Source: Rhodocyclaceae bacterium
GTDB lineage: Bacteria; Pseudomonadota; Gammaproteobacteria; Burkholderiales; Ga0077523
Assembly (NCBI GenBank): GCA_020248405.1
Contig: JADCHQ010000023.1
Span: 5,579-69,578 of the forward strand
Reading direction: 5' to 3'
DNA: 64,000 bases
In this document: piece after piece, positions 1 through 64,000 of the stretch
Position numbering within the stretch: position 1 is the first letter of the stretch
How the letters are laid out: the number at the start of each line of letters is the position of its first letter
The notes under the pieces: generated by a model
Seen by the model: only the letters and a program-made list of their open reading frames with translations
The model's database searches: none
What the model was told of the DNA's origin: nothing
Position numbers and translations under genes: made by a program

Positions 1-226
1 CCTCGCCGCGATGCGCGCGGCGGGTTTCCCCGGCGCGGTGCTTCACGGCCGCGGCATCCACGTCATGGCGCATGACCCGCGGGACGCGCAAGAGCGCATG
101 CGCGCTGCGCTGGAACGCGCCGGGCTGCCGGAGCCGCTCGTCGCGCGGAGGGAGCTGAGCATGGAGGATGTGTTCGTGCATCGCATCCTCGCCCTTGAAG
201 CGGCCGCCGCCGCGCGGACGCCATGA
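1..226 (+). CDS. ABC transporter ATP-binding protein, C-terminal fragment (gene runs off the 5' edge)
   Basis: The ORF is open to the window edge. The tail ...LSMEDVFVHRIL resembles the C-terminal end of ABC-2-type ATPase subunits. Its stop overlaps (ATGA, 223-226) the start of the downstream ABC-2 permease. Confidence 0.5.
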   Translation, partial: LAAMRAAGFPGAVLHGRGIHVMAHDPRDAQERMRAALERAGLPEPLVARRELSMEDVFVHRILALEAAAAARTP

Positions 227-1377
227 CGCCGAAGCGCGTGCTCGCGCTTGCGGGGAAGGAGGTGCGCGAGATACTGCGCGATCGCCTGTATCTCATGCTC
301 GCGTTCCTGCTGCCCATCACGCTGCTGGTGGTGTTCGCCTATGGAATGACCTCAGACGTAAAGAACGTCGGCTTCGTTGTGGTGGACGAGGACCAGACGC
401 CCACCAGCCGCGACTATGCCCGGCAGTTCCTCGCCTCGCGGCATTTCCGCCTGGTGGCCTCGGGTCAGGATCCAGCGCTGATCGACGAGGTGCTCAGGAC
501 CGAACGCGCGCGCGTGGTCCTCTGGATCGGCCCTGACTTCGAGAAGCGCCTGCTCGCCCGCCAGCCGGTGGAAGTTGCAGCGCACATCGACGGCGCCGTA
601 ACTCCGCCGGGACGCACCATCCGCGCCTACCTCGAGGCGATCAACGCCCAGGCCAACGCCATCTACCAGACGAATCCACGACTCGCCCAGGCCGATGCAG
701 GCCCCGATTGCTGCCGCCAGGCGGCCCCGCCGGTGCGGATGGAGACGCGCTTTCTCTACAACCCGGAAGTGCGCAACATCGTCATGGTCGCCCCCTCGCT
801 GCTGATGCTTGTGCTGTTGCTCGTGCCGCCGCTGCTGATCGCGGTGAGCGTGGTGCGCGAAAAGGAGTCCGGCGCCATCTACAACATCGCCAGCTCGACC
901 GTTTCGCGTTTCGAGTTCCTGCTTGGAAAGCTGCTGCCCGCGGTGATGATCTGCATGATCAACGCGGTCGTGCTGTGGTTGTTGGTCGCCTTCTATTTCG
1001 GGGTGGCGTTTCGCGGCAGCGTGCCGCAGTTCGCCTTCGCGCTGCTGTTGTACGTTCTGGCCACGGCGGGATTGGGGTTGCTGGTATCGGCGGCCGTGCG
1101 CACGCAGCAGGCCGCCATCATCATCACGACCATCACCGCCATGATCGTCGCTACGCAGTTCGCGGGCTTCTTTGCGCCGCTCGACACCGCGGAGCCGGCC
1201 AACCGTTTTCTGGCGCGCCTGTTTCCGGCGGGCTACTTTCTGCCGGTGGTGCGTGGCATGTACCTGAAGGGCGCCGGCATGGGCGTGTACTGGGTCGAGC
1301 TGGCGGCGCTCGCGGTGTATTCGGGCGTCGTGCTGTGGCTGGCCCACGCCTTTTTCCGCAAGCGGACAAAGGCGTGA
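223..1377 (+). CDS. ABC-2 type transporter permease (YbhS/YhhJ-like)
   Basis: 384-aa ORF. It has an N-terminal TM helix, a large extracytoplasmic loop, then about 5 C-terminal TM helices, which is the typical ABC-2 membrane-protein layout. It is coupled to the flanking genes by ATGA and GTGA overlaps. Confidence 0.75.
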   Translation: MTPKRVLALAGKEVREILRDRLYLMLAFLLPITLLVVFAYGMTSDVKNVGFVVVDEDQTPTSRDYARQFLASRHFRLVASGQDPALIDEVLRTERARVVLWIGPDFEKRLLARQPVEVAAHIDGAVTPPGRTIRAYLEAINAQANAIYQTNPRLAQADAGPDCCRQAAPPVRMETRFLYNPEVRNIVMVAPSLLMLVLLLVPPLLIAVSVVREKESGAIYNIASSTVSRFEFLLGKLLPAVMICMINAVVLWLLVAFYFGVAFRGSVPQFAFALLLYVLATAGLGLLVSAAVRTQQAAIIITTITAMIVATQFAGFFAPLDTAEPANRFLARLFPAGYFLPVVRGMYLKGAGMGVYWVELAALAVYSGVVLWLAHAFFRKRTKA

Positions 1378-2552
1378 GCCGGAACCGGACATGGCCGCGC
1401 CTCGACGGCAGCCGCGCCCGGCGCTGGCTGCGCCAGGTGGCGGCGCTCATGGTCAAGGAGTGGCGTCAACTGCTGCGCGACCGCGCGCTGTTCGGCTTCG
1501 TGGTGTTCATCTTCACCGTGGACATCATGATCGCCTTCGGCGCGCCCGAGCTGGACCTGCACCGATCGCCGGTGGGCGTGATCGACCGCGACCGCAGCGC
1601 GGCCTCGCGCGACCTCTTCTACCGCCTGCGGCCGCCCTACTTCGCCGCGAGCGTCCTTCCCGAGCAGGAGGCGCAGCTTGAACGGCGGCTTGACCGCGGG
1701 GAGCTGCGCGCGGTGCTGACGATCCCCCACGGCTTCGAGCGCGACCTGGTTTCCGGCCGTCCCACCGATCTGCAGCTGACCGTGGACGCGAGCGATTCCA
1801 ACCTGTCCTACCTGCTGGCCAGCTACGTCGAGCGAATCACCGCCGCCATGGCGCAGGAATGGCACGAACGCCGCGACGCGGCCAGCGGCCGCGACAACCG
1901 GGAGCCCGTGGTGCTGCTGCAGCCGCGCATGCGCTTCAACCCCACCATGCGGGAAGGGTGGTTCAGCACCATTTCCGAACTGTTGGGGATGTTGACGGTG
2001 GCGGGGATCCTTCTGCCCGCCGCGGCTCTGGTCAGGGAGAAGGAGCGCGGCACCATCGAGCAGTTGCTGGTGTCGCCGTTGACGCCGCTTCAGATCGTCC
2101 TGGGGAAGGTGATGGCGATGACGGCGGTGACCCTGCTCGGCACCCTGGTGGCGGTTGCCGGGGTGATGCACGGCTGGCTCGGTGTGCCCTTCGCAGGCAG
2201 CATTCCGCTGTTCTTCGCGATGGTGGCGCTGTTCGCGATGACTGCCGCGGGCCTGGGCGTGACCGCCGCCACCTTCGCCCGCAACTCCGGTCAGGTGGGT
2301 CTGGTGGTGCTGCTGCTGGTGATGCCCATCACCATGCTCTCGGGCACCTGGAATCTGGTGGAGGGCATGCCCCCGTGGCTGCGCACCGCGATCGAGGTCT
2401 CGCCGCTGCGGCACTTCGTGCAGATCGCCTACGGGGTGCTGCTGAGGGGCGCCGACGCCAGCGAGGTCGCCCTGCCAGCCGCCAAGATGGCGCTGCTCGG
2501 AGCCGTATTCTTCGCGGCGGGTGTGTCGCGGTTCAGGCGCCAGTTCCGCTGA
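1374..2552 (+). CDS. ABC-2 type transporter permease, second paralog (YbhR-like)
   Basis: It is in frame within ORF 708-2552. A GTG at 1374 overlaps the upstream stop (GTGA). The ...KEWRQLLRDRALFGF... N-terminus and the C-terminal TM bundle parallel the upstream permease. An alternative ATG start lies near 1449. Confidence 0.7.
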   Translation: MSRNRTWPRLDGSRARRWLRQVAALMVKEWRQLLRDRALFGFVVFIFTVDIMIAFGAPELDLHRSPVGVIDRDRSAASRDLFYRLRPPYFAASVLPEQEAQLERRLDRGELRAVLTIPHGFERDLVSGRPTDLQLTVDASDSNLSYLLASYVERITAAMAQEWHERRDAASGRDNREPVVLLQPRMRFNPTMREGWFSTISELLGMLTVAGILLPAAALVREKERGTIEQLLVSPLTPLQIVLGKVMAMTAVTLLGTLVAVAGVMHGWLGVPFAGSIPLFFAMVALFAMTAAGLGVTAATFARNSGQVGLVVLLLVMPITMLSGTWNLVEGMPPWLRTAIEVSPLRHFVQIAYGVLLRGADASEVALPAAKMALLGAVFFAAGVSRFRRQFR

Positions 2553-2726
2553 CTGCTCAGGCCGCCTGCAAACCGCACGATCGCTGCGTTGCTCCAGGGC
2601 TGGCCCGCCAGGCATGATCAACGGTGCAGTTGCGCCCCGGGGAGCACGCTACGGCGCAGTGCCGGGGCCGCGCGGCTTCGTCCCCGCCAAAACGCCAAGC
2701 GGGTCGCCGCCCGCAGCACCGGCAAC

Positions 2727-3614
2727 TTACTTCGGCGAGGTATTCACCAGCGGCGTGATGCTCATGCCCGCCGGCACCACAACCGTGTTGGTGTTGCCCT
2801 TTTCTGCGAACTTGAGCAATGCCTGGTTCGCCTCGTGCTGCAGGTATTCGCGCGTCAGGCTTCCCGCGATGATGCGGTTCGACTTCGAGATGCCCTCGGC
2901 TTCCGTCACGCGGATCTCCGCCTCGCGTTTGGCGATCTCCGTCTGCACCGTCATGGCCTCGAGCTTCTTCTGGTTGGCCACGGCCTGGCGGATGGATTCC
3001 TCGATGGACGGGTCGGTCAGCACGGAGCGCACCACCACGCGCGTCACCGTAAACACGCCGGGGTCAGTCTTGTCCAGCTCGGTCTGCATGTACTTCTGCA
3101 CCGCCGATGAGATTTCGTCGCGCTTGGTATGCAGCACCAGCGAATCCACCTTGGCCACTTCCTCGTAGGCCACGTTGCGGGCCACGCGAAACACCAGTTC
3201 GTAGGCCGGCAGCCAGTAGCCCTCCGTGGGGGAACGCGCCGACTGGCCGGAGTACTTGCTTTGCAGCTCCGACACCTTGGCCGCAGCGGCCTTGTAGTAG
3301 ATGGTGATGTCCATGTCGCGCAACGAAAGGTTGTCGCGCGCCTTGGGCGTGAGGTCCTGCAGGTCCACGGCAATTTCCTTGGCGGTGAATTCCTCCACCT
3401 GCGAGATGAACGGCCATTTGGCATAAACGCCTGGCTCTACCTCGTCCTGGCTGATCACGCCGAGGGTGATGCGTACCCCCACGTTGCCGGTGGCAATGGT
3501 GCCAAAGGCCAGCCACCCGACCAACCCGAGGAGCAGCAGCAGGGGAAACAACGACAGCCTTCGTACGGCGTTTCCGAGGGCGGCACGGGCAACTTCAGGG
3601 CGGAACTCGGCCAT
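2727..3614 (-). CDS. SPFH/band-7 (prohibitin-like) membrane protein
   Basis: An ATG at 3614 (MAEFRPE...) is preceded by GGAGA. There is one N-terminal TM helix, then an SPFH-like core and a coiled-coil tail (KKLEAMTVQTEIAKREAEIRVTEAEG). The upstream part of ORF 2727-4010 is Pro/Arg-rich out-of-context sequence. Confidence 0.7.
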   Translation of the reverse strand: MAEFRPEVARAALGNAVRRLSLFPLLLLLGLVGWLAFGTIATGNVGVRITLGVISQDEVEPGVYAKWPFISQVEEFTAKEIAVDLQDLTPKARDNLSLRDMDITIYYKAAAAKVSELQSKYSGQSARSPTEGYWLPAYELVFRVARNVAYEEVAKVDSLVLHTKRDEISSAVQKYMQTELDKTDPGVFTVTRVVVRSVLTDPSIEESIRQAVANQKKLEAMTVQTEIAKREAEIRVTEAEGISKSNRIIAGSLTREYLQHEANQALLKFAEKGNTNTVVVPAGMSITPLVNTSPK

Positions 3615-3714
3615 GGGAGGTCTCCAATGAAAGGGGCCAGTAAAAACCGGGCGGCACGGCACCGGCGCCGGGCTGCGTTGCGCCCGGACGGCACCCTGTC
3701 GGGTGGCAAGCGTA

Positions 3715-4827
3715 TCAGCGCGCCGCCTCCATGGGATCCAGCCACGGCCGCTCCAGGTCCTCCGCCAGCGGCTTGTAGGTGATCTGCCCCCGGGCGATCT
3801 GCAACCCCGCCTGCAGCCCCGCGTCCTGCGCGCACGCCTGCTTCCACCCCATGGCCGCCAGCCGGGCCACGTGGGGCAGCGTGGCCTGGGTGAGCGCCAG
3901 CGTGGAGGTGCGCGCCACGGCGCCGGGCATGTTGGGCACACAGTAGTGCAGCACGCCTTCTTCCACGTAGGTGGGCTCGGCGTGGGAGGTGGGACGCGAG
4001 GTCTCGGCACAGCCGCCCTGGTCGATGCCCACGTCCACGAACACCGAGCCGGGGCGCATGCGGCGCAGCATGGCGCGGGTGATGAGGTGGGGCGTGTGCT
4101 TGCCTGGCACCAGCACGGCGCCGATCACCAGGTCGGCCTCGGCCACGTGGCGGGCGATGGCCTCGGGCTCGGACACCGCGGTCTTGAGGCGCGCACCGAA
4201 AATCTCCTCCAGCTGCCGCAGCCGCGGCAGGCTCACGTCCAGCAGCGTCACGTCGGCGCCGATGCCCGTGGCGGCCCACGCAGCGTGGGTGCCCACGGTG
4301 CCGCCGCCCAGGATGGTGACCTTACCCGGCGGCACGCCCGGCACGCCCTGCAGCAGCACGCCGCTGCCGCCCTGGGGCAGCATCAGCGCCCACGCGCCGG
4401 CCTGCACGGCCAGCCGGCCCGCCACCTCGGACATGGGTATCAGCAGCGGCAGCCGGCCCTGGGCATCGCTCACCGTCTCGTAGGCGATGCCGGTGCTGCC
4501 TGCGGCCTCCATGGCGTCGAGCACCTCCACGCAGGTGACCAGATGAAGGTAGGTGAACAGCACCAGGTCGTCGCGGAAGAAGCGCAGCTCTCCGGGCTGG
4601 GGTTCCTTCACCTTCACCACCAGTCCGGCGGCCCAAGCCTCAGCGGCGCTGTCCACCACCCGCGCGCCCGCGGACCGGTAGGCCTCATCACCGAAGCCGA
4701 TGCGCGCGCCCGCCTGGGACTGCACCAGCACCTCGTGGCCCTGGCCCGCCAGCAGGGCGGCGCCCGCGGGGGTGAGGCCCACGCGGTATTCGTGGTTCTT
4801 GGTTTCCTTTGGGATGCCGATCTTCAT
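3715..4827 (-). CDS. ald: Alanine dehydrogenase
   Basis: Starts MKIGIPKETKNHEYRVGLTP. It carries the GGGTVG dinucleotide-binding motif and is 371 aa, a textbook Ald signature. The real start is the ATG at 4827, inside the longer ORF. Confidence 0.9.
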   Translation of the reverse strand: MKIGIPKETKNHEYRVGLTPAGAALLAGQGHEVLVQSQAGARIGFGDEAYRSAGARVVDSAAEAWAAGLVVKVKEPQPGELRFFRDDLVLFTYLHLVTCVEVLDAMEAAGSTGIAYETVSDAQGRLPLLIPMSEVAGRLAVQAGAWALMLPQGGSGVLLQGVPGVPPGKVTILGGGTVGTHAAWAATGIGADVTLLDVSLPRLRQLEEIFGARLKTAVSEPEAIARHVAEADLVIGAVLVPGKHTPHLITRAMLRRMRPGSVFVDVGIDQGGCAETSRPTSHAEPTYVEEGVLHYCVPNMPGAVARTSTLALTQATLPHVARLAAMGWKQACAQDAGLQAGLQIARGQITYKPLAEDLERPWLDPMEAAR

Positions 4828-4908
4828 GGTGGGTTTGCTCCTTGCCGCACAGCGGAACCATCGCTTCGGGGGCCGCCTCGAAGAGGCATTCCACCCCGCC
4901 GCACCGCC

Positions 4909-5121
4909 ATGCGAACCGCCATAGTGCTGATTTTGCTCCCCGCGCTCGCCGCCTGCGCGTCGAAACCGCGGCCCGATTACTCGGGAGATCCCGCCTTTCG
5001 CAAGGCGCACCTCGCCTGCCACCAGCACATGATGGGCGCCAGCCCCGGGCACGGCTGGGGCATCACGCCCAACCGGCACGTCTACCTCATGTGCATGCAG
5101 CGCAAAGGCTACGACGTCTGA
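4909..5121 (+). CDS. Small lipoprotein (70 aa), function unknown
   Basis: MRTAIVLILLPALAACASK has a signal peptide plus an LAAC lipobox. Only the last 70 codons of the 472-aa ORF 3703-5121 look genuine. The rest is antisense to ald. Confidence 0.55.
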   Translation: MRTAIVLILLPALAACASKPRPDYSGDPAFRKAHLACHQHMMGASPGHGWGITPNRHVYLMCMQRKGYDV

Positions 5122-5317
5122 ACGGCAAACCCCATGTCTCCGGGTTGATCGCGGCGCCAGGCGCCATGGCCGCGTGCATCAGAAGCCAACGCCCCCGCGC
5201 TGCCGGTGCCCGGCGCTTGGCCGGCTTTCGCAGGCGCCCGCCGGCCGTGCCACGAACGGGCCCGGCCATCCGGGCGGCATCAATCGCGGCGACGAGCCAG
5301 CACCCCGGGCCTGCCTG

Positions 5318-7186
5318 TCAAGACCGCAGCCACTGGAGCGCGTCGCCGAGAGGCATTGGCTTCGCCCAGAAATAGCCCTGTCCCAGCTGGAAGCCCATCT
5401 GCGCCAAAACCTGCGCCTGCTGCGGGGTCTCCACACCCTCGGCAACCGCGGGCATGCCGCAGGCCGAAGCCATGGACAACGCTACTTCACAGAGCGCCCG
5501 CCCGCGCGACCCCGAGATCAGCTGTGCGATGAACGACCGGTCGATCTTCACCTCGTCGAAGGGGATCGTGAGCAGGTGGTTCAGCGAGGTGTAGCCCGCG
5601 CCGAAGTCGTCCAGCGCCAGACGGAAGCCCGCCTCGCGCAGCCGCAGCAGCGCCTCGCGCGCGGGGCTGTCGGCCTCGAGCCACTGACTCTCGGTCACCT
5701 CGAGGGCGATGCGGTCGGGCTCAACTCCGAAATCCCGCGAGAGCTCGCGCGCCCGATCGACGAGCGAACCGCGCAGCAGTTGCTGGATCGACACATTCAC
5801 GTTCAGGCTGATGCCACGCAGCTCCTCCGGATGCTCGGCCAGGGTGCGGAACGCGTAGCGCAGCACGCTCAGGCCAAGGGCGTCCACCAGGCCGCTCTCC
5901 TCGGCGATCGGCACGAACTCCGAGGGCGGAATGCCCGCGGCATCCGGCCCCTTCAAGCGTGCCAGCACCTCGAAGCACGCCGCGCGACGTGTACCGAGAG
6001 ACACAATAGGCTGCAGGAATGGCTCGACACGGTCCTCGTCGAGCGCCTCCCTGAGCAGGCGCGCCACGTGGCGCCGTGCCACGACCCGGGCGCGCTCGCG
6101 GTCACCAAACACCACGCACCGGTGCCGGCCAAGCCGCTTGCCCACTTCGACGGCCTCGATCGCCTGGGACAGCACCTCGTCAAGCGACACCGCCGACGGC
6201 TGCCACGCCACCACGCCCGCCGAGAAGGTGAGCCCCACGCGCGCATCCCCGAAGTGGATCGGCTCCTCGAAGGCCCTCAGCACCTCTTCAATGCAGGGGC
6301 GGACCGCGTCCGGATTGCCAGAGATCACCACCACGAACTGGTCGCCACCGAACCGGGCAAGCAGTTCGACGACGCCCATATGCTGCTGCAGCCGCTCAGC
6401 GGCGCCGGCCAGCAGGCGGTCCGAGGCATGCTGGCCAAGGGCGTCGTTGTGCAGCTTGAAGTGATCGGCGTCGAAGATCGCGAGGCTGTAGGGCAGACCC
6501 GCCCGGCCCGAATCCTGGGTCAGGTCCGAAGCGAAGACCTGAAGCGCCAGGCGGTTACCAAGCCCCGTGAGCTCGTCGAGCATCATGCGCCGCTCGCGCT
6601 CGGCATCGTGGCGCCAGCGCTCCACCGCCATGGCGGCGAGGTGCGTGAAGTGATCCACCAGCGCGAGATCATCGTCCGAAGGGGCGCGCCGGTCCGCGTA
6701 GTACATGCCGAACACGCCAAGCAGGTTGCCCTGCGCGTCCTTCAACGGCGTGCTCCAGCACGACGCGAGGCCATAACCAGCCGCGAAGTCGCGGAAGGCC
6801 ACCCACCGCGGGTCGGACTGCACGTCAGTGGTGACAACGCGCTGGCGCAGGAAGGCGGCCGCGCCGCAGCTGCCCATCGCGGGCCCGGGAGTCAGACCGT
6901 CGATCCCATCGGCGAAGCTGTCCGGCAGCCGCCCGTAGCCGCCCTTTCGCAGCGAGTTCGTCAGCGGATCGTAGACGAGCACCGATGCGAGCATGGTGGG
7001 GATGGCCTCCTCGCTGAAGCGCGCGATGGCCGTGAGCGTTTCCCGCAGCGACGCGCCCCGCCCCAGCAATTCGATCACGCGCTGCTGGCCGAGCAACAAC
7101 TGGTCGGCCGACAATCCGGTGCATCGCAAGAGGGGCGAATCAGGTGCGGAATGCGGCACAGACGCAGCAGCGGGATTGCTATGCAT
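5318..7186 (-). CDS. GAF-GGDEF-EAL signalling protein with a degenerate GGDQF motif
   Basis: Starts at MHSN (7186). N-terminal GAF-like region, a GGDEF domain with RFGGDQFVVV (6335-6349), and an EAL domain with FEVLARL, DDFGAGYTSL and KIDRSF. Confidence 0.85.
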   Translation of the reverse strand: MHSNPAAASVPHSAPDSPLLRCTGLSADQLLLGQQRVIELLGRGASLRETLTAIARFSEEAIPTMLASVLVYDPLTNSLRKGGYGRLPDSFADGIDGLTPGPAMGSCGAAAFLRQRVVTTDVQSDPRWVAFRDFAAGYGLASCWSTPLKDAQGNLLGVFGMYYADRRAPSDDDLALVDHFTHLAAMAVERWRHDAERERRMMLDELTGLGNRLALQVFASDLTQDSGRAGLPYSLAIFDADHFKLHNDALGQHASDRLLAGAAERLQQHMGVVELLARFGGDQFVVVISGNPDAVRPCIEEVLRAFEEPIHFGDARVGLTFSAGVVAWQPSAVSLDEVLSQAIEAVEVGKRLGRHRCVVFGDRERARVVARRHVARLLREALDEDRVEPFLQPIVSLGTRRAACFEVLARLKGPDAAGIPPSEFVPIAEESGLVDALGLSVLRYAFRTLAEHPEELRGISLNVNVSIQQLLRGSLVDRARELSRDFGVEPDRIALEVTESQWLEADSPAREALLRLREAGFRLALDDFGAGYTSLNHLLTIPFDEVKIDRSFIAQLISGSRGRALCEVALSMASACGMPAVAEGVETPQQAQVLAQMGFQLGQGYFWAKPMPLGDALQWLRS

Positions 7187-7538
7187 GGTGACCTGGAGCC
7201 TGGCTAGTCCGGAAGTGACATGCGGTAGAAAGCAAAACCTCCAAACCTTGAGGTTCTTCCCGCGTTTGCCCGAGATTTTGGAAAAACTTGTTCCAGAAGA
7301 AGTGTACCGCCAGTTATCCAGATTTCGGCGAGTTTTGAAGCCGGGCGGTCGGGGTTGACGGCTTCGGCTGGACCTTTTCAAGGAATGGCGCCTGGCTATT
7401 CCCGGCGCTCCAGGATGGATCTCGCCCTGGCTGCGCGCTGCGGGCGCCGCGAGGGGTGGTGGCCATGGTGCAGCGCACAGACCGGAGTGATCGCGCCCGG
7501 CGCAGGCGGCCGGCCAGCAGACCCCAAGGCCGCTGCAA

Positions 7539-7551
7539 GTTGTCTGACAAC
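7539..7551. promoter_or_regulatory. Candidate GntR-family operator, GTTGTC-T-GACAAC
   Basis: A perfect 6+1+6 palindrome matching the generic GntR/FadR operator pattern (GT-Nx-AC core). It lies 25 bp upstream of the GntR-family gene start. Confidence 0.45.
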
Positions 7552-7575
7552 CGATATCCGGCTATTCTGCGCGGC

Positions 7576-8298
7576 ATGAAGCCCTTGGACCTGCCCTTCG
7601 TGGGCCGCAAGCAGCGCTTATCCGACCGGGTGGCCGACGAACTGCGCGCCGCCATCACCGAGCGGCGCCTGCCGCCCGGCAGCCGTCTGCCCACCGAGGC
7701 GGCGCTGTCGCAGAGCTTCGGCGTGAGCCGTCCGGTGGTGCGCGAGGCCGTGTCGCGCCTCGCCTCCGAGGGGCTGGTGGAGTCGCACCAAGGCTCCGGG
7801 CTGTTTGTCCCCGAGCACCGGCCGCTCACGCCCCTGCGGCTCGACCCGAGGGTGCACGAATCCAGCTCTACCCTGGAAGAGCTCTACGAACTGCGCCGGG
7901 CCGTTGAAGCCGAAATCGCCGCGCTCGCCGCCCTGCGCCGCAGCCGTGCGCAACTGACGGCTATCGGCCGGGCACTTGCCGCCGTGGAGGCCGCGCGCGA
8001 CGCGGGCTCCGACGGCGTGGAGGAAGACCTGTCCTTCCACCAGGCCATCGCCGAGGCCTGCGGCAACCGCCTGCTGCAGTCCACCTGGGCCTTCCTGGGC
8101 CAGTACCTGCGCGGCGCCATCCGCATCACCCACTCCAACGAATCACGCTCGCCCGCCTTCGAAGCCGCGGTGCACGCCGAGCACGCGGCCATTGCCGAGG
8201 CCATCCGCCTGCGCCAGCCCGAGAACGCGCGCGCCGCCGTGCTGGCCCACCTGGAAGGCGCCGCATCGCGCCTGGCGTGCGCCGCCCGCACCCACTGA
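7576..8298 (+). CDS. GntR family transcriptional regulator (FadR/FCD subfamily)
   Basis: N-terminal winged HTH (LPTEAALSQSFGVSRPVVREAVSRLASEGLVES) and a C-terminal all-helical FCD-like domain. The ATG at 7576 is the start inside the longer ORF. Confidence 0.85.
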   Translation: MKPLDLPFVGRKQRLSDRVADELRAAITERRLPPGSRLPTEAALSQSFGVSRPVVREAVSRLASEGLVESHQGSGLFVPEHRPLTPLRLDPRVHESSSTLEELYELRRAVEAEIAALAALRRSRAQLTAIGRALAAVEAARDAGSDGVEEDLSFHQAIAEACGNRLLQSTWAFLGQYLRGAIRITHSNESRSPAFEAAVHAEHAAIAEAIRLRQPENARAAVLAHLEGAASRLACAARTH

Positions 8299-8334
8299 CC
8301 CCGACCCCCGATCCAACCCCAGCGGAGCAATACC

Positions 8335-9171
8335 ATGCCCGGATCCATCCTCACCGCCCTGCAGCGCGCCGACTACGAGCGCGACGGCTACGTCACCGTG
8401 CGCAAGCTCTTCGACGCCGAGGAGATCGCCATCCTGCGCAGCGCCATCGAGCAGGACCCGGCCCTGCGCAACCGCCTCTACGACCGCAACGACGCCTCCG
8501 GCAAGGCCACGCGCATGGCCACGTGGAATCATCCGGGCGACAGCGTCTACGGTCTGGCGGCGCGCTCGCACCGCATCGTCGACACCATGGAGGAGCTGCT
8601 GGGCGGCGAGGTGTACCACTACCACTCCAAGCTCACCGCCAAGGAGCCCCTCGAGGGCGGGGCGTGGGAGTGGCACCAGGACTACGGCTACTGGTATCAC
8701 AACGGCTGCGTGTTCCCTTACATGGCCAGCGTCATGGTGGCGCTCGACCGCAGCACGCGCGAGAACGGCTGCCTGCAGGTGGTGAAGGGCTCGCACCACT
8801 GCGGGCGCATCGAGCACGGCGTCTTGCCCGGCGAGCAGGTGGGGGCCGACCCGAAGCGCGTGGAGGAGATCCTCAAGCGCATGCCCGTGGAGTACGCGGA
8901 GCTCGATCCTGGCGACGGTATCTTCTTCCACAGCAACGTGCTACACCGCTCCGACCAGAACCGCTCCGCCCATCGCCGCTGGACCGTGATCCACTGCTAC
9001 AACGCGGCCCGCAACAACCCCTACCTGGAGCACCATCACCCCTTCTATACGCCGCTGCACAAGGTGGACGACGACGCCATCAAGCGCGCCGGCGTCACCT
9101 TCGCGGCCTCGGAAGAAGAGTTCCGCGAGAAGTCGGCCAATCCGCCGGAGCTGAAGCGGCGCATCGCCTGA
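8335..9171 (+). CDS. Phytanoyl-CoA dioxygenase (PhyH) family Fe(II)/2-oxoglutarate oxygenase
   Basis: The 278-aa protein contains WEWHQDYGYW (the H-x-D iron ligands) and FFHSNVLHRS (distal His/Arg). A GGAG RBS precedes the start. Confidence 0.75.
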   Translation: MPGSILTALQRADYERDGYVTVRKLFDAEEIAILRSAIEQDPALRNRLYDRNDASGKATRMATWNHPGDSVYGLAARSHRIVDTMEELLGGEVYHYHSKLTAKEPLEGGAWEWHQDYGYWYHNGCVFPYMASVMVALDRSTRENGCLQVVKGSHHCGRIEHGVLPGEQVGADPKRVEEILKRMPVEYAELDPGDGIFFHSNVLHRSDQNRSAHRRWTVIHCYNAARNNPYLEHHHPFYTPLHKVDDDAIKRAGVTFAASEEEFREKSANPPELKRRIA

Positions 9172-9226
9172 GGGCGCGGCGCCGCCCGGCGGCCCGCTCC
9201 AGCCCGCCCGGAAGCCACCCAGGACG

Positions 9227-10828
9227 ATGCGTGCCACCCTCCTGCTCATGACCTTGCTGGCCGCGGCCGTGGCGCCCGGTACGGAAGCCCGATCCATGTC
9301 CGATTGCGTGCCGTTTTCGAAAGTGCAGGGGCAACTGCTTGCCAGCGGCAGGCCGGTGCCGGGGCAGGAGGTCCTGCAGCACTGGAACTGGCTGGGCAGC
9401 AAGTCCGGCGACGCCCGCGCCGTCACCGATGCCGAGGGACGGTTCACGTTCCCCGAAGTGCGCCTGTCCTGCCGCGGCCCGCAACACGACGCCGATGTCG
9501 TCCAGACCATCGAGGTCCGGCACCACGGGCGCACGGTACAGCTCTGGAGCGTCGCCCGGAAGGGAATGGAGGCCAACGCAGAGCTCGGCGGAGAGCCCAT
9601 CGTGCTGGTGGCGGACCTGGACCAGGAACCCCGCGAGGTGAGTCTCCCCGTGGGCCCCGAGGCACTGGCAGTCGTCTCGGGCGTGGCGCAGTTCCGCCAC
9701 CCCTACCTCGCACGCTGGGAGCGGACCCGCGCTCAGGTGACGCCGGAGGGCGTGGCCAGGGCGCTCGCGGCCTACCTGGCCTCGCCCGGGGCGGCGAAGC
9801 GGCTCGCGACCTTCTTCCCCGCTGTGGGACGCGAACGGTCGAGGGTCGCGAAGGTCACGGGAGTGTCGGCCTTGGACCTCACCGACGGCATGCTCTTCGC
9901 CGACGGGGAGGCCGGTCGCTACGCAGTTCTCGAAGCGCCCCGATACGCCGGCTTCACGGCTCGCGCCCGGGTAAGCGTGGCGCTCACTTCAGGCGAGACG
10001 CTCACGGCGGATTTCTTCGCGTGGAAGCTGCTCCTGCCGCTTGACGACTCCGGGCGGCCGCTCGGCGACCTTCGTGTGAGCGGCACCTGGGAACTGGACA
10101 CCCGGTCATGGATCAAGTCGCGCGCAGACGCGCTGCTGGTGCCCGAGCGGGTAGCCGCGCTGGTGCGCGCCCGGCTCCCGCTCGACCCGGGCGCGCCGCT
10201 CCTGGCGGCGCTCGGGGCGAAGCCACGCGCCGCGCTGACGGTGAGCGAGGCAGTGGCGCAGGAGGCGCGGGTAGTCGGCGTGAAGGACACCACCGCCACG
10301 CTGCGCTTCCTGGGCCCGGTCCGCCTCCAGGTGGCAGGCCGCGACGAGCGCGTGCTCGTGGATGCCTCTCTGGCGGTACCGCTGGCGTCGCTGGCCGAGG
10401 CCGAGTACCGCCTCGCTCCCGGGCGGGAGCCGCCCACGTACCGGCCGATCCCCTTCGCGGTAACGCTGTCCACGGACAAGTCCGCCTACACGGCCGGCGA
10501 ACCCATCACCCTGCGCTTCGTGGTGCGCAACACCATGGGGACGCCGCAGAGCTTTCTCCTGTGGCACACCCCCTTCGCCAGGTTCGACAACAACTACCTT
10601 CACATCGCGCTGGCGGGCGGCGGGGAGCCGGTCGGCTACACGGGCGCTCTCGTGTCCCGCGCCCCGCCAGCCGCCGGCGACTATCGCGCGCTGCGCCCGG
10701 GCGAAAGCGCCGCGGCGGAGATCGAGATCACCCAAGCCTACCCCGTGCGGGCGAGGGGGGAGTATGTGCTGCGCTACAGCCCCCTGGGATCGCTGCTCGC
10801 CAACGAGGCGCGCTTCACGATCCGCTGA
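9227..10828 (+). CDS. Secreted multi-domain protein of unknown function
   Basis: Signal peptide MRATLLLMTLLAAAVAPGTEA. An N-terminal segment resembles a carboxypeptidase-regulatory-like beta-sandwich (GRPVPGQEV...DAEGRFTFPEV). The C-terminal ~110 aa look like an Ig-like module (TDKSAYTAGEPITLRFVVRN...RPGESAAAEIEITQAY). I recognise no catalytic motif. Confidence 0.6.
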   Translation: MRATLLLMTLLAAAVAPGTEARSMSDCVPFSKVQGQLLASGRPVPGQEVLQHWNWLGSKSGDARAVTDAEGRFTFPEVRLSCRGPQHDADVVQTIEVRHHGRTVQLWSVARKGMEANAELGGEPIVLVADLDQEPREVSLPVGPEALAVVSGVAQFRHPYLARWERTRAQVTPEGVARALAAYLASPGAAKRLATFFPAVGRERSRVAKVTGVSALDLTDGMLFADGEAGRYAVLEAPRYAGFTARARVSVALTSGETLTADFFAWKLLLPLDDSGRPLGDLRVSGTWELDTRSWIKSRADALLVPERVAALVRARLPLDPGAPLLAALGAKPRAALTVSEAVAQEARVVGVKDTTATLRFLGPVRLQVAGRDERVLVDASLAVPLASLAEAEYRLAPGREPPTYRPIPFAVTLSTDKSAYTAGEPITLRFVVRNTMGTPQSFLLWHTPFARFDNNYLHIALAGGGEPVGYTGALVSRAPPAAGDYRALRPGESAAAEIEITQAYPVRARGEYVLRYSPLGSLLANEARFTIR

Positions 10829-11195
10829 GAGCGGCACCGCCGCGCCCTAGAAGCGGGGGATTCACGGAGATTTCACCGTTACCGCCTCGTGGCTTCACAA
10901 GCAAACCCCACGCTGTGGTCCGTCTCGTTCAAGGCGCTGTCAGTGGCGCGCCTCGCCGGGGCAGCCCCAGCGGGTGGCCACCCGCCGATAACCTCGATCT
11001 GCCAACCCGGGCTGACCCCGGCAGCAGACGCCGCCCGCTAGGCGTTTCCCGCGCACGATGCCCAATGCACCAGTGGTAGGATCAAGTGACCTCACGCGCA
11101 TGTCATCGCGACATGCCGCCTCGCCCCGAGGCAGATGCGCCGGGGCGCACGCGGGCTGACCGGGGCATGCATGCAACCTCAACGGAGATGACCAC

Positions 11196-12821
11196 ATGAC
11201 ACGCGCAATGCGGTGGATCGCCGTGGCAACCGCACTGGGGGCGGTGGTGGCGCTCGCCGGCGCATGGCACACGGGCTGGGCGCAATACGCCGGCGTCACC
11301 GTGCCCACGTCGGCCAACCTTGGCCGGCCGGACGCGCTGCTGCTGACGCGAAGCGTGGCCACGCTGCCTCGCGACGCCCTCAAGCTGCCACTGGCGCGGG
11401 AGCTGCTCACCGAAGATTTCCTGTTCTATTACCAGTCCCATCCTGATGTGCTCGGCATCGAGGGGGCGATGCGGCGCATCTCCTTCGAGCGCTCCCTGGG
11501 CTGGTCGGATGAACTCGTGCGCTGGTTGCTCGATCGCCCCGCGCAGATCGCCCTGTGGCGCGACGACAAGGGCGCGTTGCGCCACTGGGCGCTGGCCACG
11601 GAGCGCAAGGACCTGGGCCGCCTCTTCGAGGCGCTGGCGGTGGTGGCGGCGGCGGACGGTCAAGTGTTCTCGGCGGGCACGATTGCCGCCGGCGACGGTG
11701 CCATCGCCCTCCACACCCTGGCGCTGCGCACCAACCGCACGCTGCTGCTGGCTTCCCAGGGCGACCGGGTGGTGGTGTTTTCGGACCCCGGGCTGGTGCT
11801 CGATGCGCAGCGCGTTCCACGCGGGGAATCGGCCGACGTGCTTCGGAGGCTGCTGGCGGATGCCGCGACTCCGTCGTCCACGCCGTGGCAGCAGAGCTTC
11901 CGTGCCGGAGACCTCGGTTCGGCCCACAGTCTGCTGCTGCGGGCCTCGGCGCTGGGTTTTGGCTACGAGCGCTTCTTCCCTGCCCTGGTGGCCACACGGT
12001 TCGATTTCGGCGACGGCGCGTGGCGCTCGCAGGTGCTCGTGGACGACTCCGCTCCCGGTGCGGCGCTGGTGGCGGATCGCCGCTCCTGGGAGGCGGTGCC
12101 AATCCGGCCCGCCGCCTGCGCCCAGTTGCCGATCCACTGGGGCGCCGCCGACGCGACCCTTCGCGCAGCCAAATCGCTGGACACCTCCCAGGCAGAGGCA
12201 CTGGCCGGTGGCTTTGACGGGCCGGTGCTGGTGTGCTGGTACGCCAAGAGCGGACTTCTTGCCCCGCTGTTCGTGGCCAGCGTGGACGCGAACCGCCCGC
12301 CCGGCGATGCGGCCATCGCCGCGCTGGCGGACTGGGCACTGCTCGGCGAGCCCTTGATCAACGACGAGGCCGCCCGGGCCGGGCCCGGCGTGCGCCGCTG
12401 GCAGCACGCCATCGAGGTGCCGTTCGCCTCGGCCAACCAACAGAAGCGGCCAGTGGCGGGCGAGCGGAAAGTCACGGTGGCGCGCAGCGGCCGCTACCTG
12501 CTGTTTTCGCCCGATCCCGGTCGCGTGGACGCAGCCCTCGAAGTGCTCGCCCGGCGGCGGCCGAGCCTGGCCGCGGCCCTGCCGGAGACCGACCCTCTCC
12601 TCGCGCTGGTGACCCCTTCGGCGCTGTCGGCCATGGCGCGCGACGAAATCACGCGGATGCTACCCGTGGGCGACGAGCCGGTGCTGCGGCCCGTGGCCGA
12701 ACGCACCCTGCTGCCGCGCGTGGCCGCCGCCGGCCGGCACCCGGCCCACCGGGCGGTGCTCCTGCCTGCGGCGGACGGTAACGGCTGGCGCAGCCTCGAC
12801 TGGCAGGCATTGCCCGATTGA
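11196..12821 (+). CDS. DUF2138 family protein (E. coli YfaA-like), first gene of the alpha-2-macroglobulin operon
   Basis: 541 aa with an N-terminal anchor or signal ([19 protein letters not shown]). Its size and position match yfaA in the yfaA-yfaT-yfaS-yfaQ-yfaP arrangement. The family assignment comes from memory of the operon, not from a search. Confidence 0.6.
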
Positions 12822-13465
12822 AACCCCTGATCGCAGGCGCATTGATGCTGCTCGTGTCCAGCCGCGCCGGTGCCGCTCCCGGCGGCGCCCTGGCGCCGGA
12901 GGAAATGCTCGACGCCAGCCAGTCGCGCGCTTTCCGCGCCTGGATGGTGCGCATCGTCGACCAGCAGATCGCGGCCGGGCCCTCGAACCGGTGGGTGCAT
13001 CGCGACTGCGCCGGCCTGGTGCGTTACGCGGTGCACGAGACCCTGCGGGAGCACGATGCCGCGTGGCGCCGCGCAACGGGCATCAGCGCCCCCGCGCCGC
13101 CGCCGCTGCAACTCTCCGATCATCAGCGCGCGTTGCGCAACCGCTGGCAACGCGCGGATGGCAGCCGGGCCGCCTACGTGGGGGCGCTCGAGCTGGTGCA
13201 GGAAAATACCACCCTCGTATCCCGCGGCATCGAGCAGGCCCAGCCGGGCGACTTGCTGTTCTTCGACCAGGGCTACGACCAGCACCTCATGATCTGGGCG
13301 GGCCGCTACGTGGCCTATCACACCGGATACGCCGACGCGCGCGATAACGGTCTGCGCGCCGTCGCTCCCCAGGAACTCCTCAAGTGGAAGGACAGCCGAT
13401 GGCATCCCGTCCCCGACAATCCCAATTTCCTCGGCGTCTTCCGGCTGCGATTCCTGGCGCGCTGA
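12818..13465 (+). CDS. DUF1175 family protein (YfaT/MagC-like) with an NlpC/P60-like Cys/His signature
   Basis: The TTG start overlaps the upstream stop (TTGA). It has a signal peptide, [11 protein letters not shown] (Cys codon 13007-13009) and [17 protein letters not shown], which resemble the catalytic Cys and His strands of NlpC/P60 papain-like hydrolases. Confidence 0.6.
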
Positions 13466-16400
13466 TCGCGCTTCTCGCGCTGGCGCTGCTGGCCGCGGCG
13501 CCCACCCTGCGCGCGGACTACACGCCGAGCGGCTACCAGCCGCTGCCGGGCGAGGCCTTCTTCCTGCTCTCCGACAAGTCCTTCGGCAGCACCGATGAGG
13601 CTCAGGTGCGGCTGGAGCTGGTCTCGGGCAGGGGCGGCCTCGCGGGGATCGAGGCCTACGGCGGCGTGGACGTGGCCCTGTATCGGGTGGCGGATCCCAT
13701 CGGTTTCCTGAAGCGCCAGAAAAACCTGCGCCGCATCCGCGCCGCGGCACCGGCAATCGCCGAAGGCCCCGGCAACGCCATCGCCCACTTGTGGGACCGC
13801 TGGGCCCAGGCCAGCCGCGCCGCCTGGCGGGCGATCTTCTCGGCCGAGGCGCGCAGCGCCGTCACGGCGCAGGCGCCCGGCACGGCCACGCCCCAGGGGC
13901 TGCACGCCCCAACCCCCTTCACGCCCACGCGCCAGTTCGCGCCACTGAAGGGCTTTGACCCCGTGCGTCAGTTCCGCTATCCGGTGCATGCCGCAAAGGC
14001 CATCGCGCCGCCGCCTGAGGTGGCGCTGGCCGGCAGCAGCAGCGGCTTCATCGCGCCTGTGGAGGGCAACGTGAACATCCCGCTTGGCCGCCTCGCGCCG
14101 GGCCTGTATCTGGTGGAGGCCGTCGCTGGCGGTTATCGCGCCACCACCGTGGTGTTCGTGTCCGACACCGTGGCGATCACCAAGACCGCCGCCTCGGAGA
14201 TGGTGGTGTGGACCGCGCAGCGCGACAAGGGCGCGCCGGTGCGCAACGTGGAGGTGGCGTGGACCGACGGCGTGGGTGTGCTGGCCACGGCACGCACCGA
14301 CGCAACCGGCGTGGCGCGCCTCGCCAAGCCCGCGCCGGAGCGCAGTTTCGTGTTCGGCGCAGACCCCTCCGGCGGCGTGTTCATCTCGGAGAATTTCTAC
14401 TACGACAGCGAGATCTACAACGCCAAGATCTACGCCGTCACCGACCGGCCGCTCTACCGCCCGGGCGACGAGGTGTTCGTGAAGTTCGTGGGCCGCGAAT
14501 TCAAGTCGGCACGCGAATCCGTGCCGGTGCCCGCCGGCGACATCGATCTCACGGTGTTCGACCCGGCCGGGGCGCCGGTGGCGCGGCAACGCCTGGCGCT
14601 AGACCCTGCGCGCGGCGGCGACACGAGCTTCCGCCTGCCGGACAACGCCGGCGCGGGCGGCTACGAGTTGCGCTTCGACTGGCGCGGCAACGGCTACGGC
14701 GCCGCCTTCCGCGTGGCGCAGTACGACAAACCCCACTTCGAAATCACGCTGGTTCCATCGAAGCCGAACTTCCGCGCCAACGATCCCGTGCGCGGCAAGC
14801 TGCAGCTCCATTACCCTGACGGCAAGCCCGTGGTGGATGCCGACATCCAGTTGTCGGTGCGCGCCCAGCAACTGACCATGCTGGACGGCGATTTCCGCTA
14901 CGGCGGCCAGTTCCCCGTGAAGCTCACCGCCGAGTCCTTGCGCAGCGACGCCCGCGGCGAGGCGGCCTTCGAGTTGCCCCCCGCCACCCAGCCCAGCCGC
15001 TACGTCATCACCGCCCTGGCCACCGACGGCGCGGCCTTCCGCGTGAAAACCACCCGCGAGCTGCTGATCGAGCGCAGCCTCGCCGCCTACAGCCTCAAGG
15101 CGCCGCGGCGGTTCAGCGCGCCCGGCGAGACGGTGGCCTTCGCCATCGCGGCGGTGACGCCCGGACCGTCGGCCCCGGCGCAGTGGGAATGGATCCGGCT
15201 TGAAGACCGCGGCCAGGCCTCGGGCCCCATGCCCAAGGGCGACGCGCTGGAGATCGTCTTCGGCCAGCCGGGTACCTACACCGTTCAGTTGCGCGACGGC
15301 CGCAACAACATCATTGGCGGCACCTCCCACTGGGTGAGCGGCGGCAGCGCCAAGGCCCCGGCGGGCAGCATCGAGATCGTCGGTGCGCGCGAGCGCTACC
15401 GCGCGGGCGACACGGCCGAGCTGCTGGTGACCTTTCCCGAGCCCACCGAGAACGCCCTGCTCACGCTGGAGCGCGACCGCATCGAGAAAACCGGCCTCCT
15501 GCGGGGCGCGGTCTGGGCCGATGCCACGCGCCTGTCGCCCACCCAGTGGCGCATTCGCGTGCCGGTGGACGAGGCCTTCGCGCCGAACATCACCTTCTCG
15601 GTGGCGGCGGTGCGCAATGGCGATTACGTGTTCCAGAACCACGGCCTGCAGGTGGAGCAACCGCGCATCGAGCTGAGCTTCAAGCCGGCCCGGACGGTCT
15701 ACGCGCCCGGCGAGCGGGTGGAGGTGGAAGTGCTCGCAACCCTGGCGGGCAAGCCCGTGCAGGCAACCCTCGCGGTGGGTGTGGTGGACGAGATGATCTA
15801 CGTGCTGCAACCCGAGATCGCACCGGACATCCACGACTTCTTCTTCCACTTCCGCCGCAACAACGTGCGCACCTCCTCGAGCCTGGCCTTCATCGGCTAC
15901 GACCTGGCCGAGAACCGCAGCAAGGGCGCCCCCGAGGCGCGCAGCGTGCAGCAGCGCCGCGAAAAGCTGCTGGAGCGCCCGCGCCGCGACGAGCAGGACA
16001 CGGCGTACTGGAACGGCAGCTTGCGCACCGACGCCAGCGGCATCGCACGGTTCGCCTTCACCATGCCCGATGCCCTCACGCGCTGGCGTGTCACCGGCCG
16101 CGCCTTCGATGACCGGGGCAACGTGGGACAGAACACGGCCTGGGTTCGCGCCGACAAGCCCCTGTACGTGAAGTGGACGAGCCCCACCTGGATGCGCCGC
16201 GGCGATGCCCCAGTGGCTTCCCTGGCCATCTTCAACCAGACCACCACGCAGCAGCAGGCCGAACTCGCCATCGAAGGGATAGCGGGCCGGCGCGCCAGCA
16301 AGCTCTCGCTCAAGCCCGGCGCCAACTATGTGTCCGAGGCATTGCGGCCGCTGGGAGGCGATGTGAACCTGCAGGTCGTGCTCACGCAGTCGGGCAAGGT

Positions 16401-17988
16401 GGTGGACGCGCTGGACACCCGGATGCGCCAGTTGCCCTCCGGCTGGACGAGCTCCCAGAGCCTGGCGGTGGACCTGAAGGACGGCCAGGCGCCGCTTGCG
16501 CTGCCGGCCAGCGCCCGGGACGTGCGGGTGCGGTTCATGCCCTCCGCGCAGTCGCACTTCGCCCGCATCCTGGATGACCTGCTGGACTATCCCTACGGCT
16601 GCGTGGAGCAGACCGCCAGCCGGATGATTCCCAACGCCATCGCCCTGCGCGTGATCGCGCCGCAGGACCGCCTTGCCGCCGACCGTCTGCGGCAGCAACT
16701 GAACGGCAGCCGCCTGCGGCTGGCCTACATGGCAGGAGAGAAAGGCCGCTTCACCTGGTGGGGCCCGCACACCGTGGGCGACCCCTGGCTCACGCCCTAC
16801 GCCTGGTATGCCGACTGGATGGCAAGCCGCGCCATCGGCGTCGATCTACCCCGGGAGCACTGGGAAAAGCTTCTCGACGCCTACGCGGAGGAAGGCTACA
16901 AGCTGCCGCCCGTGCAGCGCGCGTTGGTGCTGCACTGGATGCAGCGCATTGGCCTGCCGGTGAAGGAGCAGACCCAGGCGTTCCTGGAAGCCCTCGGCAA
17001 GGGTGCCCCGCCTGCCAGGGGACCGGCGGCGCCGCTGCCGGCGGCAACCAGTGCGATCCTCGCCGCGCCGGAATCGCCGCTGTCCGCAGCGCTGGCCGTG
17101 GCGCTGGCGGACCTGCTGGCCAGGGATGCCGGCGTGGCGCTTCCGAAAGAACTGGCTGCCAGACGCGACGCGGCCTTCATGGCGCTGGACGGCAGCAACC
17201 TGCCCGCGGCCCGGGCGCTGCTGCTGCTCTCGGGCCGGCTTCCCGCCACCGAGGCGCCGGCCATCCTGGCGGCGGTGCGCAGAGAGATGCCCACCATGGA
17301 GCGGGCCATCACCCTGGCATGGATCGATCAGGCGCTGCAGGGCAAGCTGGGCGGCAACGGCAACCCCATGCCGGTGCTCGCCGCGCCGTGGGTGGCGCAA
17401 GCCAGCCCCAGCGGCCAGCAGGAGTGGCGCTGGAGCGGCACGGACCCGGCGCCGAAGTCGCTGCGCATCGCCGGGCCGCACCGGTCCATGGCGGCCATGG
17501 TCCACTTCTCCGGCCCGCAGACCGTGCAGCGGGATAGCTCCGTGCGGGTCACACGCACGCTCCATCGGGTCCGCAAGGCTGGTGAAGCCAGTTTTGCCCT
17601 GGAACCCGTGGGCGCCACGGCGGCGCTCGGCACCAGCGACCTGTACCTGGACGAAATCGTGCTCGATCCCGGCAAGTCCACCGTGCGCTACGGACTGGTG
17701 GAGGTGCCGCTGCCGCCCGGGGCGGCGGTGGAGAGCAGCACCTGGGGAATCAACCTGGCGGAGGCGCAAGCCTCCGAGGCCACGCCTCTCGAGGCCGCGC
17801 GCCATCAGGCCACCGACTTCGGTTATGCCATTGCGGTGGAACCGGTGAGCGGGCGCACGGTGCTGCGCCATCTGGTGCGCTTCTCGCAGAAGGGGCGCTA
17901 CGTGCTGCCGCCCGCTCGGCTGACGCGCATGTACGCCCCGGGCATGGACGCCTTCGAGTCTTCCAGCCGGGTGGTGGAGGTCCGCTGA
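13399..17988 (+). CDS. Bacterial alpha-2-macroglobulin family protein (YfaS/MagD type), about 1529 aa
   Basis: The ATG at 13399 is preceded by GGAAGGA; the ORF track starts at a GTG at 13384. Type I signal peptide ([21 protein letters not shown]) with no lipobox Cys. The thioester-type motif is [13 protein letters not shown] (CVEQ = 16600-16611). Size and operon context fit YfaS. Confidence 0.85.
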
Positions 17989-19622
17989 TGAGGCGCCTGG
18001 CCCGGCTGCTTGCGGCGGCGGCCCTCGGCATCGCGCCGGCCCTGGCCACCGCTGGCGATGTGGCCGTGGCCTGGCTGGCGGGCGCAACGCTGAAGACCCA
18101 CGGCAGCGTCCCCTCACAGGCCCCGCTGGGCAGCCTGTGGAAGCTGTTCGTCTACGCTTACGCGGCTCACCAGCGCCTGGAGGCGCCGCCCTACCGTTGC
18201 GGCGTCGCGGCCATGGCGGGCGAGGAGTTCTGCTGCGAGCCTGGCGCCACGGTGACGCTCGATACCGCGCTGGCGCGCTCCTGCGGGCCGGCATTCGCGC
18301 CCCGGCGGCTTGGGATCGACGCAGTAGCGTGGCGGGAATTCTGGTCCGCCCGCATGGGGCAGGACCCCGCGTGGCTCACCAACCTGGATCGGCTAGGGCC
18401 CGACACCGAAGCGCCGGTGGTGGAAATCCTGCAGACCCTGGCAGCCTTTTCCCCCGAGGCGCGGCAGGCGGCGATGCAGGCGCTGCTGCCCGTCATGACC
18501 GCGGGCTTCGGCCGCGATGCCCTGCCGGAACTGGGCGGCTCGCTGCGCGTGAAGACCTTCACGTGGTCGCTGCCCGCCACCCCGGACCGGCGCTGGGGCG
18601 GCGCCGCGGGCTGGCGCGTGGACGGCCTGCCGGTGTGGTTCGCCGCCGACGGCGCCAGCCGCCAGGTGCTGCGAGATCACGCCGCCACGCTGGCGCGGGT
18701 GCTGCCGCCGCTCACAAAAGCGCCGGCCGACGAACCGTGCGTGGTGGTGAACTTCTTCACGCGCTATCCCGTGGCGGGCGTCGATCGCCTTCCGGAGGGC
18801 TTGCCCGCGACGGAGGGTACGCTGGCGGGCCGTTTCCGCGTGCGCTTCGAAAACGGCCAGGTGCTGGTGTTCGAGAGCACGGGCGATCTGGCGCTTGCAA
18901 CCGCGGCGGACCGGCCGCGCATCACCGGCCGGCTGGGGCTCACCGAGTACGTGGCCCGCGTCGTGGATCGCGAAGCCGACGCAACCGAAACACAGGCCGC
19001 CCGGGCGCTGGCCATCGTGGCCCGCAGCTGGCTCTTGAGCAACGCGCGCTTCGAGAGCGGCTGTTATCGCGTGGAGGACAGTTCGCGCGCGCAGCGCGTC
19101 AGCGCCAACCCGGCCACGCCCAGGGCCCGCGCGGTGACGCTGTTCGGCGACGGCCTGATTCTCGCCGGCGCCTCGCCCGGCTATCGCCTGGAGACCACCC
19201 TGCCGGGAGTGCTGTCGTGGCGCCACGCGGCGCAGCAGGGACGCGACGGCGCGCGCGTTGACGCCATCCTCGCCGAGGCATTTCCGGGCAGCGCGCTGGC
19301 CACGGCGCATGGCGGAGGCGACTGCCGCCGCCTGCCGGAGGTGGAGCGCTGGCTGGCGCGGGCCGTGCCGCGCTGGCACATCTTGCTGGGCGCCGAGGCC
19401 GGGTTCGAACCCCCCGCCGGCATGCCCGCGGCGTGCGCGCTCGACCGTGGCAACCCGTACGCCGACACTGCCCGCCTGCGCCTCTACGTGCGCGGCATCC
19501 GCACGGCGGATGAGCGCGTCGCGGTGGCGCACGAGTATCTGCACATGGCGTTTCGCTTCCACCCGCGCGGCCAGGACGAGCGCTTCGTGGAACGGCTGGC
19601 TCGTCAACTGGAGGCACCATGA
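17988..19622 (+). CDS. DUF2300 family protein (YfaQ/MagE-like) with a SpoIID-like segment and C-terminal HExxH
   Basis: The start overlaps the A2M stop (TGATG). It has a signal peptide. The segment LTEYVARVVDREADATETQAARALAIVARSWLL resembles the SpoIID/LytB signature. The C-terminal VAVAHEYLHMAF contains HEYLH (19530-19544). Confidence 0.6.
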   Translation: MRRLARLLAAAALGIAPALATAGDVAVAWLAGATLKTHGSVPSQAPLGSLWKLFVYAYAAHQRLEAPPYRCGVAAMAGEEFCCEPGATVTLDTALARSCGPAFAPRRLGIDAVAWREFWSARMGQDPAWLTNLDRLGPDTEAPVVEILQTLAAFSPEARQAAMQALLPVMTAGFGRDALPELGGSLRVKTFTWSLPATPDRRWGGAAGWRVDGLPVWFAADGASRQVLRDHAATLARVLPPLTKAPADEPCVVVNFFTRYPVAGVDRLPEGLPATEGTLAGRFRVRFENGQVLVFESTGDLALATAADRPRITGRLGLTEYVARVVDREADATETQAARALAIVARSWLLSNARFESGCYRVEDSSRAQRVSANPATPRARAVTLFGDGLILAGASPGYRLETTLPGVLSWRHAAQQGRDGARVDAILAEAFPGSALATAHGGGDCRRLPEVERWLARAVPRWHILLGAEAGFEPPAGMPAACALDRGNPYADTARLRLYVRGIRTADERVAVAHEYLHMAFRFHPRGQDERFVERLARQLEAP

Positions 19623-20404
19623 GATTGCCCGCTCTCGCCGCCTGTCTTGCAAGCGCCACCCTGTCGTGCGGCGCCCTCGCCCAAGTGTCCCTGGACACGC
19701 CACGGGGCGGCTGGCGGCACCAAGCGCCGTCCGGCGGCAGCACCTTTGTCCAGTCGATCAACTATCCCGCGTCGAGCGTCAACACCTCGGGCGCCGATGC
19801 CGCCGCGCTGATCAGCGGGCGGGTGGCCAGCGCCAGCAAGAAGCGCGTGGCCACGCTGGTGGTCAACGGCGTGGCCACGCCCTTGATGCTCGACGAGACG
19901 GGCGCCTTTTCCCGTCCCTATGCCTTTGGCCGGGGCTCGAACAGCGTGGAGATCCGGCAGGGCGCCACCCGCGTGCGCCGCCAGTTCTTCGACGCCGCCC
20001 CGCTTTCGGCGCCCGTGGAACTGCGGGTTGTGCTGTCCTGGGACACCGATGCCACCGATGTGGATCTGCACGTGGTGTCACCACTGGGTGAACACTCCTG
20101 GTACGGCAGCCGCGAAACCCCCTCGGGCGGCGCGCTGGACGTGGACGTGACCACGGGCTTCGGCCCGGAGATCTTCGCGCACCCCAAGCCCCCCCAGGGA
20201 ACGTGGCAGGTCTGGGTGAATTACTACGGCGGCAGGGCATCCGGATCCGACGACGGCCAGGAGGGCGGGCCCGCCCCGGTGACCATCGCCCAGGTGACTG
20301 TGATCAGCCGCGAGAACACGCCCCACGAACGCCAGCAGAGCTTCCGCGTGCCGCTGCGCCGCCCGGGCGAACTCACCCTCATCCGCTCCTTCTCCTACCC
20401 ATGA
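19619..20404 (+). CDS. DUF2135 family protein (YfaP/MagF-like), copy 1
   Basis: ATGA overlap with the upstream gene. It has a signal peptide and the conserved block VLSWDTDATDVDLHVVSPLGEH...GGALDVDVTTGFGPEIF...VNYYGG. Confidence 0.6.
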   Translation: MRLPALAACLASATLSCGALAQVSLDTPRGGWRHQAPSGGSTFVQSINYPASSVNTSGADAAALISGRVASASKKRVATLVVNGVATPLMLDETGAFSRPYAFGRGSNSVEIRQGATRVRRQFFDAAPLSAPVELRVVLSWDTDATDVDLHVVSPLGEHSWYGSRETPSGGALDVDVTTGFGPEIFAHPKPPQGTWQVWVNYYGGRASGSDDGQEGGPAPVTIAQVTVISRENTPHERQQSFRVPLRRPGELTLIRSFSYP

Positions 20405-21189
20405 AGACCCTCGCCGCATTCCTGAGCGCCTGCTGCCTGCCTGCCATCGCCTGGGGCCAGTCGTCCATTTCCCTCGAAACCCCGCGCGGCGGCTGGAACC
20501 AGCGCGGCCTGGCCGACCGCAGCGACGAGGCGGCGGTGGCCTATCCACCAAACCTCATCGACCGCGGCATGCAGCGCCGGCGCACGCTGATTCGCGGCGC
20601 CGTGCTGCCGTCGAAGCCCGGCACGCCCTCCACCCTCATCGTCAATGGCAACCCCATGCCCCTGTACACCGGCGAGGACGGCAGCTTCGCCCGCCCCTAC
20701 GCCATGGCGCCCGGGTCCAACAGCGTGGAGGTGCGCTCGGCCGACCGATCGGCGCGCCGCCGCGTGCAGGTCTACGAAGCCAACCGCGACACCCCGCGCG
20801 CCCAGCTCCGGATCGTGCTCGGCTGGGACGATGGCCAGGCCGAGGTGGACCTGCATGTCATCACCCCGGACGGGCAGCACGCCTTCTGGGCGCGCCCGGT
20901 GCTCTCCGACGGCGGCGGCCTGGACGTGGACAGCGTCGATGGCCCCGGGCCGGAGATGTTCACCATGACATCCCCGCCCCGCGGCAATTATCACGTGTAC
21001 GTGAACTACTGGGGCAACTTCGGCGCGGGCGGCTACCACTTCGACGAGTCGACCCGGGAGCGCGAGGTCATCACCGCCACGGTGACCTTCGTGCTGCACG
21101 AAAACACACCCTCGGAGAAGCGCGAAACCTTCCGTATTCCCCTGCGCAAGATCGGCGATCTCGGGCTCGTGAAGAGCTTCCTGTTCTGA
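20401..21189 (+). CDS. DUF2135 family protein (YfaP/MagF-like), copy 2 (tandem paralog)
   Basis: The ATG at 20401 overlaps the upstream stop (ATGA). It has signal peptide MKTLAAFLSACCLPAIAWG. It is collinear with copy 1 (SLETPRGGW, GSNSVEVR, VLGWDDGQAEVDLHVITPDGQH, GGGLDVDSVDGPGPEMF, VNYWGN, ENTPSEKRETFRIPLR). Confidence 0.6.
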   Translation: MKTLAAFLSACCLPAIAWGQSSISLETPRGGWNQRGLADRSDEAAVAYPPNLIDRGMQRRRTLIRGAVLPSKPGTPSTLIVNGNPMPLYTGEDGSFARPYAMAPGSNSVEVRSADRSARRRVQVYEANRDTPRAQLRIVLGWDDGQAEVDLHVITPDGQHAFWARPVLSDGGGLDVDSVDGPGPEMFTMTSPPRGNYHVYVNYWGNFGAGGYHFDESTREREVITATVTFVLHENTPSEKRETFRIPLRKIGDLGLVKSFLF

Positions 21190-21250
21190 TACCGGCCTAA
21201 CCGTGGCGGCCGTGCCCCGCAGCCGCAAGGCCGGGCCGGTGGCCGCAGGC

Positions 21251-22000
21251 TCAGCCCGCCGCAGGCGCCCCGATCACCACCCCTGCCCCTTCCAGCGCGG
21301 TGCGCACCGCCCGCGCCATGGCCACGGCCCCCGGCGTGTCGCCGTGCACGCAGATGGTCCCCGCGGAGAGCCTGACCGTGGTTCCATCCACCGCCCTCAC
21401 CCGGCCCTCCTGTGCCATGCCCAAAGCCCGCGCCGCCACGGCCGCGGCGTCGTGCAGCACGGCCCCCGGCTCGCTGCGCGGCAGCAGCGTTGCGTCGGCG
21501 CGATAGGCGCGGTCGGCGAAGGCCTCCTCCACGGTGAACAGCCCCGCCTCGCGGCTGGCGCGCGCCAGGGCGCTGCCGGCCAGGGCGTAGAAGGCGAGGC
21601 CGGGGTCGAACTCGCGCACCGCGGCAGCCACGGCATGGGCCAGGGCGGGCTCGCGCGCCGCGCGGTTGTAGAGGGCGCCGTGGGCCTTCACGTGGCGCAG
21701 GCTGATGCTCTCCCGCCGGGCAACGGCGGCGATGGCCTCCAGCTGCCGCAGCACCTGCTCGCGCACGGTGGCGGGCGGCAGGTCGAGCTCGCGCCGGCCA
21801 AAGTGCTCGCGATCCTCGAAGGACGGATGGGCCCCCGCCGCCACGCCGCGCGCGGCCGCGGCGCGCAGGGTGCGCGCCATGGTGCCGGTATCGCCAGCAT
21901 GGCCGCCGCAGGCGATGTTCGCGGAGCTCACGAGATCGAGCAGCGCCTCGTCATCGCCCATGCCCTCGCCCAGATCGGCGTTGAGGTCCACACCCTTCAC
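21251..22000 (-). CDS. pxpA: 5-oxoprolinase subunit A (LamB/YcsF family)
   Basis: The N-terminus VDLNADLGEG...ANIACGGHAGD is the LamB/YcsF signature. It is the last gene of a B-C-A arrangement, as in E. coli ybgJKL. Confidence 0.85.
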   Translation of the reverse strand: MKGVDLNADLGEGMGDDEALLDLVSSANIACGGHAGDTGTMARTLRAAAARGVAAGAHPSFEDREHFGRRELDLPPATVREQVLRQLEAIAAVARRESISLRHVKAHGALYNRAAREPALAHAVAAAVREFDPGLAFYALAGSALARASREAGLFTVEEAFADRAYRADATLLPRSEPGAVLHDAAAVAARALGMAQEGRVRAVDGTTVRLSAGTICVHGDTPGAVAMARAVRTALEGAGVVIGAPAAG

Positions 22001-22998
22001 GCCAGTTGCGCGCGCAGCGCCTCGGCAGTGCGCGCGAGTTGCCGCTCGCGCGCGGCCAGCAGCGCGTGGCTTTCAAGAACGGTGATGAGCTCGAAACGCA
22101 ACTGGTCTCCAGGGGCGAGCTGGGCCATGAGCGGCAGATCCACTGCCGCCACCACGGCCAGCACCGGATAGCCGCCGGTGGTGGCGCGATCGGCCATGAG
22201 CACGATGGGCTGGCCGGAGGGCGGCACCTGCACCGCGCCCGTGGCCATGCCCTCGGAGAGCACATCGCCGCCGCGCGGCGCTGCCAGAGCGAGGCCTTCC
22301 AGGCGATAGCCCATGCGGTCGGAATCGAGCAGCACCCGGTAGGGCACGCCCGCGAACTGCTCGCGCGTCTTGAGGGTGAAGGTCTGCCAGTGGCGGCCGG
22401 GTACGGCGCGGATCACCTGACCTTCCCGGGGCATGGGCACTTCCGTGTGCGCCACCGACCAGGACGGATAGGCCACGCCACGGCGGGCGCGGGACAGCAG
22501 CCGGACCCAGCGCGGCGTGTGGGCCTCCTCGGGCGAGCGCAGGGGGATCACGTCGCCACGGCGCAGGGCGCGGCCGCGGAAGCCGCCAAAACCGCCCCGC
22601 TGGGCAGTGGACCGGCTGCCCATCACCGGCGGCAGGTCGAAGCCGCCGGCCATGGCCAGGTAGGCGCGGGCGCCGCGGGTGGCACGCCCGAACTCGAGCC
22701 TTGCCCCGGCTGGCACCCGTGCCGGCCGCCATGATGGCAGCGGCTGGCCATCTACCCTGGCATCCATGTCCGCGCCGCACACGGCGATCACGGCGTCGCA
22801 GCCCAGGCGCAGCGTGGGGCCCGAGAGGGTCAGTTCCAGCGTGGCATCGTCCTCGGCATTGCCCACCAGGGCGTTAGCCATGCGATGGGAAAGCTCGTCC
22901 ATGGCGCCGTTCACCATCACACCCAGGTGCTGGAAGCCGTGCCGGCCCAGGTCCTGCACCGTGGTCAGCAAGCCGGCCCGCTCCACCCGAAGGGACAT
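21997..22998 (-). CDS. pxpC: 5-oxoprolinase subunit C (allophanate hydrolase subunit 2 / KipA-like)
   Basis: MSLRVERAGLLTTVQDLGRHGFQHLGV..GAMD is the typical AHS2 N-terminus. 333 aa. It overlaps pxpA by 4 nt. Confidence 0.85.
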   Translation of the reverse strand: MSLRVERAGLLTTVQDLGRHGFQHLGVMVNGAMDELSHRMANALVGNAEDDATLELTLSGPTLRLGCDAVIAVCGADMDARVDGQPLPSWRPARVPAGARLEFGRATRGARAYLAMAGGFDLPPVMGSRSTAQRGGFGGFRGRALRRGDVIPLRSPEEAHTPRWVRLLSRARRGVAYPSWSVAHTEVPMPREGQVIRAVPGRHWQTFTLKTREQFAGVPYRVLLDSDRMGYRLEGLALAAPRGGDVLSEGMATGAVQVPPSGQPIVLMADRATTGGYPVLAVVAAVDLPLMAQLAPGDQLRFELITVLESHALLAARERQLARTAEALRAQLA

Positions 22999-23001
22999 GG
23001 A

Positions 23002-23724
23002 TCAGTTCGCCGCCTTGAGCAACGTCTCGAACTCGCCGACGCCGATGGCCACGAACTTCACCCGGTCGCCCGGGGCCAGGCGATTGGGCGGATCGGCCTC
23101 GGGGCGAAACAGCCACCAGGGGGTGCGGCCGATGAGGTTCCAGCCGCCCGGGGTGGCGGAGGGATAGATGCCGGTCTGCTCGCCGCCGATGGCCACGCTG
23201 CCTGCCGCGATGACCTTGCGGGGCACGTCGCGGCGCGGCGTGGCGATGCGCAGGTCCAGCCCGCCCAGATAGGCGAAGCCGGGCACGAAGCCCAGCAGGT
23301 GCACCTCGTAGGTGGGCGCGCAATGCAGGCGGATCACGTCCTCGGGCTCCAGGCCGTGGTGCTCGGCCACGGCGGCGAGGTCGTCGCCGTGGCTGCCGCC
23401 GTAGCAGACGGGGATTTCGTGGGAGCGGGGCTTGCGCCGCGGCGCCGCGGGCGCCCTGGCCAGCGCCGCTGCCACGGCCTCGCGCAGGGTATCGAAGGCT
23501 TGGTGCCCTGGGTGGCGCCTCAGCACATCGAGCGGATCGAAGTGCACCGTGAGCGCCGCGTAGGCCGGCACCACGTCGGTGACGCCCGCCAGGGGATGGG
23601 CGAGCAGATACTCCGCGGCCGCCTGCACGCGCCGGTTGACGAGCGCATCCACCCGTTGCCCGAACTCCACCACCAGCGCGCTGTCGCCCATGGCGGCAAA
23701 ACGGATCTGTGCAGAAGCAACCAT
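23002..23724 (-). CDS. pxpB: 5-oxoprolinase subunit B (allophanate hydrolase subunit 1 / KipI-like)
   Basis: The ATG at 23724 (MVASAQIRFAAMGDSALVVEF) is the start. The cyclophilin-like AHS1 core has GFVPGFAYLG and IYPSATPGGWNLIGRTP. Confidence 0.8.
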   Translation of the reverse strand: MVASAQIRFAAMGDSALVVEFGQRVDALVNRRVQAAAEYLLAHPLAGVTDVVPAYAALTVHFDPLDVLRRHPGHQAFDTLREAVAAALARAPAAPRRKPRSHEIPVCYGGSHGDDLAAVAEHHGLEPEDVIRLHCAPTYEVHLLGFVPGFAYLGGLDLRIATPRRDVPRKVIAAGSVAIGGEQTGIYPSATPGGWNLIGRTPWWLFRPEADPPNRLAPGDRVKFVAIGVGEFETLLKAAN

Positions 23725-23818
23725 GGCGCGATGATAGCCGCAAGGCCACGAAAGCTCCGCGCCGGCGGCGCCGGGGCGACTCCTATAATCGGCGCCTTTC
23801 CATGGGGAGGAAAACAAC

Positions 23819-25090
23819 ATGCAACGCAGGCTGACGGGTGCGCTCTTCGGGGCCGTGCTGGTGTCCTGGGCCATGCTGGCGGGCGCGCAGGCGCTGCCAC
23901 GGGTGGAACCCGAGGCGGTGGGGTTATCGTCCCAGCGGCTGGCACTGATCGGTGCCACCGTGGAAGGGTGGGTCGCGAAGAAGGAGCTCCCGGGCGCGGT
24001 CACCCTCGTGGCGCGGCGCGGCCGCGTGGCCTACGTGCACGTGGCGGGATGGCGCGACGCGGCGGCGGGCGACGCGCTGCGCGAGGACTCCATCTTCCGC
24101 CTCTACTCCATGACCAAGCCGGTGGTGAGCATCGCCGCCCTGCAACTCGTGGAGGATGGCCGGCTGGCGCTGAACGAGCCGGTGCACAAGTACATCCCCG
24201 AGTTCAAGGACATGAAGGTGGCCACCGAGTCGGTGGACGCCGCCGGCAACGCGGTCATGACCACGGCGCCCGCCAAACGCGCCATCACCGTCCAGGATCT
24301 GCTGCGCCATACCTCGGGCATCACCTACGGTCCGCCGCTGCAGACCAAAACCCTCGTGCAGAAGATGTACGCGGAAGCCGGCATCTGGTCCCAGAAGTGG
24401 GTGCTGGCCGATTTCGCCAGGGCCCTGGCCAGGCTGCCCCTCATGGCCGAGCCCGGCACCACCTGGGAGTACGGCCACAATACCGACATCCTCGGCCGCG
24501 TGGTGGAGGTGGCCGCCGGCAAGCCGCTCAACGAGGTGCTGGACGAGCGCATCCTGCGGCCCCTGGGGATGGCGGATACGGCCTTCCAGGTGCCACCGCA
24601 GAAAGCCTCGCGCCTGGCCCAGCCCCAGCCCGACCCCTACAGCGGCCAGACACCCGACCTGATCGACCTCACCCAGCCCGCCACCTTCTTCGCGGGCGGC
24701 CACGGCCTGGCGGGCACGGCGTCGGACTACCTGCGCTTCGCGCAGATGCTGCTTGACGAAGGCCGCCTGGGCCGCACGCGCATCATCGGCCCGCGCACCC
24801 TGGCGTGGGCCACCTCCGATCACGTGCACGGGGGCATCGCCAAGGGCGGCAATTTCATCCCCGGTCCGGGCTATGGCTTCGGCCTGGGCTTCGGTGTGCG
24901 CCTGGAACGCGGCCAGTCCACCTTGCCCGGTTCGCCCGGCGAGTTCTACTGGGGCGGCTACGCCGGCACCGCCTTCTGGGTGGACCCGAAGGAGGACCTG
25001 GTGGTGGTGTTCATGACCACCGAACCCACACGCCGCAACGCCTACCGCGCGGCGCTGCGCGGCCTGGTCTACGGCGCCATCGACAACTGA
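23819..25090 (+). CDS. Serine hydrolase, beta-lactamase/transpeptidase-like (class C / esterase family)
   Basis: Signal peptide, then an S-x-x-K motif (YSMTKPV). 423 aa, a typical family VIII esterase / AmpC-like scaffold. Confidence 0.75.
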   Translation: MQRRLTGALFGAVLVSWAMLAGAQALPRVEPEAVGLSSQRLALIGATVEGWVAKKELPGAVTLVARRGRVAYVHVAGWRDAAAGDALREDSIFRLYSMTKPVVSIAALQLVEDGRLALNEPVHKYIPEFKDMKVATESVDAAGNAVMTTAPAKRAITVQDLLRHTSGITYGPPLQTKTLVQKMYAEAGIWSQKWVLADFARALARLPLMAEPGTTWEYGHNTDILGRVVEVAAGKPLNEVLDERILRPLGMADTAFQVPPQKASRLAQPQPDPYSGQTPDLIDLTQPATFFAGGHGLAGTASDYLRFAQMLLDEGRLGRTRIIGPRTLAWATSDHVHGGIAKGGNFIPGPGYGFGLGFGVRLERGQSTLPGSPGEFYWGGYAGTAFWVDPKEDLVVVFMTTEPTRRNAYRAALRGLVYGAIDN

Positions 25091-25091
25091 C

Positions 25092-25700
25092 ATGAAGCTC
25101 GCGCGCCTCGCCATTACCGCCCTGTTGCTGGCGGCCACCCTCGCCCACGCCGGCCTGGAGGATGACGGCCAGCCCGTGCTGCTGGTGGCCGATCCGGGCA
25201 TGGGCGACGAGAACTTCGCCCGCACGGTGGTGGCGGTGGCCTTTCCCCAGGACGGCGGGGCCATGGGGGTAATCCTCAACCGCGCCAGCGGCCTCACCCT
25301 GGGCGAGCTGCTGGGTGATCAGGTGGCCGCGGTGAGCGGCCGGCCCGATCCTGTGGGCATGGGCGGCCCGGTCACCCCCGACGGCATGCTGTTCCTGTTC
25401 CGCGCCGACAGCCACCCGGTGCGGGCGCTGCCCATGGTGGACGACTGGTATCTGTCCGGTGACGGGCAGCTGTTCGACGCCCTGGCGCGGCTGTCGCCCG
25501 GCGAGGCGCGCGAGCGGGTGCGCTACTTCGTGGGCTACACCGGCTGGGCCGAAGGCCAGCTCGACCGTGAAGTGAACCGCGGCGACTGGCAGGTGCTGCC
25601 GCTGGACGCCGCGGTGCTGCTGGACGCCGACCCCGAGAGCCTGTGGTCGCGCATGATGGCGCGCACCCGCGCCCGCAGCGCCGCGCTCACCGCGCCCTGA
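25092..25700 (+). CDS. YqgE/AlgH family protein with a predicted signal peptide
   Basis: LLVADPGMGDENFARTVV...GVILNR...GGPV is typical of UPF0301 YqgE/AlgH. Its N-terminus MKLARLAITALLLAATLAHA looks like a cleavable signal. The start lies 1 nt after the upstream stop. Confidence 0.65.
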   Translation: MKLARLAITALLLAATLAHAGLEDDGQPVLLVADPGMGDENFARTVVAVAFPQDGGAMGVILNRASGLTLGELLGDQVAAVSGRPDPVGMGGPVTPDGMLFLFRADSHPVRALPMVDDWYLSGDGQLFDALARLSPGEARERVRYFVGYTGWAEGQLDREVNRGDWQVLPLDAAVLLDADPESLWSRMMARTRARSAALTAP

Positions 25701-25729
25701 CCCCGTCGCTGGGCGCCGCGCCGGGCGGC

Positions 25730-28426
25730 CTAGCCGTGCGCGGCTCGGCGGCGCGCCCATGACGCCCTCGCCGCCCGCTTCTCCAGCTCCACCACCACAA
25801 ACACCACCGCCGACAGGGCAAGGGCCAGCCGCCAGGCCTCGGCCCGGGGCGACTCGGTGGCGAACACCGCCTGGAACGGCGCCCACCAGGTGAAGGCTGC
25901 CTGCAACAGCAGCAGCGCACCCACGGCCGCGGGCACGGCCGGGTTGTCGTGCAGCCGCAGGCGCGGCAGCCCGGAATCGGGCGAGCGGATGTTGAACAGG
26001 TAGGCTAGCTGGGCCAGCACCAGAGCGTTCACCGCCGCCGTGCGGGCCGCGGCTTCGGACGCGCCGCGTGCCAGTTCCCACTGGTGCAGCCACAGCACGC
26101 CCCCGGCCACCAGCACCGCCACCAGCAGCGTGCGCCACACCAGCGCCGCCGGCAGCAGGGGCTCGCGCGGATCACGCGGCCGCTGGCGCATGACGCCAGG
26201 CTCGTGCGGCTCGAAGGCCAGGGCCAGCGAAAGCGTCACCGAGATCACCATGTTCACCCACAGCACCTGCGCGGCGCTGAGGGGCAGGGGCAGGCCCAGG
26301 AAAATCGCGCCCGCCATGGAGGCGGCCTGGGCACCGTTGGTGGGCAGCACATAAGCAATGGCCTTGCGGATGTTGGCGTACACCGTACGCCCCTCCTCCA
26401 CCGCGGCGGCGATGGTGGCGAAGTCGTCGTCGGCCAGCACCACGGCCGCGGCCTCGCGCGCCGCGGCCGTGCCCTTGAGCCCCATGGCCACGCCCACATC
26501 GGCGCGCTTGAGAGCCGGAGCGTCGTTGACGCCGTCGCCGGTCATGGCCACCACCTCGCCTTGCTCCTGGAGCGCCGCCACGATGCGCAGCTTGTGGGCT
26601 GGCGCGGCGCGGGCGAACACCGCCGCATCGCGCACCAGCGCCGGCAGCTCCTGATCGCTGGCCGCCTCCACCTCGGCGCCGCTCACGGCGCGGGTGGCGC
26701 CCTCCAGGCCCAGCTCCCGGGCGATGGCCAGCGCCGTGGCGGCGTGATCGCCGGTGATCATCTTCACGCTGATGCCGGCCTCCTGGCAGCGCGCCACCGC
26801 CGCCACGGCCGCCGCGCGGGGCGGGTCGATCAGACCCACCAGCCCCACCAGCACCAGTTCGCGCAGCGGCTGCGCGGCCACGAAGCGCGCCTCGGGCGCG
26901 AGCCGCGCCGCCACTGCGATTACCCGCATGCCAGCGGCGGCCAGTTCCTCTGCCGCGGCGTGCCAGCGCGCCCCATCCAGGGGCGCCTCGCCCCCCGCCT
27001 CCAGCTGGCGGTCACACAGCGCCAGCACCGCCTCGGGCGCGCCTTTCAAGGCGAGCAGCGTCTCGCCCCCGTCGTCGTGAATCGTGGCCATCCAGCGCCG
27101 CTCGGCATCGAAGGGGAGCGCATCGGTGCGCGGCGCCTGGGAGCGCTCCGCGGCCGGGTCCACCCCGGCCTTGAGGGCGAAGGCCACCAGCGCGGCCTCC
27201 AGCGGATCACCCTCGGGCCGCCAATCGCCGCCCTCGGGCCCCACGTCGGCGTCGTTGCACAGCACCGCCGCACGCACGAGCGCACCCAGGGTGGGATGCG
27301 TGCCAGCGTCGGCGGCAACGCCCGCCGCGCTCACCTCGCCGTCGGGCGAGTAGCCATGACCGGTGATCTCGAAAGCTCCCTCGGCGGTCACCACCCGCGC
27401 CACCATCATCTGGTTCGCCGTCAGGGTGCCGGTCTTGTCGCTGCAGATCACCGTGACCGAGCCGAGCGTTTCCACCGAGGGCAGATGGCGCACGATGGCC
27501 CTGCGCCGGGCCATGCGCCGTACGCCGATGGCCAGCGCGATGGTCACGATGGCGGGCAGCCCCTCGGGAATGGCGGCCACGGCAATGCCTACCACCGCCA
27601 GGAACGCATCGCCCGTTTCAAGGCCCCGCGCCAGCGCCACGGCGAACACCAGCGCGGCCGCGCCCAGAATGGCGACGGTGAGCTGCCGGCCGAACTGCGC
27701 CAGCCGGCGCGTGAGTGGCGTTTCCAGCGCTGTGACGCCCGCCACCATCCCCGACAGCCGGCCCAGCTCCGTGGCCGATCCCGTGGCCACCACCACACCC
27801 ACGCCCGTACCGCGGGTGACCAGCGTGCCCGACCACGCCATGCCGGCGCGCTCGGCCATGGGCGTCCCGGGCGCAGCCGCCGCGGTGGTCTTGTCCACGG
27901 GCACCGACTCGCCGGTGAGCGCCGATTCGTCCACCGACAGGCCGCGCACCTCCATCAGGCGCAGGTCGGCGGGCACACGCTCGCCAGCCTCCAGCCACAC
28001 CAGGTCGCCGCGCACCAGGGTTGCCGCATCCAGCGTGAGCCGCCGGCCATCGCGGATGGCCACGGCCACCGGCGCCAGCATGGCGCGGATCGCCCCCAGC
28101 GCCCGCTCGGCGCGCGCCTCCTGCACGAAGCCGATGAGGGCGTTCAGCACGATCACCGCGAAGATCACGGCGGCATCGGTGACATGCCCCAGGGCCAGCA
28201 CCACGGCGCCCGCCGCCAGCAGCACCATCACCAGCACATCGCGGAATTGAGACAGCAGGCGGCGCAGCCATCCCGCCGAGGCGGTCGCTTCGAGGCGGTT
28301 GGGCCCGTCACGGGCCAGCCGGCGCGCGGCCTCGTGGGCCGTCAGGCCCTGGGCATGGGTGCCGGCGCGTTCCAGCACCTCGGGAAAATCGACGCAGTGC
28401 CAGGCGATGCTGCCGGAGGATTCCAT
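25730..28426 (-). CDS. Cation-transporting P-type ATPase (P2-type, Ca2+/Mg2+-like)
   Basis: 898 aa. It has the phosphorylation motif ICSDKTGTLT, the TGES actuator motif (LTGESVP), MITGDH and TGDGVNDAPALKRADVGVAMG. Confidence 0.9.
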   Translation of the reverse strand: MESSGSIAWHCVDFPEVLERAGTHAQGLTAHEAARRLARDGPNRLEATASAGWLRRLLSQFRDVLVMVLLAAGAVVLALGHVTDAAVIFAVIVLNALIGFVQEARAERALGAIRAMLAPVAVAIRDGRRLTLDAATLVRGDLVWLEAGERVPADLRLMEVRGLSVDESALTGESVPVDKTTAAAAPGTPMAERAGMAWSGTLVTRGTGVGVVVATGSATELGRLSGMVAGVTALETPLTRRLAQFGRQLTVAILGAAALVFAVALARGLETGDAFLAVVGIAVAAIPEGLPAIVTIALAIGVRRMARRRAIVRHLPSVETLGSVTVICSDKTGTLTANQMMVARVVTAEGAFEITGHGYSPDGEVSAAGVAADAGTHPTLGALVRAAVLCNDADVGPEGGDWRPEGDPLEAALVAFALKAGVDPAAERSQAPRTDALPFDAERRWMATIHDDGGETLLALKGAPEAVLALCDRQLEAGGEAPLDGARWHAAAEELAAAGMRVIAVAARLAPEARFVAAQPLRELVLVGLVGLIDPPRAAAVAAVARCQEAGISVKMITGDHAATALAIARELGLEGATRAVSGAEVEAASDQELPALVRDAAVFARAAPAHKLRIVAALQEQGEVVAMTGDGVNDAPALKRADVGVAMGLKGTAAAREAAAVVLADDDFATIAAAVEEGRTVYANIRKAIAYVLPTNGAQAASMAGAIFLGLPLPLSAAQVLWVNMVISVTLSLALAFEPHEPGVMRQRPRDPREPLLPAALVWRTLLVAVLVAGGVLWLHQWELARGASEAAARTAAVNALVLAQLAYLFNIRSPDSGLPRLRLHDNPAVPAAVGALLLLQAAFTWWAPFQAVFATESPRAEAWRLALALSAVVFVVVELEKRAARASWARRRAAHG

Positions 28427-28500
28427 GGCGCCATTGCCTTCAGGGAGACGGGTTCACCGGGCGCCGCACGGCACGGATGGCCGCGTGCCGAAGGGGCTGC

Positions 28501-29148
28501 TCAGCCCACCACCACCACATGCACGCGGAAGGGGCCATGGGCGCCGATCTGCAACTGTCCTTCGATATCGGCGGTACGCGAGGGGCCGGACACGAAATTG
28601 ACCGCGCGGGGCAACGCGCCCGTCTCGCGCCGGGTCCTCGCCCAGGCCTCTTCCATGGCCGGCTCGATGCGATCGGCCGGCACGATGGCCACGTGGGTTT
28701 CGGGCAGCAGGCTGGTGACCGGGTGGGTGTCGGGCCCGGAGAGCAGCATGAGCGTGCCGGTTTCGGCGATGGCCAGGTGCACCCCGGTGATGCCCACCAG
28801 GTCGTCGCCGCGCGCCGGGCGGGCCTGTACGTGCATGCCCGCGGCGTCCCAGGGCAGCGCCGCCACGGCGGGCCACGCGGCCGCCTGGAGCGGCAGCCCC
28901 TTGCCGGACAGGAAGGCGCTCACCGAACCAGGCACATCTTCCAGGCACGCCACGCGGGCCACGGTGCTGGACATGCGCTCGCACTGGCTCAGGAACCGCT
29001 CCACCAGGTCGCCCTGCACCGCCGGGCGCGGGCCCACGGTCCGGGCGCGGATGCGCTCGTCCACGCGCCGCGCCTCCTCGGCCGTGGGAGCCGCTGCGGC
29101 CTGGCGCGCCTCGCGCACCCGCCGCAAGATGTTGTCGCGCGCGCTCAC
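28501..29148 (-). CDS. lutC: Lactate utilization protein C (LutC/YkgG family)
   Basis: The GTG at 29148 overlaps the lutB stop (GTGA). VSARDNILRRVR... is a typical LutC N-terminus. It is the third gene of lutABC. Confidence 0.75.
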   Translation of the reverse strand: MSARDNILRRVREARQAAAAPTAEEARRVDERIRARTVGPRPAVQGDLVERFLSQCERMSSTVARVACLEDVPGSVSAFLSGKGLPLQAAAWPAVAALPWDAAGMHVQARPARGDDLVGITGVHLAIAETGTLMLLSGPDTHPVTSLLPETHVAIVPADRIEPAMEEAWARTRRETGALPRAVNFVSGPSRTADIEGQLQIGAHGPFRVHVVVVG

Positions 29149-30590
29149 CGCGGCCGCCGCGCGTACAGCTCGCGAAAGGTGCGGCCCTGGGGGGCGGGAA
29201 AATCGCGCTCGCCGGTCCAGCCGCCGCCGGGCAGGCGGCCGATGGCCCGCCGCTTGCCGCCCAGGAGCCGGCCCACGCGCGCCGCGAGGCGCGTGGCAAG
29301 GGCGTACAGGGCCGGGCGCTGGGCGAACCAGCTCCACACCCGCAGGCCCGCGCGCTCCCAGCGCGGCCGCAGCCCGGCCTCCACCTGCTTCTCGCGCAGC
29401 TTGCGCATCAGGTCAGGCAGCGGAATGCGCACCGGGCACACCACCCCGCACTGGTTGCACAAGGTGGCGGCATTGGGGAGGTCCACCGCGTTCTCCAGGC
29501 CGATGTAGCTGGGCGTGAGCACCGAGCCGATGGGCCCCGGGTAAACCCAGCCGTAGGCGTGCCCGCCGATGTTCTGGTAGACGGGGCAGTGGTTCATGCA
29601 GGCACCGCAGCGGATGCAGCGCAGCGCCTCGCGCATGTCGCTGCCGAGCACCGTGGAGCGGCCGGCATCCACCAGCACCACATGCATCTCCTCGGGGCCG
29701 TCGGCGTCGCCCGCGCCCTTCGGGCCGGTGGCGAGCGTCACGTAGTTGCTGATGGACTGGCCGGTGGCCGAGCGGGTGAGCACCCGCAGCACGCAGGCCA
29801 CGTCCTCCAGCGTGGGGATCACCTTCTCGATGCCGGTGATGGCCACGTGCACGCGCGGCATCGTGGACACCATGCGGCCGTTGCCCTCGTTGGTCACCAG
29901 CACCACCGAGCCCGTCTCGGCCACCAGGAAGTTGCCGCCGCTGATGCCCATGTCGCCGCTCAGGAAGTGGCCGCGCAGCACCGCGCGCGCCTCCATCGTG
30001 AGCTCGGGGATGCCGGTCTTGCGCGGCGTGCCGTGGTGCTGATGAAACAGGTCGGCCACGTCCTCGCGGGTCTTGTGGATGGCCGGGGCGATGATGTGGG
30101 AGGGGGTTTCGCCAGCCAGCTGGATGATGTACTCGCCCAGGTCGGTTTCCACCACCTCCAGGCCCTCGGCTTCGAGGGCGGCGTTGAGGTGGCTTTCCTC
30201 GCTCACCATGGACTTGGACTTGATCACCTTGCGCACGCCCGCCTCGCGGGCGATGGCGGCCACGATGCGGTTCACGTCGGCGTGGGTCTCAGCCCAGTGC
30301 ACCTTCACGCCGCGGCGCGTGGCCTCGGTCTCGAAGCGCTCCAGCCACACGTCGAGATCGGCGAGCGCGGTGTCGCGGATGGCGGCGGCCGCGGTGCGGA
30401 TGTCTTCGAGTTCGGGCAGCTCGGCCATGGCGCGCGAGCGGGCCGCGGCCAGGTTGAAGTTGCGCATGGCGCGCTGCACCTTGGCGTCGTGCAGCTTGTC
30501 GTGGGCGCGGCCGGAGAAGGTGCCGCCCTGGGGCCGGGCGGTACCAGGTCCGCCGGTACCCGAAAAGGCTTCCTGGGCGGCCTCAGTCAT
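29145..30590 (-). CDS. lutB: Lactate utilization protein B (LutB/YkgF, 4Fe-4S)
   Basis: The ATG at 30590 (MTEAAQE) is the start. It has two ferredoxin-type Cys clusters (CIRCGACMNHCP and CNQCGVVCP). Confidence 0.85.
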   Translation of the reverse strand: MTEAAQEAFSGTGGPGTARPQGGTFSGRAHDKLHDAKVQRAMRNFNLAAARSRAMAELPELEDIRTAAAAIRDTALADLDVWLERFETEATRRGVKVHWAETHADVNRIVAAIAREAGVRKVIKSKSMVSEESHLNAALEAEGLEVVETDLGEYIIQLAGETPSHIIAPAIHKTREDVADLFHQHHGTPRKTGIPELTMEARAVLRGHFLSGDMGISGGNFLVAETGSVVLVTNEGNGRMVSTMPRVHVAITGIEKVIPTLEDVACVLRVLTRSATGQSISNYVTLATGPKGAGDADGPEEMHVVLVDAGRSTVLGSDMREALRCIRCGACMNHCPVYQNIGGHAYGWVYPGPIGSVLTPSYIGLENAVDLPNAATLCNQCGVVCPVRIPLPDLMRKLREKQVEAGLRPRWERAGLRVWSWFAQRPALYALATRLAARVGRLLGGKRRAIGRLPGGGWTGERDFPAPQGRTFRELYARRPR

Positions 30591-31326
30591 CTTCCACCCC
30601 CGCCAGCACCTCGGCCACGTGATAGACGCGGGTGCTCTCGCCGCGGCGCAGGATGCGCCCCTCGATGTTGAGCATGCAGCCCAGGTCGCCCAGCACCACG
30701 GCGTCGGCCTGGGTGGCCGCCACGTCGTCGCACTTGCGATCGGCAATGCGCGCGGAGATCTCGCCGTACTTGACGGCGAAGGTTCCGCCGAAGCCGCAGC
30801 AGTATTCGGGGGTGGCCATCTCCTTGAGCGTGAGGCCGCGCACGCCCGCCAGCAGCGCGCGGGGCTGCGACTTCACGCCCATCTCGCGCAGCCCGGAGCA
30901 GGAGTCGTGGTAGGTGACGGTGCCGGCGAACTGGCCTGGCACCGTGGTGAGGCCCGCCACATTGACGAGGAAATCGGTGAGTTCGCGGGTGCGCGCCACC
31001 ACGCGATCCAGCGCCGCGCGCTCCTCGGGAAACTCGGCCAGCAGCTCCGGGTAGTGGGCGCGAATCATGCCGCTGCACGAGCCCGAGGGCACCACCACGT
31101 GTTCGCAGGATTCGAACTCGCGAACCATCTTGCGAGCCAGCGCCTGGGCGGCGCGGCGGTCGCCAGAGTTGTAGGCCGGCTGGCCGCAGCAGGTCTGGCC
31201 CTCGGGCACCACCACTTCGCAGCCCGCGCCCTTGAGCAGTTTGAGGGCGGCGAAGCCGATGCGCGGACGCATCAGGTCCACCAGGCAGGTCACGAACAGG
31301 CCAACGCGCAAGGGGGGGTGAGCCAT
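30583..31326 (-). CDS. lutA: Lactate utilization protein A (LutA/YkgE, CCG-domain Fe-S oxidoreductase)
   Basis: VGLFVTCLVD... and CCGQPAYNSG / CCGFGGTF are the duplicated CCG motifs. Confidence 0.85.
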   Translation of the reverse strand: MAHPPLRVGLFVTCLVDLMRPRIGFAALKLLKGAGCEVVVPEGQTCCGQPAYNSGDRRAAQALARKMVREFESCEHVVVPSGSCSGMIRAHYPELLAEFPEERAALDRVVARTRELTDFLVNVAGLTTVPGQFAGTVTYHDSCSGLREMGVKSQPRALLAGVRGLTLKEMATPEYCCGFGGTFAVKYGEISARIADRKCDDVAATQADAVVLGDLGCMLNIEGRILRRGESTRVYHVAEVLAGVEDD

Positions 31327-31526
31327 GAACTGGAACGGTTCGGATGCGCCAGCGGGAGACGCCGGCCGGAGCTGGGATGCGCCCGCTGACAGGCGCCGTC
31401 AAAGGCGCCGGACTATAGCACGCGACCTCGGGCAACCCGGGCTGCGGCGCCGCGTCGCAGGGCCGCGCTCCGGAGCCTGGCGCCATCCTCTAGAATCGCG
31501 TCATCAAGCCAGATATCCCCCCGCCC

Positions 31527-32294
31527 GTGCCCCCCGCAGACGCCAAGAATTCGATCCAGGTGATCGAACGCATGATGGAACTGGTGGACGCCCTGGCCTC
31601 CCAGCCCGAACCGGTCAACCTCAAGCGGTTGGCCGAGCGCACCGGGCTGCATCCGTCCACGGCCCACCGCATCCTCGCCGCCATGGTGGAGTACCGCATC
31701 GCCGATCGCATCGAGCCGGGCACCTACCGCCTTGGCACGCGGCTGCTGGAGCTGGGCCACATTGTGAAATCCCGCATCGATCTGCGCGCCGAGGCCCTGC
31801 CTGTGATGCAGGAGCTGCACGAGGAACTGCGCGAAACGGTCAACCTGTCCGTCCGGCAGGGCGACGCGATGGTGTACGTGGAGCGCCTGGTGGCTGACCG
31901 CTTGGCCATGCGCGTGGCGCACCTCATCGGCGCCCGCGCGCCGCTGCACGTCACCGCCGTGGGCAAACTGTTTCTGATGGAGGACGGCGCCGAAGCCTGC
32001 AAGGACTACGCCCTGCGCACCCGGCTGGAAGGCTTTACCCGCAACACCATCCGCGATCTGGCCACCCTGGGGCGCGAGCTGGACAAGGTGCGCAAGGCGG
32101 GCTTCGCCTTCGACAACGAAGAGGCCGAACAGGGCGTGTCGTGCGTGGGCGCGGGCATCCGTGACGACGAAGACCGGCTGGTGGCGGGTCTGTCGGTATC
32201 GGCCCCTTCCAACCGGCTGGACAAGACCTGGGGCCCGAAGCTGCGCGAGGCGGCGCAGCGTATCTCCCGGGCCATCGGCTGGCTGCCGCGCTGA
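31527..32294 (+). CDS. IclR family transcriptional regulator
   Basis: The N-terminal HTH (LKRLAERTGLHPSTAHRILAAMVE) and C-terminal IclR effector domain are divergent from lutABC. The start is a GTG. Confidence 0.85.
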   Translation: MPPADAKNSIQVIERMMELVDALASQPEPVNLKRLAERTGLHPSTAHRILAAMVEYRIADRIEPGTYRLGTRLLELGHIVKSRIDLRAEALPVMQELHEELRETVNLSVRQGDAMVYVERLVADRLAMRVAHLIGARAPLHVTAVGKLFLMEDGAEACKDYALRTRLEGFTRNTIRDLATLGRELDKVRKAGFAFDNEEAEQGVSCVGAGIRDDEDRLVAGLSVSAPSNRLDKTWGPKLREAAQRISRAIGWLPR

Positions 32295-32315
32295 GCGGCA
32301 CACCCCGCGCGGGAG

Positions 32316-33245
32316 CTAGATGCGTGCGCGGCTCGAGCGCGAGGTGGTGGCGCGGGTCTTGACGGTGCGCTGAACGCGCGCCGGGCGGGCGTCGGCCACG
32401 CGCGTGGAGGACGCGCCGGTGATCTCCAGCTCGATCCACTGCTTGATGCGATTGGCGTCGGCCACGCGCGACAGCTTGCCCCAGGAGTCGAGCAGCACGA
32501 TGATCACCGGCCGCGCCGCGATGCGGGCCTGCATCACCAGGCAGCGACCTGCCTCGGCGATGTAGCCGGTCTTGGACAGGCCGATATCCCAGTCGCCGCG
32601 GCGTACCAGGCCATTGGAGTTATTGAAGGCCACCAGGCGGGAACGGCTGTCGCCGCTGTCCACCTCGACCACGTGGGAGGTGGAGGTGCTGAAGCTGCGG
32701 ATCAGCGGGTAGCGCATGCCCGCCTCCACCAGCCGCACCAGATCTTGGGCGGTGGAGACGTTGCCGGGGTTCAGGCCGGTGGAATCCACGAAGCGCGTAT
32801 CGCGCATGCCCAGGTCGCGGGCCTTGCGGTTCATGGCCTCCACGAAGGCGCCGATGCCGCCGGGGTAGTTGCGGCCCAGGGCCGAGGCGGCGCGGTTTTC
32901 CGAGGCCATGAGCGCCAGCTTGAGCATCTCGCCGCGGGTGAGCGTGGTGCCCACCTCCAGGCGCGAGCGCGTGCCCTTGACGAAGTCCATGTCCTCATGG
33001 TCCACGAACAGCGGCTCCTCCAGCGGCAACCGGGCATCGAGCACCACCATGGCGGTCATGAGCTTGGTGATGGAGGCGATGGGCGTGACCGTGTCGGTGT
33101 TCTTGGCGAACAGCGCCGTGCCCTCCTGCTGGTCCACCACGATCACCGAGCTGGAAGCCAGACGCGGCGGGCGGTCCTGCTCGGCGCCGGCCGGGGCGGC
33201 CCACAGCAGCAGCACAGCCAGGACAGCGATGGCGGTTTCCCGCAT
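32316..33245 (-). CDS. D-alanyl-D-alanine endopeptidase/carboxypeptidase (S11, PbpG/PBP7-like)
   Basis: Signal peptide. SxxK (ASITKLMT), SxN (ASENRA) and KTG (SKTGYI) motifs. A basic Ser/Thr/Arg-rich C-terminal tail. Confidence 0.8.
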   Translation of the reverse strand: MRETAIAVLAVLLLWAAPAGAEQDRPPRLASSSVIVVDQQEGTALFAKNTDTVTPIASITKLMTAMVVLDARLPLEEPLFVDHEDMDFVKGTRSRLEVGTTLTRGEMLKLALMASENRAASALGRNYPGGIGAFVEAMNRKARDLGMRDTRFVDSTGLNPGNVSTAQDLVRLVEAGMRYPLIRSFSTSTSHVVEVDSGDSRSRLVAFNNSNGLVRRGDWDIGLSKTGYIAEAGRCLVMQARIAARPVIIVLLDSWGKLSRVADANRIKQWIELEITGASSTRVADARPARVQRTVKTRATTSRSSRARI

Positions 33246-33484
33246 GGACGAACCTCCTGTTGGTGCCGCCCGTCTAGGGGCGGGCCTGTTGCGGCCGACG
33301 GCGCGGCGGGCGCACCTCGCGGTGTACGTATTCTGGTTCCACGCGCCACCGGACCGCGCCCTGAAGTCTCTGGACACTTCGGCAAGCAAGTGGACACTAA
33401 CAAAAAACCGCCGCTGCGCCAACCAGTTCACTGGACGCTCGCCCGCACCGCCGTCACCCGCCACCGCAGCGCACCGCCCCTGGT

Positions 33485-36400
33485 TCACCGGCCTTTGTCG
33501 TCCTGGCCGTTGCCCGAGGCCGTGCCGCCGAACAACAGCGGCAGCAGCAGCGTGAACAGGGTGGCGGAGATCACGCCGCCCACGATCACCACCGCGAAGG
33601 GGCGCTGGGTTTCCGAGCCGATGCCCCGCGACAGGGCCGCGGGCAGCAAGCCGAGGCCGGCCATGAGGGCGGTCATGATGATGGGCCGCAGCCGCTCCAC
33701 GGCGCCTTCGAGCACCGCTTCGCCCACCTCGGCGCCATCGCGAATGCCCTCCATGAAGCGCTCCACCATGATCACGCCGTTCTGCACCGAAATGCCGGCC
33801 ACGGCGATGAAGCCCACCGCCGCTGACACCGACAGGTGCAGGCCCGACACCGCCAGCGCCGCCACCCCGCCCACCAGCGTGAATGGCACCATGGCAATCA
33901 CCAGCAGCGCCTGGCCCATGGAGCGGAAGGCCCAGAACAGCAGCACGAAGATGCCCAGCACGGACAACGGCACGATCACCTTCAGGCGATCCATGGCGCG
34001 GCGCTGGTTCTCGAACTGTCCGCCCCAGGTCATGGTGTAGCCCGGAGGCAGGTGCACCCGCTGCGCCACCTTGGCCTGGGCCTCGGCCACGAAGCTGCCC
34101 TGGTCGCGGCCTCGCAGATTGGCCTTGACGGAGACGTTGCGGCCGCCCGCCTCGCGGGAGATGCGCGCCGCCCCCTGGCGGACTTCTACGCGGGCAATCT
34201 CGCCCAGCGGGATGGTTGCCCCGGCGCCGCCCGGCAGCGCCACCGGCAGCTCCGCCACATCGGCGGCCGCCTGGCGGAAGGGCGCGTCGAGCCGGACGGT
34301 GAGGTCGAAGGCGCGGTCGCGCTCGTAGAACGTGGCCACCGCCACCCCGCCCAGGGCCGCCTGCACGGTGCGGTTCACGTCGCCGGCCTGCAGCCCGTAG
34401 CGGGCCAGGCGCTCCCGGTCCAGATGCACGTCCAGCTCCGTGGCCCCGCCCACCTTGATGGCCGCCACGTCGGCCGCACCGCGGATGCCGCCGATCACCT
34501 CCGCCACCTGCTCGGACTTGTCCTCCAGCACATCCAGGTCGGGACCGAAGATCTTCACCGCGATCTCGCCCTTCACCCCGGACAGGGCCTCTTCCACGTT
34601 GTCCTCGATCACCTGGGAGAAGTTGGTGGGCACCCCGGGCATGGCGCGGATGCGCTGGGACATATCCGCCACGAGCTGTTCCTTGCCGGGGAAGCGCCAG
34701 CCCGCGCGCGGCGTGAGGCTCGCCATGATCTCCATGTTGTTGGGCCCCTTGGGGTCGGTGCCGTCGTCGGGGCGGCCCACATGGCTCACCACGTTGGCCA
34801 CCTCGGGGTAGCTGCGCAGGATGGCGCGCACCTCGCGCTCCACCTCCTTGGTCTTGTCAAGGGCCGTGGAGGGCGGAAGGGTGATGGTGAGCCAGATGTT
34901 GCCCTCGTCGAGCTTGGGCAGGAACTCGCTGCCCAGCAGCGGCACCGCCGCCATGGCCGCCGCCAGCACCGCGAGGCTCGCACCGATCACCGCGGCGCGG
35001 CGCCGGCCCGCGGCCAGCAGCCCGCGGCGGTAGGCCTCGCGCAGCGCGTTCATCCAGCGGCTGTGGCGCTCGGCCATGTCGGCGTGGCGCACCGCCCAGG
35101 TAAGCAGCGCCGGCACCAGCGTGAGCGTGAGCAGGATCGAGCCCAGCAGCGCGAAGGACAACGTGTAGGCCATGGGCGAGAAGATCTTCCCCTCCACCCG
35201 CTGGAAGGTGAAGATGGGCAGGAAGGCCAGGATGATGATGGCCTTGGAGAACAGGATCGGCTGGCCCATGGACAGGGCGGTGTTGCGCAGCGTGTGCATG
35301 CGCGAGGCAAGCCCTTGCGCGTGGCCCTCGCCGCGCCCCACGGCCAGCCGCACCATCAGCGCCTCCACCAGCACCACGGCGCTGTCCACGATGATGCCGA
35401 AGTCCACCGAGCCGAGCGAAATCAGGTTCGCCGACACGCCGCGCAGGTCCATGAGCACGAAGGCCCACAGCAGCGCCAGCGGGATGACGCTGGCCACAAT
35501 GAGCGCCGCGCGCCACTCGCGCAGGAACAGCGCCAGGATGGCCACCACCAGGCCCGCCCCCACCGCCAGGTTCTCGGTCACGGTGTGCACCGTGTGCCGC
35601 ACCAGCTCGGTACGGTCGTAGTAGGGCACCAGGCGCACGCCCGGCGGCAGGGTGGCCGCCAGCTCCGCCAGTCCGCGGCGCACGTTGCCCACCACCACCG
35701 TGGCGTTCTGCCCCTTGGTCATCTGCACGATGCCCTGCACCACGGAATCGGCGTCGTTGAAGCCCACGATCCCCGAGCGCGACCGGCTGCCCACGGCCAC
35801 CTCCGCCACGTCGGCCACGAAGATGGGGCTGCCGCCGCGGGCGCTCACCACCGTGCGGGCAATGTCGGCGGTGCTGCGGAACAGGCCGATGGAGCGCACC
35901 ACCAGGGCCTCGTCGCCGCGCCGGATCACGCCGCCGCCGGCGTTGCCGGTGCCCTTGGACAGGGCGGCGGCCAGATCGTCCAGGGACACGCCGAACTTGC
36001 GCAGCGCCTGGGGATTGACGCGCACCTGGTACTCCTTCACCGCGCCGCCGAAGCTCACCACCTCCACCACGCCCGGCAGGCGCCGCAGCGCCGGCCGGAT
36101 CACCCAGTCCTGCAGGGCGCGCACCTCGGTGACGGGCATCTCCGGCGGCGCCTGCACCACGTAGCGGTAGATCTCGCCCACGGCGTTGGTGAGCGGCGCC
36201 AGGGTGGGCACCACGCCCGCGGGCAGGGTGACGTTCTGCAGCTTCTCCAGCACCTGCTGGCGGGCGAAGTAGTCATCGGTACCATCGGCGAAGGTGACGG
36301 TGACCACCGACAGCCCGAAGATCGACACCGAGCGCACGTTGGTGAGCCGCGCCACGCCGGTCATTTCGCGCTCAATGGGCGCCGACACGGCGCGCTCCAC

Positions 36401-36580
36401 CTCCTCGGGGGCCTGGCCGGGCACCTGGGTGACCACCTGCACCTGCACGTCCTGCACGTCGGGGAACGCCTCGATGGGCAGGCGCAGCCAGGCGAACCAC
36501 CCGCCCACGGCCAGCACCACCGCCGCCGCCACCACGAACACGCGCTGCTGCAGCGCGAAGGTGACCAGACGCTCGATCAT
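33485..36580 (-). CDS. Heavy-metal efflux RND transporter, CzcA/CusA family
   Basis: 1031 aa. MIERLVTFALQQRVFVV... is the typical HME-RND N-terminus. It has a 12-TM layout with two large periplasmic loops. Confidence 0.9.
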   Translation of the reverse strand: MIERLVTFALQQRVFVVAAAVVLAVGGWFAWLRLPIEAFPDVQDVQVQVVTQVPGQAPEEVERAVSAPIEREMTGVARLTNVRSVSIFGLSVVTVTFADGTDDYFARQQVLEKLQNVTLPAGVVPTLAPLTNAVGEIYRYVVQAPPEMPVTEVRALQDWVIRPALRRLPGVVEVVSFGGAVKEYQVRVNPQALRKFGVSLDDLAAALSKGTGNAGGGVIRRGDEALVVRSIGLFRSTADIARTVVSARGGSPIFVADVAEVAVGSRSRSGIVGFNDADSVVQGIVQMTKGQNATVVVGNVRRGLAELAATLPPGVRLVPYYDRTELVRHTVHTVTENLAVGAGLVVAILALFLREWRAALIVASVIPLALLWAFVLMDLRGVSANLISLGSVDFGIIVDSAVVLVEALMVRLAVGRGEGHAQGLASRMHTLRNTALSMGQPILFSKAIIILAFLPIFTFQRVEGKIFSPMAYTLSFALLGSILLTLTLVPALLTWAVRHADMAERHSRWMNALREAYRRGLLAAGRRRAAVIGASLAVLAAAMAAVPLLGSEFLPKLDEGNIWLTITLPPSTALDKTKEVEREVRAILRSYPEVANVVSHVGRPDDGTDPKGPNNMEIMASLTPRAGWRFPGKEQLVADMSQRIRAMPGVPTNFSQVIEDNVEEALSGVKGEIAVKIFGPDLDVLEDKSEQVAEVIGGIRGAADVAAIKVGGATELDVHLDRERLARYGLQAGDVNRTVQAALGGVAVATFYERDRAFDLTVRLDAPFRQAAADVAELPVALPGGAGATIPLGEIARVEVRQGAARISREAGGRNVSVKANLRGRDQGSFVAEAQAKVAQRVHLPPGYTMTWGGQFENQRRAMDRLKVIVPLSVLGIFVLLFWAFRSMGQALLVIAMVPFTLVGGVAALAVSGLHLSVSAAVGFIAVAGISVQNGVIMVERFMEGIRDGAEVGEAVLEGAVERLRPIIMTALMAGLGLLPAALSRGIGSETQRPFAVVIVGGVISATLFTLLLPLLFGGTASGNGQDDKGR

Positions 36581-36704
36581 GGCGCCTCGCGGCCGGCGCC
36601 GGCGCGGCCGTGGCCCGGGCTAGGGCAGGCCCGGACCGCCCCTGGCTTCACGCCTGGTGCAGCCGCGGCGGGCATGGCGGAGGGCGTCACCGGCGCGCGG
36701 GCGC

Positions 36705-37883
36705 TCAATTGCCTTCGAGCTCGCTGTTGAGCAGCAGCGCCCCGGCGCTCACCACCCGTTCTCCTGGCGCCACGCCCTCGGACAGCCAGGTGGTGTCGCG
36801 CCCCTGCAGCGATGCCGTCACCTTGCGCCGCTCGAACACCCCGGGCGCCTTTTCCACGAACACGAAACTCGCCACGCCCACCGTGAGCACCGCCGCATTG
36901 GGCAGGCGCACGCGCTCGCGGCCGCTGCCCGCCAGGGGCACGACCCGCGCGAACATCTCGCCGCGCAGCAGCCGCTCGGGATTGTCGAGCGCGGCACGCA
37001 CCTGCACCCGGCGCGTGAGCGCGTCCAGCACGGCACCCACGTCGGTGACGCGGGCGCCGAAGCTGCGCCCGGGAAAGGCATCCACCTCCACCGACACCGC
37101 CTGACCCGGCGCGAACACACCCAGGTGCTGCTCGGGAACATCCACCACCACCCACAGGCGCGCCGGGTCGGAAATCACGAACAGCGGCTTGTCGGCGGCC
37201 GGGTCCACCTGCGCTCCCGGGCTGATGGCCCGCTCGGTAACCAGCCCCGCCAGCGGCGCCCGCAGGGCGAATTCACCCGAGTCGGACCCCGGCGCGGCCT
37301 GGCCGATGGCCGCCAGGCGGCGCTGCGTGCGCGCCTGTTCCACTTCGGCTTCGCGCAGGTCAGTCTCGGCAGCCTCGAACTCCTTGCGCGACATCACCTC
37401 GCCCTCGAACAGCAGGCGCGCCCGGTCGAACACGAGGCGCTTCTGGCGCACCTCCAGTTCAGCGCGGCGCACCTCCGCCACCGCCTGGGCGAAGTCCGGC
37501 GATTCGATCCACGCCAGCGGCTGGCCCGCCGTCACCGCCTGGCCCAGTTGCACCACGATGCGCTTCACCCGCCCCGGCAGCGGGCTTTTGAGTCGCGCGG
37601 TGCGGTTTTCGTCTTAGGCCACGCGGCCCGGCAGGGCCTCGATGAGCGGTTCCGCGCTGGCCGCCGCCGGCTCGATCTTGAGGTAGGCAAGCTGCGCCGC
37701 CCCGGGCTGAAAGCGCAGGGTGTTGCCATCGGTGGCCGCGGGGGCCTCGGGCGCCCGCTGCGCCGCCGGCGCGGCCCCGCCCGCGGCCTGGTGGCGCGGC
37801 CCCCACAGCAACCAGGCCGCGGCTGCGGCAAGACCCGCCGCCGCGACCACCACCAGCACCACCAGCACCAGGCGGCGCTTCAT
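36705..37883 (-). pseudogene. RND efflux periplasmic adaptor (CzcB/CusB-like) interrupted by an in-frame TAA
   Basis: ORFs 37614-37883 and 36705-37568 are in the same frame. The continuous reading is ...EALPGRVA*DENRTARLKSPLPGRVKRIVVQLGQAVTAGQPLAWIESPDF. The stop is at 37614-37616. Confidence 0.75.
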
Positions 37884-39154
37884 GGCGCCTCCCCGGCGGG
37901 CGAGGCGGCCTCGCGGAAGGCGATGCGGGCGCGGGCCAGCTCCGCCCGCGCGCCCGCCGCATCCACCCGCGTGGCCACCAGCACGCGGCGCGCGTCCAGC
38001 AGGTCGATCACGCCCAGGGCGCCGTTGCGGTAGGCGAATTCGGCGGCATCCGCGGCGCGCTGGGCGTCGCGCAGCAGGCCGGCGTCGTAGCGCCGCACGC
38101 GGTCGCGGGCCGCCGCCAGATCGCTCGCCGCGCGGGCAATCTCCGTGACCGCCGCCGCACGCACCCGCTCGAGCACCTGCTGGGAGGCGGTGAGCAGGTT
38201 CTCGGCGCGGGCAATCTCGCAGTCGTAGTTGTAGAACAGGAACAGGGGAACGCTCACGCCGAAACCCAGGGTGTTGTTGGAAATCTGGCTGGGGTAGCGC
38301 TCGTACTGCGCTGCCACCGTCACATCGCGGGTGCGCAGCGCCCGGGCGAGATCGCGCGCCTTTTCCGCCGCCTGGGTGCGAAGCACCGCGGCACGCACGT
38401 CGGCGCGCGCCTCCACTGCCGACGGCGGCGCGGCGGGCTCTTCACCGGCATCGGGCAGCGGGTCCGCAGCGCGCAATGATGGCGCGCGCGCCTCCGCCGC
38501 CAGCAGGAAGGCGAGCCCCAGGCGCGCACGGTCGCGGTCGGCCTCGGCCTGACGGCGATCGTTTTCGGCGCGCAGCAAGTCCACCCGGATGCGCGCCAGG
38601 TCGGTGGGCGAGATGTCGCCGGCCTTCAGGCGCAGCTCGGCGGCGCGCACGGTGCGCTCCAGCAGGGCCACGTTCTCGGCGGCGATGAGCGTGCGCTCCT
38701 GGCCCAGCCGCAGGTCCCAGTAGGCGCCGGCCAGGGACAGCACCAGCTGGCGGCGCAACTCGGCGCTGTCCGACCGCACCGCATCCACGGCCAGGCGCGC
38801 GGCCTCCATGCGCAGGCCGCGCTTGCCGCCGCGCTCCACCAGTTGCGTCAGCTGTGCAATGGCGTCCACCTGTTTTTCCAGCGGTCCGCCGGTGCCCAGC
38901 CCGCGAGGGCTGATGGCGGCGGTGGAGAAAGTGAGGCTCGGGTTGGGCCGCGCCGAGGCGCTGATGGCGTCGGCGCGGGCCACCGCCTCGGCGCGCCGGG
39001 CCAGTTGCAGGTCGCGGTTGTTCTCCAGCAACCCCCTGGCCTGCTCGAAGCTCAGCGCGTCGGGCTGTTCCTGGGCGCGGACGGCGGCGGTGCAAACCAC
39101 CACCAGGGCCAGCGCAAGCAACAGGCGCGGCGGCTGGGACGGCACGAATGTCAC
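37880..39154 (-). CDS. Outer-membrane efflux protein (TolC/CzcC family)
   Basis: Two OEP repeats. A signal peptide follows the GTG at 39154 (VTFVPSQPPRLLLALALVVVCTAAVRA), which is preceded by AAGGAAA. An upstream ATG at 39265 is an alternative start. The stop overlaps the adaptor start (ATGA). Confidence 0.8.
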   Translation of the reverse strand: MTFVPSQPPRLLLALALVVVCTAAVRAQEQPDALSFEQARGLLENNRDLQLARRAEAVARADAISASARPNPSLTFSTAAISPRGLGTGGPLEKQVDAIAQLTQLVERGGKRGLRMEAARLAVDAVRSDSAELRRQLVLSLAGAYWDLRLGQERTLIAAENVALLERTVRAAELRLKAGDISPTDLARIRVDLLRAENDRRQAEADRDRARLGLAFLLAAEARAPSLRAADPLPDAGEEPAAPPSAVEARADVRAAVLRTQAAEKARDLARALRTRDVTVAAQYERYPSQISNNTLGFGVSVPLFLFYNYDCEIARAENLLTASQQVLERVRAAAVTEIARAASDLAAARDRVRRYDAGLLRDAQRAADAAEFAYRNGALGVIDLLDARRVLVATRVDAAGARAELARARIAFREAASPAGEAP

Positions 39155-39279
39155 GGATTTCCTTGCGAGGCGGGCATTGCAGGCAACCCCGGCGGGGATG
39201 GCCGGCCGGGCAACTCTGCGAGGGCGCCACACCGCCCCGTTCGCATTCCGGCTCGACGGGCGCATGTTGGCGGGCTAGC

Positions 39280-39295
39280 CTTACACGGTTCTTAC
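39280..39295. promoter_or_regulatory. Direct repeat CTTAC-N6-CTTAC (11-bp period), candidate OmpR-family response-regulator box
   Basis: CTTACacggttCTTACg sits in the divergent czcC / response-regulator intergenic region, about 40 bp upstream of the regulator start. Confidence 0.3.
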
Positions 39296-39331
39296 GTTGC
39301 CCGCGCCGCGGGTACTACCCCCACATCCCCC

Positions 39332-40006
39332 ATGCGCCTGCTCGTGGTCGAGGACGACCCGCTCATTGCCGATGGTCTGGTCCGGACCCTGCGCTCTGGC
39401 GGTCATGCCGTGGACCACGCCGCCGACGGCGCCACCGCCGACCGCGCCCTGGCGCAGTATCCCTACGACCTGGTGGTGCTGGACCTGGGGCTGCCGGCCA
39501 TGGACGGCATGGAAGTGCTGCGGCGCGCCCGCGCCCGCGGCAGCGCCACACCGGTGCTGGTGCTCACGGCCCGCGACGCGCTGGACGATCGCGTGGCCGG
39601 CCTGGACGCCGGCGCCGACGACTACCTGCCCAAGCCCTTCGACCTGCCGGAACTGGAGGCGCGCGTGCGCGCCCTGCTGCGCCGCCGCGAGGGGCTGGGC
39701 ACCAACCGGCTGATCCTGGGCAACCTGGTGATCGATCTGGGCGGCCACAGCGCCTTCCACGGCGCCGCGCGCATCGACCTGTCCTCGCGCGAATTCGGCG
39801 TGCTCGAAACCCTGGCCCGGCGCGCGGGCCGCGTGGTGTCCAAGGAACAGATCCTCGAGGCCATGACCGGATGGGGCGAGGACGTGGGTGTCAACGCCGT
39901 GGAGGTGTACGTGCACCGGCTGCGCCGCAAGATCGAGCCGGCGGGCGTGAACATCCGCACGGTGCGCGGCCTGGGCTACCTGCTGGAAAAGGGCGCCGCC
40001 CCGTGA
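39332..40006 (+). CDS. OmpR-family two-component response regulator
   Basis: MRLLVVEDDPLIADGL..., phospho-acceptor context VVLDLGLPAMDG, and a C-terminal winged-helix (VEVYVHRLRRKIE..IRTVRGLGYLL). Confidence 0.9.
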   Translation: MRLLVVEDDPLIADGLVRTLRSGGHAVDHAADGATADRALAQYPYDLVVLDLGLPAMDGMEVLRRARARGSATPVLVLTARDALDDRVAGLDAGADDYLPKPFDLPELEARVRALLRRREGLGTNRLILGNLVIDLGGHSAFHGAARIDLSSREFGVLETLARRAGRVVSKEQILEAMTGWGEDVGVNAVEVYVHRLRRKIEPAGVNIRTVRGLGYLLEKGAAP

Positions 40007-41394
40007 GCGCGCCCGACAGCGCCCTGGGCGATGCCCGGTCGCTGCGCCGGCAGCTCATCGCCTGGCTGCTCGGCCCGGTGACCTTGATCGCGCTGCTCGC
40101 CAGCGCCATCGGCTGGTACGCGGCGCTGCGCTTCGCCAACGACGTGTACGACCGGTGGATCTCCGACAACGCCGTGGCGCTGTCGCAACTGGTGCATAGC
40201 GACGGCGGCGGGGTGCGCATCGACCTGCCGCCCGAGGCCGAACACATGCTGGGCGCGGACCAGCGCGACCGGATCTACTGGCGCCTGTCCACCCTGGAAG
40301 GCGGCTTCATCGCCGGCCACCGCGGCCTGCCGGCGCCGGACGCGCCGGTGCCCGGCGCCGCGCCACGCTGCTTCGACGGACGCTTTGGCGAGTCCGCCGT
40401 GCGCGTGGCCGTGTACCGGCCCGCGCAGCAGCCGGTGGTGGTGACGGTGGCCGAAACCGTGGACAAGCGCGACCGCCTCGCCAGCGAGATCCTCGCCGGG
40501 GTCATCCTGCCCATGCTGCTCATACTGGGGTTGTCCGCCGCTGGCATCCTGGCCGGCGTGGACCGCGGACTGCGGCCGCTGCGCAGCTTCGCGGCCATGA
40601 TCGCCGCCCGCGCCCCCGGCAGCCGCGAGCCCATCGCCCTGCGCGATGTGCCCGACGAGGTGCGGCCCCTGTCGGCGGCCCTCAACCAGCTCCTGCAGCG
40701 CCTGGACGCGGCCCTGGAAACCCAGCGCCGCTTCGTGGCGGACGCCGCCCACCAGCTGCGCACGCCGCTGGCCGGCCTGAAGACCCAGGCCGAACTCGGC
40801 CTGCGGGCCCGCGACCCCGCGGAGATGCGCGCCGCCCTGGAAACGGTAGCCAGCGCCACCGGCCGCACCGCCCGCCTCGTGACGCAGTTGCTCTCCCTCG
40901 CCCGGGCCGAGCCCGACCAGGGGATGCCGCACGCCGCCGAGGAAGTGGACCTGGCCGCCCTGGCCCGCGCCGTGGCCGCCGGCGACACGCCCCGCGCCCT
41001 GGAGAAGGGCATCGACCTGGGCTACGAGGGCGCGCAGCGCGCCGCCGTGCGCGGCGACCCCGTCATGCTGCGCGAACTGCTCGCCAACCTGGTGGACAAC
41101 GCCCTGGCCTATTGCCCGCGGGGCGCCGTGGTCACCGTGGCCGTCACCGCCGAGGGCCCGGGCGCCACGCTGCTGAGCGTGACGGACAACGGCCCGGGCA
41201 TCGCCGAGCCCGAGCGCGAACGGGTATTCGAGCGCTTCCACCGCGTGTCCGGCTCGCCGGGCGAAGGCAGCGGCCTGGGCCTGGCCATCGCACGCGAGAT
41301 CGCCTCGGCCCACGGCGCCACCATCGCGCTGGGCCCGGGCGGCAACGCACAGGGCACCCGGGTGGAAGTGCGCTTTCCCGCGCCGCCGGGCTAG
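40003..41394 (+). CDS. Two-component sensor histidine kinase
   Basis: The GTG at 40003 overlaps the regulator stop (GTGA). It has two TM helices flanking a periplasmic domain, the H-box FVADAAHQLRTPLA, and ATPase N/G boxes (LVDNALAY, DNGPGI, GSGLGLAI). Confidence 0.9.
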   Translation: MSAPDSALGDARSLRRQLIAWLLGPVTLIALLASAIGWYAALRFANDVYDRWISDNAVALSQLVHSDGGGVRIDLPPEAEHMLGADQRDRIYWRLSTLEGGFIAGHRGLPAPDAPVPGAAPRCFDGRFGESAVRVAVYRPAQQPVVVTVAETVDKRDRLASEILAGVILPMLLILGLSAAGILAGVDRGLRPLRSFAAMIAARAPGSREPIALRDVPDEVRPLSAALNQLLQRLDAALETQRRFVADAAHQLRTPLAGLKTQAELGLRARDPAEMRAALETVASATGRTARLVTQLLSLARAEPDQGMPHAAEEVDLAALARAVAAGDTPRALEKGIDLGYEGAQRAAVRGDPVMLRELLANLVDNALAYCPRGAVVTVAVTAEGPGATLLSVTDNGPGIAEPERERVFERFHRVSGSPGEGSGLGLAIAREIASAHGATIALGPGGNAQGTRVEVRFPAPPG

Positions 41395-41408
41395 CGGCAA
41401 GCGCCGCC

Positions 41409-43238
41409 TCAGGCGGCGGCGCCGCGCTCCTGCTGCTGCAGGCGCCACATCTGCGCGTAGGCGCCATTGCGCTCGAGCAGTTCGCGGTGCGTGCCCCGCT
41501 CCACGATGCGCCCGCCCTCCATCACCAGGATGGCATTGGCGTCCACCACCGTGGACAGGCGGTGGGCGATCACCAGCGTGGTGCGGTCGGCGGAGATGCG
41601 CGTCAGCTCTTCCTGAATGGCCTTTTCCGAACGCGAATCCAGCGCCGAGGTGGCCTCGTCGAAGATGAGGATGCGCGGGTTCTTCAGGATGGCCCGGGCG
41701 ATGGCCACGCGCTGCTTCTCGCCGCCCGAGAGCTTCAGGCCGCGCTCGCCCACGCCCGTGTCATAGCCCTCGGGCAAGGCGGCGATGAAATCGTGGATGT
41801 GGGCCGCGCGCGCCGCCTCGATCACCTCCTCGCGCGAAGCCTCGGGCCGGCCGTAGGCGATGTTGTAGTAGATGGTGTCGTTGAACAGCACCGTGTCCTG
41901 GGGAACGATGCCTATGGCGGCGCGCACGCTCGACTGGGTGACCTGGCGGATGTCCTGCCCGTCGATGGCGATGCGGCCGCTTTGCACGTCGTAGAAGCGG
42001 TACAGCAACCGCGCGAGAGTCGACTTGCCCGAGCCGCTGGGCCCCACCACCGCCACCGTGGCGCCGGCCGGAATCTCGAAATCCACGCCGTGCAGGATGC
42101 GCCGGTTGGTCTCATAGGAAAACAGCACCGCCTCGAAGCTCACCCGCGCGCCGCCCAGGGCCAGAGGCGGTGCGCCGGGCGGGTCGGCCACCTCGCGGTT
42201 TTCCTCCAGCAGCCGGAACATGCGGTCCATGTCCATGAGCGCCTGCTTGATTTCGCGATACACCATGCCCAGGAAGTTGAGCGGGATGTAGAGCTGGATG
42301 AGCAGGCCGTTCACCAGCACCAGATCGCCCACCGTGAGGCGGCGCTCGGTGACGCCCTGGGCCGCCAGGATCATGAGCAGCGTCACGGCGGCGGCGATGA
42401 TCAGGCTCTGGCCGATGTTGAGCAGTCCCAGCGAGGCTTCGTTGCGCACCTCGGCCGACTCGAACTTCTGCAGGTTCTCGTCGTAGCGGCGCGCCTCGAA
42501 CTCCTCGTTGTTGAAGTACTTCACCGTTTCGTAGTTGAGCAGGCTGTCGATGGCGCGGGTGTTGGCGCGCGAGTCCAGCTCGTTGGCGCGGCGGCGGATG
42601 TCCATGCGCCACTCGGTGATGCGGAAGGTGAAGGCGATGTAAACCGCCAACGCGCCGAAGGTGACAGCGGCGAAACGCCAGTCGAAACGCCCCACCAGCA
42701 CGGCCGCCACCAGGCCGAACTCCAGGATGGTGGGGATGATGGAAAACAGCATGTAGGACAGCAGCGTGGAAATGCCTCGGGTGCCGCGCTCGATGTCGCG
42801 CGACACCCCGCCGGTCTGGCGCTCGAGGTGAAAGCGCAGCGACAGGCTGTGCAGATGGCGGAACACCTGCAGCGCGGCGCGGCGGATGGCGCGCTTGGCC
42901 ACGCGCACGAAGACGATGTCGCGCAGCTCGGCGAACAGCGTGGTGGACATGCGCAGCAGGCCGTACATGACCAGCAGCGCCAGCGGCAGCACCAGCACGG
43001 CCTGGGTGGGGTCGAGGGCGTCCACCACCTCCTTCATCACCAGCGGCACGCCTACGTTGGCGAACTTGGCCGCCACCAGGAACAACATGGCCAGGGCCAC
43101 CCGGCCCTTGAACTCGAGCAGGTACGGAAACAGCGAGCGCACCGCCGTCCAGTCGCCACGGGCGCGGCGCGGATCGGCGGCACCGGGGGCTTGCGAGGCG
43201 ACGGGAGAGGCGTGGGGGTTCATGGCGGGCCAGGGCAA
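41409..43238 (-). CDS. ABC transporter permease/ATP-binding fusion (ABCB/Atm1-like exporter)
   Basis: N-terminal 6-TM domain, Walker A GPSGSGKST, signature LSGGEKQRVAIARA and Walker B ILIFDEATSALD. An alternative start is at 43223. Confidence 0.9.
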   Translation of the reverse strand: MPWPAMNPHASPVASQAPGAADPRRARGDWTAVRSLFPYLLEFKGRVALAMLFLVAAKFANVGVPLVMKEVVDALDPTQAVLVLPLALLVMYGLLRMSTTLFAELRDIVFVRVAKRAIRRAALQVFRHLHSLSLRFHLERQTGGVSRDIERGTRGISTLLSYMLFSIIPTILEFGLVAAVLVGRFDWRFAAVTFGALAVYIAFTFRITEWRMDIRRRANELDSRANTRAIDSLLNYETVKYFNNEEFEARRYDENLQKFESAEVRNEASLGLLNIGQSLIIAAAVTLLMILAAQGVTERRLTVGDLVLVNGLLIQLYIPLNFLGMVYREIKQALMDMDRMFRLLEENREVADPPGAPPLALGGARVSFEAVLFSYETNRRILHGVDFEIPAGATVAVVGPSGSGKSTLARLLYRFYDVQSGRIAIDGQDIRQVTQSSVRAAIGIVPQDTVLFNDTIYYNIAYGRPEASREEVIEAARAAHIHDFIAALPEGYDTGVGERGLKLSGGEKQRVAIARAILKNPRILIFDEATSALDSRSEKAIQEELTRISADRTTLVIAHRLSTVVDANAILVMEGGRIVERGTHRELLERNGAYAQMWRLQQQERGAAA

Positions 43239-43330
43239 CGGCGGCAGGAGCGCCCGGGAGCCGCGGGAAGATCACCCCCCGCTCGCCAGCCGCGAGGAGC
43301 GCAGTGTACGCGCGCCGCCGCCCGGCGCCG

Positions 43331-43909
43331 CTACCAGATCCAGCCCTGGGAGAACCCGAAGTGAATGCCCGGGCCCGGATAGCCCCAGCCCCAGCCCGGC
43401 CCCCATCCCGGACCCCAGCCCCAGCCCGGGCCCCAGAAGGGGTCGTAGAAGCGCGGTCCGTAGCCGTAGCCCCAGTGCAGGGACTGGCTGCGGCGTACCT
43501 CCCGAGGCGGGGCCTTGCGCTTTTCCGCCTCAAGGCGGCGGATCTCCTCGCGGTGCTGCCACTCGCGCTTTTCCGCATCGAGCGCCCGGCGGCGCCAGAA
43601 CTGCTCGTCCGTTTCATCGCCGGAAGGCTGCACGCCGCCCAGCTCGTCGGCCAGCCGGCGCCAGCGCGCCGCCTGCCCGGCATCGGCCGGCGTGCCCAGA
43701 CCGCGTTCGTGGATGTCCGCCAGCGCCTTGGCCGCGCGGGCATCGCCCTCATCGGCGGCCATTACCAGGAACCGAATGGCCGTGGCGTAGTCCTTCCGCT
43801 GGTAGGCTTCCCAGCCCTGGCGGAAATCTGGCGATTCGGCCGCCGCCGCCACCATCGAACCCAGCCCCCACAGCAACGCCAACATCCTGACAGTGCGATT
43901 CATGAGCAT
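43331..43909 (-). CDS. Sel1-repeat protein with a Gly/Trp-rich C-terminal tail
   Basis: The ATG at 43909 is preceded by GGGAGAA. It has a signal peptide and a Sel1/TPR-like repeat (AAKALADIHERGLGTPADAGQAARWRRLA). The tail is HWGYGYGPRFYDPFWGPGWGWGPGWGPGWGWGYPGPG. Confidence 0.65.
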   Translation of the reverse strand: MLMNRTVRMLALLWGLGSMVAAAAESPDFRQGWEAYQRKDYATAIRFLVMAADEGDARAAKALADIHERGLGTPADAGQAARWRRLADELGGVQPSGDETDEQFWRRRALDAEKREWQHREEIRRLEAEKRKAPPREVRRSQSLHWGYGYGPRFYDPFWGPGWGWGPGWGPGWGWGYPGPGIHFGFSQGWIW

Positions 43910-43990
43910 CGATTCTCCCGGCACCCGCACGGCACCGCCTGCGCTCAGACCGCGGCAACCGCGCGCCGGTTTCCCGGGCCGCGGAGCGTG

Positions 43991-45709
43991 ATGGACCCGA
44001 ACCACACCATGCTCGTGGCGACGCTGCTGTTCCTGGGCGCCATTCTCGCCTCGGCAGCGGCCGGGCGCATCGGCGCGCCGCTGCTGCTGGTGTTCCTGGC
44101 CCTGGGCATGCTGGCGGGCGAGGACGGGCCCGGCGGCATCCGCTTCGACGATGACCGGCTGGCGTTTCTGGTGGGCAACTTCGCCCTGGCGATCATCCTG
44201 CTGGACGGCGGCCTGCGCACGCGCATGGACACCTTCCGCGTGGCGCTGCGGCCGGCGCTGTCGCTGGCCACCGTGGGCGTGGCCCTTTCGGCGGGCATCA
44301 CCGGCGCCTTCGCGCGGTGGATTCTCGACCTCACCTGGGCCCAGTCCCTGCTGGTGGGCGCCATCGTGGGCTCCACCGACGCGGCCGCCGTGTTCTCGCT
44401 GCTGCACCAGCGCGGCATCGAACTGAAAAAACGCGTGGCCGCCACGCTGGAGATCGAGTCGGGCAGCAACGACCCCATGGCGGTGTTCCTCACCCTGGTG
44501 CTGGTGCAGTGGATCGCGGACGGGCGCGAGGGCCTGCCCGGCCCGGAACTGGCCGTAGCCTTCGTGAAGCAGATGGGCCTGGGCGCCGTGGCGGGCCTGG
44601 CCGGCGGACGCCTGCTGGGCCTGCTGGTGAACCGCCTGCAACTGGCCGAGGGGCTGTACCCGCTGCTGGTGCTGTCGGCCGGGCTGAGCGTGTTTTCCGT
44701 CACCAACGCCGCGGGCGGCAGCGGCTTCCTGGCCATCTACCTGGCGGGCGTGGTCGCGGGCAACCGCCAGATGCACGGCGCACCCAACATCCTGCGGGTG
44801 CACGACGGCCTGGCGTGGCTTGCCCAGATCGTCATGTTCCTGGTGCTGGGGCTGCTGGTCACGCCCTCGCAGCTGCTGGGCGACGCCCCGGCCGGGCTGG
44901 CCATCGCCGCGCTGCTCATGCTGGTGGCGCGGCCGCTGGCGGTGGCCGTGTCGCTGCTGCCCTTTCGCTTTCCGTGGCGCGACCAGGTGTTCATCTCCTG
45001 GGTGGGGCTGCGCGGCGCGGTGCCCATCATCCTGGCGCTGTTCCCGCTGCTGGCCGGGCTACCCCGGGCGGCGCTGTACTTCGACGTGGCCTTCTTCGTG
45101 GTGCTGGCGTCGCTGGTGGCGCAGGGCTGGACCATCGCCTTCGCCGCGCGCCGCCTGAAGCTGGAAGTGCCCCCCGAACCCGCGCCCCTGCAGCGCGTGG
45201 AGGTGGAGGGCAGCCGCGCCGAGCCGCTGGCCTTCGTGAGTTTTCGCGCCGCCGAGGACAGCCCGGTGCTGGACACCGACACGCCCGCCACCGTGCTGGG
45301 CGAAGGCGTGCGGCTGGCCGGCTGGCTGCGCGACGGACGCTTCTGCGCGCCGGTGCACGGCGAGCGCCTGGCCGCCGGCGACGTGGCCCTGCTGCTGGCG
45401 CGCGAAGACCGCGTGGACGGCCTGGCACAGGCCTTCAGCGGCGCCACCGGCGATGCGCGCCCCAGGCGCGATCGCTTCTTCGGCGCCTTCGCCCTGGATG
45501 CCGGCGTGGTGATGGCTGATCTCGAGGCCGTGTACGGCCTGCCCGTGGCCCCGGGCGAGCGCGACCTGCCCGTGGGCGCCTTCATCGCCCGCCACGTGGG
45601 CGCGCGCGCCGTGCCCGGCGATGCCGTGCGCCTGGGCGAGGTGGAGCTGGTGGTGCGCGCCGTGCGCGAGGGCGAGATCGCCGAAGTGGGCCTGCGTCTG
45701 CCGGAGTAA
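43991..45709 (+). CDS. K+/H+ antiporter, CPA1 family (NhaP2/CvrA-like)
   Basis: The ATG at 43991 is the start. There is an N-terminal Na+/H+-exchanger membrane domain (ESGSNDPMAVFLT) and a C-terminal TrkA-C-like cytoplasmic domain. 572 aa. Confidence 0.85.
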   Translation: MDPNHTMLVATLLFLGAILASAAAGRIGAPLLLVFLALGMLAGEDGPGGIRFDDDRLAFLVGNFALAIILLDGGLRTRMDTFRVALRPALSLATVGVALSAGITGAFARWILDLTWAQSLLVGAIVGSTDAAAVFSLLHQRGIELKKRVAATLEIESGSNDPMAVFLTLVLVQWIADGREGLPGPELAVAFVKQMGLGAVAGLAGGRLLGLLVNRLQLAEGLYPLLVLSAGLSVFSVTNAAGGSGFLAIYLAGVVAGNRQMHGAPNILRVHDGLAWLAQIVMFLVLGLLVTPSQLLGDAPAGLAIAALLMLVARPLAVAVSLLPFRFPWRDQVFISWVGLRGAVPIILALFPLLAGLPRAALYFDVAFFVVLASLVAQGWTIAFAARRLKLEVPPEPAPLQRVEVEGSRAEPLAFVSFRAAEDSPVLDTDTPATVLGEGVRLAGWLRDGRFCAPVHGERLAAGDVALLLAREDRVDGLAQAFSGATGDARPRRDRFFGAFALDAGVVMADLEAVYGLPVAPGERDLPVGAFIARHVGARAVPGDAVRLGEVELVVRAVREGEIAEVGLRLPE

Positions 45710-45784
45710 GGGCGCAGCCGCGGCTTCGCGCCAGCCTCTAGAATCCCGGCCTTTGGCGCGCGAGCGCCGGCACGGGAGAACGAT

Positions 45785-46261
45785 ATGCAACCGCAAACCA
45801 AGCCGCGGGGCCGCGGCAAATGGATTCTTTACCTGCTGGTGCTGCCGCTGGTGCTGGTGGCCGCCTACACCTGGTTCTCGCTCACCTGGAGCTACTCCCA
45901 GGGCGAACGGGCCGGCTATGTGCAAAAGCTCTCCAAGCGCGGCTGGCTGTGCAAAACCTGGGAAGGCGAACTGGCGCTGGTGACCATGCCCGGCACCGTG
46001 GCCGAGAAGTTTTTCTTCACCGTGCGGCGCCAGGAAGTGGCCGAGCGCATCAACAACAGCATGGGGCAGCGCGTATCGCTGGAGTATCACCAGCACCTGG
46101 GCGTGCCCACCAACTGCTTCGGCGACAGCCAGTACTTCGTGGACAACGTGCGCCTGGTGCAGGAGCCCACCCTGCCCCCCACCAGCACCGCGATGCCACC
46201 GCCCGCCCCCGCCGCCGCGCCAGCCGAGGCCACGCCACCCGCCGCACCACCCGCCAAGTAA
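45785..46261 (+). CDS. Membrane-anchored hypothetical protein with a Pro/Ala-rich tail
   Basis: GGGAGAA RBS, one N-terminal TM helix (WILYLLVLPLVLVAAYTWF) and a C-terminal PPPAPAAAPAEATPPAAPPAK. I recognise no family. Confidence 0.55.
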   Translation: MQPQTKPRGRGKWILYLLVLPLVLVAAYTWFSLTWSYSQGERAGYVQKLSKRGWLCKTWEGELALVTMPGTVAEKFFFTVRRQEVAERINNSMGQRVSLEYHQHLGVPTNCFGDSQYFVDNVRLVQEPTLPPTSTAMPPPAPAAAPAEATPPAAPPAK

Positions 46262-46274
46262 GCCGCCCGCCGCC

Positions 46275-47021
46275 ATGACCGGGGTGATGCTGGTGACGGG
46301 CGCCGGGCGCGGCATCGGCGCGGCCTGCGCCCGCATCGCCGCCCGCGAGGGCTACGCCGTGGCCGTGAACTATGTGCGCCAGCGCGAGCCCGCCGAGGCC
46401 CTGGCCGCGCAGATCCGCGCCAGCGGCGGCAAGGCCGTGGCGCTGCAAGCCGACGTGGGCAACCGCGAGCAGGTGCAGGCCCTGTTCGCCGCCGTGGACC
46501 GCGAACTGGGCCCCCTCACGGCGCTGATCAACAACGCCGGCATCACTGGCCCGCTGGCCCCCGTGGAAGACACCGACCCCGCCTGGCTGCGCGCCGTGTT
46601 TGCCAGCAACGTGGATGCCCTGTTCTGGTGTTGCGGCGAAGCCCTGCGGCGCATGTCCACCCGCCACGGCGGCGCGGGCGGCGCCATCGTCAACGTGGGC
46701 TCCATCGCCTCACGCTACGGCGGCATGCCCGGCATGGTGGCCTACTCCGCCTCGAAGGGCGCCGTGGACAGCTTCACCATCGCCCTGGCCAAGGAAGCCG
46801 GCCCCCAGGGCGTACGCGTCAACGGCCTGCGCCCCGGCACCACCCGCACCGACATCCTCGCGCCCCTCGGCGGCCCCGACCTGGAAGCCCGCGTGGCCGC
46901 CGCCACCCCCCTGGGCCGCCTGGGCGAAGCCGAGGAAATCGGCGAAGCGGCGGTGTGGTTGTGCAGCGGGAAAGCCTCGTTTACGCATGGGGCGATTCTG
47001 GATGTTTCCGGGGGGCGGTGA
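46275..47021 (+). CDS. SDR family oxidoreductase
   Basis: TGAGRGIG cofactor motif, NNAG, and the catalytic YSASKGA (YxxxK). 248 aa. Confidence 0.9.
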   Translation: MTGVMLVTGAGRGIGAACARIAAREGYAVAVNYVRQREPAEALAAQIRASGGKAVALQADVGNREQVQALFAAVDRELGPLTALINNAGITGPLAPVEDTDPAWLRAVFASNVDALFWCCGEALRRMSTRHGGAGGAIVNVGSIASRYGGMPGMVAYSASKGAVDSFTIALAKEAGPQGVRVNGLRPGTTRTDILAPLGGPDLEARVAAATPLGRLGEAEEIGEAAVWLCSGKASFTHGAILDVSGGR

Positions 47022-47612
47022 GCAGAGCCCGCTGACACGGACTCTGACCAGCGCTGCCACATCAAGACCCGGGGCTTTACAGCCCAGGCTGCCACTTCGA
47101 CGCAGCATGCCGCAGGGAGGATGGCCTCGCACGTTCCCGGACCCGCTGGGCGTGGACTCAGCGTTGGTTCGCGGGGACGCCAGCGGGCAAGGACACTGGG
47201 CTGCGGGGCAAACACCGGCGGTGGGCGCTTTGTGATGACGGGATTGTCCGTGCCCGGGCGCTCGCGGAACACTCGGAAGGGCTTACAGAGCCATCCTGGG
47301 CGGCGGTCGGCCGACTGCTGGCAGCGGAGGAAATACCAGCAGGGATGTCCCCGTTGACGTTGGGGCGCGGGGGATAGAAGCTTCAGCCGATGGTGGCGGC
47401 TCTTGTACGGGTAGTTTCCTGGGAGGCGCTGTGGAAACTCTGCTATAGCGCACAAAAAGCGTAACGGCTTGGAGTGATCGTCTTGGGGACTTCTAATTGA
47501 TGACAGCAAGGTGGAAAAACAAGGAAACAGCGAATATGCGTGACTTTGTTACCTGTTTCGCGCTTCGTGAAGAGAGTTTTCGGAGCCCCAACTCACGCTA
47601 GGCCTCGCAACC

Positions 47613-47939
47613 ATGGCAATCGAAGATTTCTGGGACAAATCGGCGGACGCGGTCCTCGTGCTCACACTAGCACTCGGCTATGGTTTCTGTGCCTTAGTCA
47701 TAGGCTGGCAAGTGCTTCACTGGCTACAGACCGGCGAGTGGCAACCGCTACCATTCTTAGTCGCGTTGGAATTCATCGGGGTCAACACGGAGAGTGCGTA
47801 CGCTCCAAAGTCTTGGATTGGCATGGCAAAGGTCGCAAGGTTCCTTCTCGAGTTGCCTATGTCTATCATGGTTCCAGTTTGTGGCGTCGTGCTCGCCTTG
47901 GCATGGAAGATTTTCGTCAGTTCCGGAACTGCACGATGA
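47613..47939 (+). CDS. Small hypothetical membrane protein (108 aa) in the lower-GC islet
   Basis: It has two clear hydrophobic helices (AVLVLTLALGYGFCALVIGWQVL and IMVPVCGVVLALAWKIF). There is no obvious SD sequence and no recognised family. Confidence 0.4.
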   Translation: MAIEDFWDKSADAVLVLTLALGYGFCALVIGWQVLHWLQTGEWQPLPFLVALEFIGVNTESAYAPKSWIGMAKVARFLLELPMSIMVPVCGVVLALAWKIFVSSGTAR

Positions 47940-47968
47940 AGTCTGGAATCTTTTCGCGCGTACTCGAA

Positions 47969-48217
47969 GTCAGGTCTTGCAATCCAACATTTCGCTCGTA
48001 CCCTCCATTCCATGTCGCGTCCGCTGTGTCTCGAACTCTTCGGCGGCCTCTACCTCGTCACCTCGCGGGGCGATCGCCGCGAGGACACGTTTATCTCAAC
48101 GACGAGGATCGCATCGCGTGGCACGACATCCTGGGTGCCGCGTGCAAGCGCTTCAACCGGACCTGCCACGCCTGGCGCCAGATGACCAATATGCTTGAAT
48201 CCAAAACGTGACCCCGG
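47969..48217 (+). mobile_element. Degenerate copy (C1) of a ~250-bp miniature element encoding a frameshifted N-terminal fragment of a Y1 (IS200/RAYT-type) transposase
   Basis: It aligns along its full length with 48991-49239, at about four-fifths identity by hand alignment. The coding remnant is MSRPLCLELFGGLYLVTSRGDRRED (from 48012), then a 2-nt indel, then YLNDEDRIAWHDILGAACKRFNRTCHAWRQMTNMLE*. The terminal repeats have decayed to 12/17 matches. Confidence 0.65.
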
Positions 48218-48344
48218 TTGCGGCCCTGTCATCTTTTTGATCGCCGGCAAGCTCGATTTCGCAGCCGTCAACCCTCACACTCGATAACCCACTCGGAAGT
48301 TCACAGAGCCTTTTATTGACACAGTAAGATTAGGCCACAGTACG

Positions 48345-48980
48345 ATGAAAAAAATTCTCTTACATGCGATCACAAGTGTTTCATTCATATTCTGTCCGCC
48401 ATCCGAGGCAAGGGGCGCGACTGATGCCCTCTGGATATTGGTTCCGGTGGCACTTACGGTTGGGCAGTGCACCCAATTTGGGGATGAAGTCCGGAACCGC
48501 TTTCGCACAGCAATTTCTGTAGCGAAAGGAAACTCATTGGATCTTTTGCCGCCTACCTCGTGGGGGTTGATCGAAGAGTATGCAAATAGCACGGGGTCGG
48601 AAGTTCCAACCCCGGATATGCAGCGGGCGTGTGACAAAACCATCGAGGCCTTCTCAAGCCCCGCATTTCCAACGTACATACGCCAGTTAGTTGCGACGTA
48701 CTTTATCGCGGCGACAGCGACAGAATGCGTGCTGTTTCAACCCACAACAGCCGGAAAAATAAAACAAGCATGGATTTCGGTGGGTACGCGCAACGGCTTC
48801 GATATTTCAGAGAAGGCAATTGATGAGTTATTTGAAAGTCAGCGCCAAGTGTCTGACATGAATCGCCCTCCTCGGCGATCGATCGACGAGTGTGTCAAGG
48901 CCGCGAATTATTGGGAAACTCCGTCCTTCGATCAGACGTTTAGCAAGAGCGCGGTATTCGAACTGTTCGGGGGGCGATAG
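48345..48980 (+). CDS. Orphan secreted protein (211 aa) in the lower-GC islet
   Basis: A 636-nt ORF in an AT-richer stretch. The N-terminus MKKILLHAITSVSFIFCPPSEA is signal-like, and Cys residues are scattered through the protein. There is no SD sequence and no recognised family. Confidence 0.5.
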   Translation: MKKILLHAITSVSFIFCPPSEARGATDALWILVPVALTVGQCTQFGDEVRNRFRTAISVAKGNSLDLLPPTSWGLIEEYANSTGSEVPTPDMQRACDKTIEAFSSPAFPTYIRQLVATYFIAATATECVLFQPTTAGKIKQAWISVGTRNGFDISEKAIDELFESQRQVSDMNRPPRRSIDECVKAANYWETPSFDQTFSKSAVFELFGGR

Positions 48981-48990
48981 CGGGGCTAGG

Positions 48991-49239
48991 GTCAGGTCTT
49001 GCATTCAAGCATTTCGCTCGTACGCTCCGCTCCATGCCCCGTCTGCTGCGCCTCGAACTCTCCGGCGGCCTCCACCACATCACCTTGCGGGGCAATCGCC
49101 TCGAGTGCATCTATCTGAACGACGAGGATCGCATTGCCAGGCTCGACATCCGGGGTGCCGTGTGCAAACGCTTCAACCGGGCCTGCCACGCCTGGCGCCA
49201 GATGACCAATATGCTTGAATGCAAGACGTGATACCCCGG
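48991..49239 (+). mobile_element. Copy C2 of the miniature element, with perfect 17-bp terminal inverted repeats and an intact 65-codon truncated Y1-transposase ORF (49034-49231)
   Basis: TIR-L is GTCTTGCATTCAAGCAT (48996-49012) and TIR-R is ATGCTTGAATGCAAGAC (49211-49227). The ORF MPRLLRLELSGGLHHITLRGNRLECIYLNDEDRIARLDIRGAVCKRFNRACHAWRQMTNMLECKT matches the N-terminal pattern of IS200-like/REP-associated transposases. It ends where the HUH motif (NHxHLL) should follow. Confidence 0.7.
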
Positions 49240-49330
49240 CTGTGCAATAGCAACCCGGCAATTGCACGGATGGCTGCGCCATCCGACCGCGTGGCGCTGG
49301 TCACTTCCACCTTAGGAACGTCGCTGCCTC

Positions 49331-50137
49331 ATGTCCGCACTGAACCGTTTTGCTCAACTGAGGGCGCCCATACTCCTGCTGGCGGCCGCCATCGCGGTTG
49401 TTGCGGTCGTGCTGCAGGGCCCCATCCCGCAGCCTGCCAGCTATCACGCCTTTGCAGACGGGCGCGTTCTCCTGGGCATCCCGAACTTCGCGAACACGCT
49501 CTCGAATATCCCGTTTCTCTTCGTCGGCATCGCCGGGCTCGTGCTGTTCAGCCGGGGCACTCCACCAGGTGCTTTGCCGTTGCTGCGCCCCGCGTATCTG
49601 ACCTTCTTCACCGGCACGGCATTGCTCTTTCCGGGGTCGGCCTACTACCACCTGCGCCCGGCGGATGCGACCCTCGCGTGGGACCGCCTTCCCATGACCC
49701 TCGCGTTCATGGCCGTCTTCGCCATCATCATCGGGGAACACATCAGCGCCCGTCTCGGCAGGCGTCTGCTGCTACCGCTGCTTGTCTTTGGCGCCTTCTC
49801 GGTTCTGTTCTGGCGGCTCAGCGATTCGGGCGATGGCGGCGACCTGCGGCCGTACCTCATCGTTCAGTTCCTTCCCATGCTCCTGATTCCCGCCATCGTG
49901 ATTCTGTACCGGCCGGCGCTTGAGCCGACGCGCTACCTGTGGGCGCTTCTCGGCTGCTACGGCCTGGCGAAGGCGCTCGAGTTTCTCGACGCCCCGGTGC
50001 TCAACCTTACGGGAGTGGTCAGCGGGCACACCCTCAAACACCTTGTGGCGGGTCTGGGCGTTTACTGCCTTCTTCTGGGATTAATGCGCCGCAGAGCCGC
50101 GCCAACCGAGCCGTCATCGCCAGTGCCGCGCGCGTGA
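49331..50137 (+). CDS. Polytopic membrane protein, alkaline-ceramidase-like family (tentative)
   Basis: 268 aa with about 7 TM helices. The conserved-looking motifs YHxFAD, NTLSNIPF, YYHL and SGHTLKHL recall bacterial ceramidase-family proteins. The assignment is from memory only. Confidence 0.45.
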   Translation: MSALNRFAQLRAPILLLAAAIAVVAVVLQGPIPQPASYHAFADGRVLLGIPNFANTLSNIPFLFVGIAGLVLFSRGTPPGALPLLRPAYLTFFTGTALLFPGSAYYHLRPADATLAWDRLPMTLAFMAVFAIIIGEHISARLGRRLLLPLLVFGAFSVLFWRLSDSGDGGDLRPYLIVQFLPMLLIPAIVILYRPALEPTRYLWALLGCYGLAKALEFLDAPVLNLTGVVSGHTLKHLVAGLGVYCLLLGLMRRRAAPTEPSSPVPRA

Positions 50138-50338
50138 CCTTGCCCCGCATGCTGCGGACTCGCGACCACCAGTGAGGCTCAGGGTCAGGAAGCCCGCGGG
50201 CGGATCTTGCCCTTTGCCCCCGCACCCAAGCGGGTTCAAGCCCAGGATGCGGTATCGTCTTCGCGCCTGTTCCCGCATGCGCCACGGGCCGCGGCCCACC
50301 CTGGCGCCCCTTCAACCCCCCCACCCCCGAGACCTCCC

Positions 50339-51430
50339 TTGACCACCATCGCCCAGGTCCGCGCCGGCCACTACCGCATTCCCCTGCCCACCACGCTCAC
50401 CGACAGCACCCACGGCGAGATGACCCACTTCGAGTTGGTCACCGCGCGCATCACCAACAGTGACGGCGCCGAGGGCACAGGCTACACCTACACCGTGGGC
50501 ACCAATGGCTCGGCCATCCACGCCACCATCGCCACCGACCTCGCGCCCCTGCTCACCGGCGCCCGGGCCGACTGCATCGAGGCGCTCTGGCAGCGCATGT
50601 GGTGGCACCTGCACTACGGCGGACGCGGCGGCGCCGCCACCATGGCCATCGCCGCGGTGGATATCGCCCTGTGGGACCTCAAGGCCCGCCGCCTGGGCCA
50701 GCCGCTGTGGACGCTGCTGGGCGGCTTCGATGCGCGCGTGCCCTGCTACGCCGGCGGCATCGATTTGTGGTTCAGCCTCGACGCGCTGCTCGCCCAGACC
50801 GACGGCAACCTCGCCAAGGGCTTTCGCGCCATCAAGATGAAGGTGGGCCGCCCCCGGCTGTCGGAGGACGTGGCCCGTGTAAACGCCATGCGCCAGCACC
50901 TGGGCCCCGACTTCCCGCTCATGGTGGACGCCAACATGCGCTGGAGCCCCGACGAGGCCATCCGCGCCGCCCGCGCCCTGCAACCCGCCCAGCCCGTGTG
51001 GCTGGAAGAGCCCACCATCCCCGACGACATCGCCGGCAACGCCCGCGTGGTGCGCGAGGGCGGGCTGCCCGTGGCCACGGGCGAGAACCTGCACACGGTG
51101 CACGAGTTCCACAACCTCATCCACGCCGGCGCCGTCACCTTCCCCGAGCCCGACGTCACCGTGGTGGGCGGAGTCACCGGCTTCATGAAGGTGGCGCGCA
51201 TCGCCGAGGCCGCCAACCTGCCCGTCACCTCCCACGGCGCCCACGACATCACCGTGCATTGCCTGGCCGCCTGCCCCAACCGCAGCTACCTCGAAGCCCA
51301 CGGCTTCGGCCTGGACCGCTACATCGCCGAGCCGCTGCGCATCGAAGACGGCTTCGCAGTCGCGCCCGACCGGCCGGGGCACGGCATCAGTTTCGATTGG
51401 GAGGGGCTGGAGGGGTTGCGGAGTCGATAA
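50339..51430 (+). CDS. Enolase-superfamily enzyme (mandelate racemase/muconate lactonizing family, acid-sugar dehydratase-like)
   Basis: KxK motif (AIKMKVG) and metal ligands in MVDAN / LEEP / ATGE. The start is uncertain. I favour the TTG at 50339 because the ATG at 50207 would add a 44-aa Pro/Ala-rich extension. Confidence 0.75.
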   Translation: MTTIAQVRAGHYRIPLPTTLTDSTHGEMTHFELVTARITNSDGAEGTGYTYTVGTNGSAIHATIATDLAPLLTGARADCIEALWQRMWWHLHYGGRGGAATMAIAAVDIALWDLKARRLGQPLWTLLGGFDARVPCYAGGIDLWFSLDALLAQTDGNLAKGFRAIKMKVGRPRLSEDVARVNAMRQHLGPDFPLMVDANMRWSPDEAIRAARALQPAQPVWLEEPTIPDDIAGNARVVREGGLPVATGENLHTVHEFHNLIHAGAVTFPEPDVTVVGGVTGFMKVARIAEAANLPVTSHGAHDITVHCLAACPNRSYLEAHGFGLDRYIAEPLRIEDGFAVAPDRPGHGISFDWEGLEGLRSR

Positions 51431-51586
51431 AGGCGGGCGGGGCATACGCCATGCGTACGCAGCCCCATGCCCGGTCAAGGGTTTGCGTTCGCCCGCCCTT
51501 GACCCAGCGCTGGATCGGCCAATCTCGTGCCCGAACATTTCCCGCCGTCTGACTCCCGTTGATACCGCCCCGGGTTGGGCCTCCCC

Positions 51587-52747
51587 TCACCCCTCGCGCG
51601 CCCCCGCCGCCACCGCGCTCACCAGCCGGCCCAGGCTGCTGCCCGTGGCGGCCAGCAGCCGGTCGATCCAGCTCCAGCGCGCCAGGGCTTCGGCGTGCAC
51701 TTCGGCCGACCCGCCCGCCATGGCCAGTTCCAGGCGCGCCCGCAGGTTTTCGGCCAGGGCGGCGTCGGTGGAAACAATGTTGCCCTCGCGGGCCAGCAGC
51801 AGGCTGAAGGGGTCGATGTTGGACGAGCCCACGGTGACCCATTGGCCGTCCACCACCGCCACCTTGGCGTGGAGCCAGCTGGTGAGGTATTCGTGGATCT
51901 CGATGCCGGCGCGCAGCAGCCCGGCGTACGAGGCGCGGATGGCGTAGTGCACCCAGAAGTGCTCGCGCCGCCCCTGCAGCAACAGGCGCACCTTCACGCC
52001 GCGCGCCACGGCGTCGAACAGCGCGCGGCGGAAGCGCTTGCCGGGCAGGAAGTAGGCATTGGCGATGAGGATTTCGTGCCGGGCTGCACCGATGGCTTCG
52101 AGATAGGCGTCTTCGATGGCGTGGCGGTTGCGGAAGTTGTCGCGCACCAGGAAGGCCGCGCGACAGCCGTCGCTGAAGGCGGGCTGCGGCGGGCAGGGCA
52201 GCATGCGCGGGTCGCGCCGGCGGCGGGCGGCAGTCCAGGCCACCAGCGCCCACAGCCGCCGCAGGGCCTGGTGCACCTCGGCCACCACCGGCCCTTGCAG
52301 GCGCACGGCAAAGTCGAAGCGCGGCGCGCCTTCGCCGCGGCCGTCGCGATCGTCCAGCACGTTGATGCCGCCGCAGTAGGCGATGCGCTGGTCGATGAGG
52401 GCAAGCTTGCGGTGCATGCGCCGCATGCGGCTGCGGCGCAGGCGAAAGCGGCCCACCTCGGGCCGGAACACCTGCACTGACACGCCAGCCGGTTCGAGAA
52501 TCTCGCGCAGCGGCGGCAGCAGGTTCGAGGCGCCGAAGCCGTCCACCAGCAGCCGCACGGTGACGCCCCGCGCCGCCGCCCGCGCCAGCGCCTGGGCCAC
52601 CTGCCACCCGGTGGGGTCGTCGGCGAAGATGTAGGTTTCCAGGTGCACTTCCTCGCGAGCCGCGTCCACGTCGCGCAGCAGCGCGGGAAAGTACTCGTCG
52701 CCGGTTTGCAGCAGTTCGACGCGGTTGCCTTCGAGGAAGCGCGGCAC
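51587..52747 (-). CDS. clsB: Cardiolipin synthase B-like phospholipase D family protein
   Basis: Two HKD motifs (HRKLALIDQRIAYCGGINV and LHAKVAVVDGQWVTVGSSNID), no TM segment, and adjacency to an EEP-family gene as in E. coli ybhP-clsB. Confidence 0.8.
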   Translation of the reverse strand: MPRFLEGNRVELLQTGDEYFPALLRDVDAAREEVHLETYIFADDPTGWQVAQALARAAARGVTVRLLVDGFGASNLLPPLREILEPAGVSVQVFRPEVGRFRLRRSRMRRMHRKLALIDQRIAYCGGINVLDDRDGRGEGAPRFDFAVRLQGPVVAEVHQALRRLWALVAWTAARRRRDPRMLPCPPQPAFSDGCRAAFLVRDNFRNRHAIEDAYLEAIGAARHEILIANAYFLPGKRFRRALFDAVARGVKVRLLLQGRREHFWVHYAIRASYAGLLRAGIEIHEYLTSWLHAKVAVVDGQWVTVGSSNIDPFSLLLAREGNIVSTDAALAENLRARLELAMAGGSAEVHAEALARWSWIDRLLAATGSSLGRLVSAVAAGAREG

Positions 52748-52760
52748 GGCGCCCCGCGCC

Positions 52761-53510
52761 TCAGGCCAGGGAGAGCAGCGCCGACAGGGCGGCGTGGTCG
52801 GACAGGCGCGCGAACCGCGGGCCGCTGTGCACGTGGGCGATCTTCACGCGGAAGCCGCGCACATAGATGCGGTCCAGGTGCAGCAGCGGCAGGCGCGAGG
52901 GGTAGCTGCGTGCCGGACGCCCGCCCACGTGCTCGAACACCTCTGAAAGACCCAGCTCGCGCACCAGCGGCTCGCCGGCGCGGCGCGTCCAGTCGTTGAA
53001 ATCGCCGGCAATCACCAGCGGCGCGTCGGCGGGCACCAGCGCTTCGATGCGCGCCCGCAGCCGCCGCACCTGCGCGTGCCGCCAGGCGGCGAACAGCCCC
53101 AGGTGCACGTTGATGCAGTGCAGGCGCGAAGACCAGCCGGGTACCTCGACTTCGCAGTGCAGGAGGCCGCGGCGCTCGTAGGCGGACACGGACACATCCT
53201 CGTTGTCCCACTTGGCGATGGGAAAGCGCGACAGGATGGCGTTGCCGTGGTGCCCCTCGTCGTACACGGCGTTGCGGCCGTAGGCGTAGTCGCTCCACAG
53301 GCTGTCGGCGAAGAATTCGTACTGGGGCTGGCGCGGCCAGTCGGCGTGGCTGCGGGCGTGGCGCGCGTGCAGCCCCTGCACTTCCTGGAGGAACACCAGG
53401 TCGGCGCCCACGCCGTGCAGGAAGTCGCGCAGCCCGTGCACCGTGAGACGCCGCTTGAAGGGCGAGAAGCCCTTGTGGATGTTGAAGGTGACCACGTGCA
53501 GGGTTTCCAT
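52761..53510 (-). CDS. Endonuclease/exonuclease/phosphatase (EEP) family protein (YbhP-like)
   Basis: The ATG at 53510 (METLHVVTFNIHKG) is the start. It has the motifs LQEV, GDFND and SDHAAL. Confidence 0.8.
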   Translation of the reverse strand: METLHVVTFNIHKGFSPFKRRLTVHGLRDFLHGVGADLVFLQEVQGLHARHARSHADWPRQPQYEFFADSLWSDYAYGRNAVYDEGHHGNAILSRFPIAKWDNEDVSVSAYERRGLLHCEVEVPGWSSRLHCINVHLGLFAAWRHAQVRRLRARIEALVPADAPLVIAGDFNDWTRRAGEPLVRELGLSEVFEHVGGRPARSYPSRLPLLHLDRIYVRGFRVKIAHVHSGPRFARLSDHAALSALLSLA

Positions 53511-53518
53511 GGCGGCCT

Positions 53519-54955
53519 CTATTGTGGGGCGCGCTCGAAGGCGCGGTCGAGCAGGCAAGGATCGTCGAAATGGCGGCGGCCCACGAAGGCCGTGGCCTGC
53601 CGGCCCCACTGGCGCATGGCGCCGGGTTCGCGCACGCCCATGGGCCAGAACAGCCAGCGCTCGCCGCGCTCGGTGCCGGGCACCATGCCGTCGGCGCGGT
53701 AGAGGCTGGCCACGCCGCCGCCGGGCAGGGGAAGGGCGCGCAGCTCGCGCTCGTGGCGCACCTCGTAGGGCAGGCCGGCCGGCGACTCGCCGCTCACCAC
53801 CACGCGCTGCAGGTAGTGGCTGCCCGAGGCCACCCGCAGCACGATGCGCTGCTCCGGGCCCACGGCGGGAAGGCTCTGGGGCACGAAGGCGGTTTCGTCC
53901 AGGGTCTGGGGAGCAGGGCGGGGGCGCGCGCCCGGGGTGGGGAAAAACTGGTGGTAGCAGCCGCAAGGGTGGATGGTGTCGTACACCCAGGGCTCGCCCG
54001 CTTCGTCCAGGGTGACGCGCCACACCAGCCCGTCCAGGGAGCCGCCCAGCGTATCGAAGGCGCCGCTGCGCGGCCGGGCGGGAAACCAGAAGGTGTACAC
54101 GAGCTGGCGCAGCCACCGGCCGCCCACTTGGGTGGTGGCGGTACGCACATAGGCGGCGGGACGCCGCACGTCCACCACCGGCTCCCCGCCGGCATCCATC
54201 GCCAGGGTGCCGATGCGGTCGTCGGAGGTGGCCACGTCCACTTCCAGCACCGGGGCATGGCGGCGCACCAGCGCGGCATCCAGGCCCTCGGGAGCAGCGC
54301 CCTCGCCCGGCGCGAAGCGCTGCAGCGTGCCGCGCACCGGCAGGCGCTCCAGCGGCGTGCGGAACACGGCCAGGGTGTCGGCCTGGTAGCCGCGCACGCC
54401 GATGGCGAAGGGCACGCGGGTGAGCCAGTACAGGCCGGCCACGCGCTTCCAGGTGTCGTAATCGTCGGGCACGGCGAGGGCGCGGGGCTGCTCCCCCCGG
54501 GCGGTATCCGCAGTGCGCAGCCGCTCCGCGCAGCCCTCCAGGGCCGCGGGCAGATCGGCCGGCGCGCCACCGGCGCGCGCCGCCAGGGCCGCCCGGGCGG
54601 GCGGGGGCAGGCGCGCCAGTTCCAGGGCACGGCCCTCGGCGTCCAGGGCGCGGGCAGCGGCGAGCGCGGCCGGCGCATCGCTGCCGTACAGGTGGGCCGC
54701 CGCGCGATCGGCACGCAGGTACGGATGCCCCGGCACAGGCGCCGGGCCACCGTCCCGGGCGGCGGCGGCCAGCACCGCCTCTTCGAAGGCGCCCAGCAGG
54801 CGCGCGCAGCGGCCCACGTCGGCATCGGCATCCAGGGTGCGGGCGGAGAAGGGTGCGGCCCGATGGGCCGGTGCGGCGCAGCCCACCGCCAGCAGGACCA
54901 CGGCGAGGGCTGCCAGCAGAGCGTGCGAGCCGGCGGCGCCGCGGCGCGGCCTCAC
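53519..54955 (-). CDS. Hypothetical lipoprotein (478 aa)
   Basis: The signal peptide has lipobox LLAVGC. I recognise no domain. It is tightly packed between the SRPBCC and EEP genes. Confidence 0.55.
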   Translation of the reverse strand: MRPRRGAAGSHALLAALAVVLLAVGCAAPAHRAAPFSARTLDADADVGRCARLLGAFEEAVLAAAARDGGPAPVPGHPYLRADRAAAHLYGSDAPAALAAARALDAEGRALELARLPPPARAALAARAGGAPADLPAALEGCAERLRTADTARGEQPRALAVPDDYDTWKRVAGLYWLTRVPFAIGVRGYQADTLAVFRTPLERLPVRGTLQRFAPGEGAAPEGLDAALVRRHAPVLEVDVATSDDRIGTLAMDAGGEPVVDVRRPAAYVRTATTQVGGRWLRQLVYTFWFPARPRSGAFDTLGGSLDGLVWRVTLDEAGEPWVYDTIHPCGCYHQFFPTPGARPRPAPQTLDETAFVPQSLPAVGPEQRIVLRVASGSHYLQRVVVSGESPAGLPYEVRHERELRALPLPGGGVASLYRADGMVPGTERGERWLFWPMGVREPGAMRQWGRQATAFVGRRHFDDPCLLDRAFERAPQ

Positions 54956-54962
54956 GACACCC

Positions 54963-55520
54963 TCACGGCGCGGGCTCCCGGCCCGCGCGCCGCAGGATCT
55001 CGCGGGCCATGGCAGCGAACTGGCGCGTCACGGCGCTGCGCATGGCGGCGTTCCCGATCACCGCAGGCACCCAGAAGTCGGGAACGAAGCGGCCCGTGTA
55101 GCGCAGACGCACCACGCCGGCCACGGGCTCGATGTCGTAGCGCCCCTGCATCTCGCGAAAGCTGCCTGAAACCGCCCGGGCGGTGATCCAGGCGTGGGGC
55201 GACTCCTCGATGTCGAGCCGCACCTCTATGGAGCGGCGCAGGAAGAACAACCCGGCGCTGCCCTGCTGCTCCACCAGCACGCGCTGGCCGGTGCGCTCGA
55301 TGACGCGGCTTTGCTGCATGTCGGGGATGAAGCGCGCCAGGTTGTCGTAGTCGGTGAGCGGGCCCCAGGCCTGCTCGGGCGTCACCGCCAGTTCGGTGAG
55401 CGCCTCCACGATGACGGCCTCGCCCTCGCGGCGCGACACCACGCTGACCTCCTGGGCCAGGGCGGACCACACTGGCACGAGCAGAGCGCACAGCAGCAGC
55501 AGGCGGCGCGGGGATGCCAT
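54963..55520 (-). CDS. SRPBCC (START/polyketide-cyclase-like) family protein with a signal peptide
   Basis: The ATG at 55520 is the start. MASPRRLLLLCALLVPVWSALA is followed by W.PLTDYDNLARFIP, which is typical of cyclase/dehydrase-like SRPBCC proteins. Confidence 0.6.
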   Translation of the reverse strand: MASPRRLLLLCALLVPVWSALAQEVSVVSRREGEAVIVEALTELAVTPEQAWGPLTDYDNLARFIPDMQQSRVIERTGQRVLVEQQGSAGLFFLRRSIEVRLDIEESPHAWITARAVSGSFREMQGRYDIEPVAGVVRLRYTGRFVPDFWVPAVIGNAAMRSAVTRQFAAMAREILRRAGREPAP

Positions 55521-55554
55521 GGAACACGTGCCCCACCGCCGCGCCGTCACCCTT

Positions 55555-56001
55555 TCAGGGCTCCGCGAGCCGCGGCAGGTGGCGGATAGCGGCCGCATTG
55601 CTGGGCGAGAAGCAGCGTTCGGCGGCATCCTCCCAGGGCAGCCACTCAAAGGAGAGGTGCTCGCGCGGCGCCAGCACCACCGGCACCCGCGCCGGCAGGC
55701 GCAGCCCGAAGACGTGCTCGGTGTTACGGGTGACCCCGGGCGGGTAGCGCCACTGCCACCGCGGATAGATGTCGTATTCGTTGCTGTAGCCGAAGTCGAT
55801 GAGTTTCCCGGCGGCCGCAGGGATTCCGGTTTCCTCGAACACCTCGCGGGCGCAGGCGCCCTGCAGCGGCTCGTCTTCCGCGTCGAGGCTGCCGGTGACC
55901 GACTGCCAGAAGCCCGGGTGATCCGCGCGCTCGATGAGCAGCACTTCCAGCGCCGGGGTGTGAATGACCACCAGCACCGAGCGCGGGATCTTGAAGACCA
56001 T
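55555..56001 (-). CDS. nudB: Dihydroneopterin triphosphate diphosphatase (Nudix)
   Basis: Nudix box GSLDAEDEPLQGACAREVFEETGI. 148 aa. It lies immediately downstream of aspS, as in E. coli. Confidence 0.8.
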   Translation of the reverse strand: MVFKIPRSVLVVIHTPALEVLLIERADHPGFWQSVTGSLDAEDEPLQGACAREVFEETGIPAAAGKLIDFGYSNEYDIYPRWQWRYPPGVTRNTEHVFGLRLPARVPVVLAPREHLSFEWLPWEDAAERCFSPSNAAAIRHLPRLAEP

Positions 56002-56014
56002 GGGGCGCGGCGCG

Positions 56015-57775
56015 TCAGCGCACCTTGATGTGCAGCTCGCGCAACTGCTTCTCGTCCACGGGGCTGGGGGCGCGGGTGAGCAGGCACTGGGCGCGCTGCG
56101 TCTTGGGGAAGGCGATCACGTCGCGGATTGAATCGGCGCCGGTCATCATGGTGACGATGCGGTCCAGGCCGAAGGCGATGCCGCCGTGGGGAGGCGCGCC
56201 GTACTGCAGGGCATCGAGCAGGAAGCCGAACTTGGCGCGCGCCTCATCGTGTCCGATGGCGAGCGCTGTGAACACCTTGGACTGCACCGTCTGGTCGTGA
56301 ATCCGCACCGAGCCGCCGCCGATTTCCCAGCCGTTGAGCACCATGTCGTAGGCCTTGGCCTGGGCCTTGCCCGGGTCGGTGTCGAGGAAGCCCTCGTGGC
56401 CGTCCTGGGGGCTGGTGAAGGGATGGTGGAGCGCGTCCCAGCGCTTGTCTTCCTCGTTCCAGTCGAACATGGGGAAGTCCATCACCCACAGGGGCTTCCA
56501 CTCCTTGGAGGCGAGGCCGTGGTCGTGGCCGATCTTCGCGCGCAGCGCACCCATGGCGTCGTTCACTACCTTGGCCTTGTCGGCGCCGAAGAAGATGACA
56601 TCGCCATCCTCCGCGCCGGTGCGTTCCATGACGTTGAGCACCACGGGCTCGGGCAGGAACTTGAGGATGGGCGACTGCAGGCCTTCCATGCCCTTGGCCC
56701 AGTCGTTGACCTTCACGTAGGCCAGCCCCTTGGCGCCATAGATGGCCACGAACTGGGTGTAGTCGTCGATCTCCTTGCGCGAGAGCTTGCCGCCGCCGGG
56801 CACGCGCAGGGCCGCCACCCGCCCGCCGGGCATGAGCGCGGCCTCGCGGAACACCTTGAAGTCCACCTCGCGCATCAGGTCGGTGATCTCGGTGAGCACC
56901 AGCGGCACGCGCAGGTCGGGCTTGTCGGAGCCGTACTTCGACATGGCCTCGGCGAAGCTCATGCGCGGAAAGGGCGCGGGCAGTTCGATGCCGGCGGCCT
57001 CGCGGAACACCGTGCGGATCATCTCTTCCATGAGCCCCGTAATCTCGGCCACGCCCAGGAAGGAGGTCTCAATGTCGATCTGCGTGAACTCGGGCTGGCG
57101 GTCGGCGCGCAGGTCCTCGTCGCGGAAGCACTTGGTGATCTGGTAGTAGCGGTCGAAGCCCGCCATCATGAGCATCTGCTTGAACAGCTGGGGCGACTGC
57201 GGCAGGGCGAAGAACTCGCCGTGGTGCACGCGCGAGGGCACCAGGTAGTCGCGCGCGCCCTCGGGCGTGGACTTGGTGAGCATGGGCGTCTCGATGTCGA
57301 TGAAGCCCTGAGCATCGAGCCAGCGGCGCACCGCCATGGCCACCTTGTAGCGAAGCCGGAGGTTGCGCTGCATCTGCGGGCGGCGCAGGTCGAGTACGCG
57401 GTGCTCGAGGCGCACGGTCTCGGAGATGTTGTCATCGTCGAGCTGGAAGGGCGGGGTGAGCGCCGTGTTGAGAATCTCCATGTGCCTGGCCAGCACCTCG
57501 ATCTCGCCGCTGTGCAGGTTGGCGTTGGCGGTGCCCTGGGGCCGCTCTCGCACCAGCCCCTCCAGCCGCACCACGTACTCGCTGCGCGCGCGATCGGCGG
57601 TGGCGAAGGTTTCGGGGGTGTCGGGATCCACCACCACCTGCACCAGGCCCTCGCGGTCGCGCAGGTCGATGAAGATCACGCCGCCGTGGTCGCGCCGGCG
57701 GTGCACCCAGCCGTACAGGGTGACCGTCTGGCCGAGATAGGTCTTGTCGATGAGGCCGCAGTAGTTGGTGCGCAT
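56015..57775 (-). CDS. aspS: Aspartate--tRNA ligase
   Basis: MRTNYCGLI...[22 protein letters not shown], the class II motifs ([18 protein letters not shown] and GGIAFGLDR) and a length of 586 aa. Confidence 0.95.
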
Positions 57776-57817
57776 GAAGGGGCTTCGCGATGAAATGATG
57801 GGAAGGGCGCGCCGGCC

Positions 57818-58432
57818 TCAGGCCGCGTGCCCGTGGGGCCGCGGGGCGGCGGGCGGGGCAACGCCCATGGAGATCACGTACTTGAGCGCTTCGTCCACGC
57901 TCATGTCCAGCTCGATCACATCCTGGCGCGGCAGCATGATGAAGTAGCCGCCGGTGGGATTGGGGGTGGTGGGCACGTACACGCTGACCCATTCGCCCTT
58001 CAGGTGATTGGCCACGTCGCCGCCCGGGGTGCCGGTGAGGAATGCGATGGTCCACATGCCCTCGCGCGGCCACTGCACCAGCAACGCCTTGCGGAAGGCC
58101 TCGCCCTTGGAGGAGAACAGCGTGTCCGACACCTGCTTGACGCTGTTGTAGATGGACTTCACCACGGGGATGCGGCCCAGCAGCCGCTCCCAGCCCTCCA
58201 CAACGCGCTGCCCGATGAAGTTGGCCGCCAGCACACCCGTGACCAGCAGCACCAGCAGCGTGAGGACCACTCCCAGGCCCGGCACGTCGAAACCCATCCA
58301 CGCGGCTGGCCGCCACGCCTCGGGCAGCAGCAGCAGGGTCTGGTCCATGGTGGTGATCAGGGCCCGCAGCACCCAGAAGGTGATGCCCAGGGGCACCCAG
58401 ATCAACAGGCCGGTGATGAGATAGCGTCGCAT
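57818..58432 (-). CDS. DUF502 family membrane protein
   Basis: The ATG at 58432 (MRRYLITGLLIWVPLGITFWV) is the start. It contains IPVVKSIY and TTPNPTGGYF, the characteristic DUF502 motifs. Confidence 0.75.
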   Translation of the reverse strand: MRRYLITGLLIWVPLGITFWVLRALITTMDQTLLLLPEAWRPAAWMGFDVPGLGVVLTLLVLLVTGVLAANFIGQRVVEGWERLLGRIPVVKSIYNSVKQVSDTLFSSKGEAFRKALLVQWPREGMWTIAFLTGTPGGDVANHLKGEWVSVYVPTTPNPTGGYFIMLPRQDVIELDMSVDEALKYVISMGVAPPAAPRPHGHAA

Positions 58433-58523
58433 CCGTGAAGCCGGAAAAGCCGCGGAGGGTGTGGGTTCACACCCTCCGCGTCGGGAAAGGGGTCTCCCGC
58501 GGCGGGGCGCGGGAGGCTCGGTG

Positions 58524-58853
58524 TCAGTGACAGGCGCAGTTGGTGCCGCAGGCCGCCGCCGCGGTGCCGCCGCTGTCGCTGGCGGCAGTGCCGCTGCTGG
58601 TGCCGGCATCGGACGCGGCGGACTTGCCGCCGTCGGCGCCCGATTCGGTCTTGGCCGCCGGCTTGGCGCCGTTGTTGCGGAAGTCGGTGGCGTACCAGCC
58701 GCTGCCCTTGAGCTGGAAGCCAGCCGCCGAGATGAGCTTGGTCATGGACGAGTTGCCGCAGGAGGGGCAGACGCTGATGGGCGCATCGCTCACTTTCTGG
58801 AGAAACTCCTTCTCCAGGCCGCAACTGCCGCAGCGGTATTCGTAGATGGGCAT
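58524..58853 (-). CDS. FmdB-family zinc-ribbon protein
   Basis: MPIYEYRCGSCG...CPSCG is a CxxC...CxxC ribbon. It is followed by a low-complexity tail ending in CGTNCACH. Confidence 0.85.
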   Translation of the reverse strand: MPIYEYRCGSCGLEKEFLQKVSDAPISVCPSCGNSSMTKLISAAGFQLKGSGWYATDFRNNGAKPAAKTESGADGGKSAASDAGTSSGTAASDSGGTAAAACGTNCACH

Positions 58854-59020
58854 GATATCCCCCGGAAAATGAAGGCGAATTATAGACGGCCACGCGGCAC
58901 CCCGCGCGTTTTGCGCAAGTATGGGCGGGGAGCGGCCGCCTCAAGAGGCCCCTTCCACCGCGGCGCCGCGCCCGGTAGCCTTCCGGGCCGCCTTCAACCG
59001 CCCTCTCCGGCCCTGCCGCC

Positions 59021-59794
59021 ATGCTAAATCCCACCCGCTGGCCCTACCCTCGCGTCATCGCCCACCGGGGCGGCGGCGTGCACGCGCCCGAAAATACGCT
59101 GGTGGGCGTCCGCGTGGCGGGCTCCCTGGGCTTCGGCGGGGTGGAGTTCGACGTGCGGCTGGCGCGCTACGCGGTGCCGGTGTTGATGCATGACGACACG
59201 CTAGAGCGCACCACCAGCGGCGCGGGACCGGTGGGCGAGCTCGATGCCGCCGAGTTGCGCGCCCTGGACGCTGGCAGCTGGTTCGGCAATGAGTATGCGG
59301 GTGAGCACGTGCCCACCTTCGAAGCCGCCAGCGCGCTGTGCCGCGGGTTGGGCCTGTGGGCCAACGTGGAGATCAAGGCCGAGGGCCCGGATGAGGCGGC
59401 GGAGGCCGGCCGGGTGATCGCCGGCCAGGCGGCGAGGCTGTGGCGCACGGCCAGCCCGGCGCCACTGCTGTCTTCCTTCTCCGAGGAAGCCCTGGCAGCC
59501 GCCCGGGAGGCGGCGCCCGACCTGCCCCGCGCGCTGCTGGTGCACGCTGCGCCGGCGGACTGGCGCGAGCGGTTGCTGGCCCTGGGTTGCCGGGCCCTGC
59601 ACTGCCACCACGAGACGGTGACGCCGCCGCTGGTGGCGGCGCTGCACGAGGCGGGGTTCGGCCTGCTCGCCTACCCGGTGAATGCCGTGGGCCGCGCGGT
59701 GCAGCTCTTCCAGATGGGCGTGGATGCGGTGGTCACCGACGAGCTGCGCGACGTGCGCCCCGACCTGCCGGCGCAGTTCGGGATCGCGGGTTAG
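59021..59794 (+). CDS. Glycerophosphodiester phosphodiesterase (GDPD family)
   Basis: VIAHRGGG..APENTL and GVEFDV...HD are the GDPD catalytic motifs. Confidence 0.85.
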   Translation: MLNPTRWPYPRVIAHRGGGVHAPENTLVGVRVAGSLGFGGVEFDVRLARYAVPVLMHDDTLERTTSGAGPVGELDAAELRALDAGSWFGNEYAGEHVPTFEAASALCRGLGLWANVEIKAEGPDEAAEAGRVIAGQAARLWRTASPAPLLSSFSEEALAAAREAAPDLPRALLVHAAPADWRERLLALGCRALHCHHETVTPPLVAALHEAGFGLLAYPVNAVGRAVQLFQMGVDAVVTDELRDVRPDLPAQFGIAG

Positions 59795-59822
59795 CGAAGC
59801 CCGCGCGGCGCGCGCGGCGCAG

Positions 59823-61502
59823 TCAGTCCCGCCCTGACCGGAAGATGGACCACATGATCCACAGGCCATTCACGGCGGCGATCAGGAAACCCAGCAGACC
59901 GAACACCGGCAGGCCGAGCAGCTCGGGGCCGCCCTTCACCGTCATGACGATGGAGGAGCCCACGATGAGGGCGGCGGTCACCACGCCGAGGGTGAGCCGG
60001 TTGCTGCTGCGGTCGAGCTGGCGGCCGAAGTGGTCGAGGCGCTTCAGATCAAGCTCGATCTTCATGCGGCCGCGGCGGGCATCGCGCAGCAGCCGCGACA
60101 CGTCGCCGGGAAGGCCCTGCAAGGCGCTGATCACCGCCGAGAGACTGTGCTGCACGCGCTTGGCCAAGGCGCCCGGCTGGTAGCGGTCGAGGATCACAGC
60201 GCGCACGAAAGGCCGCAGGTGATCCACCAGGTGGAACTCGGGATCGAGCTGCCGGCCCAGGCCCTCGACGGAGATGAGGGCCTTGAACAGCAAAGTGAGG
60301 TCGGACGGCAGCACGATGTGGTGGTCGCGCATGATGGCGGTGATGTCCGAGAGCAACTGGCCGAGGCGGATTTCCTGCAGCGACAGGTGCTCGTAGGTGA
60401 ACACCAGCTCGCCCAGATCGTTGGCGAGCCGCGCCTCGTCCACGTCGACGGAGGCGGTCCAGTCCAGCAGCACTTCCATCATGCCCTGCTCGTCTCGCCG
60501 GGACAGGGCCGCGAGCAGGTCCACGATCTGGTCGCGCCGGCTGGGCGACAGCCGCCCGGTCATGCCGAAGTCGATGATGCACAGCCGGTTGCCAGGCAGG
60601 TAAAAGACGTTGCCAGGGTGCGGATCGGCGTGGAAGAAACCGTCGCGCAGGATCATCTTCAGCACCGCATCCGCACCGCGGCGGGCGAGGATCTTGCGAT
60701 CGAGGCCAGCGCGCTCCACCAGCTCCAGGTCGTTGCCCGGCACGCCCTCCACGTAGTCCTGCACGTTCATCACGGCGCTGGTGTGCTGCCAGTGGATGCG
60801 CGGAATGACGATGGTGGGGTCGCTCGCGAAGTTGTGCGCGAAGCGGTCCTGCCCGCGCGCTTCGGCGGCCAGGTCGAGCTCGCGATTGAGCGAGCGCCCG
60901 AACTGGGCCACCATCTCCACGGGCTGGAAGCGCGCCAGTTCGAGCAGCTCGGTCTGGGCCACGGCGGCGATGTAGCCGAGGATGCGCAGGTCGGCGTCGA
61001 TCTTGGTGCGGATGCCCGGGCGGCGAATCTTGAGCACCACCGCCGTGCCGTCGGGGAGCCGGGCGCGGTGCACCTGGGCGATGGAGGCGGCAGCATGGGC
61101 TCGTTCGTCGAGGTCGCGGAACACCTCATGAGGCGACGCCCCCAGCGCTTTCTCCAGCTCCGGCAGCAGCTCGGCGAAGGGCACCGGCGGCACGGCGGTC
61201 TGCAGCTTCTCGAACTCGGCGATCCAGTCGGGGGCGAACAAGTCCACGCGAGTGGCAAGCACTTGGCCTAGTTTCACGAAGGTGGGCCCCATGGCCTCGA
61301 GGGCCATGCGCACGCGCACCGGCGGGTCGAGCCCCGCCAGCGCGGGATCGCGGCCGCCCACCAGCAGTTCTCCGGCGCGCTCTAGCACGCTCACGGTGCC
61401 CGAGCGGTTCACGGCATCGCCAAAACCGTGGCGCACCAGGATGCCGGCCAGCTCGCGCAGGCGCGGCAGGTCCCGCATGGCGTGGAGAGTTTCGAGCAGC
61501 AT
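59823..61502 (-). CDS. ABC1/UbiB-family atypical kinase with C-terminal TM helices
   Basis: FVKLGQVLATRVDLF, AAASIAQVHRA, FFHADPHPGN and IDFGM are ABC1 kinase-fold motifs. There are two C-terminal TM segments. No ubiE/ubiJ gene is adjacent. Confidence 0.8.
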   Translation of the reverse strand: MLLETLHAMRDLPRLRELAGILVRHGFGDAVNRSGTVSVLERAGELLVGGRDPALAGLDPPVRVRMALEAMGPTFVKLGQVLATRVDLFAPDWIAEFEKLQTAVPPVPFAELLPELEKALGASPHEVFRDLDERAHAAASIAQVHRARLPDGTAVVLKIRRPGIRTKIDADLRILGYIAAVAQTELLELARFQPVEMVAQFGRSLNRELDLAAEARGQDRFAHNFASDPTIVIPRIHWQHTSAVMNVQDYVEGVPGNDLELVERAGLDRKILARRGADAVLKMILRDGFFHADPHPGNVFYLPGNRLCIIDFGMTGRLSPSRRDQIVDLLAALSRRDEQGMMEVLLDWTASVDVDEARLANDLGELVFTYEHLSLQEIRLGQLLSDITAIMRDHHIVLPSDLTLLFKALISVEGLGRQLDPEFHLVDHLRPFVRAVILDRYQPGALAKRVQHSLSAVISALQGLPGDVSRLLRDARRGRMKIELDLKRLDHFGRQLDRSSNRLTLGVVTAALIVGSSIVMTVKGGPELLGLPVFGLLGFLIAAVNGLWIMWSIFRSGRD

Positions 61503-61561
61503 GGCGCGATTGTGCGCGCGGCGGCGGCGGCGGTGCTGTCAGGGCACCGCGCCGGGAGCCC

Positions 61562-62698
61562 TCAGGTGCTGGCGGCGCCGCCGGGGCGCGAGGGCGCCAG
61601 GGCCAGCGAGCCGAGGCCGAGCAACAGCACCACGAATCCGATCCACGGCCCGACCCAGGGAATGCGCGCAGCCAGGGCCAGGGCCGCCAGCGCCAGGGCA
61701 AAGGCCAGCGCACGCGGCCGCAAGCCCGCAGCACCCGGTTTGAAGCGCGCCAGCGAGGCGTCACCCAGCGCCACCACGCCAGCCAAGTAACCCACCACCA
61801 GCAGCGGAAAGTACACGGCCAGCGCAACCAGCCCGATGGGAATGCCGATGACGGTGACCATGAGCAGGATCGCGCCCATGGGGATGCCCACCAGCAGGGC
61901 GAAGCCCAGTCCGGCGCTGGCCAGCGGCCGGGAGGTGACGCCTGCCGCGGCCCGGCGCGACAGCTGCGGGAACAACCCCAGCGTCAGCAAGCCCAGCAGC
62001 AGCAGCCCGAGAATCCAGGCAGCGAAGAGCACCCCGCCCACCACCTGCTTGGCGCTGTCCGGCATCGCGGGCGCCTCCACCACTTCGTGGCGCACGCCAC
62101 CGGCGATACGGGCGCCCTCGGTCACCCGTGGTGGCGAAGGCGAACGCACGATCAGCGCTCCGCCGATGCGGGCCCGCGGACCCACCTCCACCTCGCGCCC
62201 GGCGACCAGCACGTCGCCCGCGGCATCACCGTCGAAGCGCACCATGCCGCCGGCGAGATAGAGCGCCGCCGCGGCCGTGCCGTCGAAGCGCACCTTGCCG
62301 CCAGCCACGGCGCTGTCGCCGCCAAAGCGCGCGGTGCGCCCCACCGTCACCTCGCCCCCCACCAGCCGCGCCGATTCCGCCACGGTGGCGTCCACGCGCA
62401 GGCTGCCGCCCGCGGCGTACAGGTCCTGGCCTACCCGCGCCCGGGCGTCCACCGTGCCCCCGGCCAGCACCGCATCGCCGCCCACGTCCGCGCCGAGCAC
62501 CACGGCGCCGCCCGCGGCGATGGCATCGCCGGCACCGGGCTTGTCCAGTTCCACACGCCCGCCTGCAGCGTAGCGATCGGCGCCGACGGTGCGCTCCGAG
62601 GCGCGGTCGTCACTGTCCCACCCGCGGTCGTCGGCCCAGACCGCGGACAGCAGCGCGAGGCAGGCAAGGCCCGCCGCCAGCCGCCGCGGAAAGCCCAT
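61562..62698 (-). CDS. Exported bactofilin-like beta-helix repeat domain fused to a polytopic membrane domain
   Basis: The ATG at 62698 is the start. It has signal peptide MGFPRRLAAGLACLALLSAVWA. About 200 aa follow of the repeats AAGG-V-L / VGGD-V / AGG-V-F, which resemble the polymer-forming (bactofilin/DUF583) fold. It ends with 4-5 TM helices. Confidence 0.55.
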   Translation of the reverse strand: MGFPRRLAAGLACLALLSAVWADDRGWDSDDRASERTVGADRYAAGGRVELDKPGAGDAIAAGGAVVLGADVGGDAVLAGGTVDARARVGQDLYAAGGSLRVDATVAESARLVGGEVTVGRTARFGGDSAVAGGKVRFDGTAAAALYLAGGMVRFDGDAAGDVLVAGREVEVGPRARIGGALIVRSPSPPRVTEGARIAGGVRHEVVEAPAMPDSAKQVVGGVLFAAWILGLLLLGLLTLGLFPQLSRRAAAGVTSRPLASAGLGFALLVGIPMGAILLMVTVIGIPIGLVALAVYFPLLVVGYLAGVVALGDASLARFKPGAAGLRPRALAFALALAALALAARIPWVGPWIGFVVLLLGLGSLALAPSRPGGAAST

Positions 62699-62706
62699 GG
62701 GCCTGT

Positions 62707-63111
62707 TCAACGGGCGTGCCCGCCCTGGTCGAGCATGCGGTCGCGGGCCTTGAAGTACTTGCGGGCGTAGGCCACCAACTGGCCGTCGGAGGGGTGGTCC
62801 ACCGTTTCCACGCCCATCACCTTGGGCTCCATGACGTGGTCGTGCTTGTGGATGTGGCGGATGAGCTCGAGCTTGGCGCTGCCCGGCCCCACCACCAGGA
62901 TCTCGTGCGCACCCTGGAGCAGTTCCACCACCTTGTGCAGGTAGTCGGCGGGCGCGCCCACGTGGCCGGAGCCCACCGAGCCGCGCTTGTGGTGCATGTG
63001 GGGATGGGCATTGCCTGCGTGGGCGACGAACTTCTCCACGTCCTCGGGGGTGAAGTGGAACACATGGGCGTCGGAGTGATCGATCCAGACCACCGCGTGG
63101 AAATGAGACAT
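62707..63111 (-). CDS. His-rich conserved hypothetical protein (134 aa)
   Basis: The sequence is MSHFHAVVWIDHSDAHVFHF...HPHMHHKRG...HIHKHDH. I recall similar proteins being annotated vaguely (translational-machinery / release-factor-like fold), but I cannot verify that. Confidence 0.5.
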   Translation of the reverse strand: MSHFHAVVWIDHSDAHVFHFTPEDVEKFVAHAGNAHPHMHHKRGSVGSGHVGAPADYLHKVVELLQGAHEILVVGPGSAKLELIRHIHKHDHVMEPKVMGVETVDHPSDGQLVAYARKYFKARDRMLDQGGHAR

Positions 63112-63161
63112 GGATTTGCCTTTTTTGGGTTGTCGTCGTTGCGGGGATGGGCGCGGGGCAG

Positions 63162-63797
63162 CTACTTCTTCGGCTGGCCATACTGCGCCAGCGTCTCGGA
63201 CATGGCGGCGAGAAAGCCGCTGGCGGCCTGGGCCATGCGTTCGCTCATGAGACGCGCCGCTTCCACGCTTTCGCGTGCGCCGTCGCTAGCCGCGCTGGCC
63301 ATGCGCTGGGAAAATTCGGTCATGGTACGCGCTACCACGCCCCCGGTGTCGGTGCCGACGCGGGCGGCATGGGCGAGGATCTCCTGAGTTTCGGTGCGCA
63401 CCCTTCCGCCCACTCGCTCAGCGGCGCTTCCCATGGCAGACAGCAGATCGCCCTCCATGTGCTTGAGCCCCTCCATCGTGCCGCGCAGTTCGGTGTCGTT
63501 GAAATCGCGCGCCCGGGCGGCGAGATCCTGCATGGCGAGCTGGGTGGCGTGGGCAGACTTGGTGAAGGCCTCGTCCATGCCCTTGAAGGCCTCGTCCAGC
63601 GCCTGCTTCATCTCAGCACCGCGCTTCTCGGCGCCGGTGGCAACGCCCTCGGACATGTCGCGCATCACCTCGCGCATGGCGTCGAAATCGAGCCTGCGTG
63701 CCCGGATGGCGGCCAGGGTGAGATCGCGCACCCGGGCGCGGATGTCGTCGCCGGCCATGGAATCGGCCGCGGCGGACTTCAGGGTTTCGTCGGCCAT
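63162..63797 (-). CDS. All-helical hypothetical protein (211 aa)
   Basis: An Ala/Glu/Arg/Met-rich sequence with predicted amphipathic helices and no TM segment or signal peptide. It is the first gene of a three-gene same-strand cluster. Confidence 0.5.
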   Translation of the reverse strand: MADETLKSAAADSMAGDDIRARVRDLTLAAIRARRLDFDAMREVMRDMSEGVATGAEKRGAEMKQALDEAFKGMDEAFTKSAHATQLAMQDLAARARDFNDTELRGTMEGLKHMEGDLLSAMGSAAERVGGRVRTETQEILAHAARVGTDTGGVVARTMTEFSQRMASAASDGARESVEAARLMSERMAQAASGFLAAMSETLAQYGQPKK

Positions 63798-64000
63798 GAG
63801 AGGCTCCTCGCGAAGGGGTTTGTCACGAGGTCATTGTGTCGCCGCGGCGAGGCGCGGCGCTTGATTCAGGTCAACGGGGCTGAAGCCAGCCTCCAGCGGC
63901 CGGGCGCCGGCGGCAGGCCCGCCGGCCAGGGTGCCTCAGGCCGCCTGCTCCAGCGGAGGCTCGGCCCGGTCCTCGGCGGCGAGATGGGCATCGCCGCGCC

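Follow-up and report, generated by a model that had tools for sequence, protein, structure and literature searches.

Type I bacterial alpha-2-macroglobulins (A2Ms) are lipoproteins that carry a lipobox Cys and are linked to pbpC, while the operon-encoded Type II proteins are stated, in papers from the Dessen/Attree groups, to lack the CXEQ thioester motif (PMC3735191; PMC5764988), and the absence of this motif has served as the definition of the type (PMC5764988). A stretch of 64,000 nucleotides from a Rhodocyclaceae bacterium, referred to here as the window, holds an A2M gene that raises a question about this division: its product bears CVEQ, lies in a yfa/mag operon, and has no lipobox. Such a protein could be a rare combination of the two types, a carrier of a relic motif, or a normal representative of an operon type that retains its thioester. 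The evidence assembled below makes it highly probable that the protein is an ordinary YfaS-type (operon-encoded, "Type II") bacterial A2M, encoded in a complete six-gene yfa/mag operon.

The motif, its gene and its operon

The reading frame at 13384-17988 of the + strand is open from a GTG at 13384, and within its translation the bases 16600-16611 (tgc gtg gag cag) encode CVEQ as residues 1073-1076, numbered from GTG 13384. The gene likely starts at the ATG at 13399, since an SD-like GGAAGGA stands 5' of this codon and the resulting product has the 1529 aa of the NCBI entry P0001, to which it is 100% identical and which bears the name [quoted passage not shown]. In a phmmer alignment, every column of the motif region pairs with YPYGCLEQTAS/TTS, the sequence of two thioester proteins of solved structure (E. 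coli YfhM/ECAM and Salmonella A2M), and CVEQ is therefore not a chance tetrapeptide; the intact CxEQ claimed by the sequence-only reading is borne out by the bases, the translation, and this column match. The features of the gene are as follows.

13399..17988, + strand: yfaS/magD-type alpha-2-macroglobulin gene, 1529 aa, with Pfam MG2, A2M_BRD, A2M, bMG3, bMG10, and a weak TED
13399..13515, + strand: predicted Sec signal peptide with cleavage before DY, no Cys; cleavage site read by eye
15910..15954, + strand: probable bait region, residues ~843-857, just 5' of the conserved LERPRRD
16546..17334, + strand: thioester domain (TED), all-helical, residues ~1055-1317, from DSSP of the AlphaFold2 (AF2) model, a weak Pfam TED_complement, and phmmer matches to the TED of 4ziu/4u48
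16588..16599, + strand: YPYG with Tyr1069 and Tyr1071, the phmmer equivalents of Sa-A2M Tyr1175/Tyr1177
16600..16611, + strand: CVEQ thioester motif with Cys1073 and Gln1076, aligned with CLEQ of ECAM/Sa-A2M
17929..17934, + strand: Met1516-Tyr1517 in TRMYAPG of the C-terminal MG domain, matched in a second phmmer alignment domain to esMYaP of ECAM/Sa-A2M and equivalent to Sa-A2M Met1625/Tyr1626

Cys1073 is the sole Cys of the protein, so that a lipobox is impossible; the claimed lack of a lipobox Cys is thereby upheld. The type I signal peptide is read by eye from the sequence. The first 67 nt of the signal-peptide region overlap the 3' end of the upstream DUF1175 gene. A twin-arginine-like QSQFPRRL within the signal peptide was considered as a Tat motif and rejected, because E. 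coli has QSQFHWHL at the same place; the conservation around it is attributable to the overlapping DUF1175 reading frame. The bait stretch is the most variable part of its local alignment (~3 bits of entropy), and its location is equivalent to that of the MagD bait, ANRSERG 847-853.

Codon-position GC marks a run of + strand genes around the A2M gene, and Pfam identifies among them DUF2138, DUF1175, A2M, DUF2300, and two DUF2135 genes, in agreement with the multi-gene operon context that had been read from the sequence. The partners of the A2M gene, with the Mag-to-DUF naming taken from PMC3735191 Table 2, are listed below.

11196..12821, + strand: yfaA/magB homolog, DUF2138, COG4685 (Pfam DUF2138 2e-102; NCBIfam PRK11410), with a hydrophobic N-terminal segment
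12818..13465, + strand: yfaT/magC homolog, DUF1175, NlpC/P60-like (Pfam DUF1175 4e-54; weak NLPC_P60), with the conserved DCAGLVR and HLM motifs present
17988..19622, + strand: yfaQ/magE homolog, tandem DUF2300 and a SpoIID-like stretch (Pfam)
19619..20404, + strand: yfaP/magA-magF-type paralog 1, DUF2135 (Pfam, translation)
20401..21189, + strand: yfaP/magA-magF-type paralog 2, DUF2135 (Pfam), starting at an ATGA overlap

Together with the A2M gene, these correspond to MagB-MagC-MagD-MagE and two MagA/MagF paralogs, that is, the full six-protein Mag complement according to the COG table of PMC3735191. The present Pfam name of DUF1175 is MagC. Paralog 2 (20401-21189) begins with MKTLAAFLSAC/C, in which LSAC is lipobox-like. 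A scan for promoters and terminators over 8200-22600 gave nothing above shuffled expectation, and the operon boundaries are consequently based on gene spacing and overlaps. The DUF6795 gene directly upstream (9227-10828) was also considered as an operon member and was rejected, with tblastn matches in 0 of 88 comparison loci.

The core order of the operon is that of E. coli yfaA-yfaT-yfaS-yfaQ-yfaP, and the likeness to the E. coli system extends to the protein, which shares with YfaS ~47% identity (measured against the intact P0142, ~1030 residues), the length class, a signal peptide without lipobox, and a conserved bait-flanking LERPRR; moreover, the yfaT/yfaS overlap in E. coli is 67 nt, equal to the DUF1175/A2M overlap in the window. 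In E. coli K-12, yfaS is a pseudogene. E. coli has one yfaP copy, whereas the window has two. Similarly, the Mag system of P. aeruginosa and the window operon comprise the same six families (COG4676 twice, COG4685, COG3234, COG2373, and COG5445) with the core order B-C-D-E in common, and MagD resembles the window protein in having a signal peptide without being a lipoprotein, in the position of its bait (residues ~845-855), and in the fragments on either side of it (~91-93 and ~74 kDa). The arrangement differs in that magA, a YfaP paralog, stands at the 5' end of the mag operon, whereas both paralogs stand at the 3' end in the window.

No gene for a pbpC/PBP1C-type transglycosylase/transpeptidase was found in a Pfam scan of 20 window ORFs, among them the larger ones close to the operon. 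This excludes pbpC beside the operon; the earlier claim that no pbpC lies in the window stands for the scanned ORFs and not for the whole 64 kb, where codon bias supports about two dozen further ORFs, several of them 450-610 aa long.

The thioester pocket and the predicted fold

The residues that shield a bacterial A2M thioester have been described for Sa-A2M, in which they are Tyr1175 and Tyr1177 of the TED (the Y-P-Y of YPYGC) and Met1625 and Tyr1626 of the C-terminal MG domain (Fyfe et al., PMC4498604). All four are present in the window protein, as Tyr1069, Tyr1071, Met1516, and Tyr1517; it thus shares both the shielding residues and CxEQ within YPYGCxEQT with the Type I proteins ECAM/YfhM (4ziq, 4rtd, 5a42) and Sa-A2M (4u48). 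Their conservation was tabulated over 237 distinct YfaS-type sequences, made up of 212 that keep CxEQ and 25 that have lost it. Position -4 holds Tyr or Phe in 211 of the 212 keepers, and Tyr in 16 of the 25 losers; position -2 is aromatic in every keeper (212/212). The C-terminal Met is found in 211/212 keepers and 8/25 losers, and the C-terminal Tyr in 212/212 and 24/25, respectively. The alignment of pocket residues with YfhM/ECAM and YfaS-type homologs, which the sequence-only reading had put forward as a check, thus returned near-invariance among the sequences that keep CxEQ. A pocket that is conserved mainly while CxEQ is kept fits a functional, shielded thioester, with selection acting only as long as the thioester exists, and this argues, indirectly, for a working thioester in the window protein.

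The predicted structure points in the same direction. An AF2 model covering residues 335-1534, for which 45 homologs were used, reaches a mean pLDDT of 84.4 and a pTM of 0.75; it contains a disordered, low-pLDDT segment at residues 825-858, which spans the presumed bait, and DSSP assigns 12 helices to model positions 721-983 (the TED), and CVEQ lies where one of these helices starts. The best Foldseek matches are native ECAM 5a42 (TMq 0.61) and native Sa-A2M 4u48 (0.59), with E values of ~1e-50 to 1e-46 for the ECAM/Sa-A2M matches, whereas the protease-activated forms reach only ~0.35. The modelled overall fold is hence like that of the native Type I forms (TMq ~0.6), at ~16% identity over the structural alignment.

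A mechanism can be proposed on this basis. The protein would be exported by Sec, after which signal peptidase I would remove the signal peptide, with no lipidation to follow. By analogy with the Pseudomonas Mag complex, the operon partners, including a membrane-anchored DUF2138 (MagB-like) protein, may hold it at the inner membrane and peptidoglycan. In the native closed state, Cys1073 and Gln1076 would form an internal beta-cysteinyl-gamma-glutamyl thioester, presumably shielded by Tyr1069 and Tyr1071 from the TED and by Met1516 and Tyr1517 from the C-terminal MG domain. Cleavage of the exposed bait (~residues 843-857) by a protease, with predicted fragments of ~93 and ~75 kDa as for MagD, would displace the TED, and the thioester could then react with a nucleophile of the protease to give covalent trapping, as in ECAM and Sa-A2M. 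For the first and last of these steps, the basis is what has been shown for MagD and for ECAM/Sa-A2M, and in the Rhodocyclaceae bacterium itself the formation of a thioester, the covalent trapping of a protease, and the assembly of a complex are to be taken as inferred.

The main competitor to this account regards CxEQ as vestigial, the thioester being either unformed or irrelevant, and assumes a MagD-like non-covalent entrapment within the complex. MagD, the only characterised operon-type member, traps proteases non-covalently (PMC5764988); it is reported to have no Cys at all (PMC3735191; PMC5764988) and traps TEV protease without a thioester (PMC5764988), which implies that the Mag complex can function without covalent capture. 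Furthermore, about a dozen losses of the Cys among YfaS-type proteins have left the gene and operon in place, so that the thioester is dispensable in some lineages. However, CxEQ and the four pocket residues are near-invariant over 212 sequences that range from 30 to 100% identity, and the pocket Met decays fast once the Cys is lost, a conditional conservation that a neutral relic would lack; the model, moreover, predicts a native closed fold that would bury the TED against the C-terminal MG domain. A vestigial motif in the window protein is thus an unlikely proposition, and a shielded, functional thioester in an ordinary YfaS-type protein is preferred.

Distribution and ancestry of CxEQ

The frequency of the motif in operon-type A2Ms was approached by several surveys. 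Of the 120 homologs closest to the window protein, which span 48-100% identity and come from Massilia, Duganella, Janthinobacterium, Azonexus, and Gallionella, among others, 105 have CxEQ, as CVEQ in 94 and CIEQ in 11; the remaining 15 have Gly or Ser in place of the Cys or a site that is otherwise degraded. Since the A2M itself should not be selected on, a further survey started from the accessory protein, with a DUF1175 alignment as the query against GTDB species-representative genomes. Of the 80 loci that this returned, 47 of them from Paraburkholderia species, 75 have an A2M ORF directly downstream that spans the site, and in 74 of these 75 operons CxEQ is present: CAEQ in 47 (mostly Paraburkholderia), CVEQ in 20, CLEQ in 4 (Aeromonadaceae), CIEQ in 2, and CTEQ in 1. 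The lone exception is Serratia microhaemolytica, with NIER. An exhaustive HMMER search over cluster representatives at 50% identity gave CxEQ in 55 of the 69 YfaS-type representatives that cover the site, and in 31 of the 41 that are full-length. When the distinct YfaS-type sequences are pooled, 212 out of 237 carry the motif. All of these surveys are centred on relatives of the window protein and draw mostly on Betaproteobacteria.

The operon context of these proteins is equally regular. With the accessory proteins of the window as tblastn queries, the order DUF2138 > DUF1175 > A2M > DUF2300 > YfaP was recovered wherever the contig is long enough, and for CxEQ-bearing homologs the operon was seen directly in Janthinobacterium, in Gallionella, and in one metagenomic relative of 33% identity. 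The next more distant A2M family (~27% identity, motif CxEQTMS) has the motif in all 64 of its 64 representatives, and a MagC-family gene likewise precedes the one representative inspected for its context.

The order of events was addressed with a tree rooted on this ~27%-identity CxEQTMS family. Fitch parsimony on a quick NJ tree, which carries no support values and is used qualitatively, reconstructs CxEQ as the root state and requires 12 changes, most of them independent losses. The residues that replace the Cys differ (Gly, Ser, Asn, Asp, or Thr), and the sequences concerned are scattered among CxEQ-bearing neighbours. The window protein clusters inside the YfaS-type clade. E. coli YfaS (GVIN), Serratia, and P0146 (GAEG, in a mag-ordered operon) form one gammaproteobacterial subclade, the sister of which, P0126, bears CVEQ. 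In E. coli K-12 YfaS the homologous site reads EPWGGVINTGSRLIP, and the motif is absent; the E. coli YfaS thioester site, EPWGGVINTGSRL, has neither the Cys nor the Glu-Gln nor the Tyr at -4, all of which the window protein keeps, and the pocket Met that the window protein also keeps is replaced by Ser (...RSYAP). The MagD of P. aeruginosa, for which there is no recognisable name among the top 150 representatives, is placed only indirectly, from its published bait peptide, the COG table, and the mag-ordered operon around P0146; its bait ANRSERG resembles TNRSERR and GNRSERG of the gammaproteobacterial subclade. Retention of the thioester is accordingly taken as the ancestral and majority state of the operon type, with E. 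coli YfaS and P. aeruginosa MagD as derived losses, and this forms part of the explanation that is considered highly probable as a whole.

These results bear directly on the proposal that the window protein is a rare hybrid, an unusual new variant that joins the covalent trapping of Type I to the Mag accessory complex of Type II. The proposal has an evident origin, in that the published shorthand defines Type II by a missing CXEQ, that E. coli YfaS is without the motif, and that CVEQ, the operon, and the lack of a lipobox do occur together in the window protein. However, this combination is the majority state (74/75 operons, 105/120 homologs, 55/69 representatives), CxEQ is the root state in the NJ tree, and the motif is described as absent only "in many species" in one earlier paper (PMC3328433). 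The sequence-only reading, which had proposed the hybrid, had also stated that a survey in which most operon-type homologs retain CxEQ would make the protein ordinary; most do retain it, and with operon type plus thioester as the rule (212/237 in the pooled set), the notion of an unusual hybrid falls away and is now very improbable. That the protein is really of Type I (YfhM/ECAM-type) and stands by chance beside yfa-like genes is scarcely credible, for although CxEQ and the YPYG and MY pocket residues are common to it, ECAM, and Sa-A2M, it has no lipobox Cys, the scanned ORFs include no pbpC, and its Foldseek identity to ECAM/Sa-A2M is ~16% with a phmmer alignment confined to the thioester region, whereas with E. 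coli YfaS it has 47% identity (P0142) and shares both the gene order and the 67-nt yfaT/yfaS overlap.

The two-type scheme and the meaning of the losses

The definition of Type II by the absence of CXEQ (PMC5764988) would leave the window protein outside the type, as CVEQ is present, and with it 212 of the 237 sampled members; the absence of CXEQ is not valid as a family definition. The equation of Type II with a missing thioester is a sampling artefact that traces back to two derived proteins, YfaS of E. coli and MagD of P. aeruginosa, and the family has lost its thioester repeatedly. The corresponding assumption of the sequence-only reading, that the operon class lacks the thioester, is correct for these two proteins and does not extend to the family. 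Neves et al. 2012, citing Budd 2004, had described the second class as without the motif "in many species" rather than throughout (PMC3328433); to that extent, the lesson of repeated loss is partly anticipated in the literature and is of modest specialist interest. In the literature searched, no description of a thioester-bearing operon-type A2M was found.

A broader reading, which can be held with moderate confidence, is that thioester-competent Yfa/Mag complexes are ancestral and dominant, that covalent capture is normal inside the tethered complex, and that the non-covalent mode of MagD is derived and degenerate, having arisen about a dozen times. If this is true, the rule "Type I = thioester, Type II = no thioester" would be replaced by a distinction based on anchoring and partners, namely lipoprotein plus PBP1C versus the Yfa/Mag complex. 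The gene alone adds little, as it is a typical YfaS-type member that is already annotated at NCBI. Any generalisation of non-covalent trapping calls first for work on a CxEQ-bearing member, for instance from Paraburkholderia, Janthinobacterium, or Rhodocyclaceae, and the repeated natural losses of the Cys constitute a comparative system for the contribution of the thioester in a tethered complex.

Pocket methionine and the thioester cysteine

Within the pooled set of YfaS-type homologs, the decay of the C-terminal pocket Met, equivalent to the thioester-shielding Met1625 of the Salmonella A2M (window 17929-17934), is correlated with loss of the thioester Cys: this Met is retained in 211 of the 212 CxEQ-bearing proteins and in only 8 of the 25 without the Cys. 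The adjacent Tyr persists in 24/25 Cys-less proteins, and the Cys itself has been replaced by at least five different residues (G, S, N, D, and T).

Overlap and pairing of the DUF1175 and A2M genes

The DUF1175 gene lies upstream of the A2M gene, and its last 67 nt (window 13399-13465) also form the start of the A2M gene, an overlap identical in length to that of E. coli K-12 yfaT/yfaS (locus L001, 12337-12403). The N-terminus of the A2M signal peptide carries a conserved QSQF (QSQFPRRL in the window, QSQFHWHL in E. coli), which results when the codons for NPNF(L/I)G(V/I)(F/Y)RL, a conserved sequence at the C-terminus of DUF1175, are read in the +1 frame. The conservation of these overlapping frames between Beta- and Gammaproteobacteria suggests that the two genes are translationally coupled.

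A more distant A2M family (~27% identity), bearing the motif YPYGC[VT]EQTMS, has CxEQ in all 64 representatives. At the one locus examined (L086, 5889-11716), its A2M is directly preceded by a MagC/DUF1175-family gene; hence, the MagC-A2M pairing may be older than the YfaS-type operon.

Composition and surroundings of the operon

The two YfaP/DUF2135 paralogs of the window stand in tandem, linked via an ATGA overlap, and a lipobox-like LSAC|C occurs in the second and is absent from the first:

19619-20404, YfaP/DUF2135 paralog 1
20401-21189, YfaP/DUF2135 paralog 2

E. coli, in contrast, has a single yfaP, and the Pseudomonas counterparts, MagA and MagF, lie at both flanks of the operon. The genes surrounding the operon are as follows:

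5318-7381 (-), GAF-GGDEF-EAL protein
7456-8298, GntR/FCD regulator
8335-9171, PhyH-family dioxygenase
9227-10828, DUF6795 protein, 533 aa
23819-25090 (+), class C beta-lactamase-fold protein (PF00144)
25730-28426 (-), P-type cation ATPase
33485-36580 (-), AcrB-type RND pump

The DUF6795 gene is separated from the downstream operon by a 368-nt gap, with no counterpart adjoining the operon in any of 88 comparison loci; the regulator and dioxygenase genes lie farther upstream, and the remaining neighbours are unrelated to the operon. The PF00144 protein does not represent a PBP1C.

A betaproteobacterial-type yfa operon (DUF1175 identity 69%; A2M motif CIEQ) is borne by a 267-kb contig (L005, CAZOAZ010000002.1) of a MAG labelled 'uncultured Bifidobacterium sp.', and another lies on a contig (L042, DASYTM010000103.1) of a 'Candidatus Methylomirabilota' MAG; both contigs are probably mis-binned or mislabelled rather than carriers of genuine yfa operons of those phyla.
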